This document shows, piece after piece, positions 1-64,000 of a stretch of DNA of 64,000 nucleotides. The notes beneath the pieces are model-generated. The model was given only the letters and a program-made list of their open reading frames with translations. It did no database searches and was not told where the DNA came from. This DNA comes from a virus. The stretch lies in IMG/VR virus record IMGVR_UViG_3300032087_006453, positions 6,004 to 70,003 of that record. One strand, written 5' to 3'. The stretch's first letter is position 1. Every line of letters starts with the position of its first letter. Both the position numbers and the translations under genes were made by a program.

Positions 1-688
1 TATAAGCCCCAACCGCAACAGGCCATAGTCCTTCCGCAATCTCCAGACAAGCCTCGGCAACCTTTTGAATCTCCCATTGCGCCCCTTCGTGCGTGCGAAG
101 GTCGACGAATTTCAGGAGATTTGATAGGTCGACTGTGCCATAGTACTCGGTGTAAAGGTTCTGTGGCAGAACACCGCGAGCTTGTTCGCGGCAAACGCCT
201 GCTTCGATGAGACTATCATAGAGCTTCAAGCTTTTCGCATGCCAGTCTCCGATAACCTTGCTCGCATCTCCTCGATGACCGGAAGGTCCATAAGGAACCT
301 TAACTACTGGATTCACCAACTCGCCGGCGTTACTTGCCTGACGGTTGCTTTTGTGTTGTGTCCTAAAAGCCTGTGGCTCGTAGAACCTCAGATTCACATC
401 TGTATACCTGCGAGAAATTTCATTATAGGACCAGGTCCTATGGCGATGATGCTGGCTGCGGACAAACAAAGGAACAGTAAACCTAAATGTAGCCAGATTA
501 TGTTCAAAAGTAGAGGTGTGTCGATGTTCGACCAGGTACTTAATGAGTCTTTTGTCTTTTTCATCTAACGCCTCCTTATGCTTCCCAAAACTGACACGAG
601 CACTGTTGACGATAGTAAGATCGCTGCCCATCCACTCCACCAAATCAACTCTGCCAATTCCGTCTCCATAGATCTCAATGCTCCTCAT
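1..688 (-). CDS. thyX: FAD-dependent thymidylate synthase (3' end runs off the window; absent from the ORF track)
   Basis: Manual translation from ATG at 688: MRSIEIYGDGIGRVDLVEWMGSDLTIVNSARVSFG...RSQHHRHRTWSYNEISRRYT, containing the ThyX RHRxxSxxExSxRY motif. Confidence 0.92.
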   Translation of the reverse strand, partial: MRSIEIYGDGIGRVDLVEWMGSDLTIVNSARVSFGKHKEALDEKDKRLIKYLVEHRHTSTFEHNLATFRFTVPLFVRSQHHRHRTWSYNEISRRYTDVNLRFYEPQAFRTQHKSNRQASNAGELVNPVVKVPYGPSGHRGDASKVIGDWHAKSLKLYDSLIEAGVCREQARGVLPQNLYTEYYGTVDLSNLLKFVDLRTHEGAQWEIQKVAEACLEIAEGLWPVAVGAY

Positions 689-795
689 AGAATCGTTTAA
701 AAAACGCTCTGCTTTGGGCACCGTTGCCCTAATGTTTGGGTCCACAAACCACTCCCTTTTCGTCCTGTATGCGTCTGGATCGCTCACTTAAACCC

Positions 796-1707
796 TCAAA
801 TGCAACTAAGATAACGCTCACCACGATCGCAAAGCATGGTGAAAATAACTCCATCAAATTCATTCTCGCTCGCCCACTTTTCGCAGGCTAACACGTTTGC
901 ACCAGAACTAATGCCAACCAGCATGCCCTTTTGCTTGATGAGTTCCCTGGCTCTCTGCTTTGCAGACTCAGTCGGTATCACAACTATTTCATCAACCTCT
1001 TCGAGATCAACAAGAAACTTGCTTCCGTCACCGATACCTTGGATACCGTGTAGCCCGGGTTCTCCGCCGCTCATCACTGGAGATTCTGCAGGCTCGACTG
1101 CAATGATCTTTACATCCGGATAGTTCTCACGAAGTTTTGCTGCAACTCCCATGATTGTTCCACCTGTTCCCGTTCCGGATACGAATGCAGCAGGCTTCGT
1201 GTTCATCGACCTGCAAGCTTGGACAATCTCCTCTCCGGTGGTGTGGTAGTGGCACTCGATGTTCAGCGGGTTATTGAACTGATTCGTGTTGTACCATCCA
1301 TTCTCTTCCGCAAGTCGATCCCTTAGTGCAATTGCACCGTCAAAATCACCGGCATCGACCTCGATGAGCTCTGCGCCGAGGGTCGTCATCATCTGTTTTC
1401 GCTCTTCAGACATGTTGCAAGGCATGACAATCTTCATGTCATAACCTCTCTCTGCAGCAAGAAGAGCAAATGCAATCCCCGTGTTTCCTGATGTTGCCTC
1501 AACAAGAGTGTCGCCGGCCTTAATTTGACCAGCGTTCTCTGCAGCGTCGAGGATGTACTTTGCCAGACGATCCTTCACACTTCCAGAGGGACTGTACGTT
1601 TCAAACTTTCCATAAATGCCTTCTTCAACTTTGAGAAGAGGCGTATTCCCCACGTGATCAGATGGTCTAGACATTCCAGCTCCGCTATGTATTTCATTGT
1701 ACGGCAC
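796..1707 (-). CDS. cysK: Cysteine synthase (CysK/CysM family, PLP-dependent)
   Basis: GNTPL, PSGSVKDR (PLP lysine), EATSGNTGIA, NQFNN, GTGTGGT, HGIQGIG, GISSGAN, DRGERYLS; start may be the second Met. Confidence 0.92.
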   Translation of the reverse strand: MPYNEIHSGAGMSRPSDHVGNTPLLKVEEGIYGKFETYSPSGSVKDRLAKYILDAAENAGQIKAGDTLVEATSGNTGIAFALLAAERGYDMKIVMPCNMSEERKQMMTTLGAELIEVDAGDFDGAIALRDRLAEENGWYNTNQFNNPLNIECHYHTTGEEIVQACRSMNTKPAAFVSGTGTGGTIMGVAAKLRENYPDVKIIAVEPAESPVMSGGEPGLHGIQGIGDGSKFLVDLEEVDEIVVIPTESAKQRARELIKQKGMLVGISSGANVLACEKWASENEFDGVIFTMLCDRGERYLSCI

Positions 1708-1733
1708 AGCGCAGCCGCTTTACAGAACCTAAA

Positions 1734-2399
1734 TTACACTATGTTCGGAGAGATGTCCAGCAAGTCCCTGATGCTGTTGAAGTGAGCTCGTGCAATGTCC
1801 CACTGACCCTCTTCGGTCATGAGGTACTTTGCTTCGTCGAGGTTGACAAAGAAGCCGTTCTCGCTAAGAAGCGCTGGCATCGCTGTTTTCCGAAGCACGT
1901 AGAAAGACTGATTCTCCACAACCTTGCGCGGCCTTAGTTCCGTGTTGCCGTACTCGGCGAGGAGGTTGTTGGCAATGTCTCCTGACAAACCGCTTGCCCT
2001 GTAAACGAACACAGACGCGCCTCTAACGTCGATCGAAGGTCCTCTGATGTCCATGCCAATTGCATTTGCGTGAATGGACACAAAGATCGTGCTACCGCTC
2101 TTGTTTTCTCTGTTTGCGTTTGCAACCCTTTGCGAAAGGGAGACATCCGCCTGCTCAAGGCTCACAGTGTCGATAGAGTCCACAACGTACCTACCAGAAA
2201 CGCAGTCGTATGTCTCAACACCTGCTCTGACGAGAAGAGACATGAACTTGCTAGCGGTGCCTCGGTTGAAGACTCCCTCGTAAATCGAGAACTCTTCAGG
2301 CTCCGTGAAGTGGTACTGTTTAGAACCAGGAGTCTGGTACTCGCCATCAATCATACCGCCGTGACCGTAGTCGACGATAACCCTATCTACTGTTGCCAT
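1734..2399 (-). CDS. N-acetylmuramoyl-L-alanine amidase (Amidase_3), probable endolysin
   Basis: VDYGHGG, SLSQRVANAN, FVSIHANA, FYVLRKTAMPALLSENGF; start moved to 2399 because the longer ORF overlaps tRNA-Leu. Confidence 0.88.
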   Translation of the reverse strand: MATVDRVIVDYGHGGMIDGEYQTPGSKQYHFTEPEEFSIYEGVFNRGTASKFMSLLVRAGVETYDCVSGRYVVDSIDTVSLEQADVSLSQRVANANRENKSGSTIFVSIHANAIGMDIRGPSIDVRGASVFVYRASGLSGDIANNLLAEYGNTELRPRKVVENQSFYVLRKTAMPALLSENGFFVNLDEAKYLMTEEGQWDIARAHFNSIRDLLDISPNIV

Positions 2400-2444
2400 T
2401 AAACCCATCCAGACACGTTGCAGTGTCGATTCAGGGTATAAATA

Positions 2445-2526
<82 letters not shown>

Positions 2527-2530
2527 TAAA

Positions 2531-2603
<73 letters not shown>

Positions 2604-2609
2604 AAGGTA

Positions 2610-2683
2610 TCGGGATAGCTGGATTCGAACCAACGACCCTCTGCTCCCAAAGCAGATGCGCTACCAGACTGCGCTATATCCCG
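2610..2683 (-). tRNA. tRNA-Pro(TGG), no encoded CCA
   Basis: CGGGATATAGCGCAGTCTGGTAGCGCA-TCTGC TT TGG GA GCAGA-...GGTTCGAATCC; 5' end overlaps the last codons of the upstream vWA gene. Confidence 0.93.
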
Positions 2684-4059
2684 TCAACACATTTTAAGTA
2701 CTGATAGGTGATTTGTACAACGTCTTCTCCCGTTGGTGCGTTCGACCTATCAAAGATTATCCTGTTACCGGCAGTTCCGTCATACTCCCAATCGCTTGGC
2801 GGTGATATCATTCCGTTGATCGTAACCTCAATGAATGCAGGCTCAACTGGCGTCCTGCTCATCTCAAACTCAAGAACAGGGTTGTAACTAGACTCCGCTA
2901 TCATTGTCAGGCTGTCGCCCCAAGAGCCGCAAATGTCGATGGAAGAACCCGGGTTTAGCTTTGAAAGTTCCACGTATCGAGGTGCGTAAAATGCGGAACA
3001 ATGGCGCTTTTCACCCGTATCTGGAATTAGAGGATCGATCGGGTCGATGACTGAGAAGATGGCAATGTTTTCGTGTCCGTAAAGTCCTTGGAACCAATCG
3101 GAGTATTCTATCACAGATCTAGAATCGTCTCCGGGCTCGTCTGTTACAAACACGAGCGTTAGGAAACTGTCTTCCCTCAGCACGCCGGTATCCCATGAGA
3201 AAGCACCGAATGGACCAGCGCCACCGCCAGTAGCTTGGAAAGCCATTTCCATTCCTGTCTCATAGGGATTTCCAGAAGTTCCTGCAGTCAGCTGAGCCTG
3301 CAATTCGCCAACTATGTCAGGCGTTGCGGGAGTAACGATCGGTCCTCGAAGAGCAGCGGAATCTGTCGTGATGACTCCTATCTGGAAGTCTACGTCAGAT
3401 CCCTCGAGAGCTCTTGCAAACTTAGTTACGTTTGCAGAAAGGTCCGCTTGTTCCTCTGCCATAGAGCAAGAGTTGTCAATCACAAACAGAACGTCAGCCT
3501 TGTAGCTTTCTTCCCCAAGATGTGTATCGATCTGCTCGGGATAGTCGTTGGCATAGAAATCCTGGTCTATCCATATGTAGGGATCGTTGATTGCGTTCGA
3601 TCTAATGAACAGCCTTGCTCCGTCGTCCACACCGTTGTTCTCGATGTGCTTGTACTCTATGACAATCTCTTCGCCGGGATCCAGGATCGCTTCGGTTGGA
3701 TGCGTAACAATAACGTCTGGTGCAGCCAAACCATTCCATTCGATCGAATCGATCACTAACGGCTGCTGACCCACAGAACGAATTGTAACCGTGGCATCTA
3801 CTTCGCACTCCCGATCAGTTGGACCGGTCTCTAGTCGCTCTGGGAAGACCCTGATTTTTGGAAATCCACCAACAGGTGGGTCATCATAAGGCGAACTGGG
3901 CGGAGTGATCCAACCACTGTCGTAGCACAAGCACGATGAGTCTTCGGTATCCACTATGCTTTGATGTGTGTCGATTCCTGCAATCTTTTCTCTGACGTGG
4001 AAATCGTTTTCAGAAGAGCAGGAGAAAATGGCTAGGATACAAAATACTAAGAAACGCAC
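2674..4059 (-). CDS. Lipoprotein with Ig-like domain and von Willebrand factor A (MIDAS) domain
   Basis: Hydrophobic N-terminus with lipobox-like IFSC; DVLFVIDNSCSM (DxSxS), IGVITTD, FVTDE. Confidence 0.75.
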   Translation of the reverse strand: MRFLVFCILAIFSCSSENDFHVREKIAGIDTHQSIVDTEDSSCLCYDSGWITPPSSPYDDPPVGGFPKIRVFPERLETGPTDRECEVDATVTIRSVGQQPLVIDSIEWNGLAAPDVIVTHPTEAILDPGEEIVIEYKHIENNGVDDGARLFIRSNAINDPYIWIDQDFYANDYPEQIDTHLGEESYKADVLFVIDNSCSMAEEQADLSANVTKFARALEGSDVDFQIGVITTDSAALRGPIVTPATPDIVGELQAQLTAGTSGNPYETGMEMAFQATGGGAGPFGAFSWDTGVLREDSFLTLVFVTDEPGDDSRSVIEYSDWFQGLYGHENIAIFSVIDPIDPLIPDTGEKRHCSAFYAPRYVELSKLNPGSSIDICGSWGDSLTMIAESSYNPVLEFEMSRTPVEPAFIEVTINGMISPPSDWEYDGTAGNRIIFDRSNAPTGEDVVQITYQYLKCVDGI

Positions 4060-4097
4060 TGACCACCCCTTTGTATAAGTAGACAGTGGAGAAGGGA

Positions 4098-4171
4098 AGC
4101 CGCCTGTCGGATTCGAACCGACGACCTGCTGATTACAAATCAGCTGCTCTGGCCAACTGAGCTAAGGCGGC
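4098..4171 (-). tRNA. tRNA-Thr(TGT), no encoded CCA
   Basis: GCCGCCTTAGCTCAGTTGGCCAGAGCA-GCTGA TT TGT AA TCAGC-...GGTTCGAATCC. Confidence 0.93.
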
Positions 4172-4175
4172 AAAT

Positions 4176-4335
4176 GGGGAGACGACGTAGCAGGATGATA
4201 ATCGGACGAGAAGGCGAGTAAGTTGCTTTCACCAACTCTCATGACCGACCGTAGGGCAACTAATCTACAGTCTTGGTTTTTTGTTTTGATTTCCTGCTTC
4301 CGTCGTCGACTCCTTCGTCCCGTCGGACGAAGGCC
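4176..4335 (-). ncRNA. Candidate structured RNA between tRNA-Arg and tRNA-Thr
   Basis: 4178-4195 pairs with 4292-4313 (GACGACG/CGTCGTC, AGCAGGA/TCCTGCT); internal GAAA-containing hairpin on the minus strand; perfect 9-bp hairpin at 4312-4333; no convincing ORF. Confidence 0.4.
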
Positions 4336-4346
4336 CCAAAGGGAAA

Positions 4347-4419
4347 CGAGAGATACTGGATTCGAACCAGTGACCTACGGCTTAGAAGGCCGGTGCTCTA
4401 TCCACTGAGCTAATCTCCC
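4347..4419 (-). tRNA. tRNA-Arg(TCT), no encoded CCA
   Basis: GGGAGATTAGCTCAGTGGATAGAGCA-CCGGC CT TCT AA GCCG-...GGTTCGAATCC. Confidence 0.92.
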
Positions 4420-4644
4420 AAAGTGTTGGTTACTCGGGCGCGTGAGATCCCTTTCACCTTGAGAAGCACGAGTCTCCTCACTAATACCCCACTCAGCTGA
4501 GGGCGGAATGATTACAGCAACAGCCCCATTCCGCTGCGGGCACCTGGGTCAATCCCCCAGGATTTCGACAACCGCTAGAAGAGCTAGCGGAATCATAATG
4601 GCCATGGTCGCCATGATTCACTCCAGTTAGTTAAGGGTTGAAGT

Positions 4645-4920
4645 TTAAGCTTCGCCGGAGATTGGAAGAGAGCTGATTAGTTCAACCAAGCCGGCCTCAG
4701 CCAACGGAAGAAGTGCTCTGTTCTCAAGATCGACATCATTTCGAAGAACCTCTACTTCGTCGATCTGTTCAGCAACATCCTGAAGTTCTGCGTACGTTGA
4801 AAGCATGATTGCTGACATCGTTGCATCGTAAGTTGCCCTCTCGAGAGGAGTTAGGCGACTCAAGATGGTTTCCACTGTCTCCTCTGGGGAGTCGTCGTTC
4901 ATCATTTCCCTTGTTGCCAT
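4645..4920 (-). CDS. Hypothetical acidic protein
   Basis: 91-aa ORF preceded by an ATATTTAG motif. Confidence 0.55.
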   Translation of the reverse strand: MATREMMNDDSPEETVETILSRLTPLERATYDATMSAIMLSTYAELQDVAEQIDEVEVLRNDVDLENRALLPLAEAGLVELISSLPISGEA

Positions 4921-4950
4921 TTCTAAATATCTCCTCAGAAGCTCGATTGT

Positions 4951-6222
4951 TTAGGACACATAGATGGGAAGGAAATCATTTGCACGATTGTGCGAGAAAT
5001 TCCTGTCCCTGTTCCATCGGTAGTACTTTCGGCAAACCGTTCGGAAGTACTCTACACTTCCCTCCTGGTCTCCGTGAAGAACGTAAAGCGCCTTGTAGCT
5101 GTTGGAATTTGAGAGATGCTTGATCTTGTCGACCATCCGATATGCAACATCTCGAATCTCTTCGGGAAGCGTGATGAGCATCTTGTCAAGCCTTTCGTTG
5201 ACCATGCAATTCATCAGGTACTTGTAGCTGAGCTTGGATTTGACCATCTCACCGATGTAGTTCACGTACTTGAACTTGATTCGCTGAGCATCTTTGCCTG
5301 TGCCGATGCATGCAACCCAACCTTCGTTGTTGTGCACGTCTCGCCTGTTGATCTCATCGATGACTTCGCTAATGGTCATCATCTTGCGTTCCGGCAGAAC
5401 AATGCTAGTGTTTCCTACCTCACGAACCTTCATGATGATTCTCTCAAGCACGTCCGAAGGAATCTCGTTGCCTCCTGTGTCGTATGCTGCGAGAAGATAT
5501 ACCGACTCCTCGTTGCCATAGTCAACATGCACACGGCTGATGGGGTGGACAAGTTCCACAACAACGGTCATCAGGGAGTAGCCGAACAGCTTACATGCGT
5601 GAGCTGCTGCATCGAAGGACTTTCGATCTAGAAGCCCTAGAGCTGCATCGACATACGGAGTCTCCAGCCTTCCTCGAGTGGTTGCACACAGCTGATCGTT
5701 GTGAATGAAGTACTGGAGCATTGCCCCATCTTCTTTGCGCTGCATCATGACGGGATCTGGACCGGCAACCTTGTGAATGAACTCGGTCTCTGAGCTCGGC
5801 ACCTCATCGCGATTGAAGAACTTTCGGAAGCTTCGGGATGCAAGCTTAACCCCAGAGACCTCACCTGGTGTCTCGTAGGAATACACTAGGCCACGCATCA
5901 GTCTGAGTGAAGTCGTCCAGCCATCGCCGCCTGCAACATCGTGAAGTACGTTGTGAGCCTGAGGAGTGTAGTTGAACAAGACAAGCTTGCGACGTGCATC
6001 AAGGTCGAAGCTGAAGAGATTGCCTGCCTTTACGCCCCACTTTGGATTGATTCCAAGAATGCTGTTGAGCTCATCGTTCCACTGCTTCTTGAGATGACGC
6101 CAGCGATTCTTCTTGTCCTCTCGGGTCGTCATCTCGCTGGTAATCCTAGCAACAAGCTTTGGAAACTCGACGTCGAGAAAGATGGACTCTTCCATGGTTT
6201 GATGAGTTCTAAAATTTTTCAT
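4951..6222 (-). CDS. T4 Rnl1-like RNA ligase
   Basis: LFNY, MRGLV, FRKFFN, motif I KEDG, TTRG, VVELV, EGWV, RIKFKY; promoter at 6240-6268 supports a start near 6222. Confidence 0.8.
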   Translation of the reverse strand: MKNFRTHQTMEESIFLDVEFPKLVARITSEMTTREDKKNRWRHLKKQWNDELNSILGINPKWGVKAGNLFSFDLDARRKLVLFNYTPQAHNVLHDVAGGDGWTTSLRLMRGLVYSYETPGEVSGVKLASRSFRKFFNRDEVPSSETEFIHKVAGPDPVMMQRKEDGAMLQYFIHNDQLCATTRGRLETPYVDAALGLLDRKSFDAAAHACKLFGYSLMTVVVELVHPISRVHVDYGNEESVYLLAAYDTGGNEIPSDVLERIIMKVREVGNTSIVLPERKMMTISEVIDEINRRDVHNNEGWVACIGTGKDAQRIKFKYVNYIGEMVKSKLSYKYLMNCMVNERLDKMLITLPEEIRDVAYRMVDKIKHLSNSNSYKALYVLHGDQEGSVEYFRTVCRKYYRWNRDRNFSHNRANDFLPIYVS

Positions 6223-6366
6223 GAATCCCTCCATGCATGATTGTAATTGAGACAGCCTTAGTTTACATCGAAAGAGCAAGAATCAAAAAGAGGTATACCA
6301 GCGGTGCCATCAGAATCGCAAACACGGTATCCTTGATCTGATCGCTCTTGGTGTAGTGTTCGTTGT

Positions 6367-6672
6367 TCATCGCTTTCCTCCTGCGCTGTTTCTCTTGACC
6401 TGGCTCTTTACCTTTCGTGCCGTTTTTGCATCCGGCGGTTCTTCCTGAAGATTCCCGATGTCCGTGCTGTAAAGTGCTCCCTCGCTAAGGTCACACAGTG
6501 TGACCCACTGCTTGCCGGCTGCAGTCTTGCTGAAGTACATGAGAGTTCCCCAGCGCCACTGCCCGCCGTAGTCCTGGAACCACAGGCAGTCGTTCTTCTT
6601 GTACGGGGAATCCGGATGCTTTTCAGTCATGGTGTTGGTACCTGGAAGTGGCTTGGCCTTCTTGCGTTTCAC
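6367..6672 (-). CDS. Hypothetical protein (SH3/Tudor-like)
   Basis: GTG start with GGAGG RBS; the upstream part of the longer ORF overlaps the next gene. Confidence 0.5.
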   Translation of the reverse strand: MKRKKAKPLPGTNTMTEKHPDSPYKKNDCLWFQDYGGQWRWGTLMYFSKTAAGKQWVTLCDLSEGALYSTDIGNLQEEPPDAKTARKVKSQVKRNSAGGKR

Positions 6673-6938
6673 TATGCCTCCGTGCTGTGAATGACTTTGA
6701 AGCTTCCCGAGTGGTAGTTGCCGCATCGATGAGTGTCGCCCTCGGGAGTTGTCAGCAGAACATCGACGTAAACATCGCCGCGACCGTTGGCGTTGTGCGC
6801 GCTGTTGAGGGTAGTCTGCCTGACCTCGAGAACGATGCCGGTGCAGCCTTCGGGAATGGGCTTCCATCCCCTCGACTCGTTAACGACCGGGTTGTTTCGA
6901 ACGGCGTAAATGTTTTTGACGATGTCGCCAGCTTTCAT
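6672..6938 (-). CDS. Small KOW/SH3-like early protein
   Basis: MKAGDIV...GIVLEV pattern; strong AAGGAGG RBS; promoter upstream. Confidence 0.6.
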   Translation of the reverse strand: MKAGDIVKNIYAVRNNPVVNESRGWKPIPEGCTGIVLEVRQTTLNSAHNANGRGDVYVDVLLTTPEGDTHRCGNYHSGSFKVIHSTEA

Positions 6939-6945
6939 GATGCAA

Positions 6946-6992
6946 CCTCCTTACATTTTCATCATACCACGTGTAGATGAAATCTGCACTCA
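6946..6992 (-). promoter_or_regulatory. Sigma70-like early promoter plus RBS (copy 1 of a duplicated cassette)
   Basis: GTGCAG-N17-TATGAT with extended TG, then AATGTAAGGAGG; near-identical to 7842-7889. Confidence 0.7.
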
Positions 6993-7496
6993 GATTGAGT
7001 AGTAGTCGTCAACTATTTTCTTGGCTCGAGCGTAGAGCGTAGGGTCACCCTCGGTTAGCACCTTGAGTAGTGCAGCCTTTTCCTTCATGTAGACCTTCGC
7101 AAACTTGGGATCGTGCTCAGTAATGCTCTTTGAGTTACTGATTAGATCTGCTAGCTTGACCGTCTTAGACTGAGGAAGAGCCTTCGCAGTGTGAATCAGG
7201 TCTAAGTGCTTGCGTGCCTTTCGATTGCCGTCGCTCGGAACGCTGACGTCCGTGAGGTCTGCAACAAGCTGGCGTACCTTGTATCCAAACTCATTCCAGA
7301 TATCTGACAGTGTGACGTCGGTGTCTTCGACAACGTCATGCAACACGGCAGCCGCAAGCATCTCGGGGGTGTGAGGAACCGTCTTCACGATTTCCATAAC
7401 CTCCAGAGGGTGAACGATGTAAGGCTCACCAGTGTACTTTCTGGTCTGACCCTGATGAGCTTCGGTTGCGAACAGTATGGCACGTTGAACAAGCAT
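6990..7496 (-). CDS. Small alarmone ((p)ppGpp) hydrolase, Mesh1/SpoT-type HD domain
   Basis: AHQGQTRKYTGEPYIVHP, AAVLHDVVEDT, VKLADLISN. Confidence 0.85.
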   Translation of the reverse strand: MLVQRAILFATEAHQGQTRKYTGEPYIVHPLEVMEIVKTVPHTPEMLAAAVLHDVVEDTDVTLSDIWNEFGYKVRQLVADLTDVSVPSDGNRKARKHLDLIHTAKALPQSKTVKLADLISNSKSITEHDPKFAKVYMKEKAALLKVLTEGDPTLYARAKKIVDDYYSI

Positions 7497-7834
7497 CAGA
7501 TGTACATCATCGTTTCGCTGTTCGACGCTGCGGCTTCGGCAGCATCGAAGTTAATGTTTCGCCAGTGGAAAGTTGCGAACGGCATCCGCGTGGTCTTCTT
7601 CGAGAACTTGTGCTGGACGATGACGTTCTTCTTCGTGATCGACTTGATCGGACCGAAGTAGCTCAGGTTGAACGAGTCGTACTCAGCAAACTCGCCAATC
7701 TTGAAGGTCCGTTCCTTGAGCACAGGAATTTCTAGTTTGCCATCGATGTCGTTGGAGACCAGTGTGATGGACTCGCCGGGTGTCACGACAGCCCAGGAAG
7801 TTTTGCTCAGGTTTACAGTGAATGACTTGGCCAT
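7496..7834 (-). CDS. Hypothetical early protein
   Basis: 112-aa ORF with AAGGAGG RBS and promoter, translationally coupled to the HD gene. Confidence 0.65.
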   Translation of the reverse strand: MAKSFTVNLSKTSWAVVTPGESITLVSNDIDGKLEIPVLKERTFKIGEFAEYDSFNLSYFGPIKSITKKNVIVQHKFSKKTTRMPFATFHWRNINFDAAEAAASNSETMMYI

Positions 7835-7841
7835 GTTCTTT

Positions 7842-7889
7842 CCTCCTTACATTCTCATCATACCATGCTTGGAGGAAATCTGCACTCAG
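7842..7889 (-). promoter_or_regulatory. Sigma70-like early promoter plus RBS (copy 2)
   Basis: CTGAGTGCAGATTTC-N9-TGGTATGATGAGAATGTAAGGAGG. Confidence 0.7.
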
Positions 7890-7905
7890 TTTTGTATGGC
7901 GTATT

Positions 7906-8571
7906 TTACTTCTGCCAAATTCTTTTTATCTCGTCGGCTACACCTTGCAAGTATTCTGCAATCTTTTCACCATCATCCATTCCAGACACAGCTCTGCGAA
8001 TGTCATAGATCTTTTCCATCGCTTCAGCATTCTTGTCGCTTGGAAGGTCAATCGTCATCTCTCCGGCCGACGTCGATGTGTTAAAAATTGCCTCAAGCGC
8101 GCGGATAGAATTAGGTCTTCTTAATTTCCCAGCGGTGTCAAAAGCAGTTTCTCTTTCAACCGGACCAAAAATTGTTAGTTTGAGTTGCCCACTATCCTCG
8201 CTAGCTGTGATGATTACTAGCGCAACTCTATCGGTCCCTGCTTCTTGAATCTTGTCAGCGGTCAATCCTTTTATATTGTCTTTCGCAACCAAGCTATGCA
8301 GTTTATCTGTGCGACGTGAACCCTTAACGCCTATTCCGAGATCGTCAACTTCAACGTCCTTGAAAACAGTTGGGTCTTTACCTTTATTGGTGTTTAGTCC
8401 ACCAACCAACAGAGCGACAATGTCTTCTCCCACTTTCCCATCGGTGGAAAAATTATTATCAGCCAACATGCGAGCGATCCGGAGCTTGGTCTCTTTGTCA
8501 GTATTCTTAATCAGGGATTTGGGATCAACCTGCTCGAGCAGCAATCTTTTAAGTGAATATCGCATGCTCAT
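7906..8571 (-). CDS. Leader-bearing protein, possible PD-(D/E)xK-like fold
   Basis: N-terminal SLKRLLLE|Q; GKVGE...KDVEV...IGVKG. Confidence 0.5.
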   Translation of the reverse strand: MSMRYSLKRLLLEQVDPKSLIKNTDKETKLRIARMLADNNFSTDGKVGEDIVALLVGGLNTNKGKDPTVFKDVEVDDLGIGVKGSRRTDKLHSLVAKDNIKGLTADKIQEAGTDRVALVIITASEDSGQLKLTIFGPVERETAFDTAGKLRRPNSIRALEAIFNTSTSAGEMTIDLPSDKNAEAMEKIYDIRRAVSGMDDGEKIAEYLQGVADEIKRIWQK

Positions 8572-8580
8572 AAGTATGTC

Positions 8581-8916
8581 TCACCCATGCGAACGACAGA
8601 GCAGATCGGCCGCGGCAACGTTACCTCTCTCCAGAAGCGTTACGCGACCCCAGTGGTCTGCGGCGCTCTCGTTTTCGGTCTCGAGCTTGATGTGACCCAT
8701 CTCGTGTGCAATGATTGCCGTGATGTGGTCGTCCGTGTACCCGTGCGTCTCTCGGATTCTTCCGTCGACAACGATGATCGGTGTCTCAACGTCTTCACCC
8801 CAGAAGCAGTAACCGTGCCCTCGAGACTCGAGAAGATCGACGGCATCACCCGTATCTCCCTTCTCGATCTCGAACACAGTAATGCTATCGTCAAACTCAC
8901 ATGCGTAAGCTTTCAT
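8581..8916 (-). CDS. Small zincin-like metallopeptidase
   Basis: IIAHEMGH (HExxH) followed by ESAAD. Confidence 0.6.
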   Translation of the reverse strand: MKAYACEFDDSITVFEIEKGDTGDAVDLLESRGHGYCFWGEDVETPIIVVDGRIRETHGYTDDHITAIIAHEMGHIKLETENESAADHWGRVTLLERGNVAAADLLCRSHG

Positions 8917-9362
8917 ACCGCTGGATACCTCACTTCCAAATCGCTCCAAGGCTTGATGTCGCCAGTCTGAAACTCCACCTGCATTCCCTGTGTGCCGTCT
9001 GGAAGTGCGCTTAGCTCTTCTGTGTCATCATCGTAATGCACCGCAGATTCCAGTCGCTTAAGAACTCCGCGCTTCAGGTTTCCGTTCGTGAAGTAAACCT
9101 GCTCAATGAACCGGTCCAGACCGTGGCTCCTCAGAAAGTGCTCAACGCCTGGGGTTATCATCCTCTCGTACTCATCGAATTCTGGAAGGCTTCTCTCATG
9201 AGATTCTTTTCTGGATGTCACTACAAAAACGATGGCACCGTCTCTGTAGTGTTTCTTGAGAGCATTGATCGCTTCGGCGTTTGGGCCGGTGTATCTGATA
9301 CCGTAGTCCTCGTCTGGCTTGTACAGCGCAAGTGTGCTGTCAAAATCGAAGGTGATGACCAT
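8913..9362 (-). CDS. HAD-family phosphatase (similar to the PNKP 3'-phosphatase domain)
   Basis: FDFDSTL (DxDxT), VVTSR, K, HYDD motifs. Confidence 0.78.
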   Translation of the reverse strand: MVITFDFDSTLALYKPDEDYGIRYTGPNAEAINALKKHYRDGAIVFVVTSRKESHERSLPEFDEYERMITPGVEHFLRSHGLDRFIEQVYFTNGNLKRGVLKRLESAVHYDDDTEELSALPDGTQGMQVEFQTGDIKPWSDLEVRYPAV

Positions 9363-9396
9363 TGTTTTCCTCTCACATCCATATGGATAAGTATCC

Positions 9397-9768
9397 TCAC
9401 AGCCGACCCTTGTGATTTGCATTGCCACGGTTCTCGGCAACCTTGCGGAACTTCAGTCCACCCATGTGAGTATTGCTACCAGAGAGATGGCAGCTCTTTC
9501 CCTTGTGGAATCCGGTGTTCGACTTCCATGCACGCTGGTACTTGTCTCTGTCCTCGTTGCTCTCGAAGGCCAGGATCGTGATGTTTGCCATCTTGCCGTC
9601 ACCACCCTGAACTGCGAGGTAGCGAGGAGCACTATCATCACCTCCGCGTTCCCAGACGCAGTCAGCACACTCGTTTGCATACCCCTCTGCCTGACGCTTT
9701 TCCGGAGAGTCGAGATCGAAATCTTCGCCGCAGTGCTTACAAGTCTTGATTCGTGAGTAACCCATCAT
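9397..9768 (-). CDS. Zinc-ribbon protein
   Basis: CKHC...CADC. Confidence 0.55.
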   Translation of the reverse strand: MMGYSRIKTCKHCGEDFDLDSPEKRQAEGYANECADCVWERGGDDSAPRYLAVQGGDGKMANITILAFESNEDRDKYQRAWKSNTGFHKGKSCHLSGSNTHMGGLKFRKVAENRGNANHKGRL

Positions 9769-9811
9769 GCCTCCAAGTTTCTATACTGTTATACCACACA
9801 TGAAAGGAAAA

Positions 9812-10210
9812 CTACACCAACCTCATTACAAGACTCTTCTTTTTTCTCTGGATTTTGACAGAGCCGTTTACCATGATCTCAACGGTCTTCGGAGTAACGT
9901 TTACGACAACGCCTTGGATCACCTTGTCACCATCATACCTGGTTTTATCGACAAACATTACCATCTCGCCAGACTCAAAGTCTTCGTTCTGATCTTTGTG
10001 ATCGATAACGGACTCGATGAAATCTGGTTCGACCTTCAAGCAGAAAGAAGAACTTGTAACCCACTTTGCGGGAGCAGTTCCAAAGCCTTGGTACATGGAT
10101 TCGACTAGAACCTTTTCTCCATCAACCGACATGACTTTTGCAAAAGATGGCCTGCTAACACCAGACACGGCATCCTTGTTCATGACAACAACCAAATCAT
10201 TTATTTGCAT
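9812..10210 (-). CDS. Hypothetical tandem KOW/SH3-like protein
   Basis: GGAGG RBS; TTGTAA-N17-TATGAT promoter at 10228-10256. Confidence 0.6.
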   Translation of the reverse strand: MQINDLVVVMNKDAVSGVSRPSFAKVMSVDGEKVLVESMYQGFGTAPAKWVTSSSFCLKVEPDFIESVIDHKDQNEDFESGEMVMFVDKTRYDGDKVIQGVVVNVTPKTVEIMVNGSVKIQRKKKSLVMRLV

Positions 10211-10380
10211 CTTTTTGCCTCCGGACTATCATACAAAGCTTTTGTCTGATTTACAACCGGCTACTTATGATTTGTGGGGGTGTTCGAATGTGGTTTGTGA
10301 AACAGTATGTTGGTGCCCTTCTTGGCACAATGTTTGGTGCAACCGTTGCGACTCTGACAACAATGGCTTTATATGGAGAC

Positions 10381-10698
10381 CTACCGCCGATCGGCATTGG
10401 CATCGATGATACCGAAGCTATCATGAAGTGCCTGGCGGACGGGACCAGCTCCGACAGCTAGGAGTTCCTTTGCTGCCTTGCTCTGCTGCTTAATGTAGTA
10501 CTCAGCCTTGAGTGCTGTACTTCTGTCTGTGGTTGAAGACTGCCACGCAAGCTCGACTGGCAACCTGGAACGCGTGTACTTGGATCCCTTGCCGGACGAG
10601 TGCTTCGCCACTCTCCTTTCCACGTTGTTGGTAACACCACAGTACAGACTTCCGTCAGAGCATCGAAGAAGGTAGACGAACCATGGTTTAGATGTCAT
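10381..10698 (-). CDS. GIY-YIG nuclease (YhbQ-like)
   Basis: WFVYLLRCSDGSLYCGVTNNVERRVAKH..GKGSKYTR..P, ALKAEYYIK. Confidence 0.88.
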   Translation of the reverse strand: MTSKPWFVYLLRCSDGSLYCGVTNNVERRVAKHSSGKGSKYTRSRLPVELAWQSSTTDRSTALKAEYYIKQQSKAAKELLAVGAGPVRQALHDSFGIIDANADRR

Positions 10699-10712
10699 AA
10701 GTTCATTTGTTG

Positions 10713-11006
10713 CTAGTCTAGGAAAGAGTGGGAGCGCCTACGACGACGTGCATCCGTCTCTGTCTTCCATGCTTGGCTAACGACCGAATTGATTTCCTTC
10801 ATTGACATCCCACCACGCCGAGCTTCATCGACCATGCCTGAAATGTACTTTCTGAAGTCTCTTACGTTTCTAACGCCGTCGAACCATGCCTCTGCAGGTT
10901 GTCCAGTGTCCATGATCATGTTGTAGAGATCTTCTCGGTTGACGATAGTCTCTTCATGCATTGCTTCGCTGATAATTCTTCTGAGTTGCTTTCTTGTGAT
11001 CTTCAT
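10713..11006 (-). CDS. Leader-bearing small protein
   Basis: MKITRKQLRRIISE|A. Confidence 0.65.
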   Translation of the reverse strand: MKITRKQLRRIISEAMHEETIVNREDLYNMIMDTGQPAEAWFDGVRNVRDFRKYISGMVDEARRGGMSMKEINSVVSQAWKTETDARRRRRSHSFLD

Positions 11007-11032
11007 AGGGTTTCTCTCATTGTGTGTTCTGT

Positions 11033-11695
11033 TTATGACGAAGAAACGCCACCAGCTGCAGCAGCTGCTCCAAACGCACCGAGCTCTGTCAGAATCTCGC
11101 CAACGTATGCTGTGATCTCACCGGATTTGATTGCCGATGTTGCACCCTCAACTGCTGCGTGCATGATGTCACCGTGCTCAAGACCCTTCATCACAGCGAT
11201 GCCGCCATTGTAGACAAGGAACCCAAGAAGAATTGCGAACAGCACCTTGCCGGCCATCTCAGCTTTCTTTGGGTCCTTGATTCTCAAAACGTTCTTTGCG
11301 AAGAGAATGAAAGGCTTTTCGAAGAGATGGTGAACCTTGTTTGCTGCATCGTAAACAAGCTGAGCCTTTTCATCAGCTCCAAGCTCAAGGCCCAATGTAT
11401 CCTCAAGCTTCTTTCCGAAGAACTTCCCAACCTTAGCAAACCCCTTTACGATAGCCGGCGCAGCCAGGGTAATTCCAAGTGCAGCAAGGCCAACGGCTTC
11501 CTGAAGCTCTTCCTCTTTCTCCTCGGCCTTCTCTTCAACGTACTTCGAGACCTTTGGAAACATTGACTTGAAAGATGAGAGGATGTCCTTGAACATCTTA
11601 TCGACCTCATCTCCCTTGGCTTCAAGAATAATCTTCCTGTGCTCAGAAATAACAATCGATCGAAATTGTGATTCTGTAAGTCGCCTGGCTTTCAT
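11033..11695 (-). CDS. Leader-bearing protein with hydrophobic segments
   Basis: RRLTESQFRSIVISEHRKIILE|A; two hydrophobic helices. Confidence 0.6.
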   Translation of the reverse strand: MKARRLTESQFRSIVISEHRKIILEAKGDEVDKMFKDILSSFKSMFPKVSKYVEEKAEEKEEELQEAVGLAALGITLAAPAIVKGFAKVGKFFGKKLEDTLGLELGADEKAQLVYDAANKVHHLFEKPFILFAKNVLRIKDPKKAEMAGKVLFAILLGFLVYNGGIAVMKGLEHGDIMHAAVEGATSAIKSGEITAYVGEILTELGAFGAAAAAGGVSSS

Positions 11696-11713
11696 TTCGT
11701 TCCTATAGCTCTG

Positions 11714-12061
11714 CTACTTTAAGTATGCTTGAACACCGAGAATGCACAGGGCTAAAAAGACGCAAGCCATGGTCTTCAGCGTAAAGGGAGACTCTCCCAG
11801 GAAGTACCAGGTAAGTGGCGGAAACACAAAGAACGTTAAAGCAAACCCTATGAACCTTGTTGCCCACCAACCGCCGAAAGCAACAATAGCGTGAGACCAA
11901 GCATAGTAATAGCCAAACGCAATGGGAAAAGCAGTCAGGGCGCACATGAGAATGGGCCTCTGCTTCCACCATTCGCTGATGAACTGAGCGTTGAGCTGAA
12001 ACCAGACTATGGCATCAGTGATGAGAAATAGTGCAATAGCGATTACTGCATTCTTGTTCAC
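11714..12061 (-). CDS. Small four-TM membrane protein (DMT/SMR-like)
   Basis: Four hydrophobic segments; WYFLGESP motif before the last helix. Confidence 0.55.
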   Translation of the reverse strand: MNKNAVIAIALFLITDAIVWFQLNAQFISEWWKQRPILMCALTAFPIAFGYYYAWSHAIVAFGGWWATRFIGFALTFFVFPPLTWYFLGESPFTLKTMACVFLALCILGVQAYLK

Positions 12062-12261
12062 GGTCTCTCAACAATCTTAAGCTCATTTAGCATGACGAGT
12101 TGAGTTCTGCCGTCGTCCCACTTTACCTCTGCCTTCAGAGTGCTTGCGGGCACACCGCCTACAAACCACGAATCAGTTTCGGTAATTGCAACCTTCTTCA
12201 CAGTTCCAACGCGTGTCATGTTTGACCAATGGCAAACTCGATCTTTTTCTCTTGGAGTCAT
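12058..12261 (-). CDS. Small SH3-like hypothetical protein
   Basis: 67 aa; GTV...AEVKWDDG. Confidence 0.5.
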   Translation of the reverse strand: MTPREKDRVCHWSNMTRVGTVKKVAITETDSWFVGGVPASTLKAEVKWDDGRTQLVMLNELKIVERP

Positions 12262-12307
12262 TTATCACCTCAAGTGATTGTAACTAGCAAACAGGCAGTT
12301 TATACTC

Positions 12308-13021
12308 TCAGCGAATTATTGCACCAAGAACCCTGTTCTCGCCGCCGCCGTTGGGTGGATCATCCGTAAAGTTGTCGCCACCGCTGTGGATGATCAAGGC
12401 TCTGCCGTAAACATCCTGAAGCGTAAGACGTGGTGCAAGGACCGGAATGTCTGCGTCACCGTCCATGTCAAAGTACAGCGGAGGAAGATCCCCTAGGTGG
12501 CCGTTGCCGTAAGGACCTTGATGAGTTCCTGTCCCACGAGGATCGTAATGGCTACCAGCGGCTAGCCCAATAACAAGCTTGCCATCCTTCATTCCAGGAC
12601 CAAGCTCGCCGTATTCATGGACGTGGAAGCCTCTGAGACCGCCTGCCAGTGGCTTGTAGGAAACCTGCGGCATGAACATGAGGCCGAGGTCTGTATCCTC
12701 GATAGTGATCTGTCCGACCGGCTCACCAGCTCCGATGTGTGTGAGAGTCTGGATGGGAACTGTTACCGATCCAATGTTGAGGTTTTCGTTAATCTGCTTC
12801 GTTGGAATCACGGGCTCGGAGAGATCCATGTATTCCGGGTAGGGCTCGTACTCTTCCTTGAGCATGTGCTGACCAGAAAGAAAGTGCTCGGGATCTGACA
12901 TGAACATTTCCCTATGACCTCTGCTGCAGAAGTGGTAGATCTCACCGTCAGCTTCAACAACCGGGGTTCTTGTTGTCACGTCAATTGGCTTTCCAGAAAC
13001 AGGGCAAATTCGCTTGCTCAT
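12308..13021 (-). CDS. sodC: YHS/TRASH domain fused to Cu/Zn superoxide dismutase
   Basis: CPVSG...YHFCS; GFHVHE, AAGSHYDP, HQGP, GHLGDLP, ALIIHSGGDN, GGGENR. Confidence 0.85.
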   Translation of the reverse strand: MSKRICPVSGKPIDVTTRTPVVEADGEIYHFCSRGHREMFMSDPEHFLSGQHMLKEEYEPYPEYMDLSEPVIPTKQINENLNIGSVTVPIQTLTHIGAGEPVGQITIEDTDLGLMFMPQVSYKPLAGGLRGFHVHEYGELGPGMKDGKLVIGLAAGSHYDPRGTGTHQGPYGNGHLGDLPPLYFDMDGDADIPVLAPRLTLQDVYGRALIIHSGGDNFTDDPPNGGGENRVLGAIIR

Positions 13022-13030
13022 ACGCTCACC

Positions 13031-13777
13031 TCAGTACACAAATTCAACATTGATCATCTCCGGTTTTCCCTTGGGGAACCTTGCTTTCCATGCATCGATT
13101 TTTTCTTTGGCCTTTTGCATGACTTCTCTTCGCTCGCCCGTCGGATCGTTGTCTTCGTTGAAATCTTCAGGTCCGAAACGGTTTGCAAAGATCGCGGCGA
13201 GAACATCGGGAGATCTGTCGGTTCCCGACTTAGCAATATCAAAATCTTCTGGAACGAAATCGGGAATGCCGGCGTCAAGAATCTGGCGTGATATATCAGG
13301 ACCGACAGCGCCTACCATTCCATGGCCAATGATGTCATGAACAACTTCCCAATCAACACCTTGAAAGTCTTCAGGGCCAGGCGGTTCAAGAACGACCATG
13401 TACTTTGCATCCTTTGGCCAACCTTTTGATGCAACCCAATCCTGGAAGTCTTCGTCAAACTCGTCGTAGTCACGGTAGACATTCTCAAACTCATCGATGT
13501 CTTCCACGGTTATGATGTACCACGTATCCTTCGTGTCTGTGAACCACTTCTTTGCTGCCTCAATGTAGTCAGGCTTTGCGCCGTATGCAATCGACGAGTA
13601 GGAAGTTCGAGGACCACCGCCATAAGATTCGATATCGGCGAGCGGAACCTCCATGATGATCTGCTTGACGTACTCTCTGAGCGTAGACTCAGTGACCATA
13701 CCTTCGAGGGAATCTAGCAAGCCGTCCGGAATGGGAACGTCTTGTGCCTGCAAATTTGTAAAGATGTTTTTCTTCAT
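13031..13777 (-). CDS. Leader-bearing acidic protein
   Basis: Internal VTESTLREYVKQIIME|V; HDIIGH. Confidence 0.6.
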   Translation of the reverse strand: MKKNIFTNLQAQDVPIPDGLLDSLEGMVTESTLREYVKQIIMEVPLADIESYGGGPRTSYSSIAYGAKPDYIEAAKKWFTDTKDTWYIITVEDIDEFENVYRDYDEFDEDFQDWVASKGWPKDAKYMVVLEPPGPEDFQGVDWEVVHDIIGHGMVGAVGPDISRQILDAGIPDFVPEDFDIAKSGTDRSPDVLAAIFANRFGPEDFNEDNDPTGERREVMQKAKEKIDAWKARFPKGKPEMINVEFVY

Positions 13778-13778
13778 C

Positions 13779-14108
13779 TCATAGTCCTGTTGATGTTTGT
13801 AGATCCCATGGACCGTAGTGCTCGTACTCAAGGGCACGTCTCAACATTTCATCATAATCGTATTCATGAATGTTGTCAAGATATTCTATTCTTCCAAGCG
13901 CGTAATACACAGGCGCAGGCATTCTAAGGTCTCTTCCATTCGACTTGTCAATGACCGTGTCACCGTCTAGAACAAATGCGTGGCCATACGATATGCCCTC
14001 AATGTCACCCTGCCCCATGACCTCTGCGTGAATCAACTTCAGCCCAGAACCAGGTCCTTCGCTGAGCATGTATTGGAATGCAGCTTCGTAGCAATCGCCG
14101 AGTTTCAT
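13779..14108 (-). CDS. Minimal transglutaminase/papain-like protein
   Basis: GDCYEAA...GHAFV...VIDKS (Cys-His-Asp triad pattern). Confidence 0.55.
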   Translation of the reverse strand: MKLGDCYEAAFQYMLSEGPGSGLKLIHAEVMGQGDIEGISYGHAFVLDGDTVIDKSNGRDLRMPAPVYYALGRIEYLDNIHEYDYDEMLRRALEYEHYGPWDLQTSTGL

Positions 14109-14719
14109 CAGTCCTCCAACGTCACTAGCCTGTTCAAGCTAGCAAGCTTATAAGTTGCGTATTGTGACTTTGGCCCTGTCTTCACATACCTTTTGCTCAG
14201 GGGTGATTCGGTCCACGGAGTTTTCGATGGTAGATCCTCGCCAAAGTCGTAGACCGCAGTCTCCTGACCGCAATTGTCATCAGGCTCAGCGGTAAGCGAA
14301 TTCGACGGGCTATCCATCTGAATTGCTTTCACATCTTTTCTTTTTCTCAGGTAGTATGACCAAACTTTCCTTGCATCTGGTGATACGCTGTACCTGTCTG
14401 CGATCAATCCTCCACCGTACTCGGTCGCATACTCCATCGCAACATCGTACAGTAGCGGACCCCAGCCTCTCGTGGCTTTGGCCGATGTTACTTCGAACGC
14501 ACCGCCGCATGGCAAGTCAGGCTTTGAAATTGCAATGCGTCCTTCCATGTCGTCAATATGGTCAAAGAACCTTTGTCCCTTTTCGTTTGAGTAGAAGATT
14601 TCTACGTCATCGGGACCATCTGCGACAATAGTGACGTAGACATCAGCCTCTGGAAGGTCTCGTGGTTGCTTTGCTGCTTCGAACAGAAGCTCTCTCACAT
14701 ATTCACGTAGAAGTTTCAT
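14108..14719 (-). CDS. GNAT-like paralog 1 with leader
   Basis: MKLLREYVRELLFE|A; RGWGPLLYDVAMEYAT, GLIADRYSVSPDARKVWSYY. Confidence 0.7.
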   Translation of the reverse strand: MKLLREYVRELLFEAAKQPRDLPEADVYVTIVADGPDDVEIFYSNEKGQRFFDHIDDMEGRIAISKPDLPCGGAFEVTSAKATRGWGPLLYDVAMEYATEYGGGLIADRYSVSPDARKVWSYYLRKRKDVKAIQMDSPSNSLTAEPDDNCGQETAVYDFGEDLPSKTPWTESPLSKRYVKTGPKSQYATYKLASLNRLVTLED

Positions 14720-15249
14720 CAGTAGTACACTGCCCCCGTTATGGTGACGTTAGGGTACTTCTCCGCCATCTTGTCTTTGAGATGCCCGATCTCCTCTCTC
14801 ATCATTCTGCCAAACTGAACGTATCCTCCGTCTGGATCAACGTGCCGAGAAAAGAATTCGTCTATGAGTTTGCTAGCAACGCCCTTGCCACGAGAATCGC
14901 TCCTTGTCTTTATGTAGTCGATGTACCATATCTGCTTTCCGGCGGTGGTCTTACCGTCAGCATGATAGTCTAGAAACCCGATGATGCAAACATTGGAGAC
15001 ACCAGGGATGAACTCACCTTTCCTAGGCTTCTTAAGCCTTTGGCCTCGCTTACCGTATCTTATCATCTTTTGGTAATCAACGAAATATGCATCATGGTGC
15101 TTGGGAGGTTCGGTGACTGAAGAGTCGCAGTAGGCCAAGCGCTTTACGTTGCCTCTGTATGCACGTGCATAAGGCAGAGGAGAGTCTAGTTCATGAAACG
15201 AAACATCCTCTGTGATAAGTTCTCTTACGTATTCTCGAAGTAGATTCAT
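14719..15249 (-). CDS. GNAT acetyltransferase with leader
   Basis: MNLLREYVRELITE|D; IIGFLDY, WYIDYIKT, SRGKGVASKLI (acetyl-CoA motif A). Confidence 0.72.
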   Translation of the reverse strand: MNLLREYVRELITEDVSFHELDSPLPYARAYRGNVKRLAYCDSSVTEPPKHHDAYFVDYQKMIRYGKRGQRLKKPRKGEFIPGVSNVCIIGFLDYHADGKTTAGKQIWYIDYIKTRSDSRGKGVASKLIDEFFSRHVDPDGGYVQFGRMMREEIGHLKDKMAEKYPNVTITGAVYY

Positions 15250-15920
15250 CCCACTCTCCGTTTCATATCGCCGACAAGCTTGCCAGCCTTCTTCAGGGCT
15301 CTGAGAGTTGTCGATTCGTTTCCTCGAGTCTTCGACCACATCTTGCTAAGCGGTGATCTCATCCATTTTTGACCCGGAAGTTGTTTTGTGAGGTCGGTGT
15401 CAGGGACCAGGTAGCCCTGATCGGACGACAATGAAGCCCGGGCAGATTGCTTTATTGATACGCCCTGATCGCAATTGTCTCGGTCAGTTGGAGTTAACGT
15501 GTTCTTCAGATCGTCCAGCTGAGTGCTGACAACATCGGGGCGTTTATTCATGTAGTGTGTCCACACCTTTGCAGCGGAGTACGATACTTCCTCTCGGTCT
15601 GCGATGAGACCTGTGCCGTCCCTTGTTGCAAACTCCATCGCAAGATCGTAGAGCATAGGTCCCCAACCTGGCGCCGCACTAGACCATGCAACCATCCATG
15701 CACCTTCGCACGGACCGTCTTCGTCGTCATCAACTATTTGAATCGTTCCGTAAATTTTGTCAACACCGGCCCTGAATGGCTTTCCTTGAGCATCGGTATA
15801 GGAAATGTTCACGAGACCATCTTCAACTTCGAACTTGACGAACACGTCATCAGGTAGGTCGGCTGGGCCTTTTGCTGCTTCTGACAGAAGCTGTCTCACA
15901 TATTCACGTAGCAGTTTCAT
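15246..15920 (-). CDS. GNAT-like paralog 2 with leader
   Basis: MKLLREYVRQLLSE|A; GWGPMLYDLAMEFAT, GLIADREEVS, KVWTHY. Confidence 0.7.
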   Translation of the reverse strand: MKLLREYVRQLLSEAAKGPADLPDDVFVKFEVEDGLVNISYTDAQGKPFRAGVDKIYGTIQIVDDDEDGPCEGAWMVAWSSAAPGWGPMLYDLAMEFATRDGTGLIADREEVSYSAAKVWTHYMNKRPDVVSTQLDDLKNTLTPTDRDNCDQGVSIKQSARASLSSDQGYLVPDTDLTKQLPGQKWMRSPLSKMWSKTRGNESTTLRALKKAGKLVGDMKRRVG

Positions 15921-16495
15921 TCTATCAGCTTCCCCATTGACCGAAGCTTCTGGATCGTGTCTAGCTTCTTTGTCCACCTCTTGCTTAGTGGAGACTCATG
16001 CCATTCGATGTCGGCCAGCTCTTCGCTTTTGTATGCCGAGGTCTGGCCGCAGTTGTCGTCGCGGGTAGGCGTGAGTGTGTTGTCCAGGTCGTCCATCTGA
16101 ATTCCTGTTACGTCAGCCCTTTTCTCTGCGTAGTAATCCCAAACGTCTCTTGCACGCAGTGAGACACTGTTTCTTCCCGAAGCAAGACCGCCACCGAGCT
16201 GCGTCGCAAACTCCATCGCGACATCATACAGCAGTGGACCCCAGCCCTTAGCGGCTCCGGAGTCCAAGACAATGAATGCGCCACCGCAGGGTTCATCAGC
16301 TTCCTGTATTTCGATCAAGCCTCTAACCGGGTTTTGCTTTCCTTCGATGTAGTACCCCTCTTCGTCGGCGTAATAAATCTCGTATGTGCCCGCGTCTGTC
16401 AGATCAATTCTGACAAACACACCGTCAGGTAGATCTTCCGGACCTTTTGCTGCTTCCGACAGAAGCTGTCTCACATACTCTCGTAGAAGTTTCAT
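15917..16495 (-). CDS. GNAT-like paralog 3 with leader
   Basis: MKLLREYVRQLLSE|A; KGWGPLLYDVAMEFAT, RDVWDYY. Confidence 0.7.
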   Translation of the reverse strand: MKLLREYVRQLLSEAAKGPEDLPDGVFVRIDLTDAGTYEIYYADEEGYYIEGKQNPVRGLIEIQEADEPCGGAFIVLDSGAAKGWGPLLYDVAMEFATQLGGGLASGRNSVSLRARDVWDYYAEKRADVTGIQMDDLDNTLTPTRDDNCGQTSAYKSEELADIEWHESPLSKRWTKKLDTIQKLRSMGKLIE

Positions 16496-17796
16496 AGCTC
16501 TATCAGTCTCCCGGCATCCTTTAGTGCATTGATTGTTGCAGGCCGCTTCTTGAAGGTCTTGCTCGAAGAGGAATCATACCACGTCCGAGGGGTTTTGTCA
16601 TCCGCCGAAACATCCTGATCACAGTCATCGTAATTACGATCAGGCGTTAGCTGCGGCCCGGGTATTCCGCTGTCAGGAAGTTTATCGAGTTGGCGCTTTG
16701 TCACATCTGGCCGATTGTCATTGTAGTAATCCCACACCCGCCTTGCATCTCTTGACACTGAAGATCTATCTGACATGAGACCTGAACCATCCATCGTCGC
16801 AACTTCCATTGCAACATCATAGAGAAGCGGTCCCCAACCGGGTGGCTGTGCACTGGCATACATAACCTCCCAGGATCCCTCACAGCCGTTCTTGCTCTTA
16901 AACATGATTATGTGCCCAGCGACGCTAGAGTCGTCGGCGTACTGCTCATAGCCAAATTCGTCTGAGTAAAATATCTTTATGAATTTGTCTCTTGCTATGG
17001 CGATGTAGAGATCTTTTGACTCAAGGTCTTCGACATCTTTTGCTGCTTCGGTTAGAAGCTTTCTTACGTATTTACGAATGTGAGTTTCATTCTTTGTCTT
17101 GGTCTTCTTCTTCAGTTTTTCGAGATGGCTAGACCAGATCTTGTTCGCTGCTCTGAGATTCTTCTTTTTCTCTGGGTCCTTTGTTCTCTCGATTGCAACC
17201 TTCCCTCTTTGAACCATGACTAGAGACGCCTGAACCTTATGGGCGTGTGTTCTATTGGCCTTGTTAACTGTTGCAACACCCTTTCGAGCTGTGGCAGCAT
17301 CCTTGAACCCAAGACCCTTGATCGTTCCCTTTGGGTCTTCGTCAGTGTAGAGGTCGGAATGCTTGGAACTTTTGCGGCGCTGGCCTTTCTTCCTTGGCTT
17401 CCTGGTTGCTTCGCTAACTCGCGGAGACCTTCTCATGCCGCCAAACTCAGGATCATCAACGAATCCGTTGCGAGCATACCAACTCTCGAGACCTTCCGAG
17501 TCGATCGTCGCCTGGGCAAACGGTGTTGGGTCGAGCGACATGACGACGTCATTTTCGTCTGCTAAGCTGACAAGCCTTCCCAACACTTGAGAGGCAAACC
17601 CCTTGCCCTCACATTCACCCGCTGGTCGCGTCTGGATTGAACTGATGTGGATTGTATCATCGAATATCGAAATGTCCGTAAGCACTAAGCAGTGCTCTCC
17701 GTTTGATTTACCCATGTAGAAGTATCGTTCCCGAGGATCCATGGGATTCTGGGTTGACATCTTCTCATATTGTTCGATGTACCTTTCGAGACTCAT
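16492..17796 (-). CDS. Multidomain protein: GNAT + basic domain + GNAT-like paralog 4
   Basis: EGKGFASQVL...WYARNGF; HSDLYTDEDPKGTIKGLGF; internal HIRKYVRKLLTE|A; GWGPLLYDVAMEVAT. Confidence 0.7.
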   Translation of the reverse strand: MSLERYIEQYEKMSTQNPMDPRERYFYMGKSNGEHCLVLTDISIFDDTIHISSIQTRPAGECEGKGFASQVLGRLVSLADENDVVMSLDPTPFAQATIDSEGLESWYARNGFVDDPEFGGMRRSPRVSEATRKPRKKGQRRKSSKHSDLYTDEDPKGTIKGLGFKDAATARKGVATVNKANRTHAHKVQASLVMVQRGKVAIERTKDPEKKKNLRAANKIWSSHLEKLKKKTKTKNETHIRKYVRKLLTEAAKDVEDLESKDLYIAIARDKFIKIFYSDEFGYEQYADDSSVAGHIIMFKSKNGCEGSWEVMYASAQPPGWGPLLYDVAMEVATMDGSGLMSDRSSVSRDARRVWDYYNDNRPDVTKRQLDKLPDSGIPGPQLTPDRNYDDCDQDVSADDKTPRTWYDSSSSKTFKKRPATINALKDAGRLIEL

Positions 17797-18359
17797 TCCC
17801 CTGCAGCTCCCGCTGACTTCTCCTGCCACTCTGCTGACTGTTCATCCTCATCAATCGGGCCACCCGCAGCGTACGTGTCACAAGACCTTGCGCTGTGGCA
17901 CTTGAAGTGATGCATCCAGCAATAGCCAAACCCAAGAAAGAAGTCATCGCCCTCGGGAAGATCTGGAAAGGATTCGCGTGGCTCCTTCAAAAGCTGAGCA
18001 TTGACAATGTCAATCGTCGACATGTCCTCGGGATCGACTTGCTCATCAGATATCGGCATGCATTTCTGCATTCGCTTCGAAACATCGAAGGCAACACAGT
18101 TGCCGCACCTCATTCCCCTTGCCTCTTCTGGCGTCGCTCCTTCCCACTTTTCAGCCATGCTCTCCCAGTATCCGTCGCTCGGCTGCAATGGGTTCATTGG
18201 ACCGTAGGCGTGATTCTTTCTGGTGAGGTTTCTATTCTTGGTGTTTACCTTAACGTCCTGCGTTGCAACGGGGCACTCGAGGTCTTCGACCTGCTCGTTT
18301 ATGATTGACAGCGCTCGGTTAATTGTTTCCTTGAGATATTCTAGTCTTTTATGTTTCAT
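17793..18359 (-). CDS. Cys-rich leader-bearing protein (HiPIP-like Cys pattern)
   Basis: ALSIINE|Q; RCGNCVAF...GYCWMHHFKCHSARSCDTY. Confidence 0.55.
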   Translation of the reverse strand: MKHKRLEYLKETINRALSIINEQVEDLECPVATQDVKVNTKNRNLTRKNHAYGPMNPLQPSDGYWESMAEKWEGATPEEARGMRCGNCVAFDVSKRMQKCMPISDEQVDPEDMSTIDIVNAQLLKEPRESFPDLPEGDDFFLGFGYCWMHHFKCHSARSCDTYAAGGPIDEDEQSAEWQEKSAGAAGE

Positions 18360-19162
18360 CTTTCTACCACGCTAATGATTTGAATTGGTGTTGCAATGTA
18401 CTCATTCCACAGTGAGGTTCTAACGTTACCGTCACAGGTGTCTAGTTCGTAGCAAATGTTATTGACATCTCTTCCGGGATACTCTAGTCTAAGTAGATTG
18501 CAGGCTCGCCTTCCGTTATCGACTGCTAACGATTTTACATCGCTTCTGAATCCTGCTCTGACGTTGCCCAAGAGTTTGACGATGAGATATGATTCCGGAT
18601 CGAAGTACTCACGTTCGGCAACTGTGAACGTTGAAATGTCAAACTCCCTACCTTCATCTATCGCACGCTCGATGTTCTCAAGTCCGGCCGGAGACGTGTA
18701 GTGCATCAGCTCTCTGACATTATTCAGAGATCCGTACATCTGAATTGTGTATGCATCGTCGAGAAGAACGAAGGGTTCCAGATCCCCTCTGCTGTAAAAG
18801 AAACCGAAGCGAAGAGTGTTGATGTCTGGGAAGAATCTTGAGTAGTCTTCCTGAAAGCTCCAGAACCTGTGATTAACAAAGTCCTCAACAAAGTCCAGCA
18901 CGTTCTTTCTCGTCAGTAACTCATATCGAGGAACCTCGACGTCTAGCTGGTACGAGAAGTATCGCCTAACCAGATTCTCAACTTCTTCGCCGGCGATCTC
19001 TCCACCTCGAGTATCCATACCAAGTTCTTGCAGTTCAAGCATCTGGTTTACAAAGTCTTCCCACTCGCTCAGCAGAAAGAATGAAGACTCAGGCTTAATG
19101 TAGCCTCTAACTTCGAACTGTTCGTGAAGAACTCCCTGTATGTATTCGCGCAGTAGTTTCAT
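18356..19162 (-). CDS. Leader-bearing protein, possible ADP-ribosyltransferase-like C-terminus
   Basis: MKLLREYIQGVLHE|Q; LMHYTS, ISTFT, WNEY. Confidence 0.5.
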   Translation of the reverse strand: MKLLREYIQGVLHEQFEVRGYIKPESSFFLLSEWEDFVNQMLELQELGMDTRGGEIAGEEVENLVRRYFSYQLDVEVPRYELLTRKNVLDFVEDFVNHRFWSFQEDYSRFFPDINTLRFGFFYSRGDLEPFVLLDDAYTIQMYGSLNNVRELMHYTSPAGLENIERAIDEGREFDISTFTVAEREYFDPESYLIVKLLGNVRAGFRSDVKSLAVDNGRRACNLLRLEYPGRDVNNICYELDTCDGNVRTSLWNEYIATPIQIISVVER

Positions 19163-19755
19163 TTTTCTACTAACCTTCCGGCAGAACGAAGCCGATCTAT
19201 CGTTGTTGGTTCTTTGGTGTATCTTCTGCTAGATGAAGAATCGAACCACTTGTCACCGGTCTTATCTCTCACAGACGATGCCTGCTTGCAATCATCGTCA
19301 GCTGTATCAGGAGTTAGCTGCGGACCATCAATTGGTTCTCCAACAAGCTTGTCGAGCTGGTGTGATTGAACATCGGGCCTGATATTCATGTAGTAGTCCC
19401 AAACTCTGCGAGCGTCTTGAGATACGCCGACCCTATCTGATGTGAGACCGCCGCCGTTCATCGTCGCATATTCGATTGCAACGTCGTAGAGAAGCGGTCC
19501 CCAACCTTTTCTGGCCTTTGCAAAATCCACTTGCCATGCATCGTCGCAATTGCCAGTCTTCTCAGTTGGTTTTGTGATGAAGACCCCTGTGCCGAAGTCG
19601 TCTGAACGGTTTCTTCCCGTGCTGTCGCTATAGTACACGGAGACGTCGTCAATGTCACTAGATATCGTAACATAGGCGTCATTAGCAACCAGGTCGTCAA
19701 CGTCCTTTGCTGCCTCTGATAGCAATTGTCTCACGTACTCGCGCAGTAAATTCAT
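19159..19755 (-). CDS. GNAT-like paralog 5 with leader
   Basis: MNLLREYVRQLLSE|A; RKGWGPLLYDVAIEYAT, SDRVGVSQDARRVWDYY. Confidence 0.7.
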   Translation of the reverse strand: MNLLREYVRQLLSEAAKDVDDLVANDAYVTISSDIDDVSVYYSDSTGRNRSDDFGTGVFITKPTEKTGNCDDAWQVDFAKARKGWGPLLYDVAIEYATMNGGGLTSDRVGVSQDARRVWDYYMNIRPDVQSHQLDKLVGEPIDGPQLTPDTADDDCKQASSVRDKTGDKWFDSSSSRRYTKEPTTIDRLRSAGRLVEK

Positions 19756-20450
19756 GAGCTAAACCTGAACCCCTTCCATGTGTCCTTGATCTCTGAGCTT
19801 TCTTCACCGGAAATCAAGCCTATCTTTTCAAAGTTCTTCAGGTAGTCGTCAACAATCTTGTTTATCGGCTCACCGGTTTTTGACGATACAGCTCTAAAGC
19901 CGACGTTGAAAGCAGGAACTTCGCAAGCCGATGTGAAGTAATCGAAGTGGGAATCTCCGTCTCTTTCCGGAAGTTCTGGACAGCCGATACGCTTCATCGG
20001 TTCCGTTTGAGTGAAGTGATGCATCTCGTGAGCCAGCGTTTCCCTAACAGACGTTTCTATCGACTCGTAATTGTCCTCGAGGTCGATGCCTGGTCCAACC
20101 TCTACTTCAATCTCAATAAGGTTGAAGCCGCTCTCGTTTGCCGTTGCGCCTCCGCTAACGTTGACTGGGCCGGAAAGGTCTGGCACGTTTCTCCTTACCG
20201 TAACCTCTACAAAAAAGATCTCCGAATACTCTCCGTCGTAAACCTCCGGATCAACGGGGTACGGCCAAGAGTAATCGAACTCCATGGTTCGAATGTCAGA
20301 GCCAGAGTTTCTTGCATCAAAAATGAAACCCAGAACATCCTGATCAACCATGTCAACAGCATCGTTGTAGAAGAAGTTTTCATCAGCGAGATCGATGCTC
20401 TCTCTCAGGGTTCTTCTATTGATAATAGGAGGATACTTATAATGGAACAC
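19752..20450 (-). CDS. Zincin-like metallopeptidase with leader
   Basis: RRTLRE|S; LAHEMHHFTQ (HExxH), YF...EVPA; start uncertain. Confidence 0.6.
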   Translation of the reverse strand: MFHYKYPPIINRRTLRESIDLADENFFYNDAVDMVDQDVLGFIFDARNSGSDIRTMEFDYSWPYPVDPEVYDGEYSEIFFVEVTVRRNVPDLSGPVNVSGGATANESGFNLIEIEVEVGPGIDLEDNYESIETSVRETLAHEMHHFTQTEPMKRIGCPELPERDGDSHFDYFTSACEVPAFNVGFRAVSSKTGEPINKIVDDYLKNFEKIGLISGEESSEIKDTWKGFRFSS

Positions 20451-20500
20451 GAACTTACCTTTGGTTTGTTCATAAATATACTAGAAAAACAGGAGTTATC

Positions 20501-20899
20501 ATGTCTCTTAAATGGCCTGAGGCTGGTATCAAGTCGGTTGGCGAATATCAGGTTTCAGCAATTCCATTCGTCACCTCGAGTACGCTAGCCGCGGCTGAAA
20601 CCAGAGAGGTGAGCTTCCCGAGGTTTACGAAGTTTATCATCGTCAGAAACCAGGATTCTGCGGATACGATGCAGGTTGGGTTTACTCTAAACGGAGTTCA
20701 AGCAAACCCACCGGCAAACACAAACTTCATCAAGCTTGCGGCTGGTGAAAGTGTCTCTGCTGATCTCAGAATCAAGTCACTGTTCCTCAGCTCCAGCGAT
20801 GGAACACCTGACTTCGAGGTCTTTGCAGGACTGACCGACATTAAGGCAAACCAGTTCATTACGCTAACGGGCTCAAACGGCTTCAGCGGCGTCGGCTAA
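20501..20899 (+). CDS. Probable virion structural beta-sandwich protein
   Basis: AGGAG RBS; VGEYQVSAIPFVT, FPRFTKFIIV, AGLTDI; ATACTTAT motif upstream. Confidence 0.55.
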   Translation: MSLKWPEAGIKSVGEYQVSAIPFVTSSTLAAAETREVSFPRFTKFIIVRNQDSADTMQVGFTLNGVQANPPANTNFIKLAAGESVSADLRIKSLFLSSSDGTPDFEVFAGLTDIKANQFITLTGSNGFSGVG

Positions 20900-21714
20900 T
20901 GGCAAACGGAATAAGCGGTTACGGTCTTCAGGTTGGGGGAACAGGGATTTCCTCAACGGCTGGAAGCGTTGGGTCGGGAATTAGATCGCCCATAATTTCA
21001 GCTTCCGATTTCTCACAAAGGCTGATCCCTAGAGAAGGTTTGGTTTTCTGGTGCATGAGCGACAACAGCTCAAGGTCCAGACCTGGTGTGAAGGATAACA
21101 ATAACCGCGTCAGCTTGATTCGAGACTTTTCGAGAAGGGGAAACCACCTTCGACAATCAGCAAATGGAAGAAAGCCGACATCCGTAACTTACAACGAACA
21201 GAAAACGTTTTACTTTGACGGCTCTGACATCTCTTCTTCGTCTGGAGACTCGCAGTTCGATTTTGGAACAGGGGACTTCACGATCGTTTTGGCAGCATAC
21301 GCAACCGTTCAGTCTGGAGGCAGGGCGGTTCTGACAAACCGGTCTTCAATAAGTGCGTCAGGTTTCATGGTCGGTCGGTTCAACCAGAAGTGGAGGTTTG
21401 ACACGAAGGACTCCGGTGGAACGTCTGCAATCAACACAAGTTCAAATCATAGCTCAAACTGGAATGTTGTGTTTGCTAGAAGGTCTGGAACGAGCATGGT
21501 CCTGCAAGTTTGGACGGATGGCTCGCTTGCTGAAGAAGTCACCTCGACTAAGACGGCTAGAAACGTGGACGGAGTTCAGCTTTCAATGGGAGCACCGCTC
21601 GACCGAAACAACGACTACACTGGCGGCGTTTCCGAAGCCTACGTGTACAACAAAGCTCTATCGGCAACAGAGCAGAACAGAATACTTACATACATGGCTG
21701 CAAAGTTCAGCTAG
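20899..21714 (+). CDS. LamG/concanavalin A-like lectin domain protein
   Basis: FYFDG, FDFGTGDFTI, WNVV, YTGGVSEAYVYNKALSATE. Confidence 0.75.
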   Translation: MANGISGYGLQVGGTGISSTAGSVGSGIRSPIISASDFSQRLIPREGLVFWCMSDNSSRSRPGVKDNNNRVSLIRDFSRRGNHLRQSANGRKPTSVTYNEQKTFYFDGSDISSSSGDSQFDFGTGDFTIVLAAYATVQSGGRAVLTNRSSISASGFMVGRFNQKWRFDTKDSGGTSAINTSSNHSSNWNVVFARRSGTSMVLQVWTDGSLAEEVTSTKTARNVDGVQLSMGAPLDRNNDYTGGVSEAYVYNKALSATEQNRILTYMAAKFS

Positions 21715-21724
21715 GGGATTGACG

Positions 21725-22177
21725 ATGAAAATCACAAAGAGACAACTCAGAACCATTATCAGAGAAGCTGTGCAAGAAGCTCAGCAGCCAATGATGTCTC
21801 GAAAGCAGATCATCACGAAGCTATTTGAGGATCTGAAGTCTGATCTCGGAGACAGAGGCATTCCCGTTGAGGGAAGGATTACGCCAACGGGCACCCAGCC
21901 GAGTTTTGACGTGACTGCGTACGTACGTTCCGTCGTCCCTACAGGAATGAGCCAGCTTGAAGAAATCGCGCAGGTTCTCGAAAGTGTCTTTAGAAAAAAC
22001 GGTGTCCAAGTCTCGGCTAACATGGTGAGCGATAACCGAGCAATCTTCGATACCGAAGATTTCTTTGGAAGCATGTCTCTTGGTAAGCAGGGCGCATTTA
22101 GGGGCAAGACTGTTGTTTACTTCACCGTGAGGATGGAGCCTTCAGGATTACGGCCAGAGAAGTACACGATGTCGTAG
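21725..22177 (+). CDS. Leader-bearing protein
   Basis: MKITKRQLRTIIRE|A; start moved from 21353, which overlaps the LamG gene. Confidence 0.65.
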   Translation: MKITKRQLRTIIREAVQEAQQPMMSRKQIITKLFEDLKSDLGDRGIPVEGRITPTGTQPSFDVTAYVRSVVPTGMSQLEEIAQVLESVFRKNGVQVSANMVSDNRAIFDTEDFFGSMSLGKQGAFRGKTVVYFTVRMEPSGLRPEKYTMS

Positions 22178-22186
22178 CGTAGAACT

Positions 22187-22705
22187 TTAGCTCATGTATT
22201 CCTGCCATGGACCTTCACACTCACCGGTTAGTTTGAGATACCTTTCGTAGGTCAAGGGCTTGGGATCCTTAGAAAGGCTGAGGCTTGTTTCATGCAATAG
22301 CCTGTCGCCCTTTTGCTGGTTGCACTTCTTGCAGGCTGTGACAAGGTTTTGCCACGAATATCCTCCGCCCTTGCTCTTCGGAACAACATGGTCTAGCGTT
22401 GATGTTGATCGAGTCAGAGCAATACCGCAGTACTGACACTTGCCTTCGTCTCTTGCAAAGATGTACTTTGGGCAGCAAGGAAGCTGACCCGTGTACTTCT
22501 TCATTACCCTGCGAAGCATGATGACAGAAGGAAGCTTGAACGACTGCCTAGCCGAACTTACATGGCGATCGTAAGTTTCGAGAACTATGACTCGGCCAAG
22601 CATTGAGTTGACCAGTGCTTCGGTCGATGAGACAATAGCTACAGGGCGGAACGCAGCGTCTAGCTTTAGTGCCCTGTAGCTTTCTAGTGTTGTTGCCATG
22701 CTCAT
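22187..22705 (-). CDS. HNH endonuclease (HNH_5 type)
   Basis: IFARDEGKCQYCG, TLDHVVPKSKGG..SWQNLVTACKKCNQQKG. Confidence 0.9.
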   Translation of the reverse strand: MSMATTLESYRALKLDAAFRPVAIVSSTEALVNSMLGRVIVLETYDRHVSSARQSFKLPSVIMLRRVMKKYTGQLPCCPKYIFARDEGKCQYCGIALTRSTSTLDHVVPKSKGGGYSWQNLVTACKKCNQQKGDRLLHETSLSLSKDPKPLTYERYLKLTGECEGPWQEYMS

Positions 22706-22713
22706 AACTACTC

Positions 22714-23637
22714 TCAGGATGCAAGGCTTGTCATCTCATTGCCAAAATCATCACGATATTTCATGAGTGCAAGCTCCTTCTTCTTGCACTCTAGAACAAC
22801 GTCGACGTCTAGACCGCAGTTGTCGAAAGGCTCGTAGTACCACTGACTGTGAGACACAGCGGATGCCTTTTCATCTTCGTACTTCTTGCGACTGTTGGAA
22901 TGATGGCAAACGGGCCGAACTGTTCCCCACGTGTTGGCAGCCATCTTGATTGCTTCCTCGTAGCCCTGATCCTGAGGTCCTAGACTGAAGTGATGGCTGT
23001 CGAAGACAATCGGGATTCCGGTGCGCTCGAAGATGCCCTTGTACAACATCAGTGTGCTGTAGCAGTTTGGCTTGTCATCGTTTTCAACGGTGAGACGACT
23101 TAGTACGGCAGGGCTTAGTAGCTGAATGTTCTTGCAGAAACGTTCCATAGCAGCGTCACGGTCGCCATACGCACCGCCGATATGAATGTTGATCTTGGCT
23201 TCACGGGTTCGAGGTGCACCGATGAAGTCCATGATCTTTCCATGAATCTCCAGATCCTTGACAGAGTTGTAAACAACCTTCTCGGTTGGAGAAGCCATGC
23301 AGTTGAACTGACCGGGATGAAACGACAGTCGATGATTGTGCTCACGAGCATAATCGCCAACCGCCCTTAGCGCTTTCTTGATCTCGTCAACACGAGGCAT
23401 GGTCTCGAGATCATACTCGCTTGCCCACGGAAACAGGTTTGAGCTGATGCGAAACACCTTGATGTCGTGTGCTTCGTTCCACTTTAGAATCTCGAGCAGG
23501 TCTCTAGAACTCTGCAGCCCGAGATTTGCCATATGCGCGACGCCCTTTTTCAAGAAAGTGCGTCTGATTGCAGTGCGATTAGCCTTGATGCCTTGACCAG
23601 TGAGTGTTTCGTTGATGCATGCGTAACCGAGCCTCAT
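22714..23637 (-). CDS. uvsE: UV damage endonuclease
   Basis: MRLGYACIN, FRISSNLFP, RLSFHPGQF, NIHIGG, LTVENDD, IVFDSHH, HHSN, VVLECKKKE. Confidence 0.92.
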   Translation of the reverse strand: MRLGYACINETLTGQGIKANRTAIRRTFLKKGVAHMANLGLQSSRDLLEILKWNEAHDIKVFRISSNLFPWASEYDLETMPRVDEIKKALRAVGDYAREHNHRLSFHPGQFNCMASPTEKVVYNSVKDLEIHGKIMDFIGAPRTREAKINIHIGGAYGDRDAAMERFCKNIQLLSPAVLSRLTVENDDKPNCYSTLMLYKGIFERTGIPIVFDSHHFSLGPQDQGYEEAIKMAANTWGTVRPVCHHSNSRKKYEDEKASAVSHSQWYYEPFDNCGLDVDVVLECKKKELALMKYRDDFGNEMTSLAS

Positions 23638-23661
23638 GTGTTTGCCTCCAAGCATATTAGT

Positions 23662-23690
23662 ATTATAGCATGCCAGCGCCGAATCTACAC
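23662..23690 (-). promoter_or_regulatory. Sigma70-like promoter for uvsE
   Basis: GTGTAG-N17-TATAAT with extended TG. Confidence 0.65.
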
Positions 23691-23694
23691 TAGA

Positions 23695-24585
23695 TCAAAA
23701 CAGCAGATCTCGCTTGTCTCCCCAATCTCGGTATGAGTCGGTTCGATCAAATATGGTTGTGTCGGTCAGACCAGGTTCTTTCCCAACATTCCACATCCAG
23801 TGATTCTCTTCCGGTCGATTCTTGGGAATGTACTTCCAAACCTTTGCATCGTAGTTTCCGACCGTAGGGAATGGAGGGAAGTTGTGCTTCTTTTCCATTT
23901 GAGCAAAAGCTAGAGGATCAGAATCTACGGAAGCAACCCCTAGTTCGCCTGCCTTGAGGTTTCTCGAAACTGCAATTGCGTGATGCTCTGAATCCTGCCA
24001 TCCAATCTGCAATGCTCGGCCTAGAACGCCGGTTGAAATGGCAAACCAAACGTGACCAGGATCCCCGTACGCCTCTCGGATGTTTTCGACGACTCGAACA
24101 GCACAGGCTGTGACAAGCTCATGTCGAAGTCCGAGTGGAATAAATGCAGCACCACGTTCCTCCGCCCACTTCTTTGCGTAGCTGTTAAGGTTTGGCATGG
24201 CAGCAATTCGAACGAATCGAACCTCTGCACCTCTCTCAATGCAGACCGCCTGATGATGCGAGATCTTCTTGGAGGCCGGCATGAACAGAACAACCTTCTT
24301 GTTGTAACGTCCAGCTGCTTCAACGATAGAAGGTCCTGCCAGACCGAAGCGAGGCTGAACGTATACGATCGTGTCTTCCTTCGTCGAAGCCATCAGCATG
24401 TCTGCAAATCGGCATTTCGATCCGACCATGTGATCATCGCGAACAACATTTACGCCTTCGTGCCGAGTGACAATCGGAAGTCCGTAAGGATCGATCCATC
24501 CTTCGGTCATTGCCAACCACTCTTCCTTTGATCGAAGCTGAAGGTCTTTGTTGATTCCATCAAGTACATGCTTATCGTGTGCCAT
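23695..24585 (-). CDS. PLP-dependent enzyme (fold type II) of the kind found in phage DNA hypermodification clusters
   Basis: VVRDDHMVGSKCRF (PLP Lys), PRFGLAG, AISTGVL, YDAKVW, WNVG; coupled to the transferase gene. Confidence 0.7.
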   Translation of the reverse strand: MAHDKHVLDGINKDLQLRSKEEWLAMTEGWIDPYGLPIVTRHEGVNVVRDDHMVGSKCRFADMLMASTKEDTIVYVQPRFGLAGPSIVEAAGRYNKKVVLFMPASKKISHHQAVCIERGAEVRFVRIAAMPNLNSYAKKWAEERGAAFIPLGLRHELVTACAVRVVENIREAYGDPGHVWFAISTGVLGRALQIGWQDSEHHAIAVSRNLKAGELGVASVDSDPLAFAQMEKKHNFPPFPTVGNYDAKVWKYIPKNRPEENHWMWNVGKEPGLTDTTIFDRTDSYRDWGDKRDLLF

Positions 24586-25671
24586 TTACCACTCCCACTT
24601 GCTTGTTCCCATCATCCACTTCTGCCGCCCCTTTGGATGGTTTGTAATGGATGAAGTATTCCAAATTGCTGTTCGATCCAAATGCTCGTAAGTCTTCTGC
24701 TTGTTGTCAGGAATGTAGTTCTCAACCCATCGGATGTAGTCACACATGACGTCCTCAAGGTCTCTTGGAGCACCACCTGTATCCCTAACAGCTGCTTCCA
24801 TTACGTAGTCATAGTAGAGATCCTTCTTGTATCGACCTAGCTTCTCGGCGAACAGGTCCATAGATTCCTTTGCGTTCTTACCATAATACATGTGCGACAA
24901 AGGATCTACAAGGTCTGGATAGTAATCTGCAAGATCTGCTGCCGTTGCAGTGAATTGGAAGTGGAATCGCTTCATCCCTCTTTCCTTGTTCCACTCACAC
25001 ATGAAGTCAACAACTTCTCGTATGTTAGCTCTGCGATTTTCCAGATCTCGAATCCCGAAGATGAATTCCCAAGTTGCATCGACAAGATCGAGCATGCACT
25101 CACTGATCCACAGTTTTCCTGGTGTCCTGTATTCAAAGCCAGACTTGTTCAGAGACTCCCATAGATGCTTGCTCGGAAACATTGGTATCTGGTTTCCGAT
25201 TGAGGTAAACATCGGAATGTCATCGTTGTGCTTCACCCATTCCGCCATTTCCTCGCACGTCTTTAACTTTGCCAACTCGGGGATGACTGTGTTTCGATAG
25301 CCATGATCTTCCTCGAAAGATGCTCCGCTTCCCGTGATTCTATGAAACATGAAGATCCATAGCCACTGTCGACATCCGGGCCAATGCTCATGCTGCCTGT
25401 CGTATGATTGGTTACGCTGCTGGTGCTCTTCCGTCCACTTGTAGTACTTTGGTGCGTTACTTCCAAACCAGAGATCCTGCAACATGTTCTGGAATCCGGC
25501 ATGCTTTCGCTCAACCGTATCGTAGATCGTTACGTTCTCGATCAAGTCGTCACCACAAGAACCAATGTACGGATTACCGCCAAGGTTCGAGTAGTTCTGG
25601 ACGTGCTTTGCCTTCTTGTAGTACTCTAGAAAATCGTAGTAGTACTCATTCAGTCTGATCTTGTCTTCCAT
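24586..25671 (-). CDS. Amino acid:DNA transferase (aGPT-Pplase2-like)
   Basis: IYDTVERKHAGF, HRITGSGASF..DHGYRN, FTSIGNQ, FHFQF, DLEDVMCDYIRW; family recognised from memory, not searched; start moved to 25671 (TAATG coupling). Confidence 0.65.
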   Translation of the reverse strand: MEDKIRLNEYYYDFLEYYKKAKHVQNYSNLGGNPYIGSCGDDLIENVTIYDTVERKHAGFQNMLQDLWFGSNAPKYYKWTEEHQQRNQSYDRQHEHWPGCRQWLWIFMFHRITGSGASFEEDHGYRNTVIPELAKLKTCEEMAEWVKHNDDIPMFTSIGNQIPMFPSKHLWESLNKSGFEYRTPGKLWISECMLDLVDATWEFIFGIRDLENRRANIREVVDFMCEWNKERGMKRFHFQFTATAADLADYYPDLVDPLSHMYYGKNAKESMDLFAEKLGRYKKDLYYDYVMEAAVRDTGGAPRDLEDVMCDYIRWVENYIPDNKQKTYEHLDRTAIWNTSSITNHPKGRQKWMMGTSKWEW

Positions 25672-26726
25672 TAAATGCTCCACTTGTAGTGTTCTGGCGA
25701 GATGTGCACCGATTGTGGTCGCTCCATGTACTGAAAGTCCAGCTCGCCTGAATCGTTCTTGAAATGATTTGGCCACTCAATGAATTCGTAATCCGGGTGA
25801 TCACAGAGCACCCGGGTGTGTTCGTTGAACTCATTCACAATCGCCGATCGCTGCTCCCAGGTTCCCCAATACGGCTGGCCCTTGTGATAACCAGTTTTCG
25901 GCAGCTTTCGACTAATGTTCTCGATAGGAATTGCAGCAACTACCTCAACCTGCTTGATTCCGTAAAGTGACTTGACTCGTCCAAGCTCATCGAAATATCT
26001 CCAAACTAGTTCACGCGTGGCTTCAAGGTGAGCTTCGGGTTCGTAGATGCGACAGATGTGGTGACGAATATCGATGTTTCCGAGGTAGGTTCTCAGCTTC
26101 TTGATCCGTGTTTCGTCATGAAACGGCTGAAGCCAGGTGTCGAAACCCTTTACGATTGCGCCGTTCAAAGTTTGCCCGTCGTTTCTTGACAGCGCAGCTT
26201 CCGGATGCCATGCAGAAAGGGAGTGCGAATCTCCAAACACAACAAAGTCTCGGCCAAGATGCTCTTGCCTGATTGTCTTAGCACGACTGCAGACCTCGTC
26301 AATCTTGTCAAAGTCCAAGTTCTTGAACGAATCAGGAACCCAAGGCTTCACACGAGTCTTGAGCAGAGTTCCGTACATCGGGCAATCGATGTCAAGAGAG
26401 AACAGTTCGCCTTCGAACCGCTCAAACATTCGGGCCTTTGCGGCGAGCTTGTCCCACGAAGAAAGCTTTGGATCCTTTCCGTCTGCAACTCTTTGCTTAT
26501 TTTCATCCGCAAGTTCTTGAAGCTGCTTCTCAGATGAAAGGAAGTAGTTGATGGACTTTGCCCCGACCTTCCATTCCATGCCGTGCTCTAGGTAAACGCG
26601 TTCCTCATTCGACCAATCAGAGTTGAAACCAACTTCTGTATCGAGACAATTGGCCCACATCCTGCCCCAACCGGTTCGATGCGAGTAAGCACGGTTTGCG
26701 TGGTTGTTAATCGGACTTATGATCAT
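25671..26726 (-). CDS. Protein with C-terminal SGNH/GDSL-like domain, first gene of the modification operon
   Basis: VFGDSHS, LGNIDIRHH, SVHISP. Confidence 0.55.
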   Translation of the reverse strand: MIISPINNHANRAYSHRTGWGRMWANCLDTEVGFNSDWSNEERVYLEHGMEWKVGAKSINYFLSSEKQLQELADENKQRVADGKDPKLSSWDKLAAKARMFERFEGELFSLDIDCPMYGTLLKTRVKPWVPDSFKNLDFDKIDEVCSRAKTIRQEHLGRDFVVFGDSHSLSAWHPEAALSRNDGQTLNGAIVKGFDTWLQPFHDETRIKKLRTYLGNIDIRHHICRIYEPEAHLEATRELVWRYFDELGRVKSLYGIKQVEVVAAIPIENISRKLPKTGYHKGQPYWGTWEQRSAIVNEFNEHTRVLCDHPDYEFIEWPNHFKNDSGELDFQYMERPQSVHISPEHYKWSI

Positions 26727-26832
26727 AGACCCTCCAAAAGAACTTGCTTGATTATATTGCGAGGTCTCGATTTGTATGCCAATTAGTTGAGTATTTTATT
26801 GTTTTTGGCAACTAAATATATGTGGAGATAAA

Positions 26833-27900
26833 ATGCCGGCGAAGAAGTATTCCCACATCAACTTTAAGCCCACAGCGGCCATGGCTAAAGCAGCCGAACG
26901 AGGACTTGAGTATCGTAAAAAGGGCGGCGGTGGCGGACTAACTTCGAAGCAAGCGGGATCCTTGGGGATCGGCAGCGGAGTGTCCAGGGCATCCAGCCTA
27001 AAGAGAAGAAGCAACGTGTCTCCACAGGTCGTGCGCCGAATGAAAGCTTTCTTTGATCGTCACGAGAAGAACTCCAAGATCGACAAAGGAAAGAAGCCAC
27101 ACGAGGACAGAGGTTACGTTGCATGGCTTCTCTGGGGTGGTAATCCCGGGCGAAGCTGGGCAAATGCGAGGGTTAGACAGATGGATGCAGCTGACAAGAG
27201 AGCTAAGAACGAAGGTGGTCTGTTGCCACTTGAGGACCTCCTGAGCGAGATCAAAAAAGGTGACACTGTTTCTTACAAGAAAAATGGTAAGAACGTCACA
27301 GGCAAAGTCGTGGTGCCCGATGCACGTGGTCCGTTAGTAGGCATCGATCCAAGTGGGCCGGACGAGATGGACATGGTTCCAGAGGATGAGATTTCGGAAT
27401 CTGATAAGCCTCACCTTAAACAGTACGGCGCGCCGCAGGGCTCCAAGCGAGATAAGCAGCTTGATCAAACTCAGGCTGATCTGAAGAAAGCTGCCGAGCT
27501 CAAGAAGCAAGGCAAAACAAAACAAGCCGAGAAGCTTAAGCAAAAGGCATACCGTAGGAGAGAGAGAATGGAAAAGAAAGAGCGAGGCAAGAAGAGCTTT
27601 AAGAACGTTCCAAGAAAAGACACCAAGAACGAATCAAGAGACCTTCAGAGAATTCGCAGCATCATTCGAGAAGAGCTTAGCAAGAAGACTAAGGCAACGC
27701 TGCGAAAGAAGGCAGAGAAGAGAGGGCTGACACCTGGTTCAGTCGAACAGGAGTACAAGAAGGGCCTTGCTGCTTGGGCATCCTCAGGATCCCGAAAGGG
27801 AATGAGCCAGCATCAGTGGGCCATGGCTAGGGTCAACTCAGCCAACCCAAGCAAGAAGTGGGCCGTTGTCAAGAAATCAAAGGCAAAGAAAAAGAAGTAA
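26833..27900 (+). CDS. Basic multidomain virion-associated protein
   Basis: RMKAFFDRH...VAWLLWGG; internal LLSE|I, ISE|S and RIRSIIRE|E; C-terminal YKKGLAAW...QWAMARVNS. Confidence 0.6.
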   Translation: MPAKKYSHINFKPTAAMAKAAERGLEYRKKGGGGGLTSKQAGSLGIGSGVSRASSLKRRSNVSPQVVRRMKAFFDRHEKNSKIDKGKKPHEDRGYVAWLLWGGNPGRSWANARVRQMDAADKRAKNEGGLLPLEDLLSEIKKGDTVSYKKNGKNVTGKVVVPDARGPLVGIDPSGPDEMDMVPEDEISESDKPHLKQYGAPQGSKRDKQLDQTQADLKKAAELKKQGKTKQAEKLKQKAYRRRERMEKKERGKKSFKNVPRKDTKNESRDLQRIRSIIREELSKKTKATLRKKAEKRGLTPGSVEQEYKKGLAAWASSGSRKGMSQHQWAMARVNSANPSKKWAVVKKSKAKKKK

Positions 27901-27902
27901 GG

Positions 27903-29270
27903 CTAGGGCATCAAGCCCAAGCCTCTGAGGAATCTTAGAACGTTCTCTTTGCTTCTATCTTCGTAACCGCCACTCTCCGAGTCTAGAAACATCTTCTCGG
28001 CAGTTGCTTTCTGATACCCTTCTTCAGGCTGGCTTCCTGACAGGCTTCGGCGCTTGCGTCGAGCTTCTCCAATAAGGGACCTGTATGCGTCCTCTTCAGC
28101 GGCAGCCATGGCTTTGCCAATAGCCGGCCCCTTCAGACCTTGACCCATAAGTTCCTTCGGATTTGCTGCCGGAGGTGAAGATGCAAACTTCAAAAATCCC
28201 GATGCAATATTCTCAGGAACTCCCCCATGCCTTGCAAATTCTGAGACTGCCTCAGACGGAGAGCCGATTCTCTTGAACTCCTTCTTTAGCTTTACTGCAG
28301 TGGAAGGTGTGATCTCAGATAGGGACATCAGCATATTCGCGACATCAATTGTCTTACGGTCGTACCTCATCTTGTCAAGAGCTTTCGTGATCTTCTTTTG
28401 ATTGTCGTCAACAATCATGAAAGCAAGTTGGACAGGCACGCTGTTTGACGAAACCGCCAGAGAAGGATCGGCATTCAACCCCGCGAGTATCTGAGGAAGA
28501 AGATCTGTTCTCTCGACAAGTTCCATGTAGTACTCTGGACGAACCGCCGACTTGATTCCCTTCGCGAACTCGTCAGTAATTCTTTCAGCAGACATTGCGG
28601 GGTCAGACCAAAGGTCGTTGTCATCCAAGATTGCCTGAAGGGTTTCTTTGTCGAGGGCAGAATCCATCCTTGCTGCGAAGCGAAGTGCCCTAAGGATTCT
28701 AAGCTTGTCTTCATCAAATCTACGGGCAGGATCTCCTACTGCACGAATTTTCTTCGAGCGCAAATCATCAATGCCCCCGACGTAATCAACAATCTCCCCT
28801 GCATCGATGTCGTAGAACAACGCGTTGACAGTTAGGTCTCGACGTGCTACATCTTGATCGATTGTTGTGAACTCAACGCTGTCAGGCCTTCGACCCTTTC
28901 CGATGTCCTTTCGGAATGTTGCAATCTCGTACTCACTACCTTCAGGAGTCCATGCACGAACAACTCCGAACATCTTTCCTGTGACGTCAAGCTTCAGGCT
29001 TTTGTCCTGAGAAAGAATGTCCATGACTCTTTCAGGCGATGCACCCGTTGTTAGGTCATAGTCTTTCGGCTCCTTGTCCATCAAGACATCGCGGACGGCA
29101 CCACCGACAACGTAAAGCTCTTCGCCAGAAGCCTTCATCATCTCATGTATTGCGAGCAAATCCTCTGGCAGGTTCATTCGAAAGGAAACCCGCTGTGGCT
29201 TTGCAGCCTCAGCAAGGATGCTACGAACAAACAAGCGTAGCTCGTTAATCGTCTTCTTGTTCCTCATCAT
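27903..29270 (-). CDS. cca: tRNA nucleotidyltransferase (CCA-adding enzyme, class II) with leader
   Basis: YVVGGAVRD, KDYDLTT, EIATFR, DVARRDLTVNAL, DYVGG, RFDEDKLRILRALRF, SAERI; N-terminal ELRLFVRSILAE|A. Confidence 0.88.
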   Translation of the reverse strand: MMRNKKTINELRLFVRSILAEAAKPQRVSFRMNLPEDLLAIHEMMKASGEELYVVGGAVRDVLMDKEPKDYDLTTGASPERVMDILSQDKSLKLDVTGKMFGVVRAWTPEGSEYEIATFRKDIGKGRRPDSVEFTTIDQDVARRDLTVNALFYDIDAGEIVDYVGGIDDLRSKKIRAVGDPARRFDEDKLRILRALRFAARMDSALDKETLQAILDDNDLWSDPAMSAERITDEFAKGIKSAVRPEYYMELVERTDLLPQILAGLNADPSLAVSSNSVPVQLAFMIVDDNQKKITKALDKMRYDRKTIDVANMLMSLSEITPSTAVKLKKEFKRIGSPSEAVSEFARHGGVPENIASGFLKFASSPPAANPKELMGQGLKGPAIGKAMAAAEEDAYRSLIGEARRKRRSLSGSQPEEGYQKATAEKMFLDSESGGYEDRSKENVLRFLRGLGLMP

Positions 29271-29310
29271 CGATCTCTTCCAGTCCTACGACCGTAGGAG
29301 AAGAACCGCC

Positions 29311-29778
29311 TCAAGACTCATGCATCATGCTGTTGAGCATCTTGTACTCAAGGTACTCTGCAACATCGTCGACGGCTTGTTCTGCTTGGGAAATCTTTGA
29401 CTGACACCATTCTGGAAGGTCGTCTTCATTCATCAGCGATTCGTGAAGCATCATGGCATTCTTTGCAATGTGGTAAAGCTGGCGCTTTGTCATCTTTGCT
29501 TCACCGTGACCGTAGTCAAAGTCACGACCGACCATGCTGTCCAACTGCATTCCGTGGCCCTCGGAAAGCATCTCGCTCTTGTCACCGTACGAAGTGAACT
29601 GAGCGATTGACCTCTGCATCTCCTTTGCCGTCATATTCTTAAGGTTTGCAATCTCATCTAGAGAAAGCCCTAGGTCGACTAGGTCGACAAACTTAGCTTC
29701 CGAAATTGCTATCTGCTGTTCAGGCGTAATGCGAAGCCCCGCAAGGGCGAGGCTAATTGCAATCTCAAGTTCTTTCAT
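29311..29778 (-). CDS. Hypothetical protein
   Basis: EAKMTKRQL...DDLPEWCQSKI motif; late-type motif upstream. Confidence 0.6.
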   Translation of the reverse strand: MKELEIAISLALAGLRITPEQQIAISEAKFVDLVDLGLSLDEIANLKNMTAKEMQRSIAQFTSYGDKSEMLSEGHGMQLDSMVGRDFDYGHGEAKMTKRQLYHIAKNAMMLHESLMNEDDLPEWCQSKISQAEQAVDDVAEYLEYKMLNSMMHES

Positions 29779-29802
29779 GTCCAGATCTCCCGAACATAAA
29801 TA

Positions 29803-30015
29803 TCAGCTAAGAGCCTCAAGAATATTATCAAGTTCAACATCACTTCCCTTGTGGCTCGCCTTGATCTTTGCAATACGCAGTGCAGCCTTGAACGCCTTCG
29901 TGTCGAGCTTGTCTTCAAAGCTGGCGTACGTCTCCTTCAGCTGCTCGTTCAGCAAAGTCTTCTCGTTCTCGATTCGACGAATCTCGTTAGCAAGTTCAAT
30001 CACAAACTGTCGCAT
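29803..30015 (-). CDS. GapR/T4 DsbA-like small DNA-binding protein
   Basis: IRRIENEK..L.EQLKETY...LDTKAFKAALRIAK. Confidence 0.6.
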   Translation of the reverse strand: MRQFVIELANEIRRIENEKTLLNEQLKETYASFEDKLDTKAFKAALRIAKIKASHKGSDVELDNILEALS

Positions 30016-30027
30016 ACTCTCTCCATT

Positions 30028-30225
30028 CTAAGCAAGCTTAAAGCCTTCCACAATCAAAGGCTTATCGTTAACTAAAACAATGTATCTTGTATCTTGATTG
30101 CCCGAAAGTCGATCGAGGACTAAGCCAGGTTGATCAGCACGGACTTTGAAATAATAAGGATCGTTTTCATCTTTTACAAGGTAAAATCCTTTTGAAACTA
30201 TTTTTAGTTGCCCTGGTTCATACAT
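30028..30225 (-). CDS. Hypothetical protein
   Basis: 65-aa ORF coupled in the operon. Confidence 0.5.
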   Translation of the reverse strand: MYEPGQLKIVSKGFYLVKDENDPYYFKVRADQPGLVLDRLSGNQDTRYIVLVNDKPLIVEGFKLA

Positions 30226-30541
30226 CCGTTTCCTTTTCCCCTGATGCCTTCACTGCCTCTGTTCTTTCCACTGGTGAGATAGTCTTGCTTTCAGTTTTGG
30301 TGACAGCCTTGGTCACTGCCTTCGGCTTTGCAGCTCTGGGCTTTCTCGTGGTCCTAGGCTTTGGTTTCGGCTTTGGCTTTGGCGGGTTGAGGATTGCATC
30401 AACCGCTGCCTCCTCTGGGGGATTGACGCCCTTCGCTTCGCACCACTCGCAAACCTCTTTATACGAAGAAAAATTTCGTCGGACAAAAGACTTTAGATCA
30501 ATCTTTCTCCGCCTAGAAAAGAAATCCCAACTCAAATTCAT
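30218..30541 (-). CDS. Hypothetical protein with Lys/Pro-rich tail
   Basis: PKPKPKPKPR, AVTKAVTK. Confidence 0.55.
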   Translation of the reverse strand: MNLSWDFFSRRRKIDLKSFVRRNFSSYKEVCEWCEAKGVNPPEEAAVDAILNPPKPKPKPKPRTTRKPRAAKPKAVTKAVTKTESKTISPVERTEAVKASGEKETDV

Positions 30542-30819
30542 GCTTCACCTCTGGTAATCTGCAGTTCCCTGACTTCCATAGAAACCTCGACCTTCATGAG
30601 ATCCAAAACACTCTTAACAATCTCATCGTCGTATTTGCCTCTAAGATCTTTTCTAACGTGTGCCGTGAGTTCGTTGAGCGAAGAACCTGAAAAAGACATT
30701 AGACTTTTATCAAGATCCTTCACAACCCTGGCTGCCGAGTCTTCGTCCCAGCCACAGACTTCTAGAAGCGAAGTCTGCGCTCGGACTGAGGCAATTCTAT
30801 CTGTCAGGAAAGTAAACAT
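30538..30819 (-). CDS. Hypothetical protein
   Basis: GAGG RBS; ATATTTAT motif upstream. Confidence 0.55.
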   Translation of the reverse strand: MFTFLTDRIASVRAQTSLLEVCGWDEDSAARVVKDLDKSLMSFSGSSLNELTAHVRKDLRGKYDDEIVKSVLDLMKVEVSMEVRELQITRGEA

Positions 30820-30823
30820 TTCC

Positions 30824-31096
30824 TCAATAAATATCACGAAGCATGGCAATCATGCTTTCCTGAAACCTTGGGTCTTTTGCAATCACCTTGGGGTCGTTGC
30901 CAAGCTCTTCAGAGAATGCGTCGCAAAGTGGCTGAGCGATCTTCTCTAGAGCCCTCAGACAAACATTCCTTGCAGTGGAATGATTCATCTTGTCCCCAGA
31001 TTCCGTCATGCGCTCAGCAATTTCACGATACCCAATTCCGTCAGGAGCCTTTGAGCCGTATCCGTGATCAAACTTCTTTCCGTTAGGCATTCCCAT
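30824..31096 (-). CDS. Stand-alone sigma region 4.2-like HTH protein
   Basis: GYREIAERMTESGDKMNHSTARNVCLRALEKI; own GGAGG RBS inside the end of the sigma gene. Confidence 0.6.
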   Translation of the reverse strand: MGMPNGKKFDHGYGSKAPDGIGYREIAERMTESGDKMNHSTARNVCLRALEKIAQPLCDAFSEELGNDPKVIAKDPRFQESMIAMLRDIY

Positions 31097-31814
31097 CTTG
31101 TTCCTCCAGATACTTTCGGTCACTTTCATCAGGTTCAATTCCGAAGCGCATGCGAAGCACTGCCTCTTCACGAGGAGACAAGCTTCGAAGTGCGTCTCGA
31201 ATTATTGACTGCATCTTTGAATTGTCGATGGCATCGGATGGATCGATCATGTTCTCGTCGGGAATTACTTCGCCAAGCTTACGAGAACCCTCTTCAGATC
31301 CAACCTCTGCATCCAAGGAAACAAATCCGTGATGCATAGAACGAACACGGCGAAGGAGCTTCACACTGACGTCCAGTGCATCCGCCAACTCCTCCGCCGT
31401 TGGAAGAATACCGAATTCTTCCTCGTACTCTTTCTCGTACTCGTTCGCTTTCCATGCAATCAACCGAAGGTGAGACGGAATCCTTACGTCGGTTTTGTGG
31501 TTTCCAATGTGCTTAAGCACAGCTTGACGAATCCACCAGCAGGCGTATGTTGAAAACTTGAAGCCCCTGGTATGATCGAAACGATCGACCGCTTTCATCA
31601 AGCCAATGTTCGATTCCTGAATGAGGTCTTCAAAATCAGCACCACGATTCTGATACTTCTTGGCAATAGAAACCGCCAACCGAAGATTTGCTGAAACCAT
31701 CTGGTCTCGTGCTGACTTATCGCCTGCCTTAATCCTCTTAGCTAGTTCTACTTCCTCTTCCCTCGTCAGTAGTTTGTGACTGCCAACATTGCTGAAATAA
31801 GAGGATAAACTCAT
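31083..31814 (-). CDS. Sigma-70 family factor (regions 1.2-4.1, lacking the 4.2 HTH)
   Basis: LLTREEEVELAKRI, ANLRLAVSIAKKY, DLIQESNIGLMKAVDRFD..RGFKFSTYACWWIRQ, LSPREEAVLRMRFG followed shortly by a stop. Confidence 0.88.
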   Translation of the reverse strand: MSLSSYFSNVGSHKLLTREEEVELAKRIKAGDKSARDQMVSANLRLAVSIAKKYQNRGADFEDLIQESNIGLMKAVDRFDHTRGFKFSTYACWWIRQAVLKHIGNHKTDVRIPSHLRLIAWKANEYEKEYEEEFGILPTAEELADALDVSVKLLRRVRSMHHGFVSLDAEVGSEEGSRKLGEVIPDENMIDPSDAIDNSKMQSIIRDALRSLSPREEAVLRMRFGIEPDESDRKYLEEQDGNA

Positions 31815-32047
31815 GCTGCTCCCTTTCTGTTTGAGATCCACTGTTGATGTGCCTTTCGTCGATTCTCGCGAATCTCAATCTCTCGATAGAGATAGCAAGC
31901 ATTCAACTCCAGCTCATGACGAACCTTAGGATCCTTCGTGCGACCAATGACTCGGCGAATGCCACTGAGCATGTTGCGAAGAACACTCTCATCCATCACA
32001 GCCAGGTCATATGTGTTGAGTGGCAAAGACTTGTTACGCAATTCCAA
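31811..32047 (-). CDS. Hypothetical protein
   Basis: 78-aa ORF overlapping the sigma start. Confidence 0.55.
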   Translation of the reverse strand: MELRNKSLPLNTYDLAVMDESVLRNMLSGIRRVIGRTKDPKVRHELELNACYLYREIEIRENRRKAHQQWISNRKGAA

Positions 32048-32080
32048 CCTCGACTTACTTTAATGTAGTCACGTGTTTTC

Positions 32081-32110
32081 AAAAGTGAACGGCTGTCCGC
32101 TCACTTTTTT
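32081..32110. terminator. Hairpin / possible bidirectional terminator downstream of groEL
   Basis: AAAAGTGAACGG-CTGT-CCGCTCACTTTTTT. Confidence 0.55.
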
Positions 32111-32139
32111 ATTGTATCACAAGGATGTTGAATTTACAC

Positions 32140-33738
32140 TCAGATTTCTGTTTCGTCAGAAATCATTGCTGCACCAACGGAAAGGAAGTTCACCGAAACC
32201 GAGACAGCATTCTCGAGTGCTGATGTGGCAACAAGGGTAGGATCGATGATTCCTGACTCCACCATGTTGCAGTACTGCTCGTTTCGAGCATCATAGCCGT
32301 ATTCAGCGTTTCTTGAACGTAGAACCTTCTGAATCACGATATCAGGAACTCCACCAGCATTTTCAATGATCTGCCTCAGCGGAGCCGTGCATGCACGAGA
32401 AACAACCTCTGCTCCCACTCGAAAGCTTCCGGAACTGTTCTTGGGAACCTTTAGACCCTTCGATGCCTTTGCCAAAGCTGACCCACCGCCTGGAAGAATT
32501 CCTGAAACAACCGCGGCGCGTGTTGCGTGTAGTGCATCATCAACACGGTCCTTTCTTTCCTGGAGTTCTATCTGAGTGCTTCCGCCCACTCGAAGAACAC
32601 AGATTCCTGAAGACAGTCGTCTTACTCTACGAAGTAGGACCGCCTTGTGTTCATCTGAAATGCTTGGATCTTCTGTTTGGGACTTTAGTTCAGAAATCCT
32701 TTCATCAACTTCACTATCGTCAGTACTCGTTCCGATGAAGATACTTCTGCGTCGATGAACGACAACCTTTGAACATGTTCCTAAATCCTCGATCGAAGCA
32801 TCCTTTAGATCATCGATGTCCGCAGCTCCAAACACCCGGGTTCCCAAAAGGAATGCAAGGTCATCAAGTGCGTTCACTCTTCCTTGCCCGAACTCCGGAG
32901 ATGCAATTGCACAAACCTTCAGAACATTCTTCATCCTGTTCAAAACTAGCATCTGAAGTGCTTCACCTTCAATGCCGTCTGCCACAATTAGAAGTGGCGA
33001 GGAAGATGAGTGAATCTTTTCAAGGATAGGAACGATTTCCTGAAGCGTTTCAATGGTCTTGTTTACAATGAGGATCCTAGGGTTCTCGAGTGTACACGTC
33101 ATCCTCTGCTGATCATCGGCAAAGTAAGGAGACAAATATCCACGATCGATCTCGGTACCATCAATGACCTCTAGAGAACTCTTGAATCCCCTGGCCTCTT
33201 CGACGGTAACGGGTCCATCCGGACCTACCGCCTCGATTGCTTCGACAATGATCTTGGAAATGTCCTCCTCACCGTTGGCGCTGATGAGAGCAACGTTTGA
33301 GATTTGATCGTCGTCGCCAACAGGGGTTGACATGTTCTGAAGGGAATCATTGATCTTCGAATGTGCCCATATCATTCCCCTTTTGAGATCAGCATAATCG
33401 TAGCCAGCCTCGAGTGCTCGCATTCCCTCATTGCAGAGTGCTTGAGCCAAGACGGTTGCTGTGGTTGTTCCGTCTCCGGCAACTTCCGCAGTTCTCCCCG
33501 CAGCCTCCTTGACAAGCTGAACTCCCAAGTCTGGGTACTGATCTCTTAGGTTCAATGCCTTTGCAACAGTCACGCCGTCCTTTGTCAGAATAGGAGGACC
33601 GTGATCCTGCTCGATTACAACGTTCCGACCACGAGGACCCATGGTCACTCGTACTGCACCTGCTAGCACGTTAATGCCATCCAGCATCTTTCTTCGTGCT
33701 GAGACATCGAACTCAACGACGCGATCTTGTCTAGACAT
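32140..33738 (-). CDS. groEL: Chaperonin GroEL (phage-encoded)
   Basis: TMGPRGRNV, TKDGVTVA, AGDGTTTATVLA, DRGYLSPYF, ERKDRVDDALHATRAA, GGG, GIIDP; no GGM tail. Confidence 0.95.
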   Translation of the reverse strand: MSRQDRVVEFDVSARRKMLDGINVLAGAVRVTMGPRGRNVVIEQDHGPPILTKDGVTVAKALNLRDQYPDLGVQLVKEAAGRTAEVAGDGTTTATVLAQALCNEGMRALEAGYDYADLKRGMIWAHSKINDSLQNMSTPVGDDDQISNVALISANGEEDISKIIVEAIEAVGPDGPVTVEEARGFKSSLEVIDGTEIDRGYLSPYFADDQQRMTCTLENPRILIVNKTIETLQEIVPILEKIHSSSSPLLIVADGIEGEALQMLVLNRMKNVLKVCAIASPEFGQGRVNALDDLAFLLGTRVFGAADIDDLKDASIEDLGTCSKVVVHRRRSIFIGTSTDDSEVDERISELKSQTEDPSISDEHKAVLLRRVRRLSSGICVLRVGGSTQIELQERKDRVDDALHATRAAVVSGILPGGGSALAKASKGLKVPKNSSGSFRVGAEVVSRACTAPLRQIIENAGGVPDIVIQKVLRSRNAEYGYDARNEQYCNMVESGIIDPTLVATSALENAVSVSVNFLSVGAAMISDETEI

Positions 33739-33923
33739 TATCCCCTCAGGACTTGCTTAGTCTCTGTAACGGATTCAATAACCGTAATGACACGGCGATC
33801 GCCGGTAACAACGTTCTGAGCGACGTGGAGATCTCCAGCCTTAACGGCAATCTCGTTCTCAGAAAGAATGCCCTTCGCACGAAGGTCGCGCTGGACAATG
33901 TCATTTAGAGGTTGTTCAATCAT
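33738..33923 (-). CDS. Hypothetical protein
   Basis: 61 aa, coupled to groEL; no GroES motifs. Confidence 0.5.
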   Translation of the reverse strand: MIEQPLNDIVQRDLRAKGILSENEIAVKAGDLHVAQNVVTGDRRVITVIESVTETKQVLRG

Positions 33924-34731
33924 TTATAACTCCTTTGAATGTTGTAGTATACTTGGTCCAAGCGGTATTGTTTACCATAGACCAAAATCCAAGGTCACGA
34001 AAAGCATTGCGCAGTGAATCCCAGTTGGCACTCCCATGGCTAACTTCGACATCTGCTTCGTTGAGATGTTCAAACTGAATCAGCTCTCGATTAAGGGCGT
34101 ACTTCTCGTTTCCATTTTTGTCAGAAAGAAACTGTTGAAGTTTCTCTGGTGAGTCGAGAAGCTTGAGAGCAGTCTTGTTACCCACTCCCTTGAAGCCCTC
34201 AATATTATCTGAATGATCGCCAACGAGAGCTTTCCATCCAACATAATCGCTGCAAGGAGGTTCTCGAAACTTCTTTGCAACCGGATTGTACAGCTCGCAA
34301 CGAGGATCCTGGTTCAGCAGCTGAAGAAAGTCAGTGTCGCTTGAAACAATGACTCTGCGATCCCAATCACCAGAAAGAGCGTAGTGACCAATGACATCAT
34401 CAGCTTCTCGCTCAGGGTGCCGTACAACCTCGATTGGCATACTCTGCAACAGCTCTAGAATCTTCTTGCGCTGCTCACCGTAGTTGTCTGAAGAATCAAA
34501 GACTCGGGTTGCCTTGTAACCTTCGTGAGCCTGCAGTCTCTTAACTGGCCGGCCTTCGAGAGCTAGGACAATCTTTGATGGACTGAACTTCTCAACGAGA
34601 GGTCGAAGAGACCTGAAGAACGCGTAGACAATTGCATTGTCCCTGTCTCCCAAGTTTCTCCTGCTGGAGAAACGGGCTCGTTGCATAAGGTTTGCTCCAT
34701 CAAGCAGCAGTATCGTCTTGTTCATGGTCAC
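33916..34731 (-). CDS. 5'-3' exonuclease / flap endonuclease (PolI N-terminal / T4 RNase H-like)
   Basis: LLDGANL, YKATR, EADDVIG, SSDTDFLQ, ALVGDHSDNIEGFKGVGNKTA. Confidence 0.88.
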   Translation of the reverse strand: MTMNKTILLLDGANLMQRARFSSRRNLGDRDNAIVYAFFRSLRPLVEKFSPSKIVLALEGRPVKRLQAHEGYKATRVFDSSDNYGEQRKKILELLQSMPIEVVRHPEREADDVIGHYALSGDWDRRVIVSSDTDFLQLLNQDPRCELYNPVAKKFREPPCSDYVGWKALVGDHSDNIEGFKGVGNKTALKLLDSPEKLQQFLSDKNGNEKYALNRELIQFEHLNEADVEVSHGSANWDSLRNAFRDLGFWSMVNNTAWTKYTTTFKGVIND

Positions 34732-35059
34732 TCACATCAGACATTGGTTCACGCTTCTTAATATCACGGCCAAAGTACTTTTGTTCAAGTCTTTTTGCCT
34801 GCGCAATAGTCTTATCGATCTTGACCATTGCTTCGTGAGTGATCGTCTCCTGTGCTGCTTCGATGCCAGTAAAGTACTCTTCCTTTTCTGGATCCAGCTC
34901 GTAGTCTTCTCCGGTCGGAGATCGAACTACGTAAGAAATCATCTTGCCCTCAAGTGTCTCACGAACAATCTTTTCTGCGACCTTGATCGGCATCAGCTGT
35001 TCATTGCCACCTCGAGCAGTAACTCTGACATACGCAATATCACCTACGTTCATGATCAA
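34700..35059 (-). CDS. Hypothetical protein
   Basis: 119-aa ORF in the operon. Confidence 0.55.
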   Translation of the reverse strand: MIMNVGDIAYVRVTARGGNEQLMPIKVAEKIVRETLEGKMISYVVRSPTGEDYELDPEKEEYFTGIEAAQETITHEAMVKIDKTIAQAKRLEQKYFGRDIKKREPMSDVSDHEQDDTAA

Positions 35060-35062
35060 CCC

Positions 35063-35293
35063 CTACTTCTTGAAACCTGGACCGAGAAATCCCTTGGTTC
35101 CGCCAGGGCCATGAGACGTGGGTCCAGGGTTGTTCGAACTCTTGAATCCTGGGCCTGCAAATCCAAAAGCATCAGAAAGGCTCTTGGACTTCTGAAGCCT
35201 AGAAATCTCAAACTGTGCGGAACTGTCTCCACGTTGATTAAGCGAGCGAACTATTTCCTGTCGGATTACGCTGCGTAGATCGAATTTTGACAT
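35063..35293 (-). CDS. Small leader-like protein with Gly/Pro repeats
   Basis: DLRSVIRQEI; GFAGPGFK ... GFLGPGFK. Confidence 0.5.
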   Translation of the reverse strand: MSKFDLRSVIRQEIVRSLNQRGDSSAQFEISRLQKSKSLSDAFGFAGPGFKSSNNPGPTSHGPGGTKGFLGPGFKK

Positions 35294-36063
35294 GTTTCAT
35301 CTCCATCAATACTTTCTAGAATCACCGTGTAACTGGGATTCTTGGACTCCCACATTGCAACCTTGTTGTTGATTGCGTCAACCTTCTTCGAGAATCGAAT
35401 CAACTCACGATCAATGACGCCGCCGGTCTTTTCCGCCTTAGCCGGCGATTCATTGGCCAAGCGGTCGTTCAGTTCAGTAAGCCTGTTCACATGCTTCTTG
35501 CGAACCGAGTTTAGTTCGTTTTCGTACTGTGAAATGAACGTGTCTCTTCGGTCGATGATTTCACCCATCAGAACATTGCACTTCTTCATTGCGGTATGCT
35601 TCTTCATGCGAACACGCCCTCGAGCACCCGGAGACTCTGCGTGAAAGTCTTCTCGCTTGAGACCCTCAAAGTGAAGCACAGCAAAGTTCTCAAAGTGATC
35701 ATCGGCAATAACGTACAGAAAATCGACGCCTTCTTCGTTTCCTTCGAAAGTCATTGAATCAGATTGGAAGCTAAGAGCTCCGGAACGGTGGCGAGTTGTG
35801 AGCTTGCACTCAAGGTTCTTGCCAATCTCAGGAATGACGATGTCTGGTTCGCCGGTCTTTCCGTTACTGTATGCATTCGGAAAGTTGGCCTGAATCTGCT
35901 CAGCAAAGTAGAACTCTTGCGGACCAGACATGAGAATATTTCTACGACCCAAGTCTTCCTCAACGTTCATGCCAGAACAAGAGTAGACGTCCCTGAGAGA
36001 CTTGTAGAAATGCTTCATGCTTCGGATTGCGTTCTCTGCTTGACTTCGACTGATATACATCAA
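35266..36063 (-). CDS. PD-(D/E)xK-like nuclease with coiled-coil tail
   Basis: GEPDIVI...LECKLT; TTGTAA-N17-TATACT promoter at 36076-36104. Confidence 0.55.
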   Translation of the reverse strand: MMYISRSQAENAIRSMKHFYKSLRDVYSCSGMNVEEDLGRRNILMSGPQEFYFAEQIQANFPNAYSNGKTGEPDIVIPEIGKNLECKLTTRHRSGALSFQSDSMTFEGNEEGVDFLYVIADDHFENFAVLHFEGLKREDFHAESPGARGRVRMKKHTAMKKCNVLMGEIIDRRDTFISQYENELNSVRKKHVNRLTELNDRLANESPAKAEKTGGVIDRELIRFSKKVDAINNKVAMWESKNPSYTVILESIDGDETCQNSIYAA

Positions 36064-36104
36064 ACCTCCAGTATGAGTATAACTGTCACGGACCCAGTTT
36101 ACAA

Positions 36105-36455
36105 CTAGGACTCAGGAGCAACGGTATCCCTAACGTTCTCGGTGATCTTCTTACCCTTTGCTGCTGCAACGGCAAGAGGTTCAAGACCGAGAGCAAACCT
36201 GACGTTGTCAAACTCAATTGGGCTAAGCCTCTCCTTCAGAGTCTGCATGTCTGCATACTGGTGGAGTGTCATCTCCGTGACGGGAAGCTCCTCGCCCTCA
36301 GGTCCAGGCTCAAACTCACCCGTTTCCCTTGACTCAAAGACAAAGATAAACCCGGGCATCTGCTGGTCCTTCGGGACCGGAACAAACGGAATATTCGAGG
36401 TCAGACCTTCCTGATCCTCTTCGTAACAAAACTCTGGAATCCAGTTATCGCTCAT
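36105..36455 (-). CDS. Hypothetical protein
   Basis: 116-aa acidic ORF with RBS. Confidence 0.6.
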   Translation of the reverse strand: MSDNWIPEFCYEEDQEGLTSNIPFVPVPKDQQMPGFIFVFESRETGEFEPGPEGEELPVTEMTLHQYADMQTLKERLSPIEFDNVRFALGLEPLAVAAAKGKKITENVRDTVAPES

Positions 36456-36503
36456 CGTTTCCTCTCGCGTGATGCATAATGATAAGTCAAAAACACCAAA
36501 AGG

Positions 36504-37463
36504 TTAAATGCGAGATGCCAAACTTTTAATTTGATTGATTAGAGTCAGAGCCTTGTCGGCCTTCTCGTGATCAGAGGACTTCAGGTTCTCTTCCGTCGGT
36601 GCTCTCTCGAGAAGTTTGTCAATGTCTGACTTGAGTTCTGCAACGCCGGAGTTTACCAGGCCCATCATGAGATCTTTTAGGTCGTCACTTTCCGGATTCT
36701 TTTCCTGAAAGTCCGTGATCATCTTGTTGATTTTCGAAGCATCAATCTTGGCACCTGACGAGTTTAGTACGGTTACCAGCTTTTTCAACGTTTCTGCTGT
36801 ATCAACCTTCCTCATCATGGCAATGAGCTTGGACCTCTGTTCGATCGATGCTTTTGCTTGCTCGAGCATGTCGACCAGCGTGTCGAAGTGCTTGTCTCTC
36901 TGGCTTTCAGCATCAATTCCAAAAAACGAAAGAAGCTCATCGACTGCTTTTGCAGTTAATCCCTTGGGAGTCTTTCGTTCAGAAATAAGAACTTCGACAG
37001 AGTTCTTTGACTCAAAGAAAATCTTCTCCAGTGATGATAGACCCTTTCTGAGATCCGATGTATCAGAACTCAAGTCTCTCAGCGTTTTTTCAAGAAACGG
37101 AGGAAGATCCTTTGCTCCAGGATCATCCATCATGAACAGATAAGCGTTTACTGGAAACGTTAGAAAAAATCCAACAGGATTGTAAAGCAACTGCTCTGGA
37201 TCAACCTCAAATGCACCCAGCGATCTCAAGCGCTGATTGGTATCCGAGTTGTAAGCTCTGGTTGCCTCACTGTAGTCGGTAATTGTTTTCTTCAGCTTCT
37301 CATCATCGCCTAGACTGAATGCAATTCTTAGGGGCAGGGCTAACTCTCTGCCAATTTGCAAAAAGCTTCCAACAACAATCCTGGAAACGTCTCTAACGTT
37401 TTCCAGTCCGCCCTTTATATCGCTGAGTCTGAACAGCTCCTCGATGACATCTGGCTGTTGCAT
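36504..37463 (-). CDS. Helical hypothetical protein (probable virion/head protein)
   Basis: 319 aa; FFE|S and LISE sites. Confidence 0.55.
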   Translation of the reverse strand: MQQPDVIEELFRLSDIKGGLENVRDVSRIVVGSFLQIGRELALPLRIAFSLGDDEKLKKTITDYSEATRAYNSDTNQRLRSLGAFEVDPEQLLYNPVGFFLTFPVNAYLFMMDDPGAKDLPPFLEKTLRDLSSDTSDLRKGLSSLEKIFFESKNSVEVLISERKTPKGLTAKAVDELLSFFGIDAESQRDKHFDTLVDMLEQAKASIEQRSKLIAMMRKVDTAETLKKLVTVLNSSGAKIDASKINKMITDFQEKNPESDDLKDLMMGLVNSGVAELKSDIDKLLERAPTEENLKSSDHEKADKALTLINQIKSLASRI

Positions 37464-37464
37464 C

Positions 37465-37974
37465 TTACTGTCCTACGACGATCGCTGCGCCCTTGGCCTT
37501 CTCGACTTCAGGAGACTTCTTTTTTCCGGAAGGCTTCCGCTTCTTCTCCTTCTTTGCACCGCCGCCCTTGCGAGTGGTAGTTACGAAATATGGATCATCT
37601 GATGGATCTTCGACCTTCGACGCTGATTCGCCACCGGACATGATTTCCGTTAGAGCATCTAGGTACGCAAACAGAGCGGTACGCTCTGGCCCACTCAGTG
37701 AGTTGAAGTACTTCTTGACCTGGGAAGAAATTTCTTTGTCTCTAACAGACTTACCGCTTCGCATGAGGTTGAGCTTGTCAATGACCTTTGCGTATGTCGG
37801 CGTTTCAATGCCAGAGTCTTCTTCCTCGTTATCCTGCTCTTGCATTTCAGATGTCGTCTTCTTTCTTCGAAGCTTGAACGGTTCTTGATCCCTCGAGGAT
37901 CTCTTTTGCATCATTCTCTCGTCAGATGCTTCGGAGATCAGTCTTCTTAGAAGCTTTGCCTTTCTAGTACTCAT
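37465..37974 (-). CDS. Leader-bearing protein
   Basis: KAKLLRRLISE|A; KLNLMRSGKS. Confidence 0.6.
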   Translation of the reverse strand: MSTRKAKLLRRLISEASDERMMQKRSSRDQEPFKLRRKKTTSEMQEQDNEEEDSGIETPTYAKVIDKLNLMRSGKSVRDKEISSQVKKYFNSLSGPERTALFAYLDALTEIMSGGESASKVEDPSDDPYFVTTTRKGGGAKKEKKRKPSGKKKSPEVEKAKGAAIVVGQ

Positions 37975-38132
37975 TTCTTATCAACCTTTACCTTCATTCT
38001 ATGACGGTAGTTTTCTCGGTAACGGCGGTGAAGATATTCCTGTGGTGTCTCTGGCGCCTTCTTGATTTCGTTGACAGGCTTTTCGCGCTTCTCAATGTCG
38101 TCCATAAACTTGTCAAATTCAAACTTCTTCAT
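37971..38132 (-). CDS. Small basic protein (53 aa, not in the ORF track)
   Basis: MKKFEFDKFMDDIEKREK...RHRMKVKVDKK; ATGA overlap with the next gene; GATACTTAG motif upstream. Confidence 0.55.
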   Translation of the reverse strand: MKKFEFDKFMDDIEKREKPVNEIKKAPETPQEYLHRRYRENYRHRMKVKVDKK

Positions 38133-38152
38133 GCTTCACCCTAAGCTAAGTA

Positions 38153-38551
38153 TCAAATTGCAGATGACTTGATCTCATCTTCGCAGTCCGAGAGATGCTT
38201 TGCACACTTCATGTCCATGTCTGTTACTTCATCGATGTCTTTCGTCGTTAGGACTACAGATACATCATAGTCACAGACGTGGTAGTCTATGTTGTGACCC
38301 GTGGTTCTCTCTAGATCCATGATATCAAGGACAAACACATCTCTTGACTGCTTGTTTGGAAAAGAAAATCTGCGGCTAAGCTTTGTTTTGCACATTGACA
38401 TTGCCCAGCCCATGCCAGTCCAAGCACCAATTGGAGATGACGGGGCCTTGATGTGTTCCCTAGGCGGTAAAAACTCAAACTGAGTTTTCTCGACCCCGTG
38501 GTCTTCGCTAAGATCAAAAACCTCTCTAAGCATCCTTGCCTTCAAATTCAT
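38153..38551 (-). CDS. Pterin-4-alpha-carbinolamine dehydratase-like protein (degenerate) with leader
   Basis: LKARMLRE|V; LSRRFSF...GHNID...VVLTTKD..VTDMD. Confidence 0.55.
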   Translation of the reverse strand: MNLKARMLREVFDLSEDHGVEKTQFEFLPPREHIKAPSSPIGAWTGMGWAMSMCKTKLSRRFSFPNKQSRDVFVLDIMDLERTTGHNIDYHVCDYDVSVVLTTKDIDEVTDMDMKCAKHLSDCEDEIKSSAI

Positions 38552-39806
38552 CTTGGAACGCCTGTGTTGCATCTAGTGCCTTCTCAACTTCTTGAGATTT
38601 TCTTTTATCTGATAGCTTGTCCCATCTGTCTCGAGCCATACCGGCAACGTCTGCTCCGTCCAAGCTAGCGATTGATTTGAGTGTCGGATAGAAACCCTTG
38701 AGACGATCTACCAAAGTATCGACATCGGTGCTGGAGTCCTCTGCCGCAATGTCCTTTTGAATCTTGTTTCTCAGTTTCTCCGGGGTCATCATGGACTCTC
38801 CGAACATGATGTTCTTGATCGTAAGAGCAGACCGCTTTGGGAAACCGCTTCGCACAAGGCGAGCCTCTATGTCCTTGGATGCTGTTCTGTACAGCTTATT
38901 GTACACAGGGAGAATGAATGAGTTAACGAAGAAAAACCTGTAAGAGTCTAGGCCTCTGGTAATGTCTCTGTTGAGCTTCAGCTCATCAATGTCGTCCTCG
39001 TCAACAAATGGCGTGAGACCTTTGATGAACTGAATCGTAGCAAATATTTCAAGCGACTTTAGATCTTTCGGCGATAGAATTCTCTCAAGAGTTCCCGTTC
39101 TGCGGATAAGCTTCTCAATCGATTGTCTGGCTCCTGAAACGCCAATCCCCATAACATCCGCAAGATCTTCCAGTGTCATGCCGTCTTTTGTGACCTCAAC
39201 CGGTGCGACAATCTCGCCTGGAGGCTTTTCGTCAGAGCTTCCTTTGATCTTGTTGATGGGGTCGTCGGAAGTGAGAATTGTATCCCAGCTAGATGGAACC
39301 TTTTCTCCAGAAGCTCTCATTCTGTCGGCCAGATCTTGAAGCTCTTCCTTTTCCTCGTCGGTCATTCCATCGAACAGCTCTTCGTCTGTGAGGCCCATGT
39401 AATAGTCATCACCGGCTTGCTCGTTAATCCTACCGAGCATCTTCTCGGCTGTTCTTCGTATCGACCGGTAAAGTTTCTCCATTTGCTCTTCTGGTAGGTC
39501 GTTAACTATTGCATGCATGGCCAAACCGAAGTCAGAAGCGGTCTTAGGCTTGTAGTCTGGGTCATCAACCGGAGGAAGCTCGTCGGCCAACTGTGCACTC
39601 ATTACCGAAGACGGTGCTAGGGGCAGCTCCTCTCCAACCGTTGTTTCAGGATTTTTCTTGACAACCAACTTACCGTATCCGGTATTGCCAAGCACAGGAT
39701 CTGCATGCAGAGTTCCTGGTGCTACGGCTCGACTGCCCATGTCTTCGTTCAGATAATTCTCAAAAATCACTGATTCGACAAGGCGATCCAAATTTTTCTT
39801 TGACAT
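38526..39806 (-). CDS. Leader-bearing protein with sigma4-like HTH
   Basis: LDRLVESVIFENYLNE|D; MTLEDLADVMGIGVSGARQSIEK. Confidence 0.55.
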   Translation of the reverse strand: MSKKNLDRLVESVIFENYLNEDMGSRAVAPGTLHADPVLGNTGYGKLVVKKNPETTVGEELPLAPSSVMSAQLADELPPVDDPDYKPKTASDFGLAMHAIVNDLPEEQMEKLYRSIRRTAEKMLGRINEQAGDDYYMGLTDEELFDGMTDEEKEELQDLADRMRASGEKVPSSWDTILTSDDPINKIKGSSDEKPPGEIVAPVEVTKDGMTLEDLADVMGIGVSGARQSIEKLIRRTGTLERILSPKDLKSLEIFATIQFIKGLTPFVDEDDIDELKLNRDITRGLDSYRFFFVNSFILPVYNKLYRTASKDIEARLVRSGFPKRSALTIKNIMFGESMMTPEKLRNKIQKDIAAEDSSTDVDTLVDRLKGFYPTLKSIASLDGADVAGMARDRWDKLSDKRKSQEVEKALDATQAFQDEFEGKDA

Positions 39807-39834
39807 TTTGACCTCTAAAGATAAATAATCTTCG

Positions 39835-40692
39835 CTAAAATTTCGTGCCTAGCGAAACGTGACCATGTGGACTTGCATAAATATCGACTCCAACTCCCGC
39901 ATGAACCCATAAATCGGTGAAAATGGGAATGTGATGGCCAATATTGTATCCTGCAGCGTCGAAATAGAAGTGAGCGTTAGACCCATTGCCGCCAATTCTC
40001 AGTCCGACAACATCGACGTTTTTTGTCGGGTGGATGAAGGAAACGAAAACTGAGCCCAAGAAGTCGGGTGAAGCACCGGCGGCGAGCGTCAATCCAACGC
40101 CAATGTTTGGTTCGAAAAGCCTCTGCTCCTCGACGAAGTCCACCGTTAAATCGTCGATCGGTATGTCGACAAACTGATCTGGGTTTCCACTAGAAGATAC
40201 CTGGAGAAGTGCTGTCGAGCTCTTCTTCGAAATTGCAATGCTGTTTCTAAAGTTAAGGGAGTAGGTTTCGAACTTGTACGGTTCCTGCAGTTGCTTATCG
40301 TACGAAAACTTAGCAACAGGAAGACCGGGCTTTAGTTCGAACGAGTACTCTTGCGGAGGTTCAGAAAATGACTTTTCTGATTCGACTGGAACAACAACGG
40401 TTTCTACCCTGGTAATGTACTGAATCTTTTCCGGACGATCTCTTAGGCTCGTGACCAGATCGAGCAACTGCGTGTTTTCGTCCGTCATGCTTTTGATCGA
40501 CTTGGAAAGACCGGTTACTTTGGTCTTTGTTACGGCAATTTCATCGTGGAGTGTTTCATTCACTCCAAGAAGCTCCTCTATCTCTCTGTCTTTGCTTGCA
40601 GCCGTAAGGGATGATCCCGCCCATGCCCCCAGGGCAAGAAGTAGAACTGCAAAGAAAACAATGATGATCCTTTGTTTATTGCCAATCGTCAT
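39835..40692 (-). CDS. Membrane-anchored protein with coiled coil and beta-rich C-terminus
   Basis: N-terminal TM segment, coiled coil, amphipathic beta strands ending in GTKF. Confidence 0.55.
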   Translation of the reverse strand: MTIGNKQRIIIVFFAVLLLALGAWAGSSLTAASKDREIEELLGVNETLHDEIAVTKTKVTGLSKSIKSMTDENTQLLDLVTSLRDRPEKIQYITRVETVVVPVESEKSFSEPPQEYSFELKPGLPVAKFSYDKQLQEPYKFETYSLNFRNSIAISKKSSTALLQVSSSGNPDQFVDIPIDDLTVDFVEEQRLFEPNIGVGLTLAAGASPDFLGSVFVSFIHPTKNVDVVGLRIGGNGSNAHFYFDAAGYNIGHHIPIFTDLWVHAGVGVDIYASPHGHVSLGTKF

Positions 40693-40936
40693 CTTGAAAA
40701 AACACCAACTGATGGGATTCTTTGGCTGCGTCCAGAACAGGCAAAAGAATCCGATTAAACTCTACCATAAATTCGCTTTGAGCTTTTGACACAGCGGCGA
40801 GAACGTCCTGTGTTTTCCTTAGTGCAGACACAAGCTTTTCGTTTTCTTTTTCAAGCTTTTCAACTCTTTGTTTGAGATCTTCGACGTTACCCGAAGGGTG
40901 TTGATTCTTCGATCTCCCTAAAAATAGACTCAGCAT
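40676..40936 (-). CDS. Coiled-coil hypothetical protein
   Basis: DLKQRVEKLEKENEKL; start trimmed to reduce overlap. Confidence 0.45.
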   Translation of the reverse strand: MLSLFLGRSKNQHPSGNVEDLKQRVEKLEKENEKLVSALRKTQDVLAAVSKAQSEFMVEFNRILLPVLDAAKESHQLVFFQDDDWQ

Positions 40937-41168
40937 CTGCTTTTGCAACTCTCTTTTTAACGACTTTGTTTCTCTTTTCGTATTCAAGCTTTTCGAGCAT
41001 GTCGATGATGTAACTTTCTTTTGCGACAGTTCGAGAAACAAATTCTCGGAAAACTTCTTGCATCGACAGATTGTAGTCAATGAGAAGCTTTCTAAACTCT
41101 CCATGGCACCATTTTTCAAGTGCAATGTGAGTTGAGACTCGCGTCTCAAAGTCGCTAAACTTGCTCAA
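40887..41168 (-). CDS. Hypothetical protein (possible ribbon-helix-helix)
   Basis: STHIAL...FRKLL..NLSMQEVFREF. Confidence 0.5.
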   Translation of the reverse strand: MSKFSDFETRVSTHIALEKWCHGEFRKLLIDYNLSMQEVFREFVSRTVAKESYIIDMLEKLEYEKRNKVVKKRVAKADAESIFREIEESTPFG

Positions 41169-41782
41169 ACAGCGCCTCCGCCTCCGCCTGAAGCACCGAC
41201 AGCAATTGGCTGCTCTAGCTCGTCAGGATCTTCACCGATAGAGATGTCATGGCGAATGTCTAACAATTCCACGAACTCTTCCGCTATATCTGAATCATAA
41301 TTCTTTTCCAGGAACTGTATAGCCTTGTTGACAATGATGGCTTCCATGTCGAGAAGAGTGTCGTAGTTTTTGACGAGTCTAGCAACATCCGATGCGAACA
41401 TGTCGACGTCAAGCTTTTCATCAGCCTCAGTTAGCAAATAGCGACGAAGTGAATACCTCGATTCAGTCTGTAGCTCTGCAGATTTTCTGGCGTTAGCTTC
41501 GTAGTCGACCAAGATTCCTTCGATGGCATCATCGACAGATTTCTCCAAGGACTCCTTGTCATCCGGAGATACTTCCTCGACCTCGTCCTCTTCGTCGTCC
41601 TGATCTTCCTCCTCTTCCTCGTCTTCCTCCTGCTCGCGAATCATGTCCGCTTCTGCAAACTCTCTAGACTCACGGCCAGCTTCGATGGAATCCATTGCAA
41701 TTTCTTCAGAAGGAACAGCGCCAACGGTAGAAATGTCTTCATTCAGAAGTGCTCTTCTTGCTTTATCAAAATTCAAACTCAT
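41165..41782 (-). CDS. Acidic leader-bearing protein (possible head core/scaffold)
   Basis: ARRALLNE|D, poly-E/D tract, ESRYSLRRYLLTE|A. Confidence 0.55.
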   Translation of the reverse strand: MSLNFDKARRALLNEDISTVGAVPSEEIAMDSIEAGRESREFAEADMIREQEEDEEEEEDQDDEEDEVEEVSPDDKESLEKSVDDAIEGILVDYEANARKSAELQTESRYSLRRYLLTEADEKLDVDMFASDVARLVKNYDTLLDMEAIIVNKAIQFLEKNYDSDIAEEFVELLDIRHDISIGEDPDELEQPIAVGASGGGGGAV

Positions 41783-42480
41783 TGTTCCCTTCCTTCGTAA
41801 GCTGCGGCAGCTCTCTCGGCCCTCTTGAATCTAGCGTCAATCTTATCCCAATTCAACTCTCGAATCATTGCAAAAACATAAGCCTTTCTGTCATCGAGAT
41901 AATCTCTGACGTACAGGTCAGGCATTACCGCAAGACTTATGACTGGCGTGACATTCGGAGGAAGGGCATGCATACTATCCACAATGAGATTCATGTACCT
42001 CTTGAGATCATAGTTGTATGCAGTAACGACAAAGTTGCAAGCTGTCATTGCGCATGCAATGAAGTCCTTTTGCCAAGAATCAAACGTTCCCCAGTCCCTC
42101 TCTAGCCTCATGTACGTCAGGGTGTCCATGGCTAGGCTTGACTGAGGATCCCCAATATTCGTTGAGTGCAAACCTAGGAAAAAACTGAGCTGTAGCAGGC
42201 GGCCTTCCTGGGCCTTCAGAGCACTGTATGATGATGCATCTGGCATAGAAACATCGCGGGTTGCAGAATCGAGCTGAGCGCTGACGTGGTTCAACTCGGA
42301 AGCATACAGGTCCAACTTGCTCTGCAGTATCTTCTTTGACTTCTCGCTCAGCGATTCGGTCTCAACCTTCGTCTGCGGAGACTGAACTACGTAGGCCTCG
42401 TTGATTGTTGCAACGTGAGAACTTTTCCTGACGGCATTACGCAGCTCTCTTACATTGATGATGTCCTCGAGCTTCATCAC
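41779..42480 (-). CDS. Degenerate Fe/Mn superoxide dismutase-fold protein
   Basis: LERDWGTFDSWQKDF, PVISL, Y..DY..DRKAYV...LNWDKIDARF; the DxWEH metal motif is absent. Confidence 0.65.
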   Translation of the reverse strand: MMKLEDIINVRELRNAVRKSSHVATINEAYVVQSPQTKVETESLSEKSKKILQSKLDLYASELNHVSAQLDSATRDVSMPDASSYSALKAQEGRLLQLSFFLGLHSTNIGDPQSSLAMDTLTYMRLERDWGTFDSWQKDFIACAMTACNFVVTAYNYDLKRYMNLIVDSMHALPPNVTPVISLAVMPDLYVRDYLDDRKAYVFAMIRELNWDKIDARFKRAERAAAAYEGREQ

Positions 42481-42779
42481 TTCACCTCATAATCTTTTTC
42501 AAACTCTTTTTCAGAAACTACGAGATCAGCTCCAGGCTGGAATCTTGAAGACTCTGGTGATCGGAGAACAATTTGAACTCCGTCAGGCCCACGAATCACC
42601 TCCGCAACGGTGTACTCAAACTGAGACGGAACGTGTCGAACCTTAAGATCCTTTCCAATTACAACGTTTCCGTGATTGTCAACCACGTCAGCCTCGTCAA
42701 GATTTTCAACGATTCTGCGAAGCATCACACGCCGCATGGATTCTAAAATTGCTTTATTCATCTTCTTTAATCCCCGCAA
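42477..42779 (-). CDS. Leader-bearing small protein
   Basis: MRRVMLRRIVENLDE|A; IGKDLKVRH..SQFEYTV. Confidence 0.55.
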   Translation of the reverse strand: MRGLKKMNKAILESMRRVMLRRIVENLDEADVVDNHGNVVIGKDLKVRHVPSQFEYTVAEVIRGPDGVQIVLRSPESSRFQPGADLVVSEKEFEKDYEVK

Positions 42780-44046
42780 GTTTTTGCCACTGCTCTAAAA
42801 TTAGTTCGCCATTTTCAGATTTGCTTTCAAGCTTCACTCTGTCCAAAGCACTCTTCAAATTCTGAATATTGCTGATGAAGCTTCTTCTATTTGCAGTGTT
42901 AGGCTTATCGACCAATCCATCGTAGCTTGACTTTAGGCTAGTATCTGCAATGTTTTGTAGGGCGATTCTTAGCCTGTTTCCGATTTCATTTTCCTGAGGA
43001 TCTGTCAAGTCATCCCTCATCTTCATACCCTTCGACCGGTCGTCTGAGTCGACAGGCTGAAACAGGATACTGGAAAGCGTGGGAAGACCTTCGTCCTCGT
43101 CCTCGTCAGCAGCCTCTTCGGCGGCATCAGCAACAGCTTCAGCTTCAGCCTCGTCTGCCATCTCGTCAGCGAGATCTTCGATAGCCTCTTCGGCTTCTTC
43201 GTCAGGAGCGTCATCTCCAGCTTCGTCATCAGGCTGTTCGGCATCTTCGCCAGGTTGATCCTGGCCTTGATCCTGACCCGTGAGATCTGCAACGTCGCTT
43301 GTTGCTGCGGATACCGAATCCCTAATTTGTTCTGCTGAAGCAGGCGATGATACCCTTGTCATTGCCGGCGTAGAAGACCAAGCAATGATCTTCTCAAGAG
43401 GAATCTTCATCAGGTCTTCTGTAAATTTTGCATCTGATGGTGGAAGAGCTTCAAATCCCAAAGCTCTAACAATTTTTGCAAAAAACCCCTTCGCCTTTGG
43501 TGGCGGAGTGTAAGCATTGGAAATTCCCTTGCGGAATGTTGCATCATCAAGAGATCCAACACCTCCATGCTTTTTGATAAACTCTTCGATTGACAATTCC
43601 CTAACGTCTTCAGCATTGTCTTTCAGTGATTTCTTAGCTGATTCGTCTGATGCAATCGCAGACTTTAGATCCTCAAAAGCACGAGTAACGCTCTGCGTAA
43701 TGGTTTGCATCTTCCGCTGTGCCGAAGCAGCGCTACCGATAATCTTTGCTAGCCTTTTCTTGTTACCAACAAGCCTAATCTTTGCTGGATTCACGTCTTT
43801 GAACTCAGCATCAACCTTGTCGAGATAGGCGGTAACGTTCGTCATTTGTTCTGGGACTTTCTGCCTTAGGTCGTCCAATGCTTGCTTTGTCGACTTTAGC
43901 TGATCCTTGAGCTTCTCGACCTCGTCATCAGTAACTCGTTCTACAAGGATCGAGATTTTTCCTTCGGAGATCACGTTTGCTGCATCGAAGTAAGCAATCC
44001 TGTAGGCCTTTTCAGTTAGCCTGATCGAAAATTCAGTATCGAACAT
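42754..44046 (-). CDS. Helical/acidic probable head protein
   Basis: Acidic linker; C-terminal ILEQWQKLAGIKE; ATATTTAG motif upstream. Confidence 0.55.
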   Translation of the reverse strand: MFDTEFSIRLTEKAYRIAYFDAANVISEGKISILVERVTDDEVEKLKDQLKSTKQALDDLRQKVPEQMTNVTAYLDKVDAEFKDVNPAKIRLVGNKKRLAKIIGSAASAQRKMQTITQSVTRAFEDLKSAIASDESAKKSLKDNAEDVRELSIEEFIKKHGGVGSLDDATFRKGISNAYTPPPKAKGFFAKIVRALGFEALPPSDAKFTEDLMKIPLEKIIAWSSTPAMTRVSSPASAEQIRDSVSAATSDVADLTGQDQGQDQPGEDAEQPDDEAGDDAPDEEAEEAIEDLADEMADEAEAEAVADAAEEAADEDEDEGLPTLSSILFQPVDSDDRSKGMKMRDDLTDPQENEIGNRLRIALQNIADTSLKSSYDGLVDKPNTANRRSFISNIQNLKSALDRVKLESKSENGELILEQWQKLAGIKEDE

Positions 44047-44062
44047 AAGTCATTCCTCAAGA

Positions 44063-44470
44063 CTAAATATGTACTCTCCTAACTAGGATTCCAACAGACT
44101 CTAGTAGTTCTATGCCGCTGCTATCACGATATTCCTCGTCATAGATCACTTCGCCGATTCCAGCATTGATGATAGCCTTTGCACACATTCTGCACGGAGA
44201 GAGTGTAACATACAGCTTCTTCTTTTTCGGATTGTTGTAGTCGAGTTTGATGAGAGCGTTTATCTCCGAATGCAGCATGCCTGACTTACCAGGCTCCGTA
44301 GACTCGGCTTCGTTCGGTCCACCAGCGTAGTTACCATTGTAGCCCATGGCAAGCACCTGTGTATTGTCCGAAGTTACTACAACGGAGCCAACCTTGAAAC
44401 GAGGATCGTAAGATCTTTCTGAAACAGACTTTGCAAACCTCATCCAGATTTCGTCCCAACTAGGACGCAT
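44063..44470 (-). CDS. dCMP deaminase (ComEB-like)
   Basis: RPSWD, VGSVV, GYNG, HSEINA, TLSPCRMC. Confidence 0.9.
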   Translation of the reverse strand: MRPSWDEIWMRFAKSVSERSYDPRFKVGSVVVTSDNTQVLAMGYNGNYAGGPNEAESTEPGKSGMLHSEINALIKLDYNNPKKKKLYVTLSPCRMCAKAIINAGIGEVIYDEEYRDSSGIELLESVGILVRRVHI

Positions 44471-45302
44471 CAAAAATCTCCTCGATGTGCTTTTCAGCAG
44501 GCAGAGTAAATCCAGCAGCCTTTTTATGACCGCCGCCGCCGAACTTCTTAGCAACCTCACTGACGTCGACCGTCTCGTGGAATGCCCTTAGGGAAACCTT
44601 GGTCATGTGATCAGAATGATCCCAATACCAGATTACGGCAAAGTCACAATCTGGTGCGAGCCTAGATCCGATCTCCGACATCCAGTGTGGTGAGTTGACT
44701 ATCAGAACGCTGTGGCCGTCAAGCTTTCGAGGCTGTGCTCGTTCACAAACCTTTTTGACAACAGTCTTGGAGTATGCAAGAATGAACGATCCACGCTTGA
44801 CTGCATCGTCGAAAACACTGTCATCCTCAAACTTCTCGTACTCCTCGAACTCCCACGGCACCATGTCAAAGGCAGCGCTGAACTCCTTGCTGTACGGAAG
44901 TTCCCACTTCCATAGATCCCTGTCCTCAATGTACTGAATGAACTTTGGTGCTTCCTTTCCTGGGTGAAAGAAATTCCATGCTAGCATTGCGCCGCTATGG
45001 TTCATGTCGAACACGGCGTGTGAAACGTCGTGAAGTTCAACCATTGCGGACTTGTGGTGATCGATGATGATGAAGCTCTCTGCTTCTTCAATCATCTTCT
45101 TGGTCGTTGCATTGTTGAACGAAAAATCAAGAACAGCAACGTTCTTTCCCTTTACGTCAGGCGGAGGATCACCGTGACTACACGCATGATATTCCGCTCG
45201 ATTACCAAGAAACTTCCAAGCTGAGAAAGCGGCGCCGAATCCATCATTACAATTGGCGTGATAGATTACGCAATCCACTTCACTTGGTCTGGCAACTGTC
45301 AT
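44460..45302 (-). CDS. DHH/DHHA1 phosphoesterase (NrnB-like)
   Basis: YHANCNDG, LDFS, IDHH, HSGA, IEDRDLW, SLR, GGGGHKKAAGF. Confidence 0.88.
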   Translation of the reverse strand: MTVARPSEVDCVIYHANCNDGFGAAFSAWKFLGNRAEYHACSHGDPPPDVKGKNVAVLDFSFNNATTKKMIEEAESFIIIDHHKSAMVELHDVSHAVFDMNHSGAMLAWNFFHPGKEAPKFIQYIEDRDLWKWELPYSKEFSAAFDMVPWEFEEYEKFEDDSVFDDAVKRGSFILAYSKTVVKKVCERAQPRKLDGHSVLIVNSPHWMSEIGSRLAPDCDFAVIWYWDHSDHMTKVSLRAFHETVDVSEVAKKFGGGGHKKAAGFTLPAEKHIEEIFDAS

Positions 45303-45739
45303 CAGGAAACTCCTGTACTTCCAAAACCGCCGGTCCCACGTTCAGTAACATTCTCAAACAAGCTTTCTTCGTTTACAACTTCAATGCTGTCATAGAAAAC
45401 CGGCAGCAAAAGGAACTGAATAATCTTTTCCCCAGGGGAGATTACAACTTCGTCTTTACTTACATTCATCAGGTTAATATGTATCTCGCCCTGATAGTCT
45501 TCGTCGACTACGGATGCACCAACATGCAAACCTTTCTTAACAGCGACTCCGCTCTTGTTGAACGCAATTAGTGCATGACCCTTTGGAACATCGGCTTTAA
45601 TTCCGCTCGGAATGAGACACGATTCTCCAGGACTTAGACGAATATATTCGCGACCCTGAGGAACGTAGAAATCGATTCCCGCACTCTTTTCCGTGCCTCG
45701 GGTTGGTGTCTTTACTTCTCTGACCTTGCTGATTCTCAT
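45302..45739 (-). CDS. dut: Trimeric dUTPase
   Basis: SAGIDF, NKSG, VVDEDYQGEI, IIQ, RGTGGFGSTG. Confidence 0.9.
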   Translation of the reverse strand: MRISKVREVKTPTRGTEKSAGIDFYVPQGREYIRLSPGESCLIPSGIKADVPKGHALIAFNKSGVAVKKGLHVGASVVDEDYQGEIHINLMNVSKDEVVISPGEKIIQFLLLPVFYDSIEVVNEESLFENVTERGTGGFGSTGVS

Positions 45740-46005
45740 GACTTTCCCTCAATGTGGTTTTGCCAGGCGCCGAGATACGCAACGGCATCTAGCAGATTAT
45801 CTTCCTTGAAATTGTAAGACTGGCGGCTTAGCTTTAGAGCAACGAGTGCAATGTACATATCATGACTAGTCATTTGCTTTCCGGACATACCCGAAGCAAT
45901 CATTGCTGCTCGCTGCATACCCTCGCTAAACGGTCCGTACTCTCGCTCCTTTTCCTCGGAACGTTGGTTGACAATTTCATTTGCCTTTTCTAGAATGTTA
46001 GACAT
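45736..46005 (-). CDS. DUF6378-like small all-alpha protein (putative nucleotide pyrophosphatase)
   Basis: ILEKA..IV..R...YG, LKLSR, KEDNLLDAVAY. Confidence 0.6.
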   Translation of the reverse strand: MSNILEKANEIVNQRSEEKEREYGPFSEGMQRAAMIASGMSGKQMTSHDMYIALVALKLSRQSYNFKEDNLLDAVAYLGAWQNHIEGKS

Positions 46006-46876
46006 AGATTAGCTCCATTTTTTCTTCGGTCCAACTGTTAATCTCTTCCTTGGTAAGCTTGTAGTATGGTAGATTCACGTGCATTCGTTGTAGCCCTTCG
46101 AGAGTTAGCGAATCACGAAGCGTGTACTTCACTAGGTCTGGATACGGAACGCTATCGGGATGATTGGCTCCGTAGTTTGCAACAATCTTGTCCATCATTG
46201 CAAAGTGAGATTCGTAAATGTGGAACGAACCTGCCGAATGATAGTAGTGTCCTAGCTCAATCTTATCTCCGGAAACTCTCGCATTGAGCTCGTTGAGCAT
46301 CAGTTGCTGATACATGCAGAACGTAAACACATCATTGCAGAAACCGAAGACTGCATCATTGGACCTCATGTGAACGCCTAGGTGCAGCTTGTTGTCTCGG
46401 ATGAAGAAATGAATGTACTGCGTGCAAGGATAATCCTTGTTGTTCTTTCCCTTGTGCTGGTATCCGTTGATGGTAATGCTTGCGCGACGAGTATCACGAT
46501 CCCGAATCAACTCATCACGAACCCACTCCCACTGATTTAGCCCGGTCCTCTCGTTGATGTTTCCGTGAATCCAAACTCCGTAGTTTGACTCAACCCTGTT
46601 TTCTTCATCAGCAATGTCTCGCCAAATCTTTGCAAGCTTACCGATGTTGCTTACATCCGGATTGTGCGACAAATACCACAGCCATTCTGTAACTGCATAT
46701 GAAGGCCGAAACTTTCGGGCAGGAACTTCAATAGAAAGAGCTGTTGGATCTTCGATCATCATTGAGTGCCAAAGGATCTCTCTCTGCTTCGAACCTCTGG
46801 AGTTTACGATCGAACCCTTGCTTAGCAGTTTCAGAGATTCAACAAAAGCTTCGTTTAGATTCTTGTAAGTTTGCAT
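45998..46876 (-). CDS. ThyA-fold enzyme, probable dCMP hydroxymethylase (Asp-type)
   Basis: SNYG, DTRRA, DYPCT (catalytic Cys), MRSNDAVFGFCND with Asp at the E. coli N177 / T4 gp42 D179 position, SFHIY. Confidence 0.75.
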   Translation of the reverse strand: MQTYKNLNEAFVESLKLLSKGSIVNSRGSKQREILWHSMMIEDPTALSIEVPARKFRPSYAVTEWLWYLSHNPDVSNIGKLAKIWRDIADEENRVESNYGVWIHGNINERTGLNQWEWVRDELIRDRDTRRASITINGYQHKGKNNKDYPCTQYIHFFIRDNKLHLGVHMRSNDAVFGFCNDVFTFCMYQQLMLNELNARVSGDKIELGHYYHSAGSFHIYESHFAMMDKIVANYGANHPDSVPYPDLVKYTLRDSLTLEGLQRMHVNLPYYKLTKEEINSWTEEKMELIYV

Positions 46877-46891
46877 GTTCTTCCTTTACTG

Positions 46892-46920
46892 ATTATACGT
46901 TCGGCTTTTGGCTTTTACAT
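46892..46920 (-). promoter_or_regulatory. Sigma70-like promoter for the nucleotide-metabolism operon
   Basis: ATGTAA-N17-TATAAT. Confidence 0.6.
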
Positions 46921-49900
46921 GATCTTGAACTTGGACCAGCGGCAAGACTTGCCCCAACCTTCCTGCTCGTTGATGATTGAAACGCAGATGCTGTAAGGTT
47001 GAATCTTGGTCTTTCCATCCCAGCCCCAGCAGTTCATCCATTCATTGTTGCCATCGTTTGAAGTTACTTTCATTCGAAGATAGTTCTTGCCGTTGCGAGT
47101 CCTCTTCTCCTGAACGATAGTGGGAACAAACCAGTACATCCACTCACTGTCCCATTCACCGATTGGCCTTACATCGTTATCTCGAAGTCGCTTGATTTGC
47201 CCTTCGGTAATAATCGTGTCAGGACTCACGTAGCCGAATAGATCGTTCTCATTTGCAATGATCTCACTCTTAGTAAACCCGGGCATGCCTGAGTTTTCCA
47301 AGCTGGCTCGCATGAAGTTGTCATATCCTTCCCATGGATTTCTCTTGAGCGACTTTCTAAGAGAGTTCCAGTTCGGAATCACGGTATCGTACATGTGCTT
47401 GTAAGACTCGAACTCCTTTCCAACAACCCCCATGGATTCAAAAGCACGAACACGAATCAGAGATTCCATGGTCTTCTTGTTGAACTTGGAGTGTCGCCAC
47501 TTTCCTTCGTCAGTCCACAGCATAGACTTAACATCATGATAAGGTCGATTCTCCATGATCTCATCGACCGCAGATTCACCAACGCCCTTGCAGGACATGA
47601 ACGATGGCATGAATCTCTTGCCACTGAGAATTGTCCAGCTCTTCTGAGCCTCGTTGATATCAAGGGGAACAATCTTGTAGCCTAGCGCTGCAACCTCGCT
47701 GAAGGCCTTGGCACGCTTGTCAGGATTGCCTTCCATTGACTCAAGGTAAGCACAGAGCCATTCCTCTTCGTAGTAGGTCATGAGCCAAGCGCAGTAGAAC
47801 GAATCAATGGCATAGGAAACAGCATGAGACTTGTTGAACGAGTAAGCGGTGAACTTCATGATGTCATCATAGAGATCTTCCGCATCGTGACGGCCCATGC
47901 CGTTGCCAACGAAGCCGTCAATAATTCTGTTCTTTAGAGCCTTTGCCTTTTTTGCAGCGTCGCCAGAAGATTGCTGAGGCTTCATCATCTTTCGAACCGC
48001 ATTGCATTCTTCAAGTGGAATGCCGGCAACACGGTTAACGATTGCCATAGTCTGTTCCTGGAAGACGATATGACCGAAAGTAGGCGCAAGAATCTCTTCT
48101 AGGATGGGGTGCTTGTAGATGATACTACCGGGATCAGCCTTGGATTGCAGGTACTTTCTATCAATCTTCATCGCAAGTGGACCTGGCCTGTAGATTGAAG
48201 TCAGCGCAGCAATTTCTTCGATTGATTTTGGCTTAGCCTTCTTGAACAGTCGCTGAGCACCGTGATTCGTACACTGGAAGATGCCTGCCCATCTAGCTTC
48301 TGCATAGACGCGATAGACTTCTTGATCGTTGAAGTCGATGACCTCGTTCGCCATGTTGTTATCAAACCATTCGGTAACATCAGAATATGCAGGGTTTTCA
48401 ATGCCATGCTTTCTGGTGAGGATTAGCTCAATCGTTCGATCGATCATCCGAAGGGTTTCAAGGCCGAGAAGATCAAACTTAATCCAACCGAAGTGTTCCA
48501 GGTGCTTGTAAGAAGCACCTTCAACCCAAGGTGTTTGCAGCTCACCCTTTGCAAGAATGAGTGGCATCCTCTCCTTGATGTTCTCAGAAACGATGACACC
48601 GCCGGCGTGGCGACCTAGGGACTTGTTCTGCTGGAAAAGAACACCAATGGGTTCGATAATCTCCGGATGATCTTGCGCAAGCTTTCGGAAAGATTCTGAG
48701 TACTCAAGTGCCCACTCTAGAGTCGGAGTGATAGGTCCGTTGACTGGAATCTTGTCACGCTTGAGTCCAGACCTAATGTCCTTATCGAGAGGGCCGAGAG
48801 CACGGTTTACCTTTGTGAACTCAATCCCGTAGAAGCGAGAAATGTCTTTGACGAGAGACTTCAGTTGGAACCGGTTGTAGTTAGAGATGGGGACAATGTT
48901 GTCCTCACCAAACTCACCTCGAAGCAAGCCTAGAAGCTTATCACGGTCACCAACATCGGTATCGATATCAGGATAGTCGGTACGAGTGGGATCCATGAAG
49001 CGTGAGAAAAGAAGACCGTACTTCAGGGGATCGACGTCCGTAATCCCGAGGACGTAGTTTACCAGAGAGCCTGCTCCAGAACCACGACCCGGGCCAACTC
49101 GCATCTGTGTCTTTGCAAGATCGATGATGGCCTTCGTTGTAAGAAAGTACTCAGAGAACTCCTTGTCAAAAATAACCTGAAGCTCTTCCTTGAGACGAGA
49201 GACATACTCTGGCTTTTGGTGGAGATTCTTCTTGATCAAACCTTCCTTCGACGCTTCTAGCAAAGCATCGTTAGCCGTCTTTCCAGCAGGAATTGTGTAC
49301 GATGGAAGCTTCATCGACTTGTCTGGGTGAATGTCGCCAATCACTTCGTGTGCGATGTCATGCGTTCTTTCGATTGCTGCGCAAACAACATCGTCATCGT
49401 AGAAATCGTAACCTTGCTTTGTAGCGTGGTAAGTTTCCCAAACCTGGTTTGCATTCTTCGGATACAGCTCACACTTCAGATCTTCTCTTGACTGAGGAAG
49501 CTTCGAGGGATCAAAATCCTTGTAGTTAAGCCATCCGAGCTTCTTGTAAAGCTCACGCTCCTTCCAGTGATCCGGATGTGAGTAGTGCGAATCACAAGTC
49601 ACGACGAGCTGATCAGAAAGTCCGTTTTGCTTTGCAAATTCAATGATTGCCCTGTTGACAAGGTGCTGAGCTGAAAGATGGTTAAACTGAATCTCGAGCA
49701 TCACGTTGTGCCTGCCTACGGCATCGGCAAGCATCTCATATCCGTTGCCAACGGAATTCATCATCCTTTCAAGGAGCGCAGGATTGTCCAGCAGCTTTGC
49801 ATTCAAATCGTCGAACTCAACCTTCTGGAGATGTGAAAACGCTTCGTAAGCCAGGGGGCCACCGAGGCACGCAGTGCTCACGAGGAGGTGGTCACCCTTG

Positions 49901-50502
49901 GCCGCTTCCTTTAGCATCCTGTAGTCCACACGAGGAAACCGATAAAATCCCTCTGAGTAACCACGACTAACAAGGCCAAATAGTCTCTCGAGGCCAACAG
50001 AGGTCTTTGGCAATACAACGAGATGATGCCGCCGCTTGATAGGATCGTAGAACTTACCGGACTTAGTCTCTTCCTCATTCTCAACCGTAAGGCCGGCTTC
50101 CTCGATTGCAATGTCAACGATCTCATCGTCTTCGTCAGTCTGAACCTTCAGCGGAGTTACCAGCTCCTCACGCATGCGACGGAGCTTGGCAAGCGCCGAT
50201 GCGTCTCCTCGCTTAGCCGCCCTCTTGATTTCGTAATCAAGGTTCCAAGCCGTGAGATCTGGATGCACATACATCTCACACCCAGGAATGAACTTGAAGT
50301 TTGCGCCCTTCGAGTTTAGCTTCTCGGAATGCAGGTATGCATGAGCAAAACCATTCATGTGACCGTGATCAGTCAACGACCACGCGTCCATTCCATTCTC
50401 TCGAACAAAGTCAATGTGCTCCTGCGGATATCCTAGGCCGTCAAACGTTGAAAAGCCGGAATGCGCATGCAAGCCAACAAACCTAGAAGGAACTTTGCTC
50501 AT
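46915..50502 (-). CDS. dnaE: DNA polymerase III alpha subunit (family C)
   Basis: HAHSGFS.FDG, TDHG, GCEMY, DSHY (PHP domain); GPGRGSGAGSLV, PDIDTD, HAGG, KFDLLGL, YRPGP, YSFNKSHA; TTGAAA-N17-TATGAT upstream supports the 50502 start. Confidence 0.95.
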   Translation of the reverse strand: MSKVPSRFVGLHAHSGFSTFDGLGYPQEHIDFVRENGMDAWSLTDHGHMNGFAHAYLHSEKLNSKGANFKFIPGCEMYVHPDLTAWNLDYEIKRAAKRGDASALAKLRRMREELVTPLKVQTDEDDEIVDIAIEEAGLTVENEEETKSGKFYDPIKRRHHLVVLPKTSVGLERLFGLVSRGYSEGFYRFPRVDYRMLKEAAKGDHLLVSTACLGGPLAYEAFSHLQKVEFDDLNAKLLDNPALLERMMNSVGNGYEMLADAVGRHNVMLEIQFNHLSAQHLVNRAIIEFAKQNGLSDQLVVTCDSHYSHPDHWKERELYKKLGWLNYKDFDPSKLPQSREDLKCELYPKNANQVWETYHATKQGYDFYDDDVVCAAIERTHDIAHEVIGDIHPDKSMKLPSYTIPAGKTANDALLEASKEGLIKKNLHQKPEYVSRLKEELQVIFDKEFSEYFLTTKAIIDLAKTQMRVGPGRGSGAGSLVNYVLGITDVDPLKYGLLFSRFMDPTRTDYPDIDTDVGDRDKLLGLLRGEFGEDNIVPISNYNRFQLKSLVKDISRFYGIEFTKVNRALGPLDKDIRSGLKRDKIPVNGPITPTLEWALEYSESFRKLAQDHPEIIEPIGVLFQQNKSLGRHAGGVIVSENIKERMPLILAKGELQTPWVEGASYKHLEHFGWIKFDLLGLETLRMIDRTIELILTRKHGIENPAYSDVTEWFDNNMANEVIDFNDQEVYRVYAEARWAGIFQCTNHGAQRLFKKAKPKSIEEIAALTSIYRPGPLAMKIDRKYLQSKADPGSIIYKHPILEEILAPTFGHIVFQEQTMAIVNRVAGIPLEECNAVRKMMKPQQSSGDAAKKAKALKNRIIDGFVGNGMGRHDAEDLYDDIMKFTAYSFNKSHAVSYAIDSFYCAWLMTYYEEEWLCAYLESMEGNPDKRAKAFSEVAALGYKIVPLDINEAQKSWTILSGKRFMPSFMSCKGVGESAVDEIMENRPYHDVKSMLWTDEGKWRHSKFNKKTMESLIRVRAFESMGVVGKEFESYKHMYDTVIPNWNSLRKSLKRNPWEGYDNFMRASLENSGMPGFTKSEIIANENDLFGYVSPDTIITEGQIKRLRDNDVRPIGEWDSEWMYWFVPTIVQEKRTRNGKNYLRMKVTSNDGNNEWMNCWGWDGKTKIQPYSICVSIINEQEGWGKSCRWSKFKIM

Positions 50503-50592
50503 ATCGATACCTCTCTTTGGTCCATCATAATAAAATTGCCCGCCTTTTTCAAGACGAGCAACTAGTTTCAAGAACGATTTCAGCAGTCATGA

Positions 50593-50838
50593 CTAAGAGC
50601 AAATTTCAATACAGTCCTCAATCCTGTTAACGCTAAAATCAAAATCGTTTTCAAGGTGATACAAAATTGCGTTACCAAACATGAAAGCTATTTCACCATA
50701 CTTGGAAGACTCAACGCATATTCCAACATCCCCTGGCTGTAATTGGGCCGGCGCGAGCATCAGCTGTTCATCTTCTGAATCGAAGAACATCATGAAAGGT
50801 GCCCGGCAGATCACGAGATCACCGTTGCTGAAGCTCAA
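50593..50838 (-). CDS. Hypothetical protein
   Basis: 81-aa coupled ORF. Confidence 0.5.
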   Translation of the reverse strand: MSFSNGDLVICRAPFMMFFDSEDEQLMLAPAQLQPGDVGICVESSKYGEIAFMFGNAILYHLENDFDFSVNRIEDCIEICS

Positions 50839-51053
50839 GCCTCTGCCTGAATCGTCTCAGCATCTTGAAGAAGCCTGTTGATTGACGACTCAATGTAATC
50901 GGTGAAATCAGGATGTGGGTAAAGAACATCGTTCTCTACGGTAAGCGAAAGCGTTCGAAGTTGGTCGGTTACATCCGTCCCTGTGAGAATTGCAAGCTGA
51001 ACGAGTCGTGCAATTTCTGCAATGGCCGGGTCACCTAGGGTAATCTTAGTCAT
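50835..51053 (-). CDS. Hypothetical protein
   Basis: IARLVQLAILTGTDVTDQLR; AAGGAG RBS. Confidence 0.6.
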   Translation of the reverse strand: MTKITLGDPAIAEIARLVQLAILTGTDVTDQLRTLSLTVENDVLYPHPDFTDYIESSINRLLQDAETIQAEA

Positions 51054-51071
51054 GTCATCTCCTTTTCGTGA

Positions 51072-51503
51072 TTATACACTTTTGTGGTTGCTGATAAACC
51101 AGCTATGGTAATGATTTAGCGCATGATCTTCTGGCGAAACCTCGTGGGCTCTGCCTTTAATGAAAATCATCCAGGCGTCGTTGGCGTATTTTCCACAACC
51201 GTGAAGATCGCTGGCAATATTCCAATTGCCAGCGATGTACTGTTCTGCAAACTTCTTTAGAGATTTTGCTCTTCGATTGTAGAAACCTAGTGGCCGCATC
51301 ATCTCAACTAAGCTTTCGTGATCAGCACAAAGAATACTTTCTGCTGTTGGCCACTTATCAAAAAACTCGTCGACGATCTTGTCAAGCTGCTTCCTCCTGG
51401 TTTGGTTCAAGAGAATGCAGCAAACAAGAATTTTGTACTCGTCTCCCGGATAGTGTTCCTGTATGAGGTCATGAGGAGAAACTGGCGCTACGTAAGAATC
51501 CAA
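51072..51503 (-). CDS. MBD4-like HhH-GPD mismatch DNA glycosylase
   Basis: SP..LIQE, KILVCCILLNQT, PLGFYNRRA, LHGCGKYANDAW.IF, PEDHALNHYHSW mirror the MBD4 catalytic domain. Confidence 0.85.
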   Translation of the reverse strand: MDSYVAPVSPHDLIQEHYPGDEYKILVCCILLNQTRRKQLDKIVDEFFDKWPTAESILCADHESLVEMMRPLGFYNRRAKSLKKFAEQYIAGNWNIASDLHGCGKYANDAWMIFIKGRAHEVSPEDHALNHYHSWFISNHKSV

Positions 51504-51937
51504 TTTACCACCGAGGGGAAAACGAGACCGGCCGTGTTAAACGCGATGTGCGCAACAATGCCAGCTCTCACCGACTCTGTAGTATACCTTAGGTGACTCA
51601 AATATACAGAAAATGGAAACAGAAAAACTGCCGACTCGAGAGGATGAACAAAGGCGAACAGGACAGCAACAAACCAAGCTACCTTGCTTTCAGAGGCAAA
51701 CTTCTTTACGAACTTCCACAGTAGTCCTCTGAAGATTATTTCCTCGCCTACCGGAATGACAACCGAGATAAGGAGCACGAAAAGGACGTATTCCGCCAGA
51801 GAAGCCGACGAAACAAAATCTGAAACGGCGGAACTGAGTTCGGTCTGCTTAAGAATTGCTCTTTGGCAAAATGTCAAAATAGCATTTAAGCTAGCTGCAA
51901 TTAGAGCAACACGAAAAAAATTAACTCTTAGAATCAT
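51488..51937 (-). CDS. CPBP (CAAX/Abi) intramembrane protease
   Basis: PVGEEIIFRG, LFAFVH, IVAHIAFN. Confidence 0.85.
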   Translation of the reverse strand: MILRVNFFRVALIAASLNAILTFCQRAILKQTELSSAVSDFVSSASLAEYVLFVLLISVVIPVGEEIIFRGLLWKFVKKFASESKVAWFVAVLFAFVHPLESAVFLFPFSVYLSHLRYTTESVRAGIVAHIAFNTAGLVFPSVVNWILT

Positions 51938-52268
51938 CTTTCATGCTCAGCTTCTCAACCAGGGCAGTTAACTTTTCTCTCTCCTCCCTCAGAAACTGAA
52001 CTTCGACCCTGAGCGCAGCGGTCTCTTCCGCAAGAACTCTCAGCTTTTCTAGTAGGTCGTCCCTTTCATTTCTCGATGTGTCTAACTTAGCTTCTAAAAC
52101 TGCAACGCGTTCGCGCAGGTCATCACGGTAAACGTGTTGCTGCGCTTTATCTTTCTCTTCAGATGCAGCCTTGATTTCAAGCCGCTTCTGGTAGAATTGC
52201 CACGCTGACGCGCCGCCGAGAGTACCGACAACGGCCACGAGAAGTGTGACGATGTCACTCTGTTCCAT
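51921..52268 (-). CDS. TM plus coiled-coil protein (holin/spanin-like)
   Basis: N-terminal TM segment, then a long heptad coiled coil. Confidence 0.5.
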   Translation of the reverse strand: MEQSDIVTLLVAVVGTLGGASAWQFYQKRLEIKAASEEKDKAQQHVYRDDLRERVAVLEAKLDTSRNERDDLLEKLRVLAEETAALRVEVQFLREEREKLTALVEKLSMKDDSKS

Positions 52269-52653
52269 TTTTCATTCTCCTTTTCGTTGCCATAACTAAT
52301 CTTTCTTTATCATCTCTAAGCCATAAGAATATGGATACAAGAGCCTGAACGAGATATGTTCCATGATCAGGATAGTTCCAGTGACCGTGATTAAACTCAA
52401 TCATGCTTGCGGCAGTAAAAAAAGCAATTGCCATAAGCAAGCCAGCTTGTCTAACCCTTAGTTTCTCGAACAGGAGCCCCATAAAGAGCACGATCCCAGA
52501 CGTAACTCCCACTGCTGACCAAATTGTTGGTGAGCAGCAGAAAACGTGGGATCGCATAGGGTCAATGAAAATTAGAACCAAGACCAACATGAACTCGGTT
52601 AGCTCGCTGTCTGAGTAAACGAGTATCTGTTTTACATTCTGAAACACTTTCAT
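52255..52653 (-). CDS. Multi-pass membrane protein (possible holin)
   Basis: 3-4 TM segments, basic C-terminus; ATATTTAT motif upstream. Confidence 0.5.
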   Translation of the reverse strand: MKVFQNVKQILVYSDSELTEFMLVLVLIFIDPMRSHVFCCSPTIWSAVGVTSGIVLFMGLLFEKLRVRQAGLLMAIAFFTAASMIEFNHGHWNYPDHGTYLVQALVSIFLWLRDDKERLVMATKRRMKNGTE

Positions 52654-52695
52654 TCTGCAGGTTCCTGACTTGTTCGCTTATAAATATCATCCAAC

Positions 52696-54552
52696 TTAGA
52701 TGATTTCGCAAGCACCGCCAGCACATGCAGCCTGATCAGTCAACTCCGTGTTGTCTTCCATTTCAATGACGTTTGTAAGGTCAACATTCTTCATGCTTTC
52801 CATCAGCCGATCGTAAGTCTCCTTATCGCAATCCTCGAAGGGAGCCTGCTTGTAGGTGTGATCTGAAGATGGAAGAACCGAAAGACCGTTGTAGTGTTCA
52901 CGGTTTTCCCACATCCAGTCACGAACTTCGTCCCACTCATGTTCCTTGATGTTAATCGTTGCCGAGACGTTGTGGGTATTCTGGCCTTTTCGATGTCCGT
53001 TGCGAATCCAGTCTACGCTAACTCGCTTAACTCTCTCAAGCAATTCTAGGGCCGTTTCAGATCGTAGGATTGCACCATCAGGCGCCTTCTGAGGGGCGGA
53101 GATGACCGCAGTGTCATGTGGTCGGAAGAATTCATCTTCGATGAGCTCTGGATGGAACTGGACCAGGTAGTTGTAGATTGCCTCGTTCTTTCCTACGCGA
53201 AGACGGCGGATGTAGTAATCGTTGTGCCAGGCGTGAATGCCTGAAGAAGTTCCTAGCGTTAGGGAGGTTGTTCCCGCGGGCTTGACGCACGTGGTTCGGG
53301 CTGCAGGGTTGACTCCCAGCAATGCTGCCACGCGAGCGTTCTCTTCCTTTACAATTTTTGCACCTGCCTTCATGTCAAGATTCAACACATGGCCAGAAGC
53401 AATGCCGGTCATTGAAACACCGATGAGAGCATCCTTCTCAGTGTTGCGTTGCCAAACAGGTCTCAAATAGTGAAAGTCGGTGTAAGATGTTTGAAGTGTT
53501 CCAATAAACGTAGCTGCGCGAACGCGGGCCTCATATTCTTCCTGGCTATCGACGTTGGAAACGTTGATCTCGGTGAGATTGCAGAACTGGTTTGGCCTGA
53601 GTGCGATCTCGCAACAAGGGTTTGTTCCCCAGTCCTTATCATGAGAAAGGTAGATCCCTGGTTCTCCGGCGCCGGAAGCTCGGATACGCTCCCATAGATC
53701 GTTAAAGTAATCGCGATCGATCCGATGGCGCAAAAGCACAGCAGAGTTGTTGGCTCGCCCACGCTGAGGGTTTGTCTCCCACCAGTTGCCAGACTTGCAC
53801 GAAATCATTTCCTCATCATCAGCCGAGAACAGGCAAATAAGTGCAGCGCGGCGGATTCCTCCCGCAAGCACAGCATCGGCAATGTGGCACATGATGTCAT
53901 GGCACTCAATCGGAGTAAGCTTGTCGCCAGTCTGCTTAGAAGCCAGAATGCCCTCAACCTTTACCAGGCATTCCTTGAGAGGCTGCGAACCTGGAGCTTT
54001 GCCACCACTCGTTACGAGTCGTGCTCCCTTTGGTCGAATGTCGGAGAAGTCGAACCTGAGCTTGGAAGTGCCCTTGAAGTAAGAATGAAGAAGTGCCTTG
54101 ACTGCGTCTGCCCATCCTTCGATGGAATCTCCAACGAGAAAACGACGAGTACGGTTTAAGTTTGGAAGGCTGATCTCCGGAAGCTTTTCCACGTGGTGGG
54201 CCTGAACTGAATACCCGACTCCGGTTCCTCCCAAGAGAAGAAACATAGCTTCAGAAAAAGCCCTAGCGTCGTCAATTGGCATGTAGGCGCAGTTGTAGAT
54301 TCGGTTTGGAGCAACCTCGATGGGCTTTCCGCCGAACTGCATCGATCTCATAGAAGGAAGAACCTTTCGATCGTAGACAAACCTGTACGCCTCTTCGATC
54401 TCTTCCTTCAACTCTGGGTGCTTCTTGACGTGCATGGCAACGTTTCTTTCAACGATCTCCTCAAAAGTCTCGCGTCGAAACTTTTCAGAATCATAGCGTG
54501 CATACTTCATATGAACTGTTACGTCAGATAGAATCTTTGACGCGATTTCCAT
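52696..54552 (-). CDS. nrdJ: Class II (adenosylcobalamin-dependent) ribonucleotide reductase
   Basis: PSMRSM, IYNC, GTGVG, GGIRRAA, RANNS, GEPG, TNPCCEI, CNLTE, KPAGT, C-terminal ACAGGAC; no small subunit in the window. Confidence 0.9.
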   Translation of the reverse strand: MEIASKILSDVTVHMKYARYDSEKFRRETFEEIVERNVAMHVKKHPELKEEIEEAYRFVYDRKVLPSMRSMQFGGKPIEVAPNRIYNCAYMPIDDARAFSEAMFLLLGGTGVGYSVQAHHVEKLPEISLPNLNRTRRFLVGDSIEGWADAVKALLHSYFKGTSKLRFDFSDIRPKGARLVTSGGKAPGSQPLKECLVKVEGILASKQTGDKLTPIECHDIMCHIADAVLAGGIRRAALICLFSADDEEMISCKSGNWWETNPQRGRANNSAVLLRHRIDRDYFNDLWERIRASGAGEPGIYLSHDKDWGTNPCCEIALRPNQFCNLTEINVSNVDSQEEYEARVRAATFIGTLQTSYTDFHYLRPVWQRNTEKDALIGVSMTGIASGHVLNLDMKAGAKIVKEENARVAALLGVNPAARTTCVKPAGTTSLTLGTSSGIHAWHNDYYIRRLRVGKNEAIYNYLVQFHPELIEDEFFRPHDTAVISAPQKAPDGAILRSETALELLERVKRVSVDWIRNGHRKGQNTHNVSATINIKEHEWDEVRDWMWENREHYNGLSVLPSSDHTYKQAPFEDCDKETYDRLMESMKNVDLTNVIEMEDNTELTDQAACAGGACEII

Positions 54553-55964
54553 TACTCTTCTCCGTTTGCTAGTTTGTTGGTAACTTCCCGCCACTTTTTA
54601 CGAAGCAGGTTCTTTTCTGCATTGCTATCTTGATTCACAGCTTCATTTAGCGTCAGTTCAGACTCGTCTAGCAGTGTGATTCTCGATTGCGCTGTATTGA
54701 TGTTCATCGGGAACAGGATTCCGTCACGGCCAGCTCTGTTCTTCGCGATGTATAGACGACCATGCCCAGTCGACTTTTCCATGGCCTTTCTACTCAGTGA
54801 CACAACAACGTCTGCAACCATTGCCTTTCCGTAGGCTTCAGACATGTTTTCAAGGCCAACGATATCGCTATTTGCGGAATCCCTGTTTGCTTGACTCGCA
54901 GTCCAGATGGGAACGTTCATTTCCATTGCGAGGTTACGAAGCTCTTCGTAGACTAACTTGAGCTCATGCCTTAGCGAGTCGTAAGACTTGGTAGACTTCA
55001 TGATGTCGGCATAATCAATCACAATGAGGCTTGGCTTAAATCCTTTTAGAGAAAGCTTCTCAACGTGATTCCTAATCGTGATGACGCTAGCGGACCCTGT
55101 TGGATATTCCTTGATGATCAGTCGGCCTAGCTCTTCATTCTCGTAGAAATCGAGAACTCTCTTCTTTGAGGCAATCAAATCATTGACATCAATTCCGGTT
55201 AGGTTTGCATCATACCGACGTCCAACTGCTGTCTCGGTCAACTCAAACGTGTAGTGAAGCACATTCTTGCCGTGCCTAAGAGCGTTCGCTCCCATGGCAA
55301 CAAGGTAGTGAGACTTTCCAACTCCGGTATTTGCAGTAACGACACCGATCTCACCTCGACCGAGGCCGCCGTCAAAGATGTCTGGAGCATCGAGCTTTTT
55401 AAGTCCGGTTGGGCAAGGAATACGGTGTGCCTTTACAAAGCGAGCCTCAATGTCCTCAAAGAAATCATGGCCGATAGAATGCGGCATACCTACCGCAACG
55501 GCATCCTTCATCAGTTCGATGACGCTGTCGAAACGATCTGTTTGGATCAGTTCAACGGCCTTGTGCAAAGCATCCTTGAAAGCTTGACGCTTGCAAAAAT
55601 CTAGAGTCTTGTCCTTGACGTAACCGATATCTCCCGGATGGGGATTCGACTTGAGACGATGAAGGAACTCAACAATCTGATCTCTCAGAATTACATCGTT
55701 TCCCTCGCTAAGGTCTTCCTTGATGATCGTGATGAGAAGCTGAAGCGTAGGAAACGCCTTGTACTGGGAATAGTACTTGAAGTACAACTTCGTCAGATAG
55801 TTCAGATAATTGAGATCAAAGAACTCCGGAAGCATGACCTCGTACATCTGCGAAGCCCATTCTCTATCCATGAGAAGACCCTGGAAGATCTTTTCTTGAA
55901 ATGGTTTTCCGTAGTGTGAGAAGCACGAATTGTGCCCGTGTAGTTCTACCTTTTCTGCCTGCAT
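54552..55964 (-). CDS. dnaB: Replicative helicase (DnaB / T4 gp41-like)
   Basis: GGLGRGE, ANTGVGKS, YTFEL, IKEYP, VIDYAD, WTASQANR, AKNRAG. Confidence 0.9.
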   Translation of the reverse strand: MQAEKVELHGHNSCFSHYGKPFQEKIFQGLLMDREWASQMYEVMLPEFFDLNYLNYLTKLYFKYYSQYKAFPTLQLLITIIKEDLSEGNDVILRDQIVEFLHRLKSNPHPGDIGYVKDKTLDFCKRQAFKDALHKAVELIQTDRFDSVIELMKDAVAVGMPHSIGHDFFEDIEARFVKAHRIPCPTGLKKLDAPDIFDGGLGRGEIGVVTANTGVGKSHYLVAMGANALRHGKNVLHYTFELTETAVGRRYDANLTGIDVNDLIASKKRVLDFYENEELGRLIIKEYPTGSASVITIRNHVEKLSLKGFKPSLIVIDYADIMKSTKSYDSLRHELKLVYEELRNLAMEMNVPIWTASQANRDSANSDIVGLENMSEAYGKAMVADVVVSLSRKAMEKSTGHGRLYIAKNRAGRDGILFPMNINTAQSRITLLDESELTLNEAVNQDSNAEKNLLRKKWREVTNKLANGEE

Positions 55965-55966
55965 TT

Positions 55967-56911
55967 TTACCGCCTATTGAGAATGTTCATGGACAAGAAT
56001 AACCGCGAAGGGTCATAGTTTACCAAACCAAATTTTTTAAGACAGCTCAAGAATGCAATTTTGTTGTATGACTTCTCATAGATCTCTAAGCTTCCTTCAA
56101 TTTTCTGTATTTGATCGCCTGCCAAGTTTGAAACGTCGAGATGCATGAGTTTGAAGTTGCGCCTGATGAGATCTTTATTTTCCAGAATGCTCGCATAGAT
56201 TTGCAGCTTCGACGTCTTTGCTCGTTCTTGGCACTCTATAAATAAATCGTCCAAGCTAACATTCTCAACTGACCGCAAAATCTCGACTCGGTTTGACAAA
56301 CTTTTTAGACCAACCCTTTTCACACCACCAATGTTATCACTAGAATCTCCGACGCAAGCTCTTACAACCGACATGTTTGACGGAAGCGAATGCATCTTTT
56401 CTAGAACGTCAGATTTACCAATTATTTTTCTTTGGTTTGGAGACCAAACCGTGACTCGGTCATCAATCAGCTGGTAAAAGTCTTTGTCTGATGACACGAT
56501 GATAACCTCGGAGTCCTTGAACTTGTATCTCGCGAGGTAACCAATTACATCATCTGCCTCACAGTCCTTTATGTAGTGTTGCGCAACCGGTAGATGCCTC
56601 AAACACTTCGTAAGAAAAGCGACTTGACCGACCTTGTTTTGATGTGAATCTGGAATTTCATCATCGTAATAGCGGTTCATCTTCTGAGGTTTCTTGCCCT
56701 TCTTGTAATCTGGAAAGATAGCTCGACGCCTAAGGCTACCGCCACCCTCCCAAACAACATGAATTTCTTTGGGTGAAAACTTCTCAGAAAGGCTCGCCAT
56801 CATTCTAACGAATCCTACAACGCCTCCCGCAGGATCCCCGTTGTTCGTCATCGAAGGATTCGCTATGTAGTGCCGAATGAAACAGTTCATCCCATCAATC
56901 AGTAGGATCAT
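55967..56911 (-). CDS. Second 5'-3' exonuclease / flap endonuclease
   Basis: IDGMN, WEG, YKKG, EADDVIG, SSDKDFYQL, GDSSDNIGGV..VG.KS. Confidence 0.88.
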   Translation of the reverse strand: MILLIDGMNCFIRHYIANPSMTNNGDPAGGVVGFVRMMASLSEKFSPKEIHVVWEGGGSLRRRAIFPDYKKGKKPQKMNRYYDDEIPDSHQNKVGQVAFLTKCLRHLPVAQHYIKDCEADDVIGYLARYKFKDSEVIIVSSDKDFYQLIDDRVTVWSPNQRKIIGKSDVLEKMHSLPSNMSVVRACVGDSSDNIGGVKRVGLKSLSNRVEILRSVENVSLDDLFIECQERAKTSKLQIYASILENKDLIRRNFKLMHLDVSNLAGDQIQKIEGSLEIYEKSYNKIAFLSCLKKFGLVNYDPSRLFLSMNILNRR

Positions 56912-56913
56912 GC

Positions 56914-58098
56914 TTACTCCGGCGAAACAAAGTCATCCTCAAGTTCCATCGAAATAGCTCTAACTTCTTCATACGATTCAGTGTCAATGTCAATCTCTGC
57001 TCGTCGAACAAACGCATTTTCGATAAGAGCATCGATGTAAGGCTTGTACTCTGGATTTTTGATGATCTCGCCGAAGTCAGACTTGTAAAACTTCTTGCTA
57101 ACAATGTCCTTACCGGTTTCAGAATCCTTCACAGTGAAGTGCTTCCAGGACCCCGTTCCAGAAACATCAATCTCCTTTCCGTCTTTCACGACCGGATCAA
57201 AACGACGAAGCTCATCAAACAGCTCTTCATGCTCGAAGATACCCTTGCCAAAGTGAATCTGAAACTTGACTGTCCTGAACGGAGGGGCAACCTTGTTTTT
57301 GATTGTCTTCGCCGATACATTGATGCCAATTACTTCCTTGTCCTTGTTCTCGATCGGTCGACCTGCGCCCAGCTTGATTCGAACCGAGGAATGGAACGGG
57401 ATGGCCTTTCCACCTGGAGTTGTGGTTGGGTCACCGTACATGACACCGATCTTCGTTCGGATCTGGTTGAGGCAGACAAACAGAACCTTTTGATTAGCGA
57501 TGATTCCGTTAATCTTTCTCATGCCCTTGGAGATTGCTCGAGCCTGAAGTCCGATGCTATCCTTGTCATAATCGCCTACCAACTCTGCCTTCGGAGATGA
57601 CGCAGCCACAGAATCCCAGATAATCGTAATCGGAACGTCTTTCCCCATTGCGCGGGCCTTCATAATCGTTGCCTCGGCAATGCTCAGAACCTCCTCAGTA
57701 CAGTGCGTGTCAACATAGACGAATCGTTGCTTGATATTCACGCCTAGAAGGGAAAGGTTCTCAACGGAGGTTGCATTCTCCGTGTCGATGTATACGACGA
57801 TGCCGCCTGCCTTCTGGGTGCTTACGGCTAGCTGGATTGCGATATGAGACTTTCCAATTGATGGCGGACCAAAAATTTCAACAATCCTTCCCTCTGGAAG
57901 ACCTCCGTCTAATCGGTTTGCAATAATTGCATCAAGCTGTCGTGAGCCTGTGCTGATCCATCGATTCACGTGAGTAGGCGAATCATCGTATGCCAAGTTG
58001 TATGCAACCTTAGATCCGCAGTCCTTGTTGAGCTGAGAGATCAGGTCTGCCGTAAAGTCGTCTTCTTGCTTCTTCTTCTTTGCCACAAAAACCTCCAC
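56914..58098 (-). CDS. recA: RecA recombinase
   Basis: ISTGS, GGLPEGRIVEIFGPPSIGKS, YIDTENA, WDSVAA, NQIRTKIGVMYGDPTTTPGGKA, KNKVAPPFR. Confidence 0.95.
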   Translation of the reverse strand: MEVFVAKKKKQEDDFTADLISQLNKDCGSKVAYNLAYDDSPTHVNRWISTGSRQLDAIIANRLDGGLPEGRIVEIFGPPSIGKSHIAIQLAVSTQKAGGIVVYIDTENATSVENLSLLGVNIKQRFVYVDTHCTEEVLSIAEATIMKARAMGKDVPITIIWDSVAASSPKAELVGDYDKDSIGLQARAISKGMRKINGIIANQKVLFVCLNQIRTKIGVMYGDPTTTPGGKAIPFHSSVRIKLGAGRPIENKDKEVIGINVSAKTIKNKVAPPFRTVKFQIHFGKGIFEHEELFDELRRFDPVVKDGKEIDVSGTGSWKHFTVKDSETGKDIVSKKFYKSDFGEIIKNPEYKPYIDALIENAFVRRAEIDIDTESYEEVRAISMELEDDFVSPE

Positions 58099-58100
58099 AG

Positions 58101-58129
58101 AAAAAAATACAGCGCCCGAAGGCGCTGTT
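58101..58129 (-). terminator. Rho-independent terminator after the SSB gene
   Basis: ACAGCGCC-TTCG-GGCGCTGT-ATTTTTTT on the minus strand. Confidence 0.8.
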
Positions 58130-58152
58130 CAATGACTATCAATCGATTTCAG

Positions 58153-58944
58153 TTAGAAATTCTGAAGATCGTTGAATGCGTCATCGAGATCCTTGTACTT
58201 CTTGCCTGAGGACCCTGAATCCTTTGGCGGTGGAGGAGAAGCCTCGCTAGTACTTGTCTGAGCTGCTCGAGCCGTGTCCTCGTCCGGAGCGCCGGCATCT
58301 AGCCACTCGTTGATAATCTTCTCCAGCTCCTCGTACGACTTGCAGCTGAACATGTCATCTAGACTTGGAAGATTATCCATCCACTGCTTGATCTGCGACT
58401 TATCCTCGGAGAGAGGGGTCGACCGAGGTCGAGCACGAACACTAGTGTTTGCCCACTTGCGACCAGGCTGCTTTGTGCACTCCACCTTGATATCGAATCC
58501 CTCGAGTGGATCGGTGATGTCGCCAAAGTCTTCATCGAGCATGATGTTCAGAAGATCTTGATAGACCGTCTTTCCGAAAGACCAGATTCGAGGACCCTTG
58601 TCTTCCTCGCCTCGGACAACAACGTACGCGTAGCTTCGCATCTTGGGATAGAGCTTCTTAGCTAGCTCGTAGGACTCCTTAGAACCGTCATCCCGAAGCT
58701 TGTTGATAAGCTCCTGGAAGGGATCAGGATCGCCGAACTGATGTGGAGTTAGAAGTCCACGATTCGCACCGATTCCGTAATAGAACCAACGCTCAGCGAA
58801 GGGTTGTCCGTCGTTGTCTGGGAAGGAAATGAGACGGACGGTCGAAGTCTCACCTTCCTGTGGTCGCCACATGACGTTGCGACGAGAATTATTGCCACTC
58901 AGCTGGCCGAGCTTACGGCGCAGCGCATCAAAGTCAATAGCCAT
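58153..58944 (-). CDS. T4 gp32-like single-stranded DNA-binding protein
   Basis: WRP..G...VRL, DPDP, IWSFGKTVY, DITDP..GFD, acidic/aromatic C-terminal DDAFNDL. Confidence 0.85.
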   Translation of the reverse strand: MAIDFDALRRKLGQLSGNNSRRNVMWRPQEGETSTVRLISFPDNDGQPFAERWFYYGIGANRGLLTPHQFGDPDPFQELINKLRDDGSKESYELAKKLYPKMRSYAYVVVRGEEDKGPRIWSFGKTVYQDLLNIMLDEDFGDITDPLEGFDIKVECTKQPGRKWANTSVRARPRSTPLSEDKSQIKQWMDNLPSLDDMFSCKSYEELEKIINEWLDAGAPDEDTARAAQTSTSEASPPPPKDSGSSGKKYKDLDDAFNDLQNF

Positions 58945-59061
58945 TCAAACCTCCAAATTGGTAACTTGCTATCGTGTTTTCAGTGAGTGTTTCCACTCAC
59001 CAAACTGTATGTCAAATGTAGTAAATTTTCAAATGTTTATTTGTGTTATGGAAACAAGATG

Positions 59062-59328
59062 CTAGGGTTCAGAATCCTCGTCGCTGCTCCGGAAGCGAAG
59101 CGTCGGTGACATTCCCCTGGCCGTACGGAACTCGATGTATCCTTCAACTTCGTCCCTCAAAGAATCCAACGCGTCGATGATGGGGCCTGGAGCCCTGCTC
59201 AAATACGAGGAGACGTAACTATCCAGCGCGCTGTTGAGACGATCAACCGCAGTAGTGCTAGGCGCTTCATCTAGGCGAGCCTTCTCTTCCTTGATAATTC
59301 TTCTGAGTTGTCGCTTTGTAATTTTCAT
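59062..59328 (-). CDS. Leader-bearing small protein
   Basis: MKITKRQLRRIIKEEKARLDE|A. Confidence 0.65.
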   Translation of the reverse strand: MKITKRQLRRIIKEEKARLDEAPSTTAVDRLNSALDSYVSSYLSRAPGPIIDALDSLRDEVEGYIEFRTARGMSPTLRFRSSDEDSEP

Positions 59329-59330
59329 CT

Positions 59331-59561
59331 TTAGTTCATGGAATAAGGGTTGATGCCGAAGTTTCGAAGAGCTTCGGTGAGATCTGAAACGAACATGTAA
59401 ACGTTGCCAGTTGGTCCAAGCTTCTCTGCCGTTGAAACCGCGTCCTCGATCATGTTAGCAAGTTCGCGCAGTCTCTTCATGTCTTCTGGATCGACCGGGC
59501 GATCTGGAGGTCCTGCATATTCCTTGATGATTCTTCTAAGCTGTTTCTTCGTGATTTTCAT
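59331..59561 (-). CDS. Leader-bearing small protein
   Basis: MKITKKQLRRIIKE|Y. Confidence 0.65.
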   Translation of the reverse strand: MKITKKQLRRIIKEYAGPPDRPVDPEDMKRLRELANMIEDAVSTAEKLGPTGNVYMFVSDLTEALRNFGINPYSMN

Positions 59562-59562
59562 T

Positions 59563-59793
59563 TTAATCTCCATCGATGATTCTGGACATTCTGTCGTTGG
59601 CCACGTCATCCATGATCTCTTGCAGAATGTCTACAAGAAACTCCCTGGTTGCCCCCTCTTCCAGAAGCATTAGAAGAGCTTTCTCTATGTCTCTCATTGC
59701 ATCGTGTATGGCGGCAGGGGAAACGTAATTTTCCTGAAGCTTCCTCCTTTCCTCAAGCACGATTCTCTTCAGCTGTCTCTTTGTGATCTTCAT
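59563..59793 (-). CDS. Leader-bearing small protein
   Basis: MKITKRQLKRIVLEERRKLQE|N. Confidence 0.65.
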   Translation of the reverse strand: MKITKRQLKRIVLEERRKLQENYVSPAAIHDAMRDIEKALLMLLEEGATREFLVDILQEIMDDVANDRMSRIIDGD

Positions 59794-59984
59794 TAACTTC
59801 CTCGCTTCCTACGTGGCTTTTTGCGATTAGGATAGTTGGGACCGGTTCCCAATGGTGTCGTCACACCGGCAACGCCGCCGGCGGAGACTTCATCCTTTTC
59901 TTCACCTTCCTGCTCGTCATCCTCATCGATCACTGCTGATTCAAGAACGCGACGAACAAAAGATCTGATTTTTCGCTCTGACAT
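59793..59984 (-). CDS. Leader-bearing small protein
   Basis: KIRSFVRRVLE|S; VAGVTTPLG. Confidence 0.6.
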   Translation of the reverse strand: MSERKIRSFVRRVLESAVIDEDDEQEGEEKDEVSAGGVAGVTTPLGTGPNYPNRKKPRRKRGS

Positions 59985-60010
59985 CCGATCACCTAACGCT
60001 TGTATAACTA

Positions 60011-60583
60011 TTAGGCTCGTTTCGAAACGATGTGCTTTGCGTGCTGAATCAGCGTAGCAATGTTGGGTTCACTGTGAACGTACCAGCGGTTTTCCTCGAA
60101 GTGGAAGCCACCTGCTAGCTGGATTGCCAGCCACTCATCCCTCGTGAGCTTGACGCCAAAGTGCTGAAGGAGAAACTGCGTTCGATGAGGAACGGCCATC
60201 TTCTGAACTCCTTCAGCATCGTTGAACTTGTAATGAGCCCCGTGCTTATCTCTGTACCAGCCGTTATCCTGAGGAAGCAACCAATCGTGCTCTAGATCAC
60301 CAATCTTTCCAAGATCGTGGAGAAGAGCAACCTTCACAATTGATCGCTTCAGATCTGGATTGAGATCGTAAGCTTCAATGAGCTTGATCGCAGTTTTTGC
60401 AATCTGAAGTGAGGTGTGAATCATGCCTCCGGGTTCACATCCCGGTTCATGAACGAACCTCGTGTTTGGCGTCATGATAATCCTCTCGCCCAGCTGCTCA
60501 AACAGAGACTCAACCGGTGCGGGATCCTCAAATGTCGACTTCACAAGCGAGCTGTACTGAGCCCACAGACTTTCAATATCCAT
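60011..60583 (-). CDS. HD-domain hydrolase (YhaM-like)
   Basis: PGGMIH, LLHDLGKIG, HRTQFLLQ, EWLAI. Confidence 0.75.
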   Translation of the reverse strand: MDIESLWAQYSSLVKSTFEDPAPVESLFEQLGERIIMTPNTRFVHEPGCEPGGMIHTSLQIAKTAIKLIEAYDLNPDLKRSIVKVALLHDLGKIGDLEHDWLLPQDNGWYRDKHGAHYKFNDAEGVQKMAVPHRTQFLLQHFGVKLTRDEWLAIQLAGGFHFEENRWYVHSEPNIATLIQHAKHIVSKRA

Positions 60584-60602
60584 CTAGCCCTCCGGCTAAA
60601 TG

Positions 60603-61097
60603 TTACTCGCTTTTTTCTGTTTGTTCAGGCTTTGCAGCTGTCTGTGCTCGTCCGACCCACCTTGCCTTTCCGCCCTTCGTGGGATAGATAATGACGCCTC
60701 GCCCGCCGGTTTCGTGCTGAACCCTGATGTCTTCGAGCTGTCTGATAAACCCACCTTCGAAAGCCGCAATCAGAAAAATTGCAAGGTACTGCGTCATTGA
60801 CTTAATGTCGATGTTTCCGATCGGAACAAAGAAACCTTTTCTGCCCTTATCGTCGGAGATTGCAAACGGCGTTCCAAATGCATCGCTGAACGCCTGCTCT
60901 CTCCTGGCTTTTGCGATCAAGTCCGCTGAAGCTTCAATTGCAGTTCCCTTTTTAGAAGGACCGGAAATGCCCAAGCTTCTAAAAATCTCATTCGGCTGCT
61001 TGAGCTTTAGATCATCTCTAGGACGCCCACGATACGAGGCAACGATATCATTCCCAACACCCGTCCTCTTTTCAACTAATAGCTCAATTGCATTCAC
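60603..61097 (-). CDS. Hypothetical protein
   Basis: 164-aa coupled ORF; LLVE near the N-terminus. Confidence 0.5.
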   Translation of the reverse strand: MNAIELLVEKRTGVGNDIVASYRGRPRDDLKLKQPNEIFRSLGISGPSKKGTAIEASADLIAKARREQAFSDAFGTPFAISDDKGRKGFFVPIGNIDIKSMTQYLAIFLIAAFEGGFIRQLEDIRVQHETGGRGVIIYPTKGGKARWVGRAQTAAKPEQTEKSE

Positions 61098-62256
61098 CGA
61101 ACTTCTCCACTTTAACTTCTAGATTTGCAGGCTTGCCAAGCAAATCAATCGTTATCCCATCATTAAGTATGTGTTTGAGAAACTTGCTGTAACCTTCGGG
61201 AACATCACAAACAAGCTCATCGTGAATCATGAACAGAGGAACGGCTTCCGAACAGCCCATGTCGTATATTTTCGAGAACCCGAGAACAGCAGCATCAACC
61301 GCAGTGCTTTGAACGTATGCGTTGAACTTCTTGTGATCGCTATCAGGATAGATCGGCCGGCCGTAAGCATTGTACTTTGCGTCTAGCTTTTCGATCTCGT
61401 CAATTCCAAATATCGTCCTCAGCTGCTTCTGCTGATCGTTTGTAATTTTCCCGTACTTTCTACCGGCGGCATGGATCGACATTCCGTAAATGATTGACAA
61501 CGTCATGATTTTTGCTGTCGACCGGCCCAGCTTTCCACCGAAGATCGAGTTATCAATCCAGGAGTAAACATCTCCCTTTGGACTGTGGCCCTGAAGAGCC
61601 AATGCAATTCTAGGCTCAAGACTTGAATAGTCAATCGAAACAATCTCGCCGTTAGTGAAGCGGGACTTTACGATGCTTCGGTGCTCTCTCTTGAGAGTTA
61701 GAATCTTTGGACCGGATTTCACCTTCATTCGACCGGTCGAGCTTTCGGTAGTGTTGTACACGACCTTTTCTGCAATGCCTGAGCTAGACTTGAAGCTTCT
61801 GAGATTTGTTAGCTGCGTTCCGTCTTCTTCGAGCCTCATTGCCCTTTCTAGCCGATTAGCATCGATGTGAGCGCCCTGAAGGCTTTTCAGGAACCTCTGA
61901 TTATTGAGATACGTTTTTTCATAGCCTGATTTTTGGAGTTCTTCCATGATCCCAGAACAGCCGCTGATCAAATCTTCTATGGTCTTCCTGTAGACTTTTG
62001 CATCGATCGCCTTTGACCAACCAATCTCTTTTGGCTGGATACCTAGAGATGCAAAGAACTTTGCCTGAGGCAGTGACATAAACGTTGTGATTTCGGTTCT
62101 GAATAGTTCGGCAAGGCTCTCTATGTTTCTGCTGCTTTCCTTGCAGCCGAGCGCCCACTTGTCTTCGGGAATGGTCCCTGTCCAACCGAAGCCGTCGTCT
62201 CGAACATTCATGTGAGCGTCGGTTCCGATAACTGAATTGTCGATGTAGTACTGCAT
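61084..62256 (-). CDS. Minimal family A DNA polymerase (polymerase core only)
   Basis: STGRM, IDYSSLEPR (motif A), R..AK...LSIIYG (motif B), NAYVQSTA.D, IHDEL (motif C). Confidence 0.8.
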   Translation of the reverse strand: MQYYIDNSVIGTDAHMNVRDDGFGWTGTIPEDKWALGCKESSRNIESLAELFRTEITTFMSLPQAKFFASLGIQPKEIGWSKAIDAKVYRKTIEDLISGCSGIMEELQKSGYEKTYLNNQRFLKSLQGAHIDANRLERAMRLEEDGTQLTNLRSFKSSSGIAEKVVYNTTESSTGRMKVKSGPKILTLKREHRSIVKSRFTNGEIVSIDYSSLEPRIALALQGHSPKGDVYSWIDNSIFGGKLGRSTAKIMTLSIIYGMSIHAAGRKYGKITNDQQKQLRTIFGIDEIEKLDAKYNAYGRPIYPDSDHKKFNAYVQSTAVDAAVLGFSKIYDMGCSEAVPLFMIHDELVCDVPEGYSKFLKHILNDGITIDLLGKPANLEVKVEKFGECN

Positions 62257-62291
62257 GCAAAATCTTAACGCTGCATGCACTGTTTTACAGG

Positions 62292-64000
62292 CTAGTCTTC
62301 GTTGATCTCTTGCAGGGTCGACTGAATGGCCTGAACCTGTGTGATCGCCGATCGGAACTTCTCGAACCCGTCGACCTGCGTGAACTTTGCGTTTGTCCTG
62401 AATTCGCCTGGCGAGAAGCTGTGGTCGATTCCAGTGCAGACGTAGAAGTTGTCAACGTTGGTGTTTGTGCCGAAGTCGAAGAACACCTCTGTTCCGTATG
62501 AGATCAGCGGCATCCCAAACATCGTGACATTGAGCTGCGTTGGCTGAACAAATGTTGGAAATCCTTGGTCATCGTTACCCGTTGCCGAACCCTTCGAGGA
62601 AGCGTTGTTTGCAATCCGGATCGATGCCAATGCCGGATCGTTCATGCTGGAAAGCTGCGCGTTGATGACAGGGTTTCCGGTCGAGCCGATCAGGCAGCTA
62701 GGTGCGGTTCTCTTGAGAGCTTCCTTGAGTGCCCTTGCGGAAACGCGCGGCTTGATGAGATTTTCGGTCGGAGCCTGAGTTCCCTCTGATGTTTCTGCCG
62801 CGCGCGGTAATTCAATCGCACCCGATGCATCAAGGTTTGCGAGAACCTTGGCAAACCTCTCGTTGTGACCGGCGATCGATCCTTGTTCCTCGAATCCGTT
62901 ATCAAGTTCGTTCTGCTCGGTTGAGGTTGTTTGTGATATTCCAAAGTTCTGTCGAGCGAGAGAGTTGTAGATCATTGCCTGCGACTCTGATGTCGTTGCC
63001 GATTTGTCGAACATGAATATGCGAAGGATTGTTTTTTCCTCATCCACAGAGTCCGCTGCTTCAGAGCCACCGAAGGTGATTCCAGGAACAGCTTCCATGA
63101 CCATTTGCAACTGAGGTTTCCGGAACTCGATCGAAGAATTTTCTGGGTAAGCTTCCTTTAGTGATTGTGTCTTTGCGTCTGCAAGCGCTGACGGGTTTTC
63201 GTATTTTGACTTCAGCTCTACGCTTCCGGAGACGAGATTATAGAACTTATTTAGACGATAGACCTTGCTTGTGAACTCGTCTTGAATGAATTCACGATTT
63301 ATGAAATCGATGAACTGCCTGATCGTGCAGTCCTTTAGCGGAAACTCATCATCGAACTTGCTCTCAAAATCGCTAACCTTGATTGGAAACTGAGCAATGT
63401 TGTGGTGCCTAACGTGCCCAGCCAGCCTGTTGAACGAATAAAATATGAACTGCACCTCATCAAATTTACCGGATGCTGCCAGAGGCGCACCAACAAAGTT
63501 CATCAGCAGCTTACCCAACGAGCAGTGTGATCTGTTCATCTCGCCACGTCTGATGGAGAAATCATTGCCATAATCTGCTGTCGTCATTGCTTGGGAAGGG
63601 AATCGAGAAGCAAACGGATCTTTAACATCACGTAAGAGTCCGATTTTTTTTCTAAAGGTACTGGAAGATGAATCTATGATTTCACCTCTCTGACCGTCAT
63701 CGCCTTTCGTCCCGAACAATTGTTCCAACAGCGCCTGAAGTTCGGATCCCTTGTTTGCTCTGTTTTTTATGAACTCCTGGATTACGACTCGATCCTCGTC
63801 GCTGATTCTTAGAACCGAGCTAGTGCTTGACGATGCGGGAATGATTGTTTTTCCGACAACATCCGAGAGCTTCGTGTTCGCACCCCTAATTCTTGACAAT
63901 TCTTCCTGAAGCCTCTCGACCGTACCGTCCAGCTGCTCGAGCAAGTTTGAGGACGTGGTCGTATCATTCACGTTTGCGGTGAATGAGTCCGAAGCGCCTC
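62292..64000 (-). CDS. Probable baseplate hub / tail-associated protein (5' truncated)
   Basis: C-terminal LNVTMFGMPLI..G..FFDFGT..DNFY..TGIDHSF..GEF.T pattern typical of gpD/gp27-like hubs. Confidence 0.5.
   Translation of the reverse strand, partial: GASDSFTANVNDTTTSSNLLEQLDGTVERLQEELSRIRGANTKLSDVVGKTIIPASSSTSSVLRISDEDRVVIQEFIKNRANKGSELQALLEQLFGTKGDDGQRGEIIDSSSSTFRKKIGLLRDVKDPFASRFPSQAMTTADYGNDFSIRRGEMNRSHCSLGKLLMNFVGAPLAASGKFDEVQFIFYSFNRLAGHVRHHNIAQFPIKVSDFESKFDDEFPLKDCTIRQFIDFINREFIQDEFTSKVYRLNKFYNLVSGSVELKSKYENPSALADAKTQSLKEAYPENSSIEFRKPQLQMVMEAVPGITFGGSEAADSVDEEKTILRIFMFDKSATTSESQAMIYNSLARQNFGISQTTSTEQNELDNGFEEQGSIAGHNERFAKVLANLDASGAIELPRAAETSEGTQAPTENLIKPRVSARALKEALKRTAPSCLIGSTGNPVINAQLSSMNDPALASIRIANNASSKGSATGNDDQGFPTFVQPTQLNVTMFGMPLISYGTEVFFDFGTNTNVDNFYVCTGIDHSFSPGEFRTNAKFTQVDGFEKFRSAITQVQAIQSTLQEINED

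Follow-up and report, generated by a model that had tools for sequence, protein, structure and literature searches.

To our knowledge, all characterised DNA hypermodifications of the amino-acid type are made on thymine and begin with a DNA kinase, phosphorylation being the activation step in every known pathway of this kind. According to the excerpts of the source papers used here, the thymidine hypermodification pathways of phages M6, ViI, PaMx11 and PhiW-14 comprise a dUMP hydroxymethylase, a 5-hydroxymethyluracil (5-hmU) DNA kinase, an amino acid:DNA transferase (AADT; aGPT-Pplase2, PF18724) and a PLP decarboxylase, M6 gp52 or ViI gp226 (PMC8989533, PMC5889632, PMC11472151). In the case of T4-type phages with hydroxymethylcytosine (hmC) DNA, the cited passages describe glucosyltransferases (T-even phages) or arabinosyltransferases (RB69) (PMC2993671, PMC6024577).

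The locus described here lies in DNA of a large uncultured phage, of which a stretch of 64,000 nucleotides (the window) was analysed, and consists of three adjacent minus-strand open reading frames, called A, B and C. With a probability of roughly 55%, we consider this trio to be a DNA-pyrimidine hypermodification module like those of M6, ViI and PaMx11, but wired to hmC and working without a kinase, with a chemistry that we infer, including the target base, the added group and the role of the SGNH-fold protein A. That the module modifies a DNA pyrimidine is very likely, and its target is probably hmC rather than hmU; the assignment of A as the activating enzyme is tentative. An earlier note, made from the sequence alone, had proposed an amino acid-derived group on hmC, or on hmU made from it, and our analysis supports this reading. 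A literature search found no description of this module.

Several features are common to the trio and the M6-type pathways: a ThyA-fold hydroxymethylase that would supply a 5-hydroxymethylpyrimidine, a helical, presumably base-flipping protein with a Glu-x3-Cys of the essential type, a PLP enzyme that falls into the same PHROG and has the equivalent lysine, the clustering of the genes and fusions between components. There are also differences. Firstly, the hydroxymethylase accompanying the trio is of the dCMP type, whereas theirs is of the dUMP type. Secondly, the trio comes, in the records searched, without a P-loop kinase or HMUDK_hel protein. Thirdly, an SGNH-fold protein is its third conserved partner and also a fusion partner. 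Regarding T4-type hmC phages, the gp42-like dCMP hydroxymethylase in T4-like genomes is shared, as would be a post-replicative secondary decoration, whereas the partners here are AADT-like, PLP and SGNH proteins and no sugar transferase of the T4 kind.

Organisation and conservation of the trio

Genes A (25671..26726, 351 aa) and C (23695..24585, 296 aa) were taken from the listing of open reading frames. In the case of gene B, the longest frame (24586..25776) encodes 396 aa, and because homologues cover 91% of it, the start was placed at the ATG at 25671, giving 24586..25671 and 361 aa. This start, which the earlier note had also chosen, agrees with the A/B junction '...catttaATGgaa', in which TAATG has one base common to the TAA stop of A and the ATG of B. 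At the B/C junction '...gtggTAAATGgca', which reads TAAATG, the ATG of C directly follows the stop of B. A ribosome-binding site, GGAGG, lies 5 nt upstream of the ATG of gene A. The coupled three-gene operon that had been noticed beforehand is thus confirmed by direct reading of both junctions.

Relatives of B number at least 567 in IMG/VR. In 62 of 81 loci, members of both the A and the C family were found no more than 6 kb from B; for loci with at least 4 kb of sequence on both sides, the figure is 25 of 26. This arrangement is far beyond chance. Thirteen of the 81 loci have neither A nor C within 6 kb, 11 of these representing another architecture. Genes for a gp42-like hydroxymethylase, for a deaminase and for replication are the conserved neighbours in related loci, many of which have clamp, clamp-loader, UvsX, UvsW and RegA genes.

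Family assignment of the three proteins

Judged by its sequence, C belongs to the M6 gp52 family (phrog_7093) of fold-type II PLP enzymes and has a predicted decarboxylase role. Its match to phrog_7093 (1.9e-37) spans positions 15-278 of the 279 in the profile, the M6 gp52 decarboxylase itself matching at 3.6e-159 and the C relative from locus L024 at 2.5e-38; the match of C to Pfam PALP (E 2.4e-6) is below the cut-off. Fold-type II PLP enzymes catalyse beta-replacement and elimination too. Across 19 sequences, including M6 gp52 and the C-type domain of Erythrobacter phage R6L, which is joined there to a DNA methylase, Lys57 of C is invariant and aligned with Lys36 of M6 gp52. The latter is the proposed Schiff-base lysine in the excerpt of its source paper (PMC8989533), and the same role is predicted for Lys57. 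A C-terminal motif, PFP..YD.K.W..WN, is common to C and M6 gp52, and F239, Y245, D246, K248, W250 and N266 of C are invariant in the same 19 sequences.

Gene B encodes an all-helical, helix-hairpin-helix-glycosylase-like protein (model pLDDT 93.6), and its model supports the view that B is a divergent relative of the AADTs in the aGPT-Pplase superfamily. The best solved match by VIA-align was 8Z2M (PaMx11 gp46, PUGT; rmsd 4.0, 207 aligned) with a Z of 9.6, which is tied (within 1 Z) with 8-oxoG glycosylases (AGOG) and queuine-salvage DUF2419 (Z 8.3-9.4) and is of a size that helical models can reach without kinship. Residues 12-321 of the model superpose on 8-258 of the 8Z2M chain. Among 34 B sequences, E306, C310, D311, HRxTGSG (110-115) and TSxGxQ (156-161) are invariant. 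The Glu-x3-Cys formed by E306 and C310 resembles the invariant E243/C247 of the AADT alignment and falls on Glu243 and Cys247 of 8Z2M, as placed by range offsets and not by residue-level alignment. In the excerpts cited, these two residues of 8Z2M are located at the flipped base (PMC11472151), and M6 gp51 and ViI gp247 lost their activity when the conserved cysteine or the glutamate near it was mutated (PMC8989533).

Similar relationships appeared in searches of model databases. In BFVD, the first rank went to a protein with 37% identity that bears the name 'Amino acid:DNA transferase domain-containing' and the fourth to the SP10 5-hmdU DNA kinase (E 1.4e-3); ranks 5, 7-10 and 12 were AADT, Pplase1 or HMUDK_hel proteins, rank 6 was unnamed and rank 11 an endonuclease III. 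Part of the ESM Atlas neighbours of B carry PF18723/PF18724.

At the level of sequence profiles, none of 86 B members scanned (34 + 52) exceeded the cut-off of any Pfam family, PF18724 included. One member, P0101, reached 15.6 bits against PF18724 (E 0.013, cut-off 26.2), with residues 81-304 on profile positions 5-232 of 232, and a PF18724 search of the phage's own contig gave no match at E<=1. Aligning B with the known AADTs by hhalign yielded probabilities of 1.9%, 1.2% and 8.5%, over local stretches of 24-63 columns only. Neither an hmmsearch of PDB sequences with the B family nor a Foldseek comparison of the B model with the PDB (E<=1e-3) returned a match. The AADT invariants DxDPxY, ERRxxR and FGPW..K (18-sequence alignment) have no evident counterpart in B, and no significant alignment maps them. 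Unlike the AADTs, B lies outside PF18724 by sequence and has the extra invariant loops HRxTGSG and TSxGxQ.

In the AF2 model of A (pLDDT 89.4), the N-terminal part (about residues 1-150) forms an alpha/beta domain of unknown fold, and the C-terminal part (about 150-350) has the SGNH/GDSL fold. A Foldseek comparison with the PDB yielded 32 matches at E<=1e-3 with a probability of 1.00, about 200 aligned columns and a TM on target of 0.5-0.63; among the matches listed were GDSL/SGNH-type esterases, acylhydrolases and lipases, for example PAF acetylhydrolase and sialate O-acetylesterase, plus designed scaffolds. In 22 sequences of the A family, GDSH (165-168), G189, GNID (216-219) and H341 are invariant or at least 90% conserved. 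Residues were assigned to the SGNH blocks by reading these motifs against the model strands, making Ser167 in GDSH the putative nucleophile, with Asn217 in GNID and His341 near the C-terminus as its candidate partners.

Compared with SGNH/GDSL esterases and acyltransferases such as the two examples above, A has the same fold and the Ser/Asn/His blocks. However, some 150 residues at its N-terminus form an additional domain, it has no Pfam GDSL/SGNH match (no Pfam family at all at E<=0.1) and no Asp three residues before the His as in the DxxH block, an invariant E335 lying nearby, and its genomic partners are of a kind that acts on DNA. No report of an SGNH enzyme that acts on a DNA base turned up in a literature search. 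A also matches phrog_17781 and phrog_13881, and all six long A relatives are A-B fusions.

Regarding what had been claimed for the three proteins, the SGNH-like character of A, with its motifs GDSH and GNID and a C-terminal His, is upheld by the fold of the model and by conservation in the family. The PLP assignment of C and its comparison with the M6 enzymes agree with the shared PHROG and the aligned lysine. In the case of B, placement in the aGPT-Pplase family stands for the structural superfamily (8Z2M, BFVD) and the Glu-x3-Cys, but not for Pfam or profile membership of aGPT-Pplase2.

Target base and the search for a DNA kinase

The ThyA-fold pyrimidine hydroxymethylase (45998..46876, minus strand; Thymidylat_synt 1.7e-19) lies 21 kb from the trio in the window, but 52 of the 81 loci have a homologue no farther than 6 kb from B. 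Its motif MRSNDAVFGFCND corresponds to MRSNDVVFGFRND in annotated T4-type gp42, with MRSND..FG..ND common to both, and proteins annotated as gp42 dCMP hydroxymethylase, about 30% identical, are among its best matches in cultured phages. An Asp occupies what we take to be the specificity slot, where Asn reads uracil in thymidylate synthase, both in the window and in 43 of 43 neighbouring homologues. The dCMP type suggested earlier for this enzyme is therefore borne out, also in its co-occurrence with B, and it is the presumed source of 5-hydroxymethyl-dCMP. A dUTPase (45302..45739, minus strand; Pfam dUTPase 2.5e-24) near the hydroxymethylase would serve nucleotide-pool control and is linked to the trio only by position.

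The same module could act on hmU if dCMP or hm-dCMP were deaminated by the linked dCMP deaminase before A, B and C do their work, a route that we regard as rather improbable. A dCMP deaminase is indeed encoded in the window (44066..44470, minus strand; neighbour cluster 7 HMM 4.7e-41, Pfam dCMP_cyt_deam_1 1.1e-21), 31 of 81 loci have one no more than 6 kb from B, in many cases between it and the hydroxymethylase, and all characterised AADTs act on hmU derivatives according to the excerpt cited (PMC8989533). However, the hydroxymethylases are of the Asp type and closest to gp42. In T4, moreover, dCMP deaminase supplies dTMP synthesis; as ThyX is present in three of five large related contigs, including a 99%-complete one, thymine is probably made normally in these phages, and the deaminase can simply have this function. 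In addition, B has Asp307 (at least 90% conserved) at the slot of AADT Thr244. In the structural paper, as excerpted, this threonine touches thymine O4 via a cation (PMC11472151), and Asp307 would suit the cytosine N4 amino group better.

As had been noted for the window, no P-loop kinase was found among 52 of its open reading frames scanned with Pfam. The phage's own record, however, is 70 kb long and covers only about 31% of the genome, so that absence from the window alone proves little. The search was extended to this whole record, in which the HMUDK_hel family PF18723 had no match at E<=1, and to five large related contigs, one of them the 99%-complete one, in which none exceeded the cut-off. 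The M6 P-loop kinase (L002:16686-17249) likewise had no match at E<=1 in the own record and the five large relatives, and no Walker A motif was present in the 11 neighbour clusters. The 99%-complete relative carries the weight in the apparent absence of a 5-hmU DNA kinase, and a kinase of another type could be encoded elsewhere in the genome.

Proposed pathway and the role of the SGNH-fold protein

In the hmC pathway proposed here, the hydroxymethylase, whose family assignment as gp42-like is direct, would provide 5-hydroxymethyl-dCMP for incorporation into phage DNA. By analogy with the AADT mechanism, B would flip the modified base into its pocket for an attack of Cys310, assisted by Glu306, on C6; loss of the substituent on the 5-CH2-O group would be followed by addition of an amino acid or amine at the exocyclic methylene. 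Going by its homology, C would then decarboxylate the attached amino acid to an amine. The weakest step is that of A, which may replace the 5-hmU DNA kinase, most likely by turning the hydroxyl into a leaving group through acyl transfer, or may instead trim or acylate the product. In its most specific and rather speculative form, the SGNH domain would be a DNA-base O-acyltransferase: an ester of the cytosine 5-hydroxymethyl group, formed in place of phosphorylation, would be exchanged for an amino acid by the AADT-like enzyme, whether fused to A or encoded beside it, and PLP-dependent decarboxylation would give an undescribed cytosine of the aminoalkyl type.

Alternatively, A may be a tailoring enzyme that O- or N-acylates or de-acylates the group installed by B and C, or that acts in this way on an hmC-linked sugar. 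In that case the hydroxyl would need no activation, B eliminating water directly after the Cys attack, or would be activated by a host enzyme or an unrecognised one. Structurally, A is most similar to acetyl-esterases that act on sugars and lipids, which points in this direction, as do the acetyltransferase that ends the PaMx11 pathway in the excerpt cited (PMC8989533) and the family of cluster 8 (phrog_1574), glycosyltransferase-like as read from a DxD-like motif, whose members are in many loci 3-5 kb away from B. Against it stand the fusions of A, in all six long forms to B and in 44RR-type phages to a kinase-helical-like domain, at the position that the P-loop kinase has in canonical 5-HMUDKs, whereas known pathways keep tailoring enzymes as separate genes. 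Overall, we judge tailoring to be an unlikely role for A.

Fusions of A also occur in cultured Aeromonas phages. ORF233c of phage 44RR2.8t (795 aa) has an A-family domain in its N-terminal 335 residues (E 3e-92), and its C-terminal part is kinase-helical-like, with a weak, partial PF18723 match (E 0.0036) and no detectable similarity to B; relatives are found in phages 31, avDM9-HANS and others. Gene 42 of 44RR2.8t is 56% identical to a T4-type gp42. In the excerpt cited, phages 44RR2.8t, 31 and 25 have genes 42 and 56 and no glucosyltransferase genes (PMC2993671). Cultured Aeromonas phages have A without a detectable B, and a search of them for a C-type PLP gene gave none. Phage 25 has A directly after a gene for UDP-galactopyranose mutase, a neighbour that is equally compatible with A being an esterase or acetyltransferase for sugar tailoring and with A being an activating enzyme.

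If the hmC reading with A as activating enzyme is true, amino-acid-type chemistry would extend to cytosine, and an SGNH serine enzyme would be a new class in DNA base modification. Uncultured T4-like and jumbo phages would then frequently carry the modification, and a related mark would occur in the cultured Aeromonas phages 44RR2.8t, 31 and 25, for which the question of how hmC is decorated dates back to 2010. The A-type gene is a concrete candidate for the fate of hmC in these three phages, so the idea is testable with phages already in collections. DNA modified in this way would be resistant to restriction enzymes and could skew surveys of these phages that rely on sequencing, and new DNA-modifying transferases would be useful tools for hmC labelling.

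Finally, it is very improbable that the trio is unrelated to DNA modification, with B as a DNA glycosylase, repair or DUF2419-like salvage protein and A and C in small-molecule metabolism: the tied fold matches of B and the repair genes downstream of the trio, UvdE (39 nt after C on the same strand) and HNH, would fit, but the UvdE family (cluster 148) occurs in only two of 81 clustered sources, one being the window itself, while the neighbours conserved across loci are those of hydroxymethylation, deamination and replication, C has the family-specific motifs of the DNA-acting M6 gp52, its family is fused to a DNA methylase in R6L, and the invariant Glu-x3-Cys of B is a hallmark of AADTs and not of glycosylases.

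Gene arrangement and genomic surroundings

The three adjoining genes of the trio all lie on the minus strand: gene A, encoding the SGNH-fold protein, at 25671-26726 (an ORF of 351 aa); gene B, encoding the helical protein that resembles amino acid:DNA transferases (AADTs), at 24586-25671 (361 aa from the shorter start); and gene C, encoding the PLP enzyme, at 23695-24585 (296 aa). A GGAGG is found 5 nt upstream of the ATG of A, the ATG of B overlaps the stop of A (TAATG) and the ATG of C abuts the stop of B (TAAATG). These ORFs and junctions bear out the translational coupling that the earlier note had claimed. The longest ORF of B begins 35 codons upstream of the chosen ATG and is covered to 91% by the 120 homologues listed; because of this coverage and the overlap with the stop of A, the shorter start was taken as correct. 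A promoter and terminator scan returned fewer sites than in shuffled sequence.

The viral record, of which the window spans bases 6004-70003, is 70,003 bp long, with a completeness of about 31% (CheckV). Judged by its genes, the window is that of a large phage: it encodes DNA polymerase III alpha, GroEL (32140-33738, minus strand), a sigma-70 factor (31083-31841, minus) and RecA, and also a DnaB-like helicase, a class II-like ribonucleotide reductase, a gp32-like protein and two superoxide dismutases (Cu/Zn, 12308-13021, minus; Fe/Mn-SOD-like, 41779-42480, minus). A T4 Rnl1-like RNA ligase (4951-6279, minus) and a CCA-adding/poly(A) polymerase-type nucleotidyltransferase (27903-29270, minus) were found as well. 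Starting 39 nt past gene C, a UvdE UV-damage endonuclease (22714-23655, minus, 1.3e-58) is followed by an HNH endonuclease (22187-22705, minus). The UvdE family was present in only 2 of the 81 clustered sources, the window being one of them, and UvdE is probably a local insertion outside the module.

To describe conservation, relatives of B were collected by a pattern scan of IMG/VR, which gave at least 567; the analysis went on with the best 80 loci. Linkage was counted over the window and these loci (81 in total) within a 6-kb radius of B, using HMMs built from neighbour families; as the loci are top-scoring and include near-duplicates, the counts do not represent a random sample. Both A and C were present in 62 loci, A without C in 4 (2 of these cut by the contig end), C without A in 2 and neither in 13. 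Where at least 4 kb lay on each side of B, both were present in 25 of 26 loci. L003, L005, L006, L015, L048 and L057 share the A-B-C order of the window, and most T4-like contigs are ordered B-(paralogue)-C-A. The paralogue (cluster 4, 335 aa) is found no more than 6 kb from B in 38/81 loci and is missing from the window. It had no Pfam or PHROG match, and an hhalign comparison with B (42%, E 2.6e-4, LED..C in common) makes it a probable distant paralogue of B. In many of the T4-like contigs L010-L080 it sits between B and C. Many of these loci additionally encode, 3-5 kb downstream, a 324-aa protein (phrog_1574) that from its FIDSD motif looks like a glycosyltransferase, and sometimes a C5 cytosine methylase; the window has neither. 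Examples of this paralogue and phrog_1574 neighbourhood are L064:5022-6026 and L028:10646-11617.

Family placement of B and C

In the case of B, no Pfam and no PHROG match was obtained, and of its 285 relatives at E<=1e-3, none of the 120 listed carried a precomputed Pfam domain. Neither the 3-kb region (blastn) nor B (tblastn) matched any of 50,697 phage records. By hmmsearch, the B profile found nothing meaningful among PDB sequences; against the ORFs of phage M6, whose hypermodification genes were located with Pfam, its top match was the AADT gene, at E 1.1. The cut-off of PF18724, the AADT profile (aGPT-Pplase clade 2), was reached by 0 of 86 B-family members scanned. Comparison of B by hhalign with M6 gp51, an AADT, or with an alignment of 18-47 AADT sequences gave probabilities of 1.2-8.5%, and nothing was found against the M6 kinase-region ORF, the first ~165 residues of which are a wrong-frame extension. 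A local AADT HMM run on 120 B proteins picked up RxVNIxEVxxxxCxW as a short match (best E 0.0015), which was rejected as a catalytic motif because its Cys and Glu vary within the B family.

Four lines of evidence still place B in the aGPT-Pplase superfamily. Firstly, one member of the B family, P0101, aligned along the full PF18724 profile (5-232 of 232 positions, E 0.013). Secondly, in the clusters that were the ESM Atlas neighbours of B at a score of 0.97, PF18723, the helical domain tied to 5-hmU DNA kinase (HMUDK_hel), was carried by 13-14% of members, and another cluster (score 0.92) carried PF18723 in 36% and PF18724 in 12%. Thirdly, the AF2 model of B (pLDDT 93.6), for which plain Foldseek returned no PDB match at E<=1e-3, had as its best solved match the AADT of PaMx11, gp46/PUGT (8z2m, model residues 12-321 onto chain residues 8-258, rmsd 4.0 over 207 residues), at a Z of 9.6, where the tool cautions that helical proteins may trivially reach values below ~13. 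Next came archaeal 8-oxoG glycosylases, DUF2419 and Mag2, and the same glycosylase-like folds are named in the structural comparison in PMC11472151 as nearest neighbours of PUGT itself. Fourthly, among predicted viral structures, rank 1 was a 37%-identical protein that UniProt calls 'Amino acid:DNA transferase domain-containing' and rank 4 the SP10 5-hmdU DNA kinase (E 1.4e-3). Ranks 5, 7-10 and 12 were AADT, Pplase1 or HMUDK-helical proteins, rank 6 was nameless, rank 11 was endonuclease III, and matches beyond rank 12 were noise.

At the residue level, Glu306-x3-Cys310-Asp311 is invariant in B and Glu243-Thr244-x2-Cys247 in an 18-sequence AADT alignment. The ends of the structural alignment superpose Glu306/Cys310 on Glu243/Cys247, as read from offsets and not from a residue list. 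The conserved AADT Cys and Glu are both needed for activity according to the activity data in PMC8989533, and they sit at the flipped base in the structural account of PMC11472151. B differs from AADTs in two extra invariant loops, HRxTGSG and TSxGxQ, and in having Asp307 where AADTs have Thr244. Thus, the earlier note's view of B as an aGPT-Pplase protein stands as regards the superfamily, by structure, and the Glu-x3-Cys motif, whereas the PF18724 cut-off, hhalign and the PDB sequence search did not back it.

The PLP enzyme C matched Pfam PALP below threshold (2.4e-6, 27.5 bits, cut-off 35) and covered nearly the whole of phrog_7093 (1.9e-37), of which M6 gp52 is a core member (3.6e-159). 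In the passages of PMC8989533 on gp52, it is described as a PLP-dependent enzyme decarboxylating DNA-linked amino acids, with Lys36 as the proposed internal-aldimine residue. In a 19-sequence alignment including gp52, Lys57 of C is invariant and aligned with Lys36, and the C-terminal motif PFP..YD.K.W...WN is common to both proteins. C-like domains occur in three cultured-phage records; that of Erythrobacter phage R6L sits in a protein of 807 aa together with an N6/N4 DNA methylase domain. On the strength of the phrog_7093 match, the lysine and motif, and the R6L fusion, C can be assigned by sequence to a DNA-associated PLP family, and the PLP enzyme that had been proposed for the operon is confirmed in its PHROG, lysine and motif shared with gp52. 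A second, canonical PALP enzyme is encoded far from the trio (796-1707, minus, full length, 9.2e-71) and looks like an auxiliary metabolic gene of the cysteine synthase/threonine dehydratase type.

The SGNH-fold protein and the missing kinase

No Pfam match was found for A. Its model (pLDDT 89.4) had 32 PDB matches at E<=1e-3, spanning the C-terminal ~200 residues, and those listed were GDSL/SGNH-type esterases, acylhydrolases and lipases, for example PAF acetylhydrolase, sialate O-acetylesterase and carbohydrate esterases, together with a few designed scaffolds. As GDSH (Ser167), GNID (Asn217) and His341 are conserved across 22 A-family sequences, the catalytic apparatus looks intact. These matches and motifs agree with an SGNH-like protein heading the operon, as first proposed. 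The first ~150 residues of A make up an alpha/beta domain of their own, for which nothing was found in ESM Atlas.

In every one of the six longer relatives of A found (745-796 aa), an A domain (E 1e-91 to 1e-101) precedes a B domain (E 1e-75 to 1e-118), which makes A and B natural fusion partners. A complex prediction for A and B scored 0.00, which decides neither way. Among cultured phages, homologues of A were present in 43 records (38 Aeromonas, 3 Tenacibaculum, 2 Stenotrophomonas). In 44RR2.8t, the homologue takes up residues 1-335 of ORF233c (795 aa), the remainder of which gives a weak, partial PF18723 match (E 0.0036), and avDM9-HANS has this architecture too. Directly upstream of ORF233c lies a sodium:solute symporter gene (L092:5399-6919, SSF 6.2e-53), an unusual phage cargo that could import the attached group.

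In M6 (L002:16686-18232), the P-loop kinase has an ORF of its own (187 aa), adjoining that of the HMUDK_hel protein. This downstream PF18723 protein of M6 has IEHTLCEF at its C-terminus, with a Glu-x3-Cys resembling that of AADTs and B. The absence of a kinase noted from the window held in a wider search: neither PF18723 over its cut-off nor a relative of the M6 P-loop kinase was found in the record itself (~31% complete) or in five related contigs (102-167 kb, one 99% complete), and no Walker A motif in the 11 neighbour clusters checked. An SGNH domain, next to a helical domain of the aGPT-Pplase type or joined to it, thus holds the place of the P-loop kinase in canonical 5-hmU DNA kinases, and it is chiefly this that argues for an activating role. 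Alternatively, A could be a tailoring esterase or acetyltransferase. This is argued for by phage 25, in which two genes precede a stand-alone A, one for a UDP-galactopyranose mutase (GLF 5e-54) and one for a 358-aa protein without Pfam match (L096:355-1416 and 1460-2533), a context that hints at a furanose sugar on its hydroxymethylcytosine (hmC).

Probable target base of the proposed modification

In the ThyA-fold protein of the window (45998-46876), the motif is MRSNDAVFGFCND; one annotated T4-type gp42 dCMP hydroxymethylase has MRSNDVVFGFRND. The best cultured-phage matches of the window protein include annotated gp42 enzymes (~30% identity). The check on Asp- versus Asn-type synthases gave Asp in the equivalent slot in 43/43 ThyA-like neighbours of B; together with the gp42-type motif and the Asp of the window, this corroborates the dCMP-specific appearance of the enzyme described in the earlier note. 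In 52/81 loci, a gp42-like hydroxymethylase is found no more than 6 kb from B. A dCMP deaminase often adjoins it (31/81 loci) and is also found in the window (44066-44470), which keeps a route to 5-hydroxymethyluracil (hmU) open. Three of the five large related contigs, the 99%-complete one among them, encode ThyX, so the deaminase can simply supply dTMP synthesis. Altogether, we favour hmC over hmU as the target by about two to one. In 44RR2.8t, the gp42 homologue has 56% identity (E 4.6e-82). The sections of PMC2993671 on phages 44RR, 31 and 25 give genes 42 and 56 as present and glucosyltransferase genes as absent, and leave open some other hm-dCMP modification in gene-42 phages without glucosyltransferases, naming RB69 and JS98.

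Full-text literature searches returned nothing combining an SGNH enzyme with hydroxymethylcytosine in phage, thymidine work only for hydroxymethylcytosine with DNA transferase and PLP in phage, and only unrelated work for Aeromonas phage hydroxymethylcytosine DNA modification by mass spectrometry. The aGPT-Pplase and hypermodification literature found comprised known thymidine, adenine and carboxymethyl-cytosine work; in the article text of PMC8989533, cytosine occurs only in the reference list, and esterase or hydrolase are never mentioned. The trio is best regarded as a variant of the hypermodification pathways that use an AADT and a PLP enzyme; which base it targets, which group it adds and what the SGNH-fold protein does are inferred. 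Overall, the earlier interpretation was supported wherever it could be tested.

In 11 of the 13 loci with neither A nor C, the gene order is HhH-GPD protein, B, distant B paralogue and SegE-like nuclease, the HhH-GPD family (cluster 19) lying directly upstream of B. The window encodes a small, glycosylase-like member of this family (51075-51503, minus, 7.4e-15), which may read or protect the modified base.
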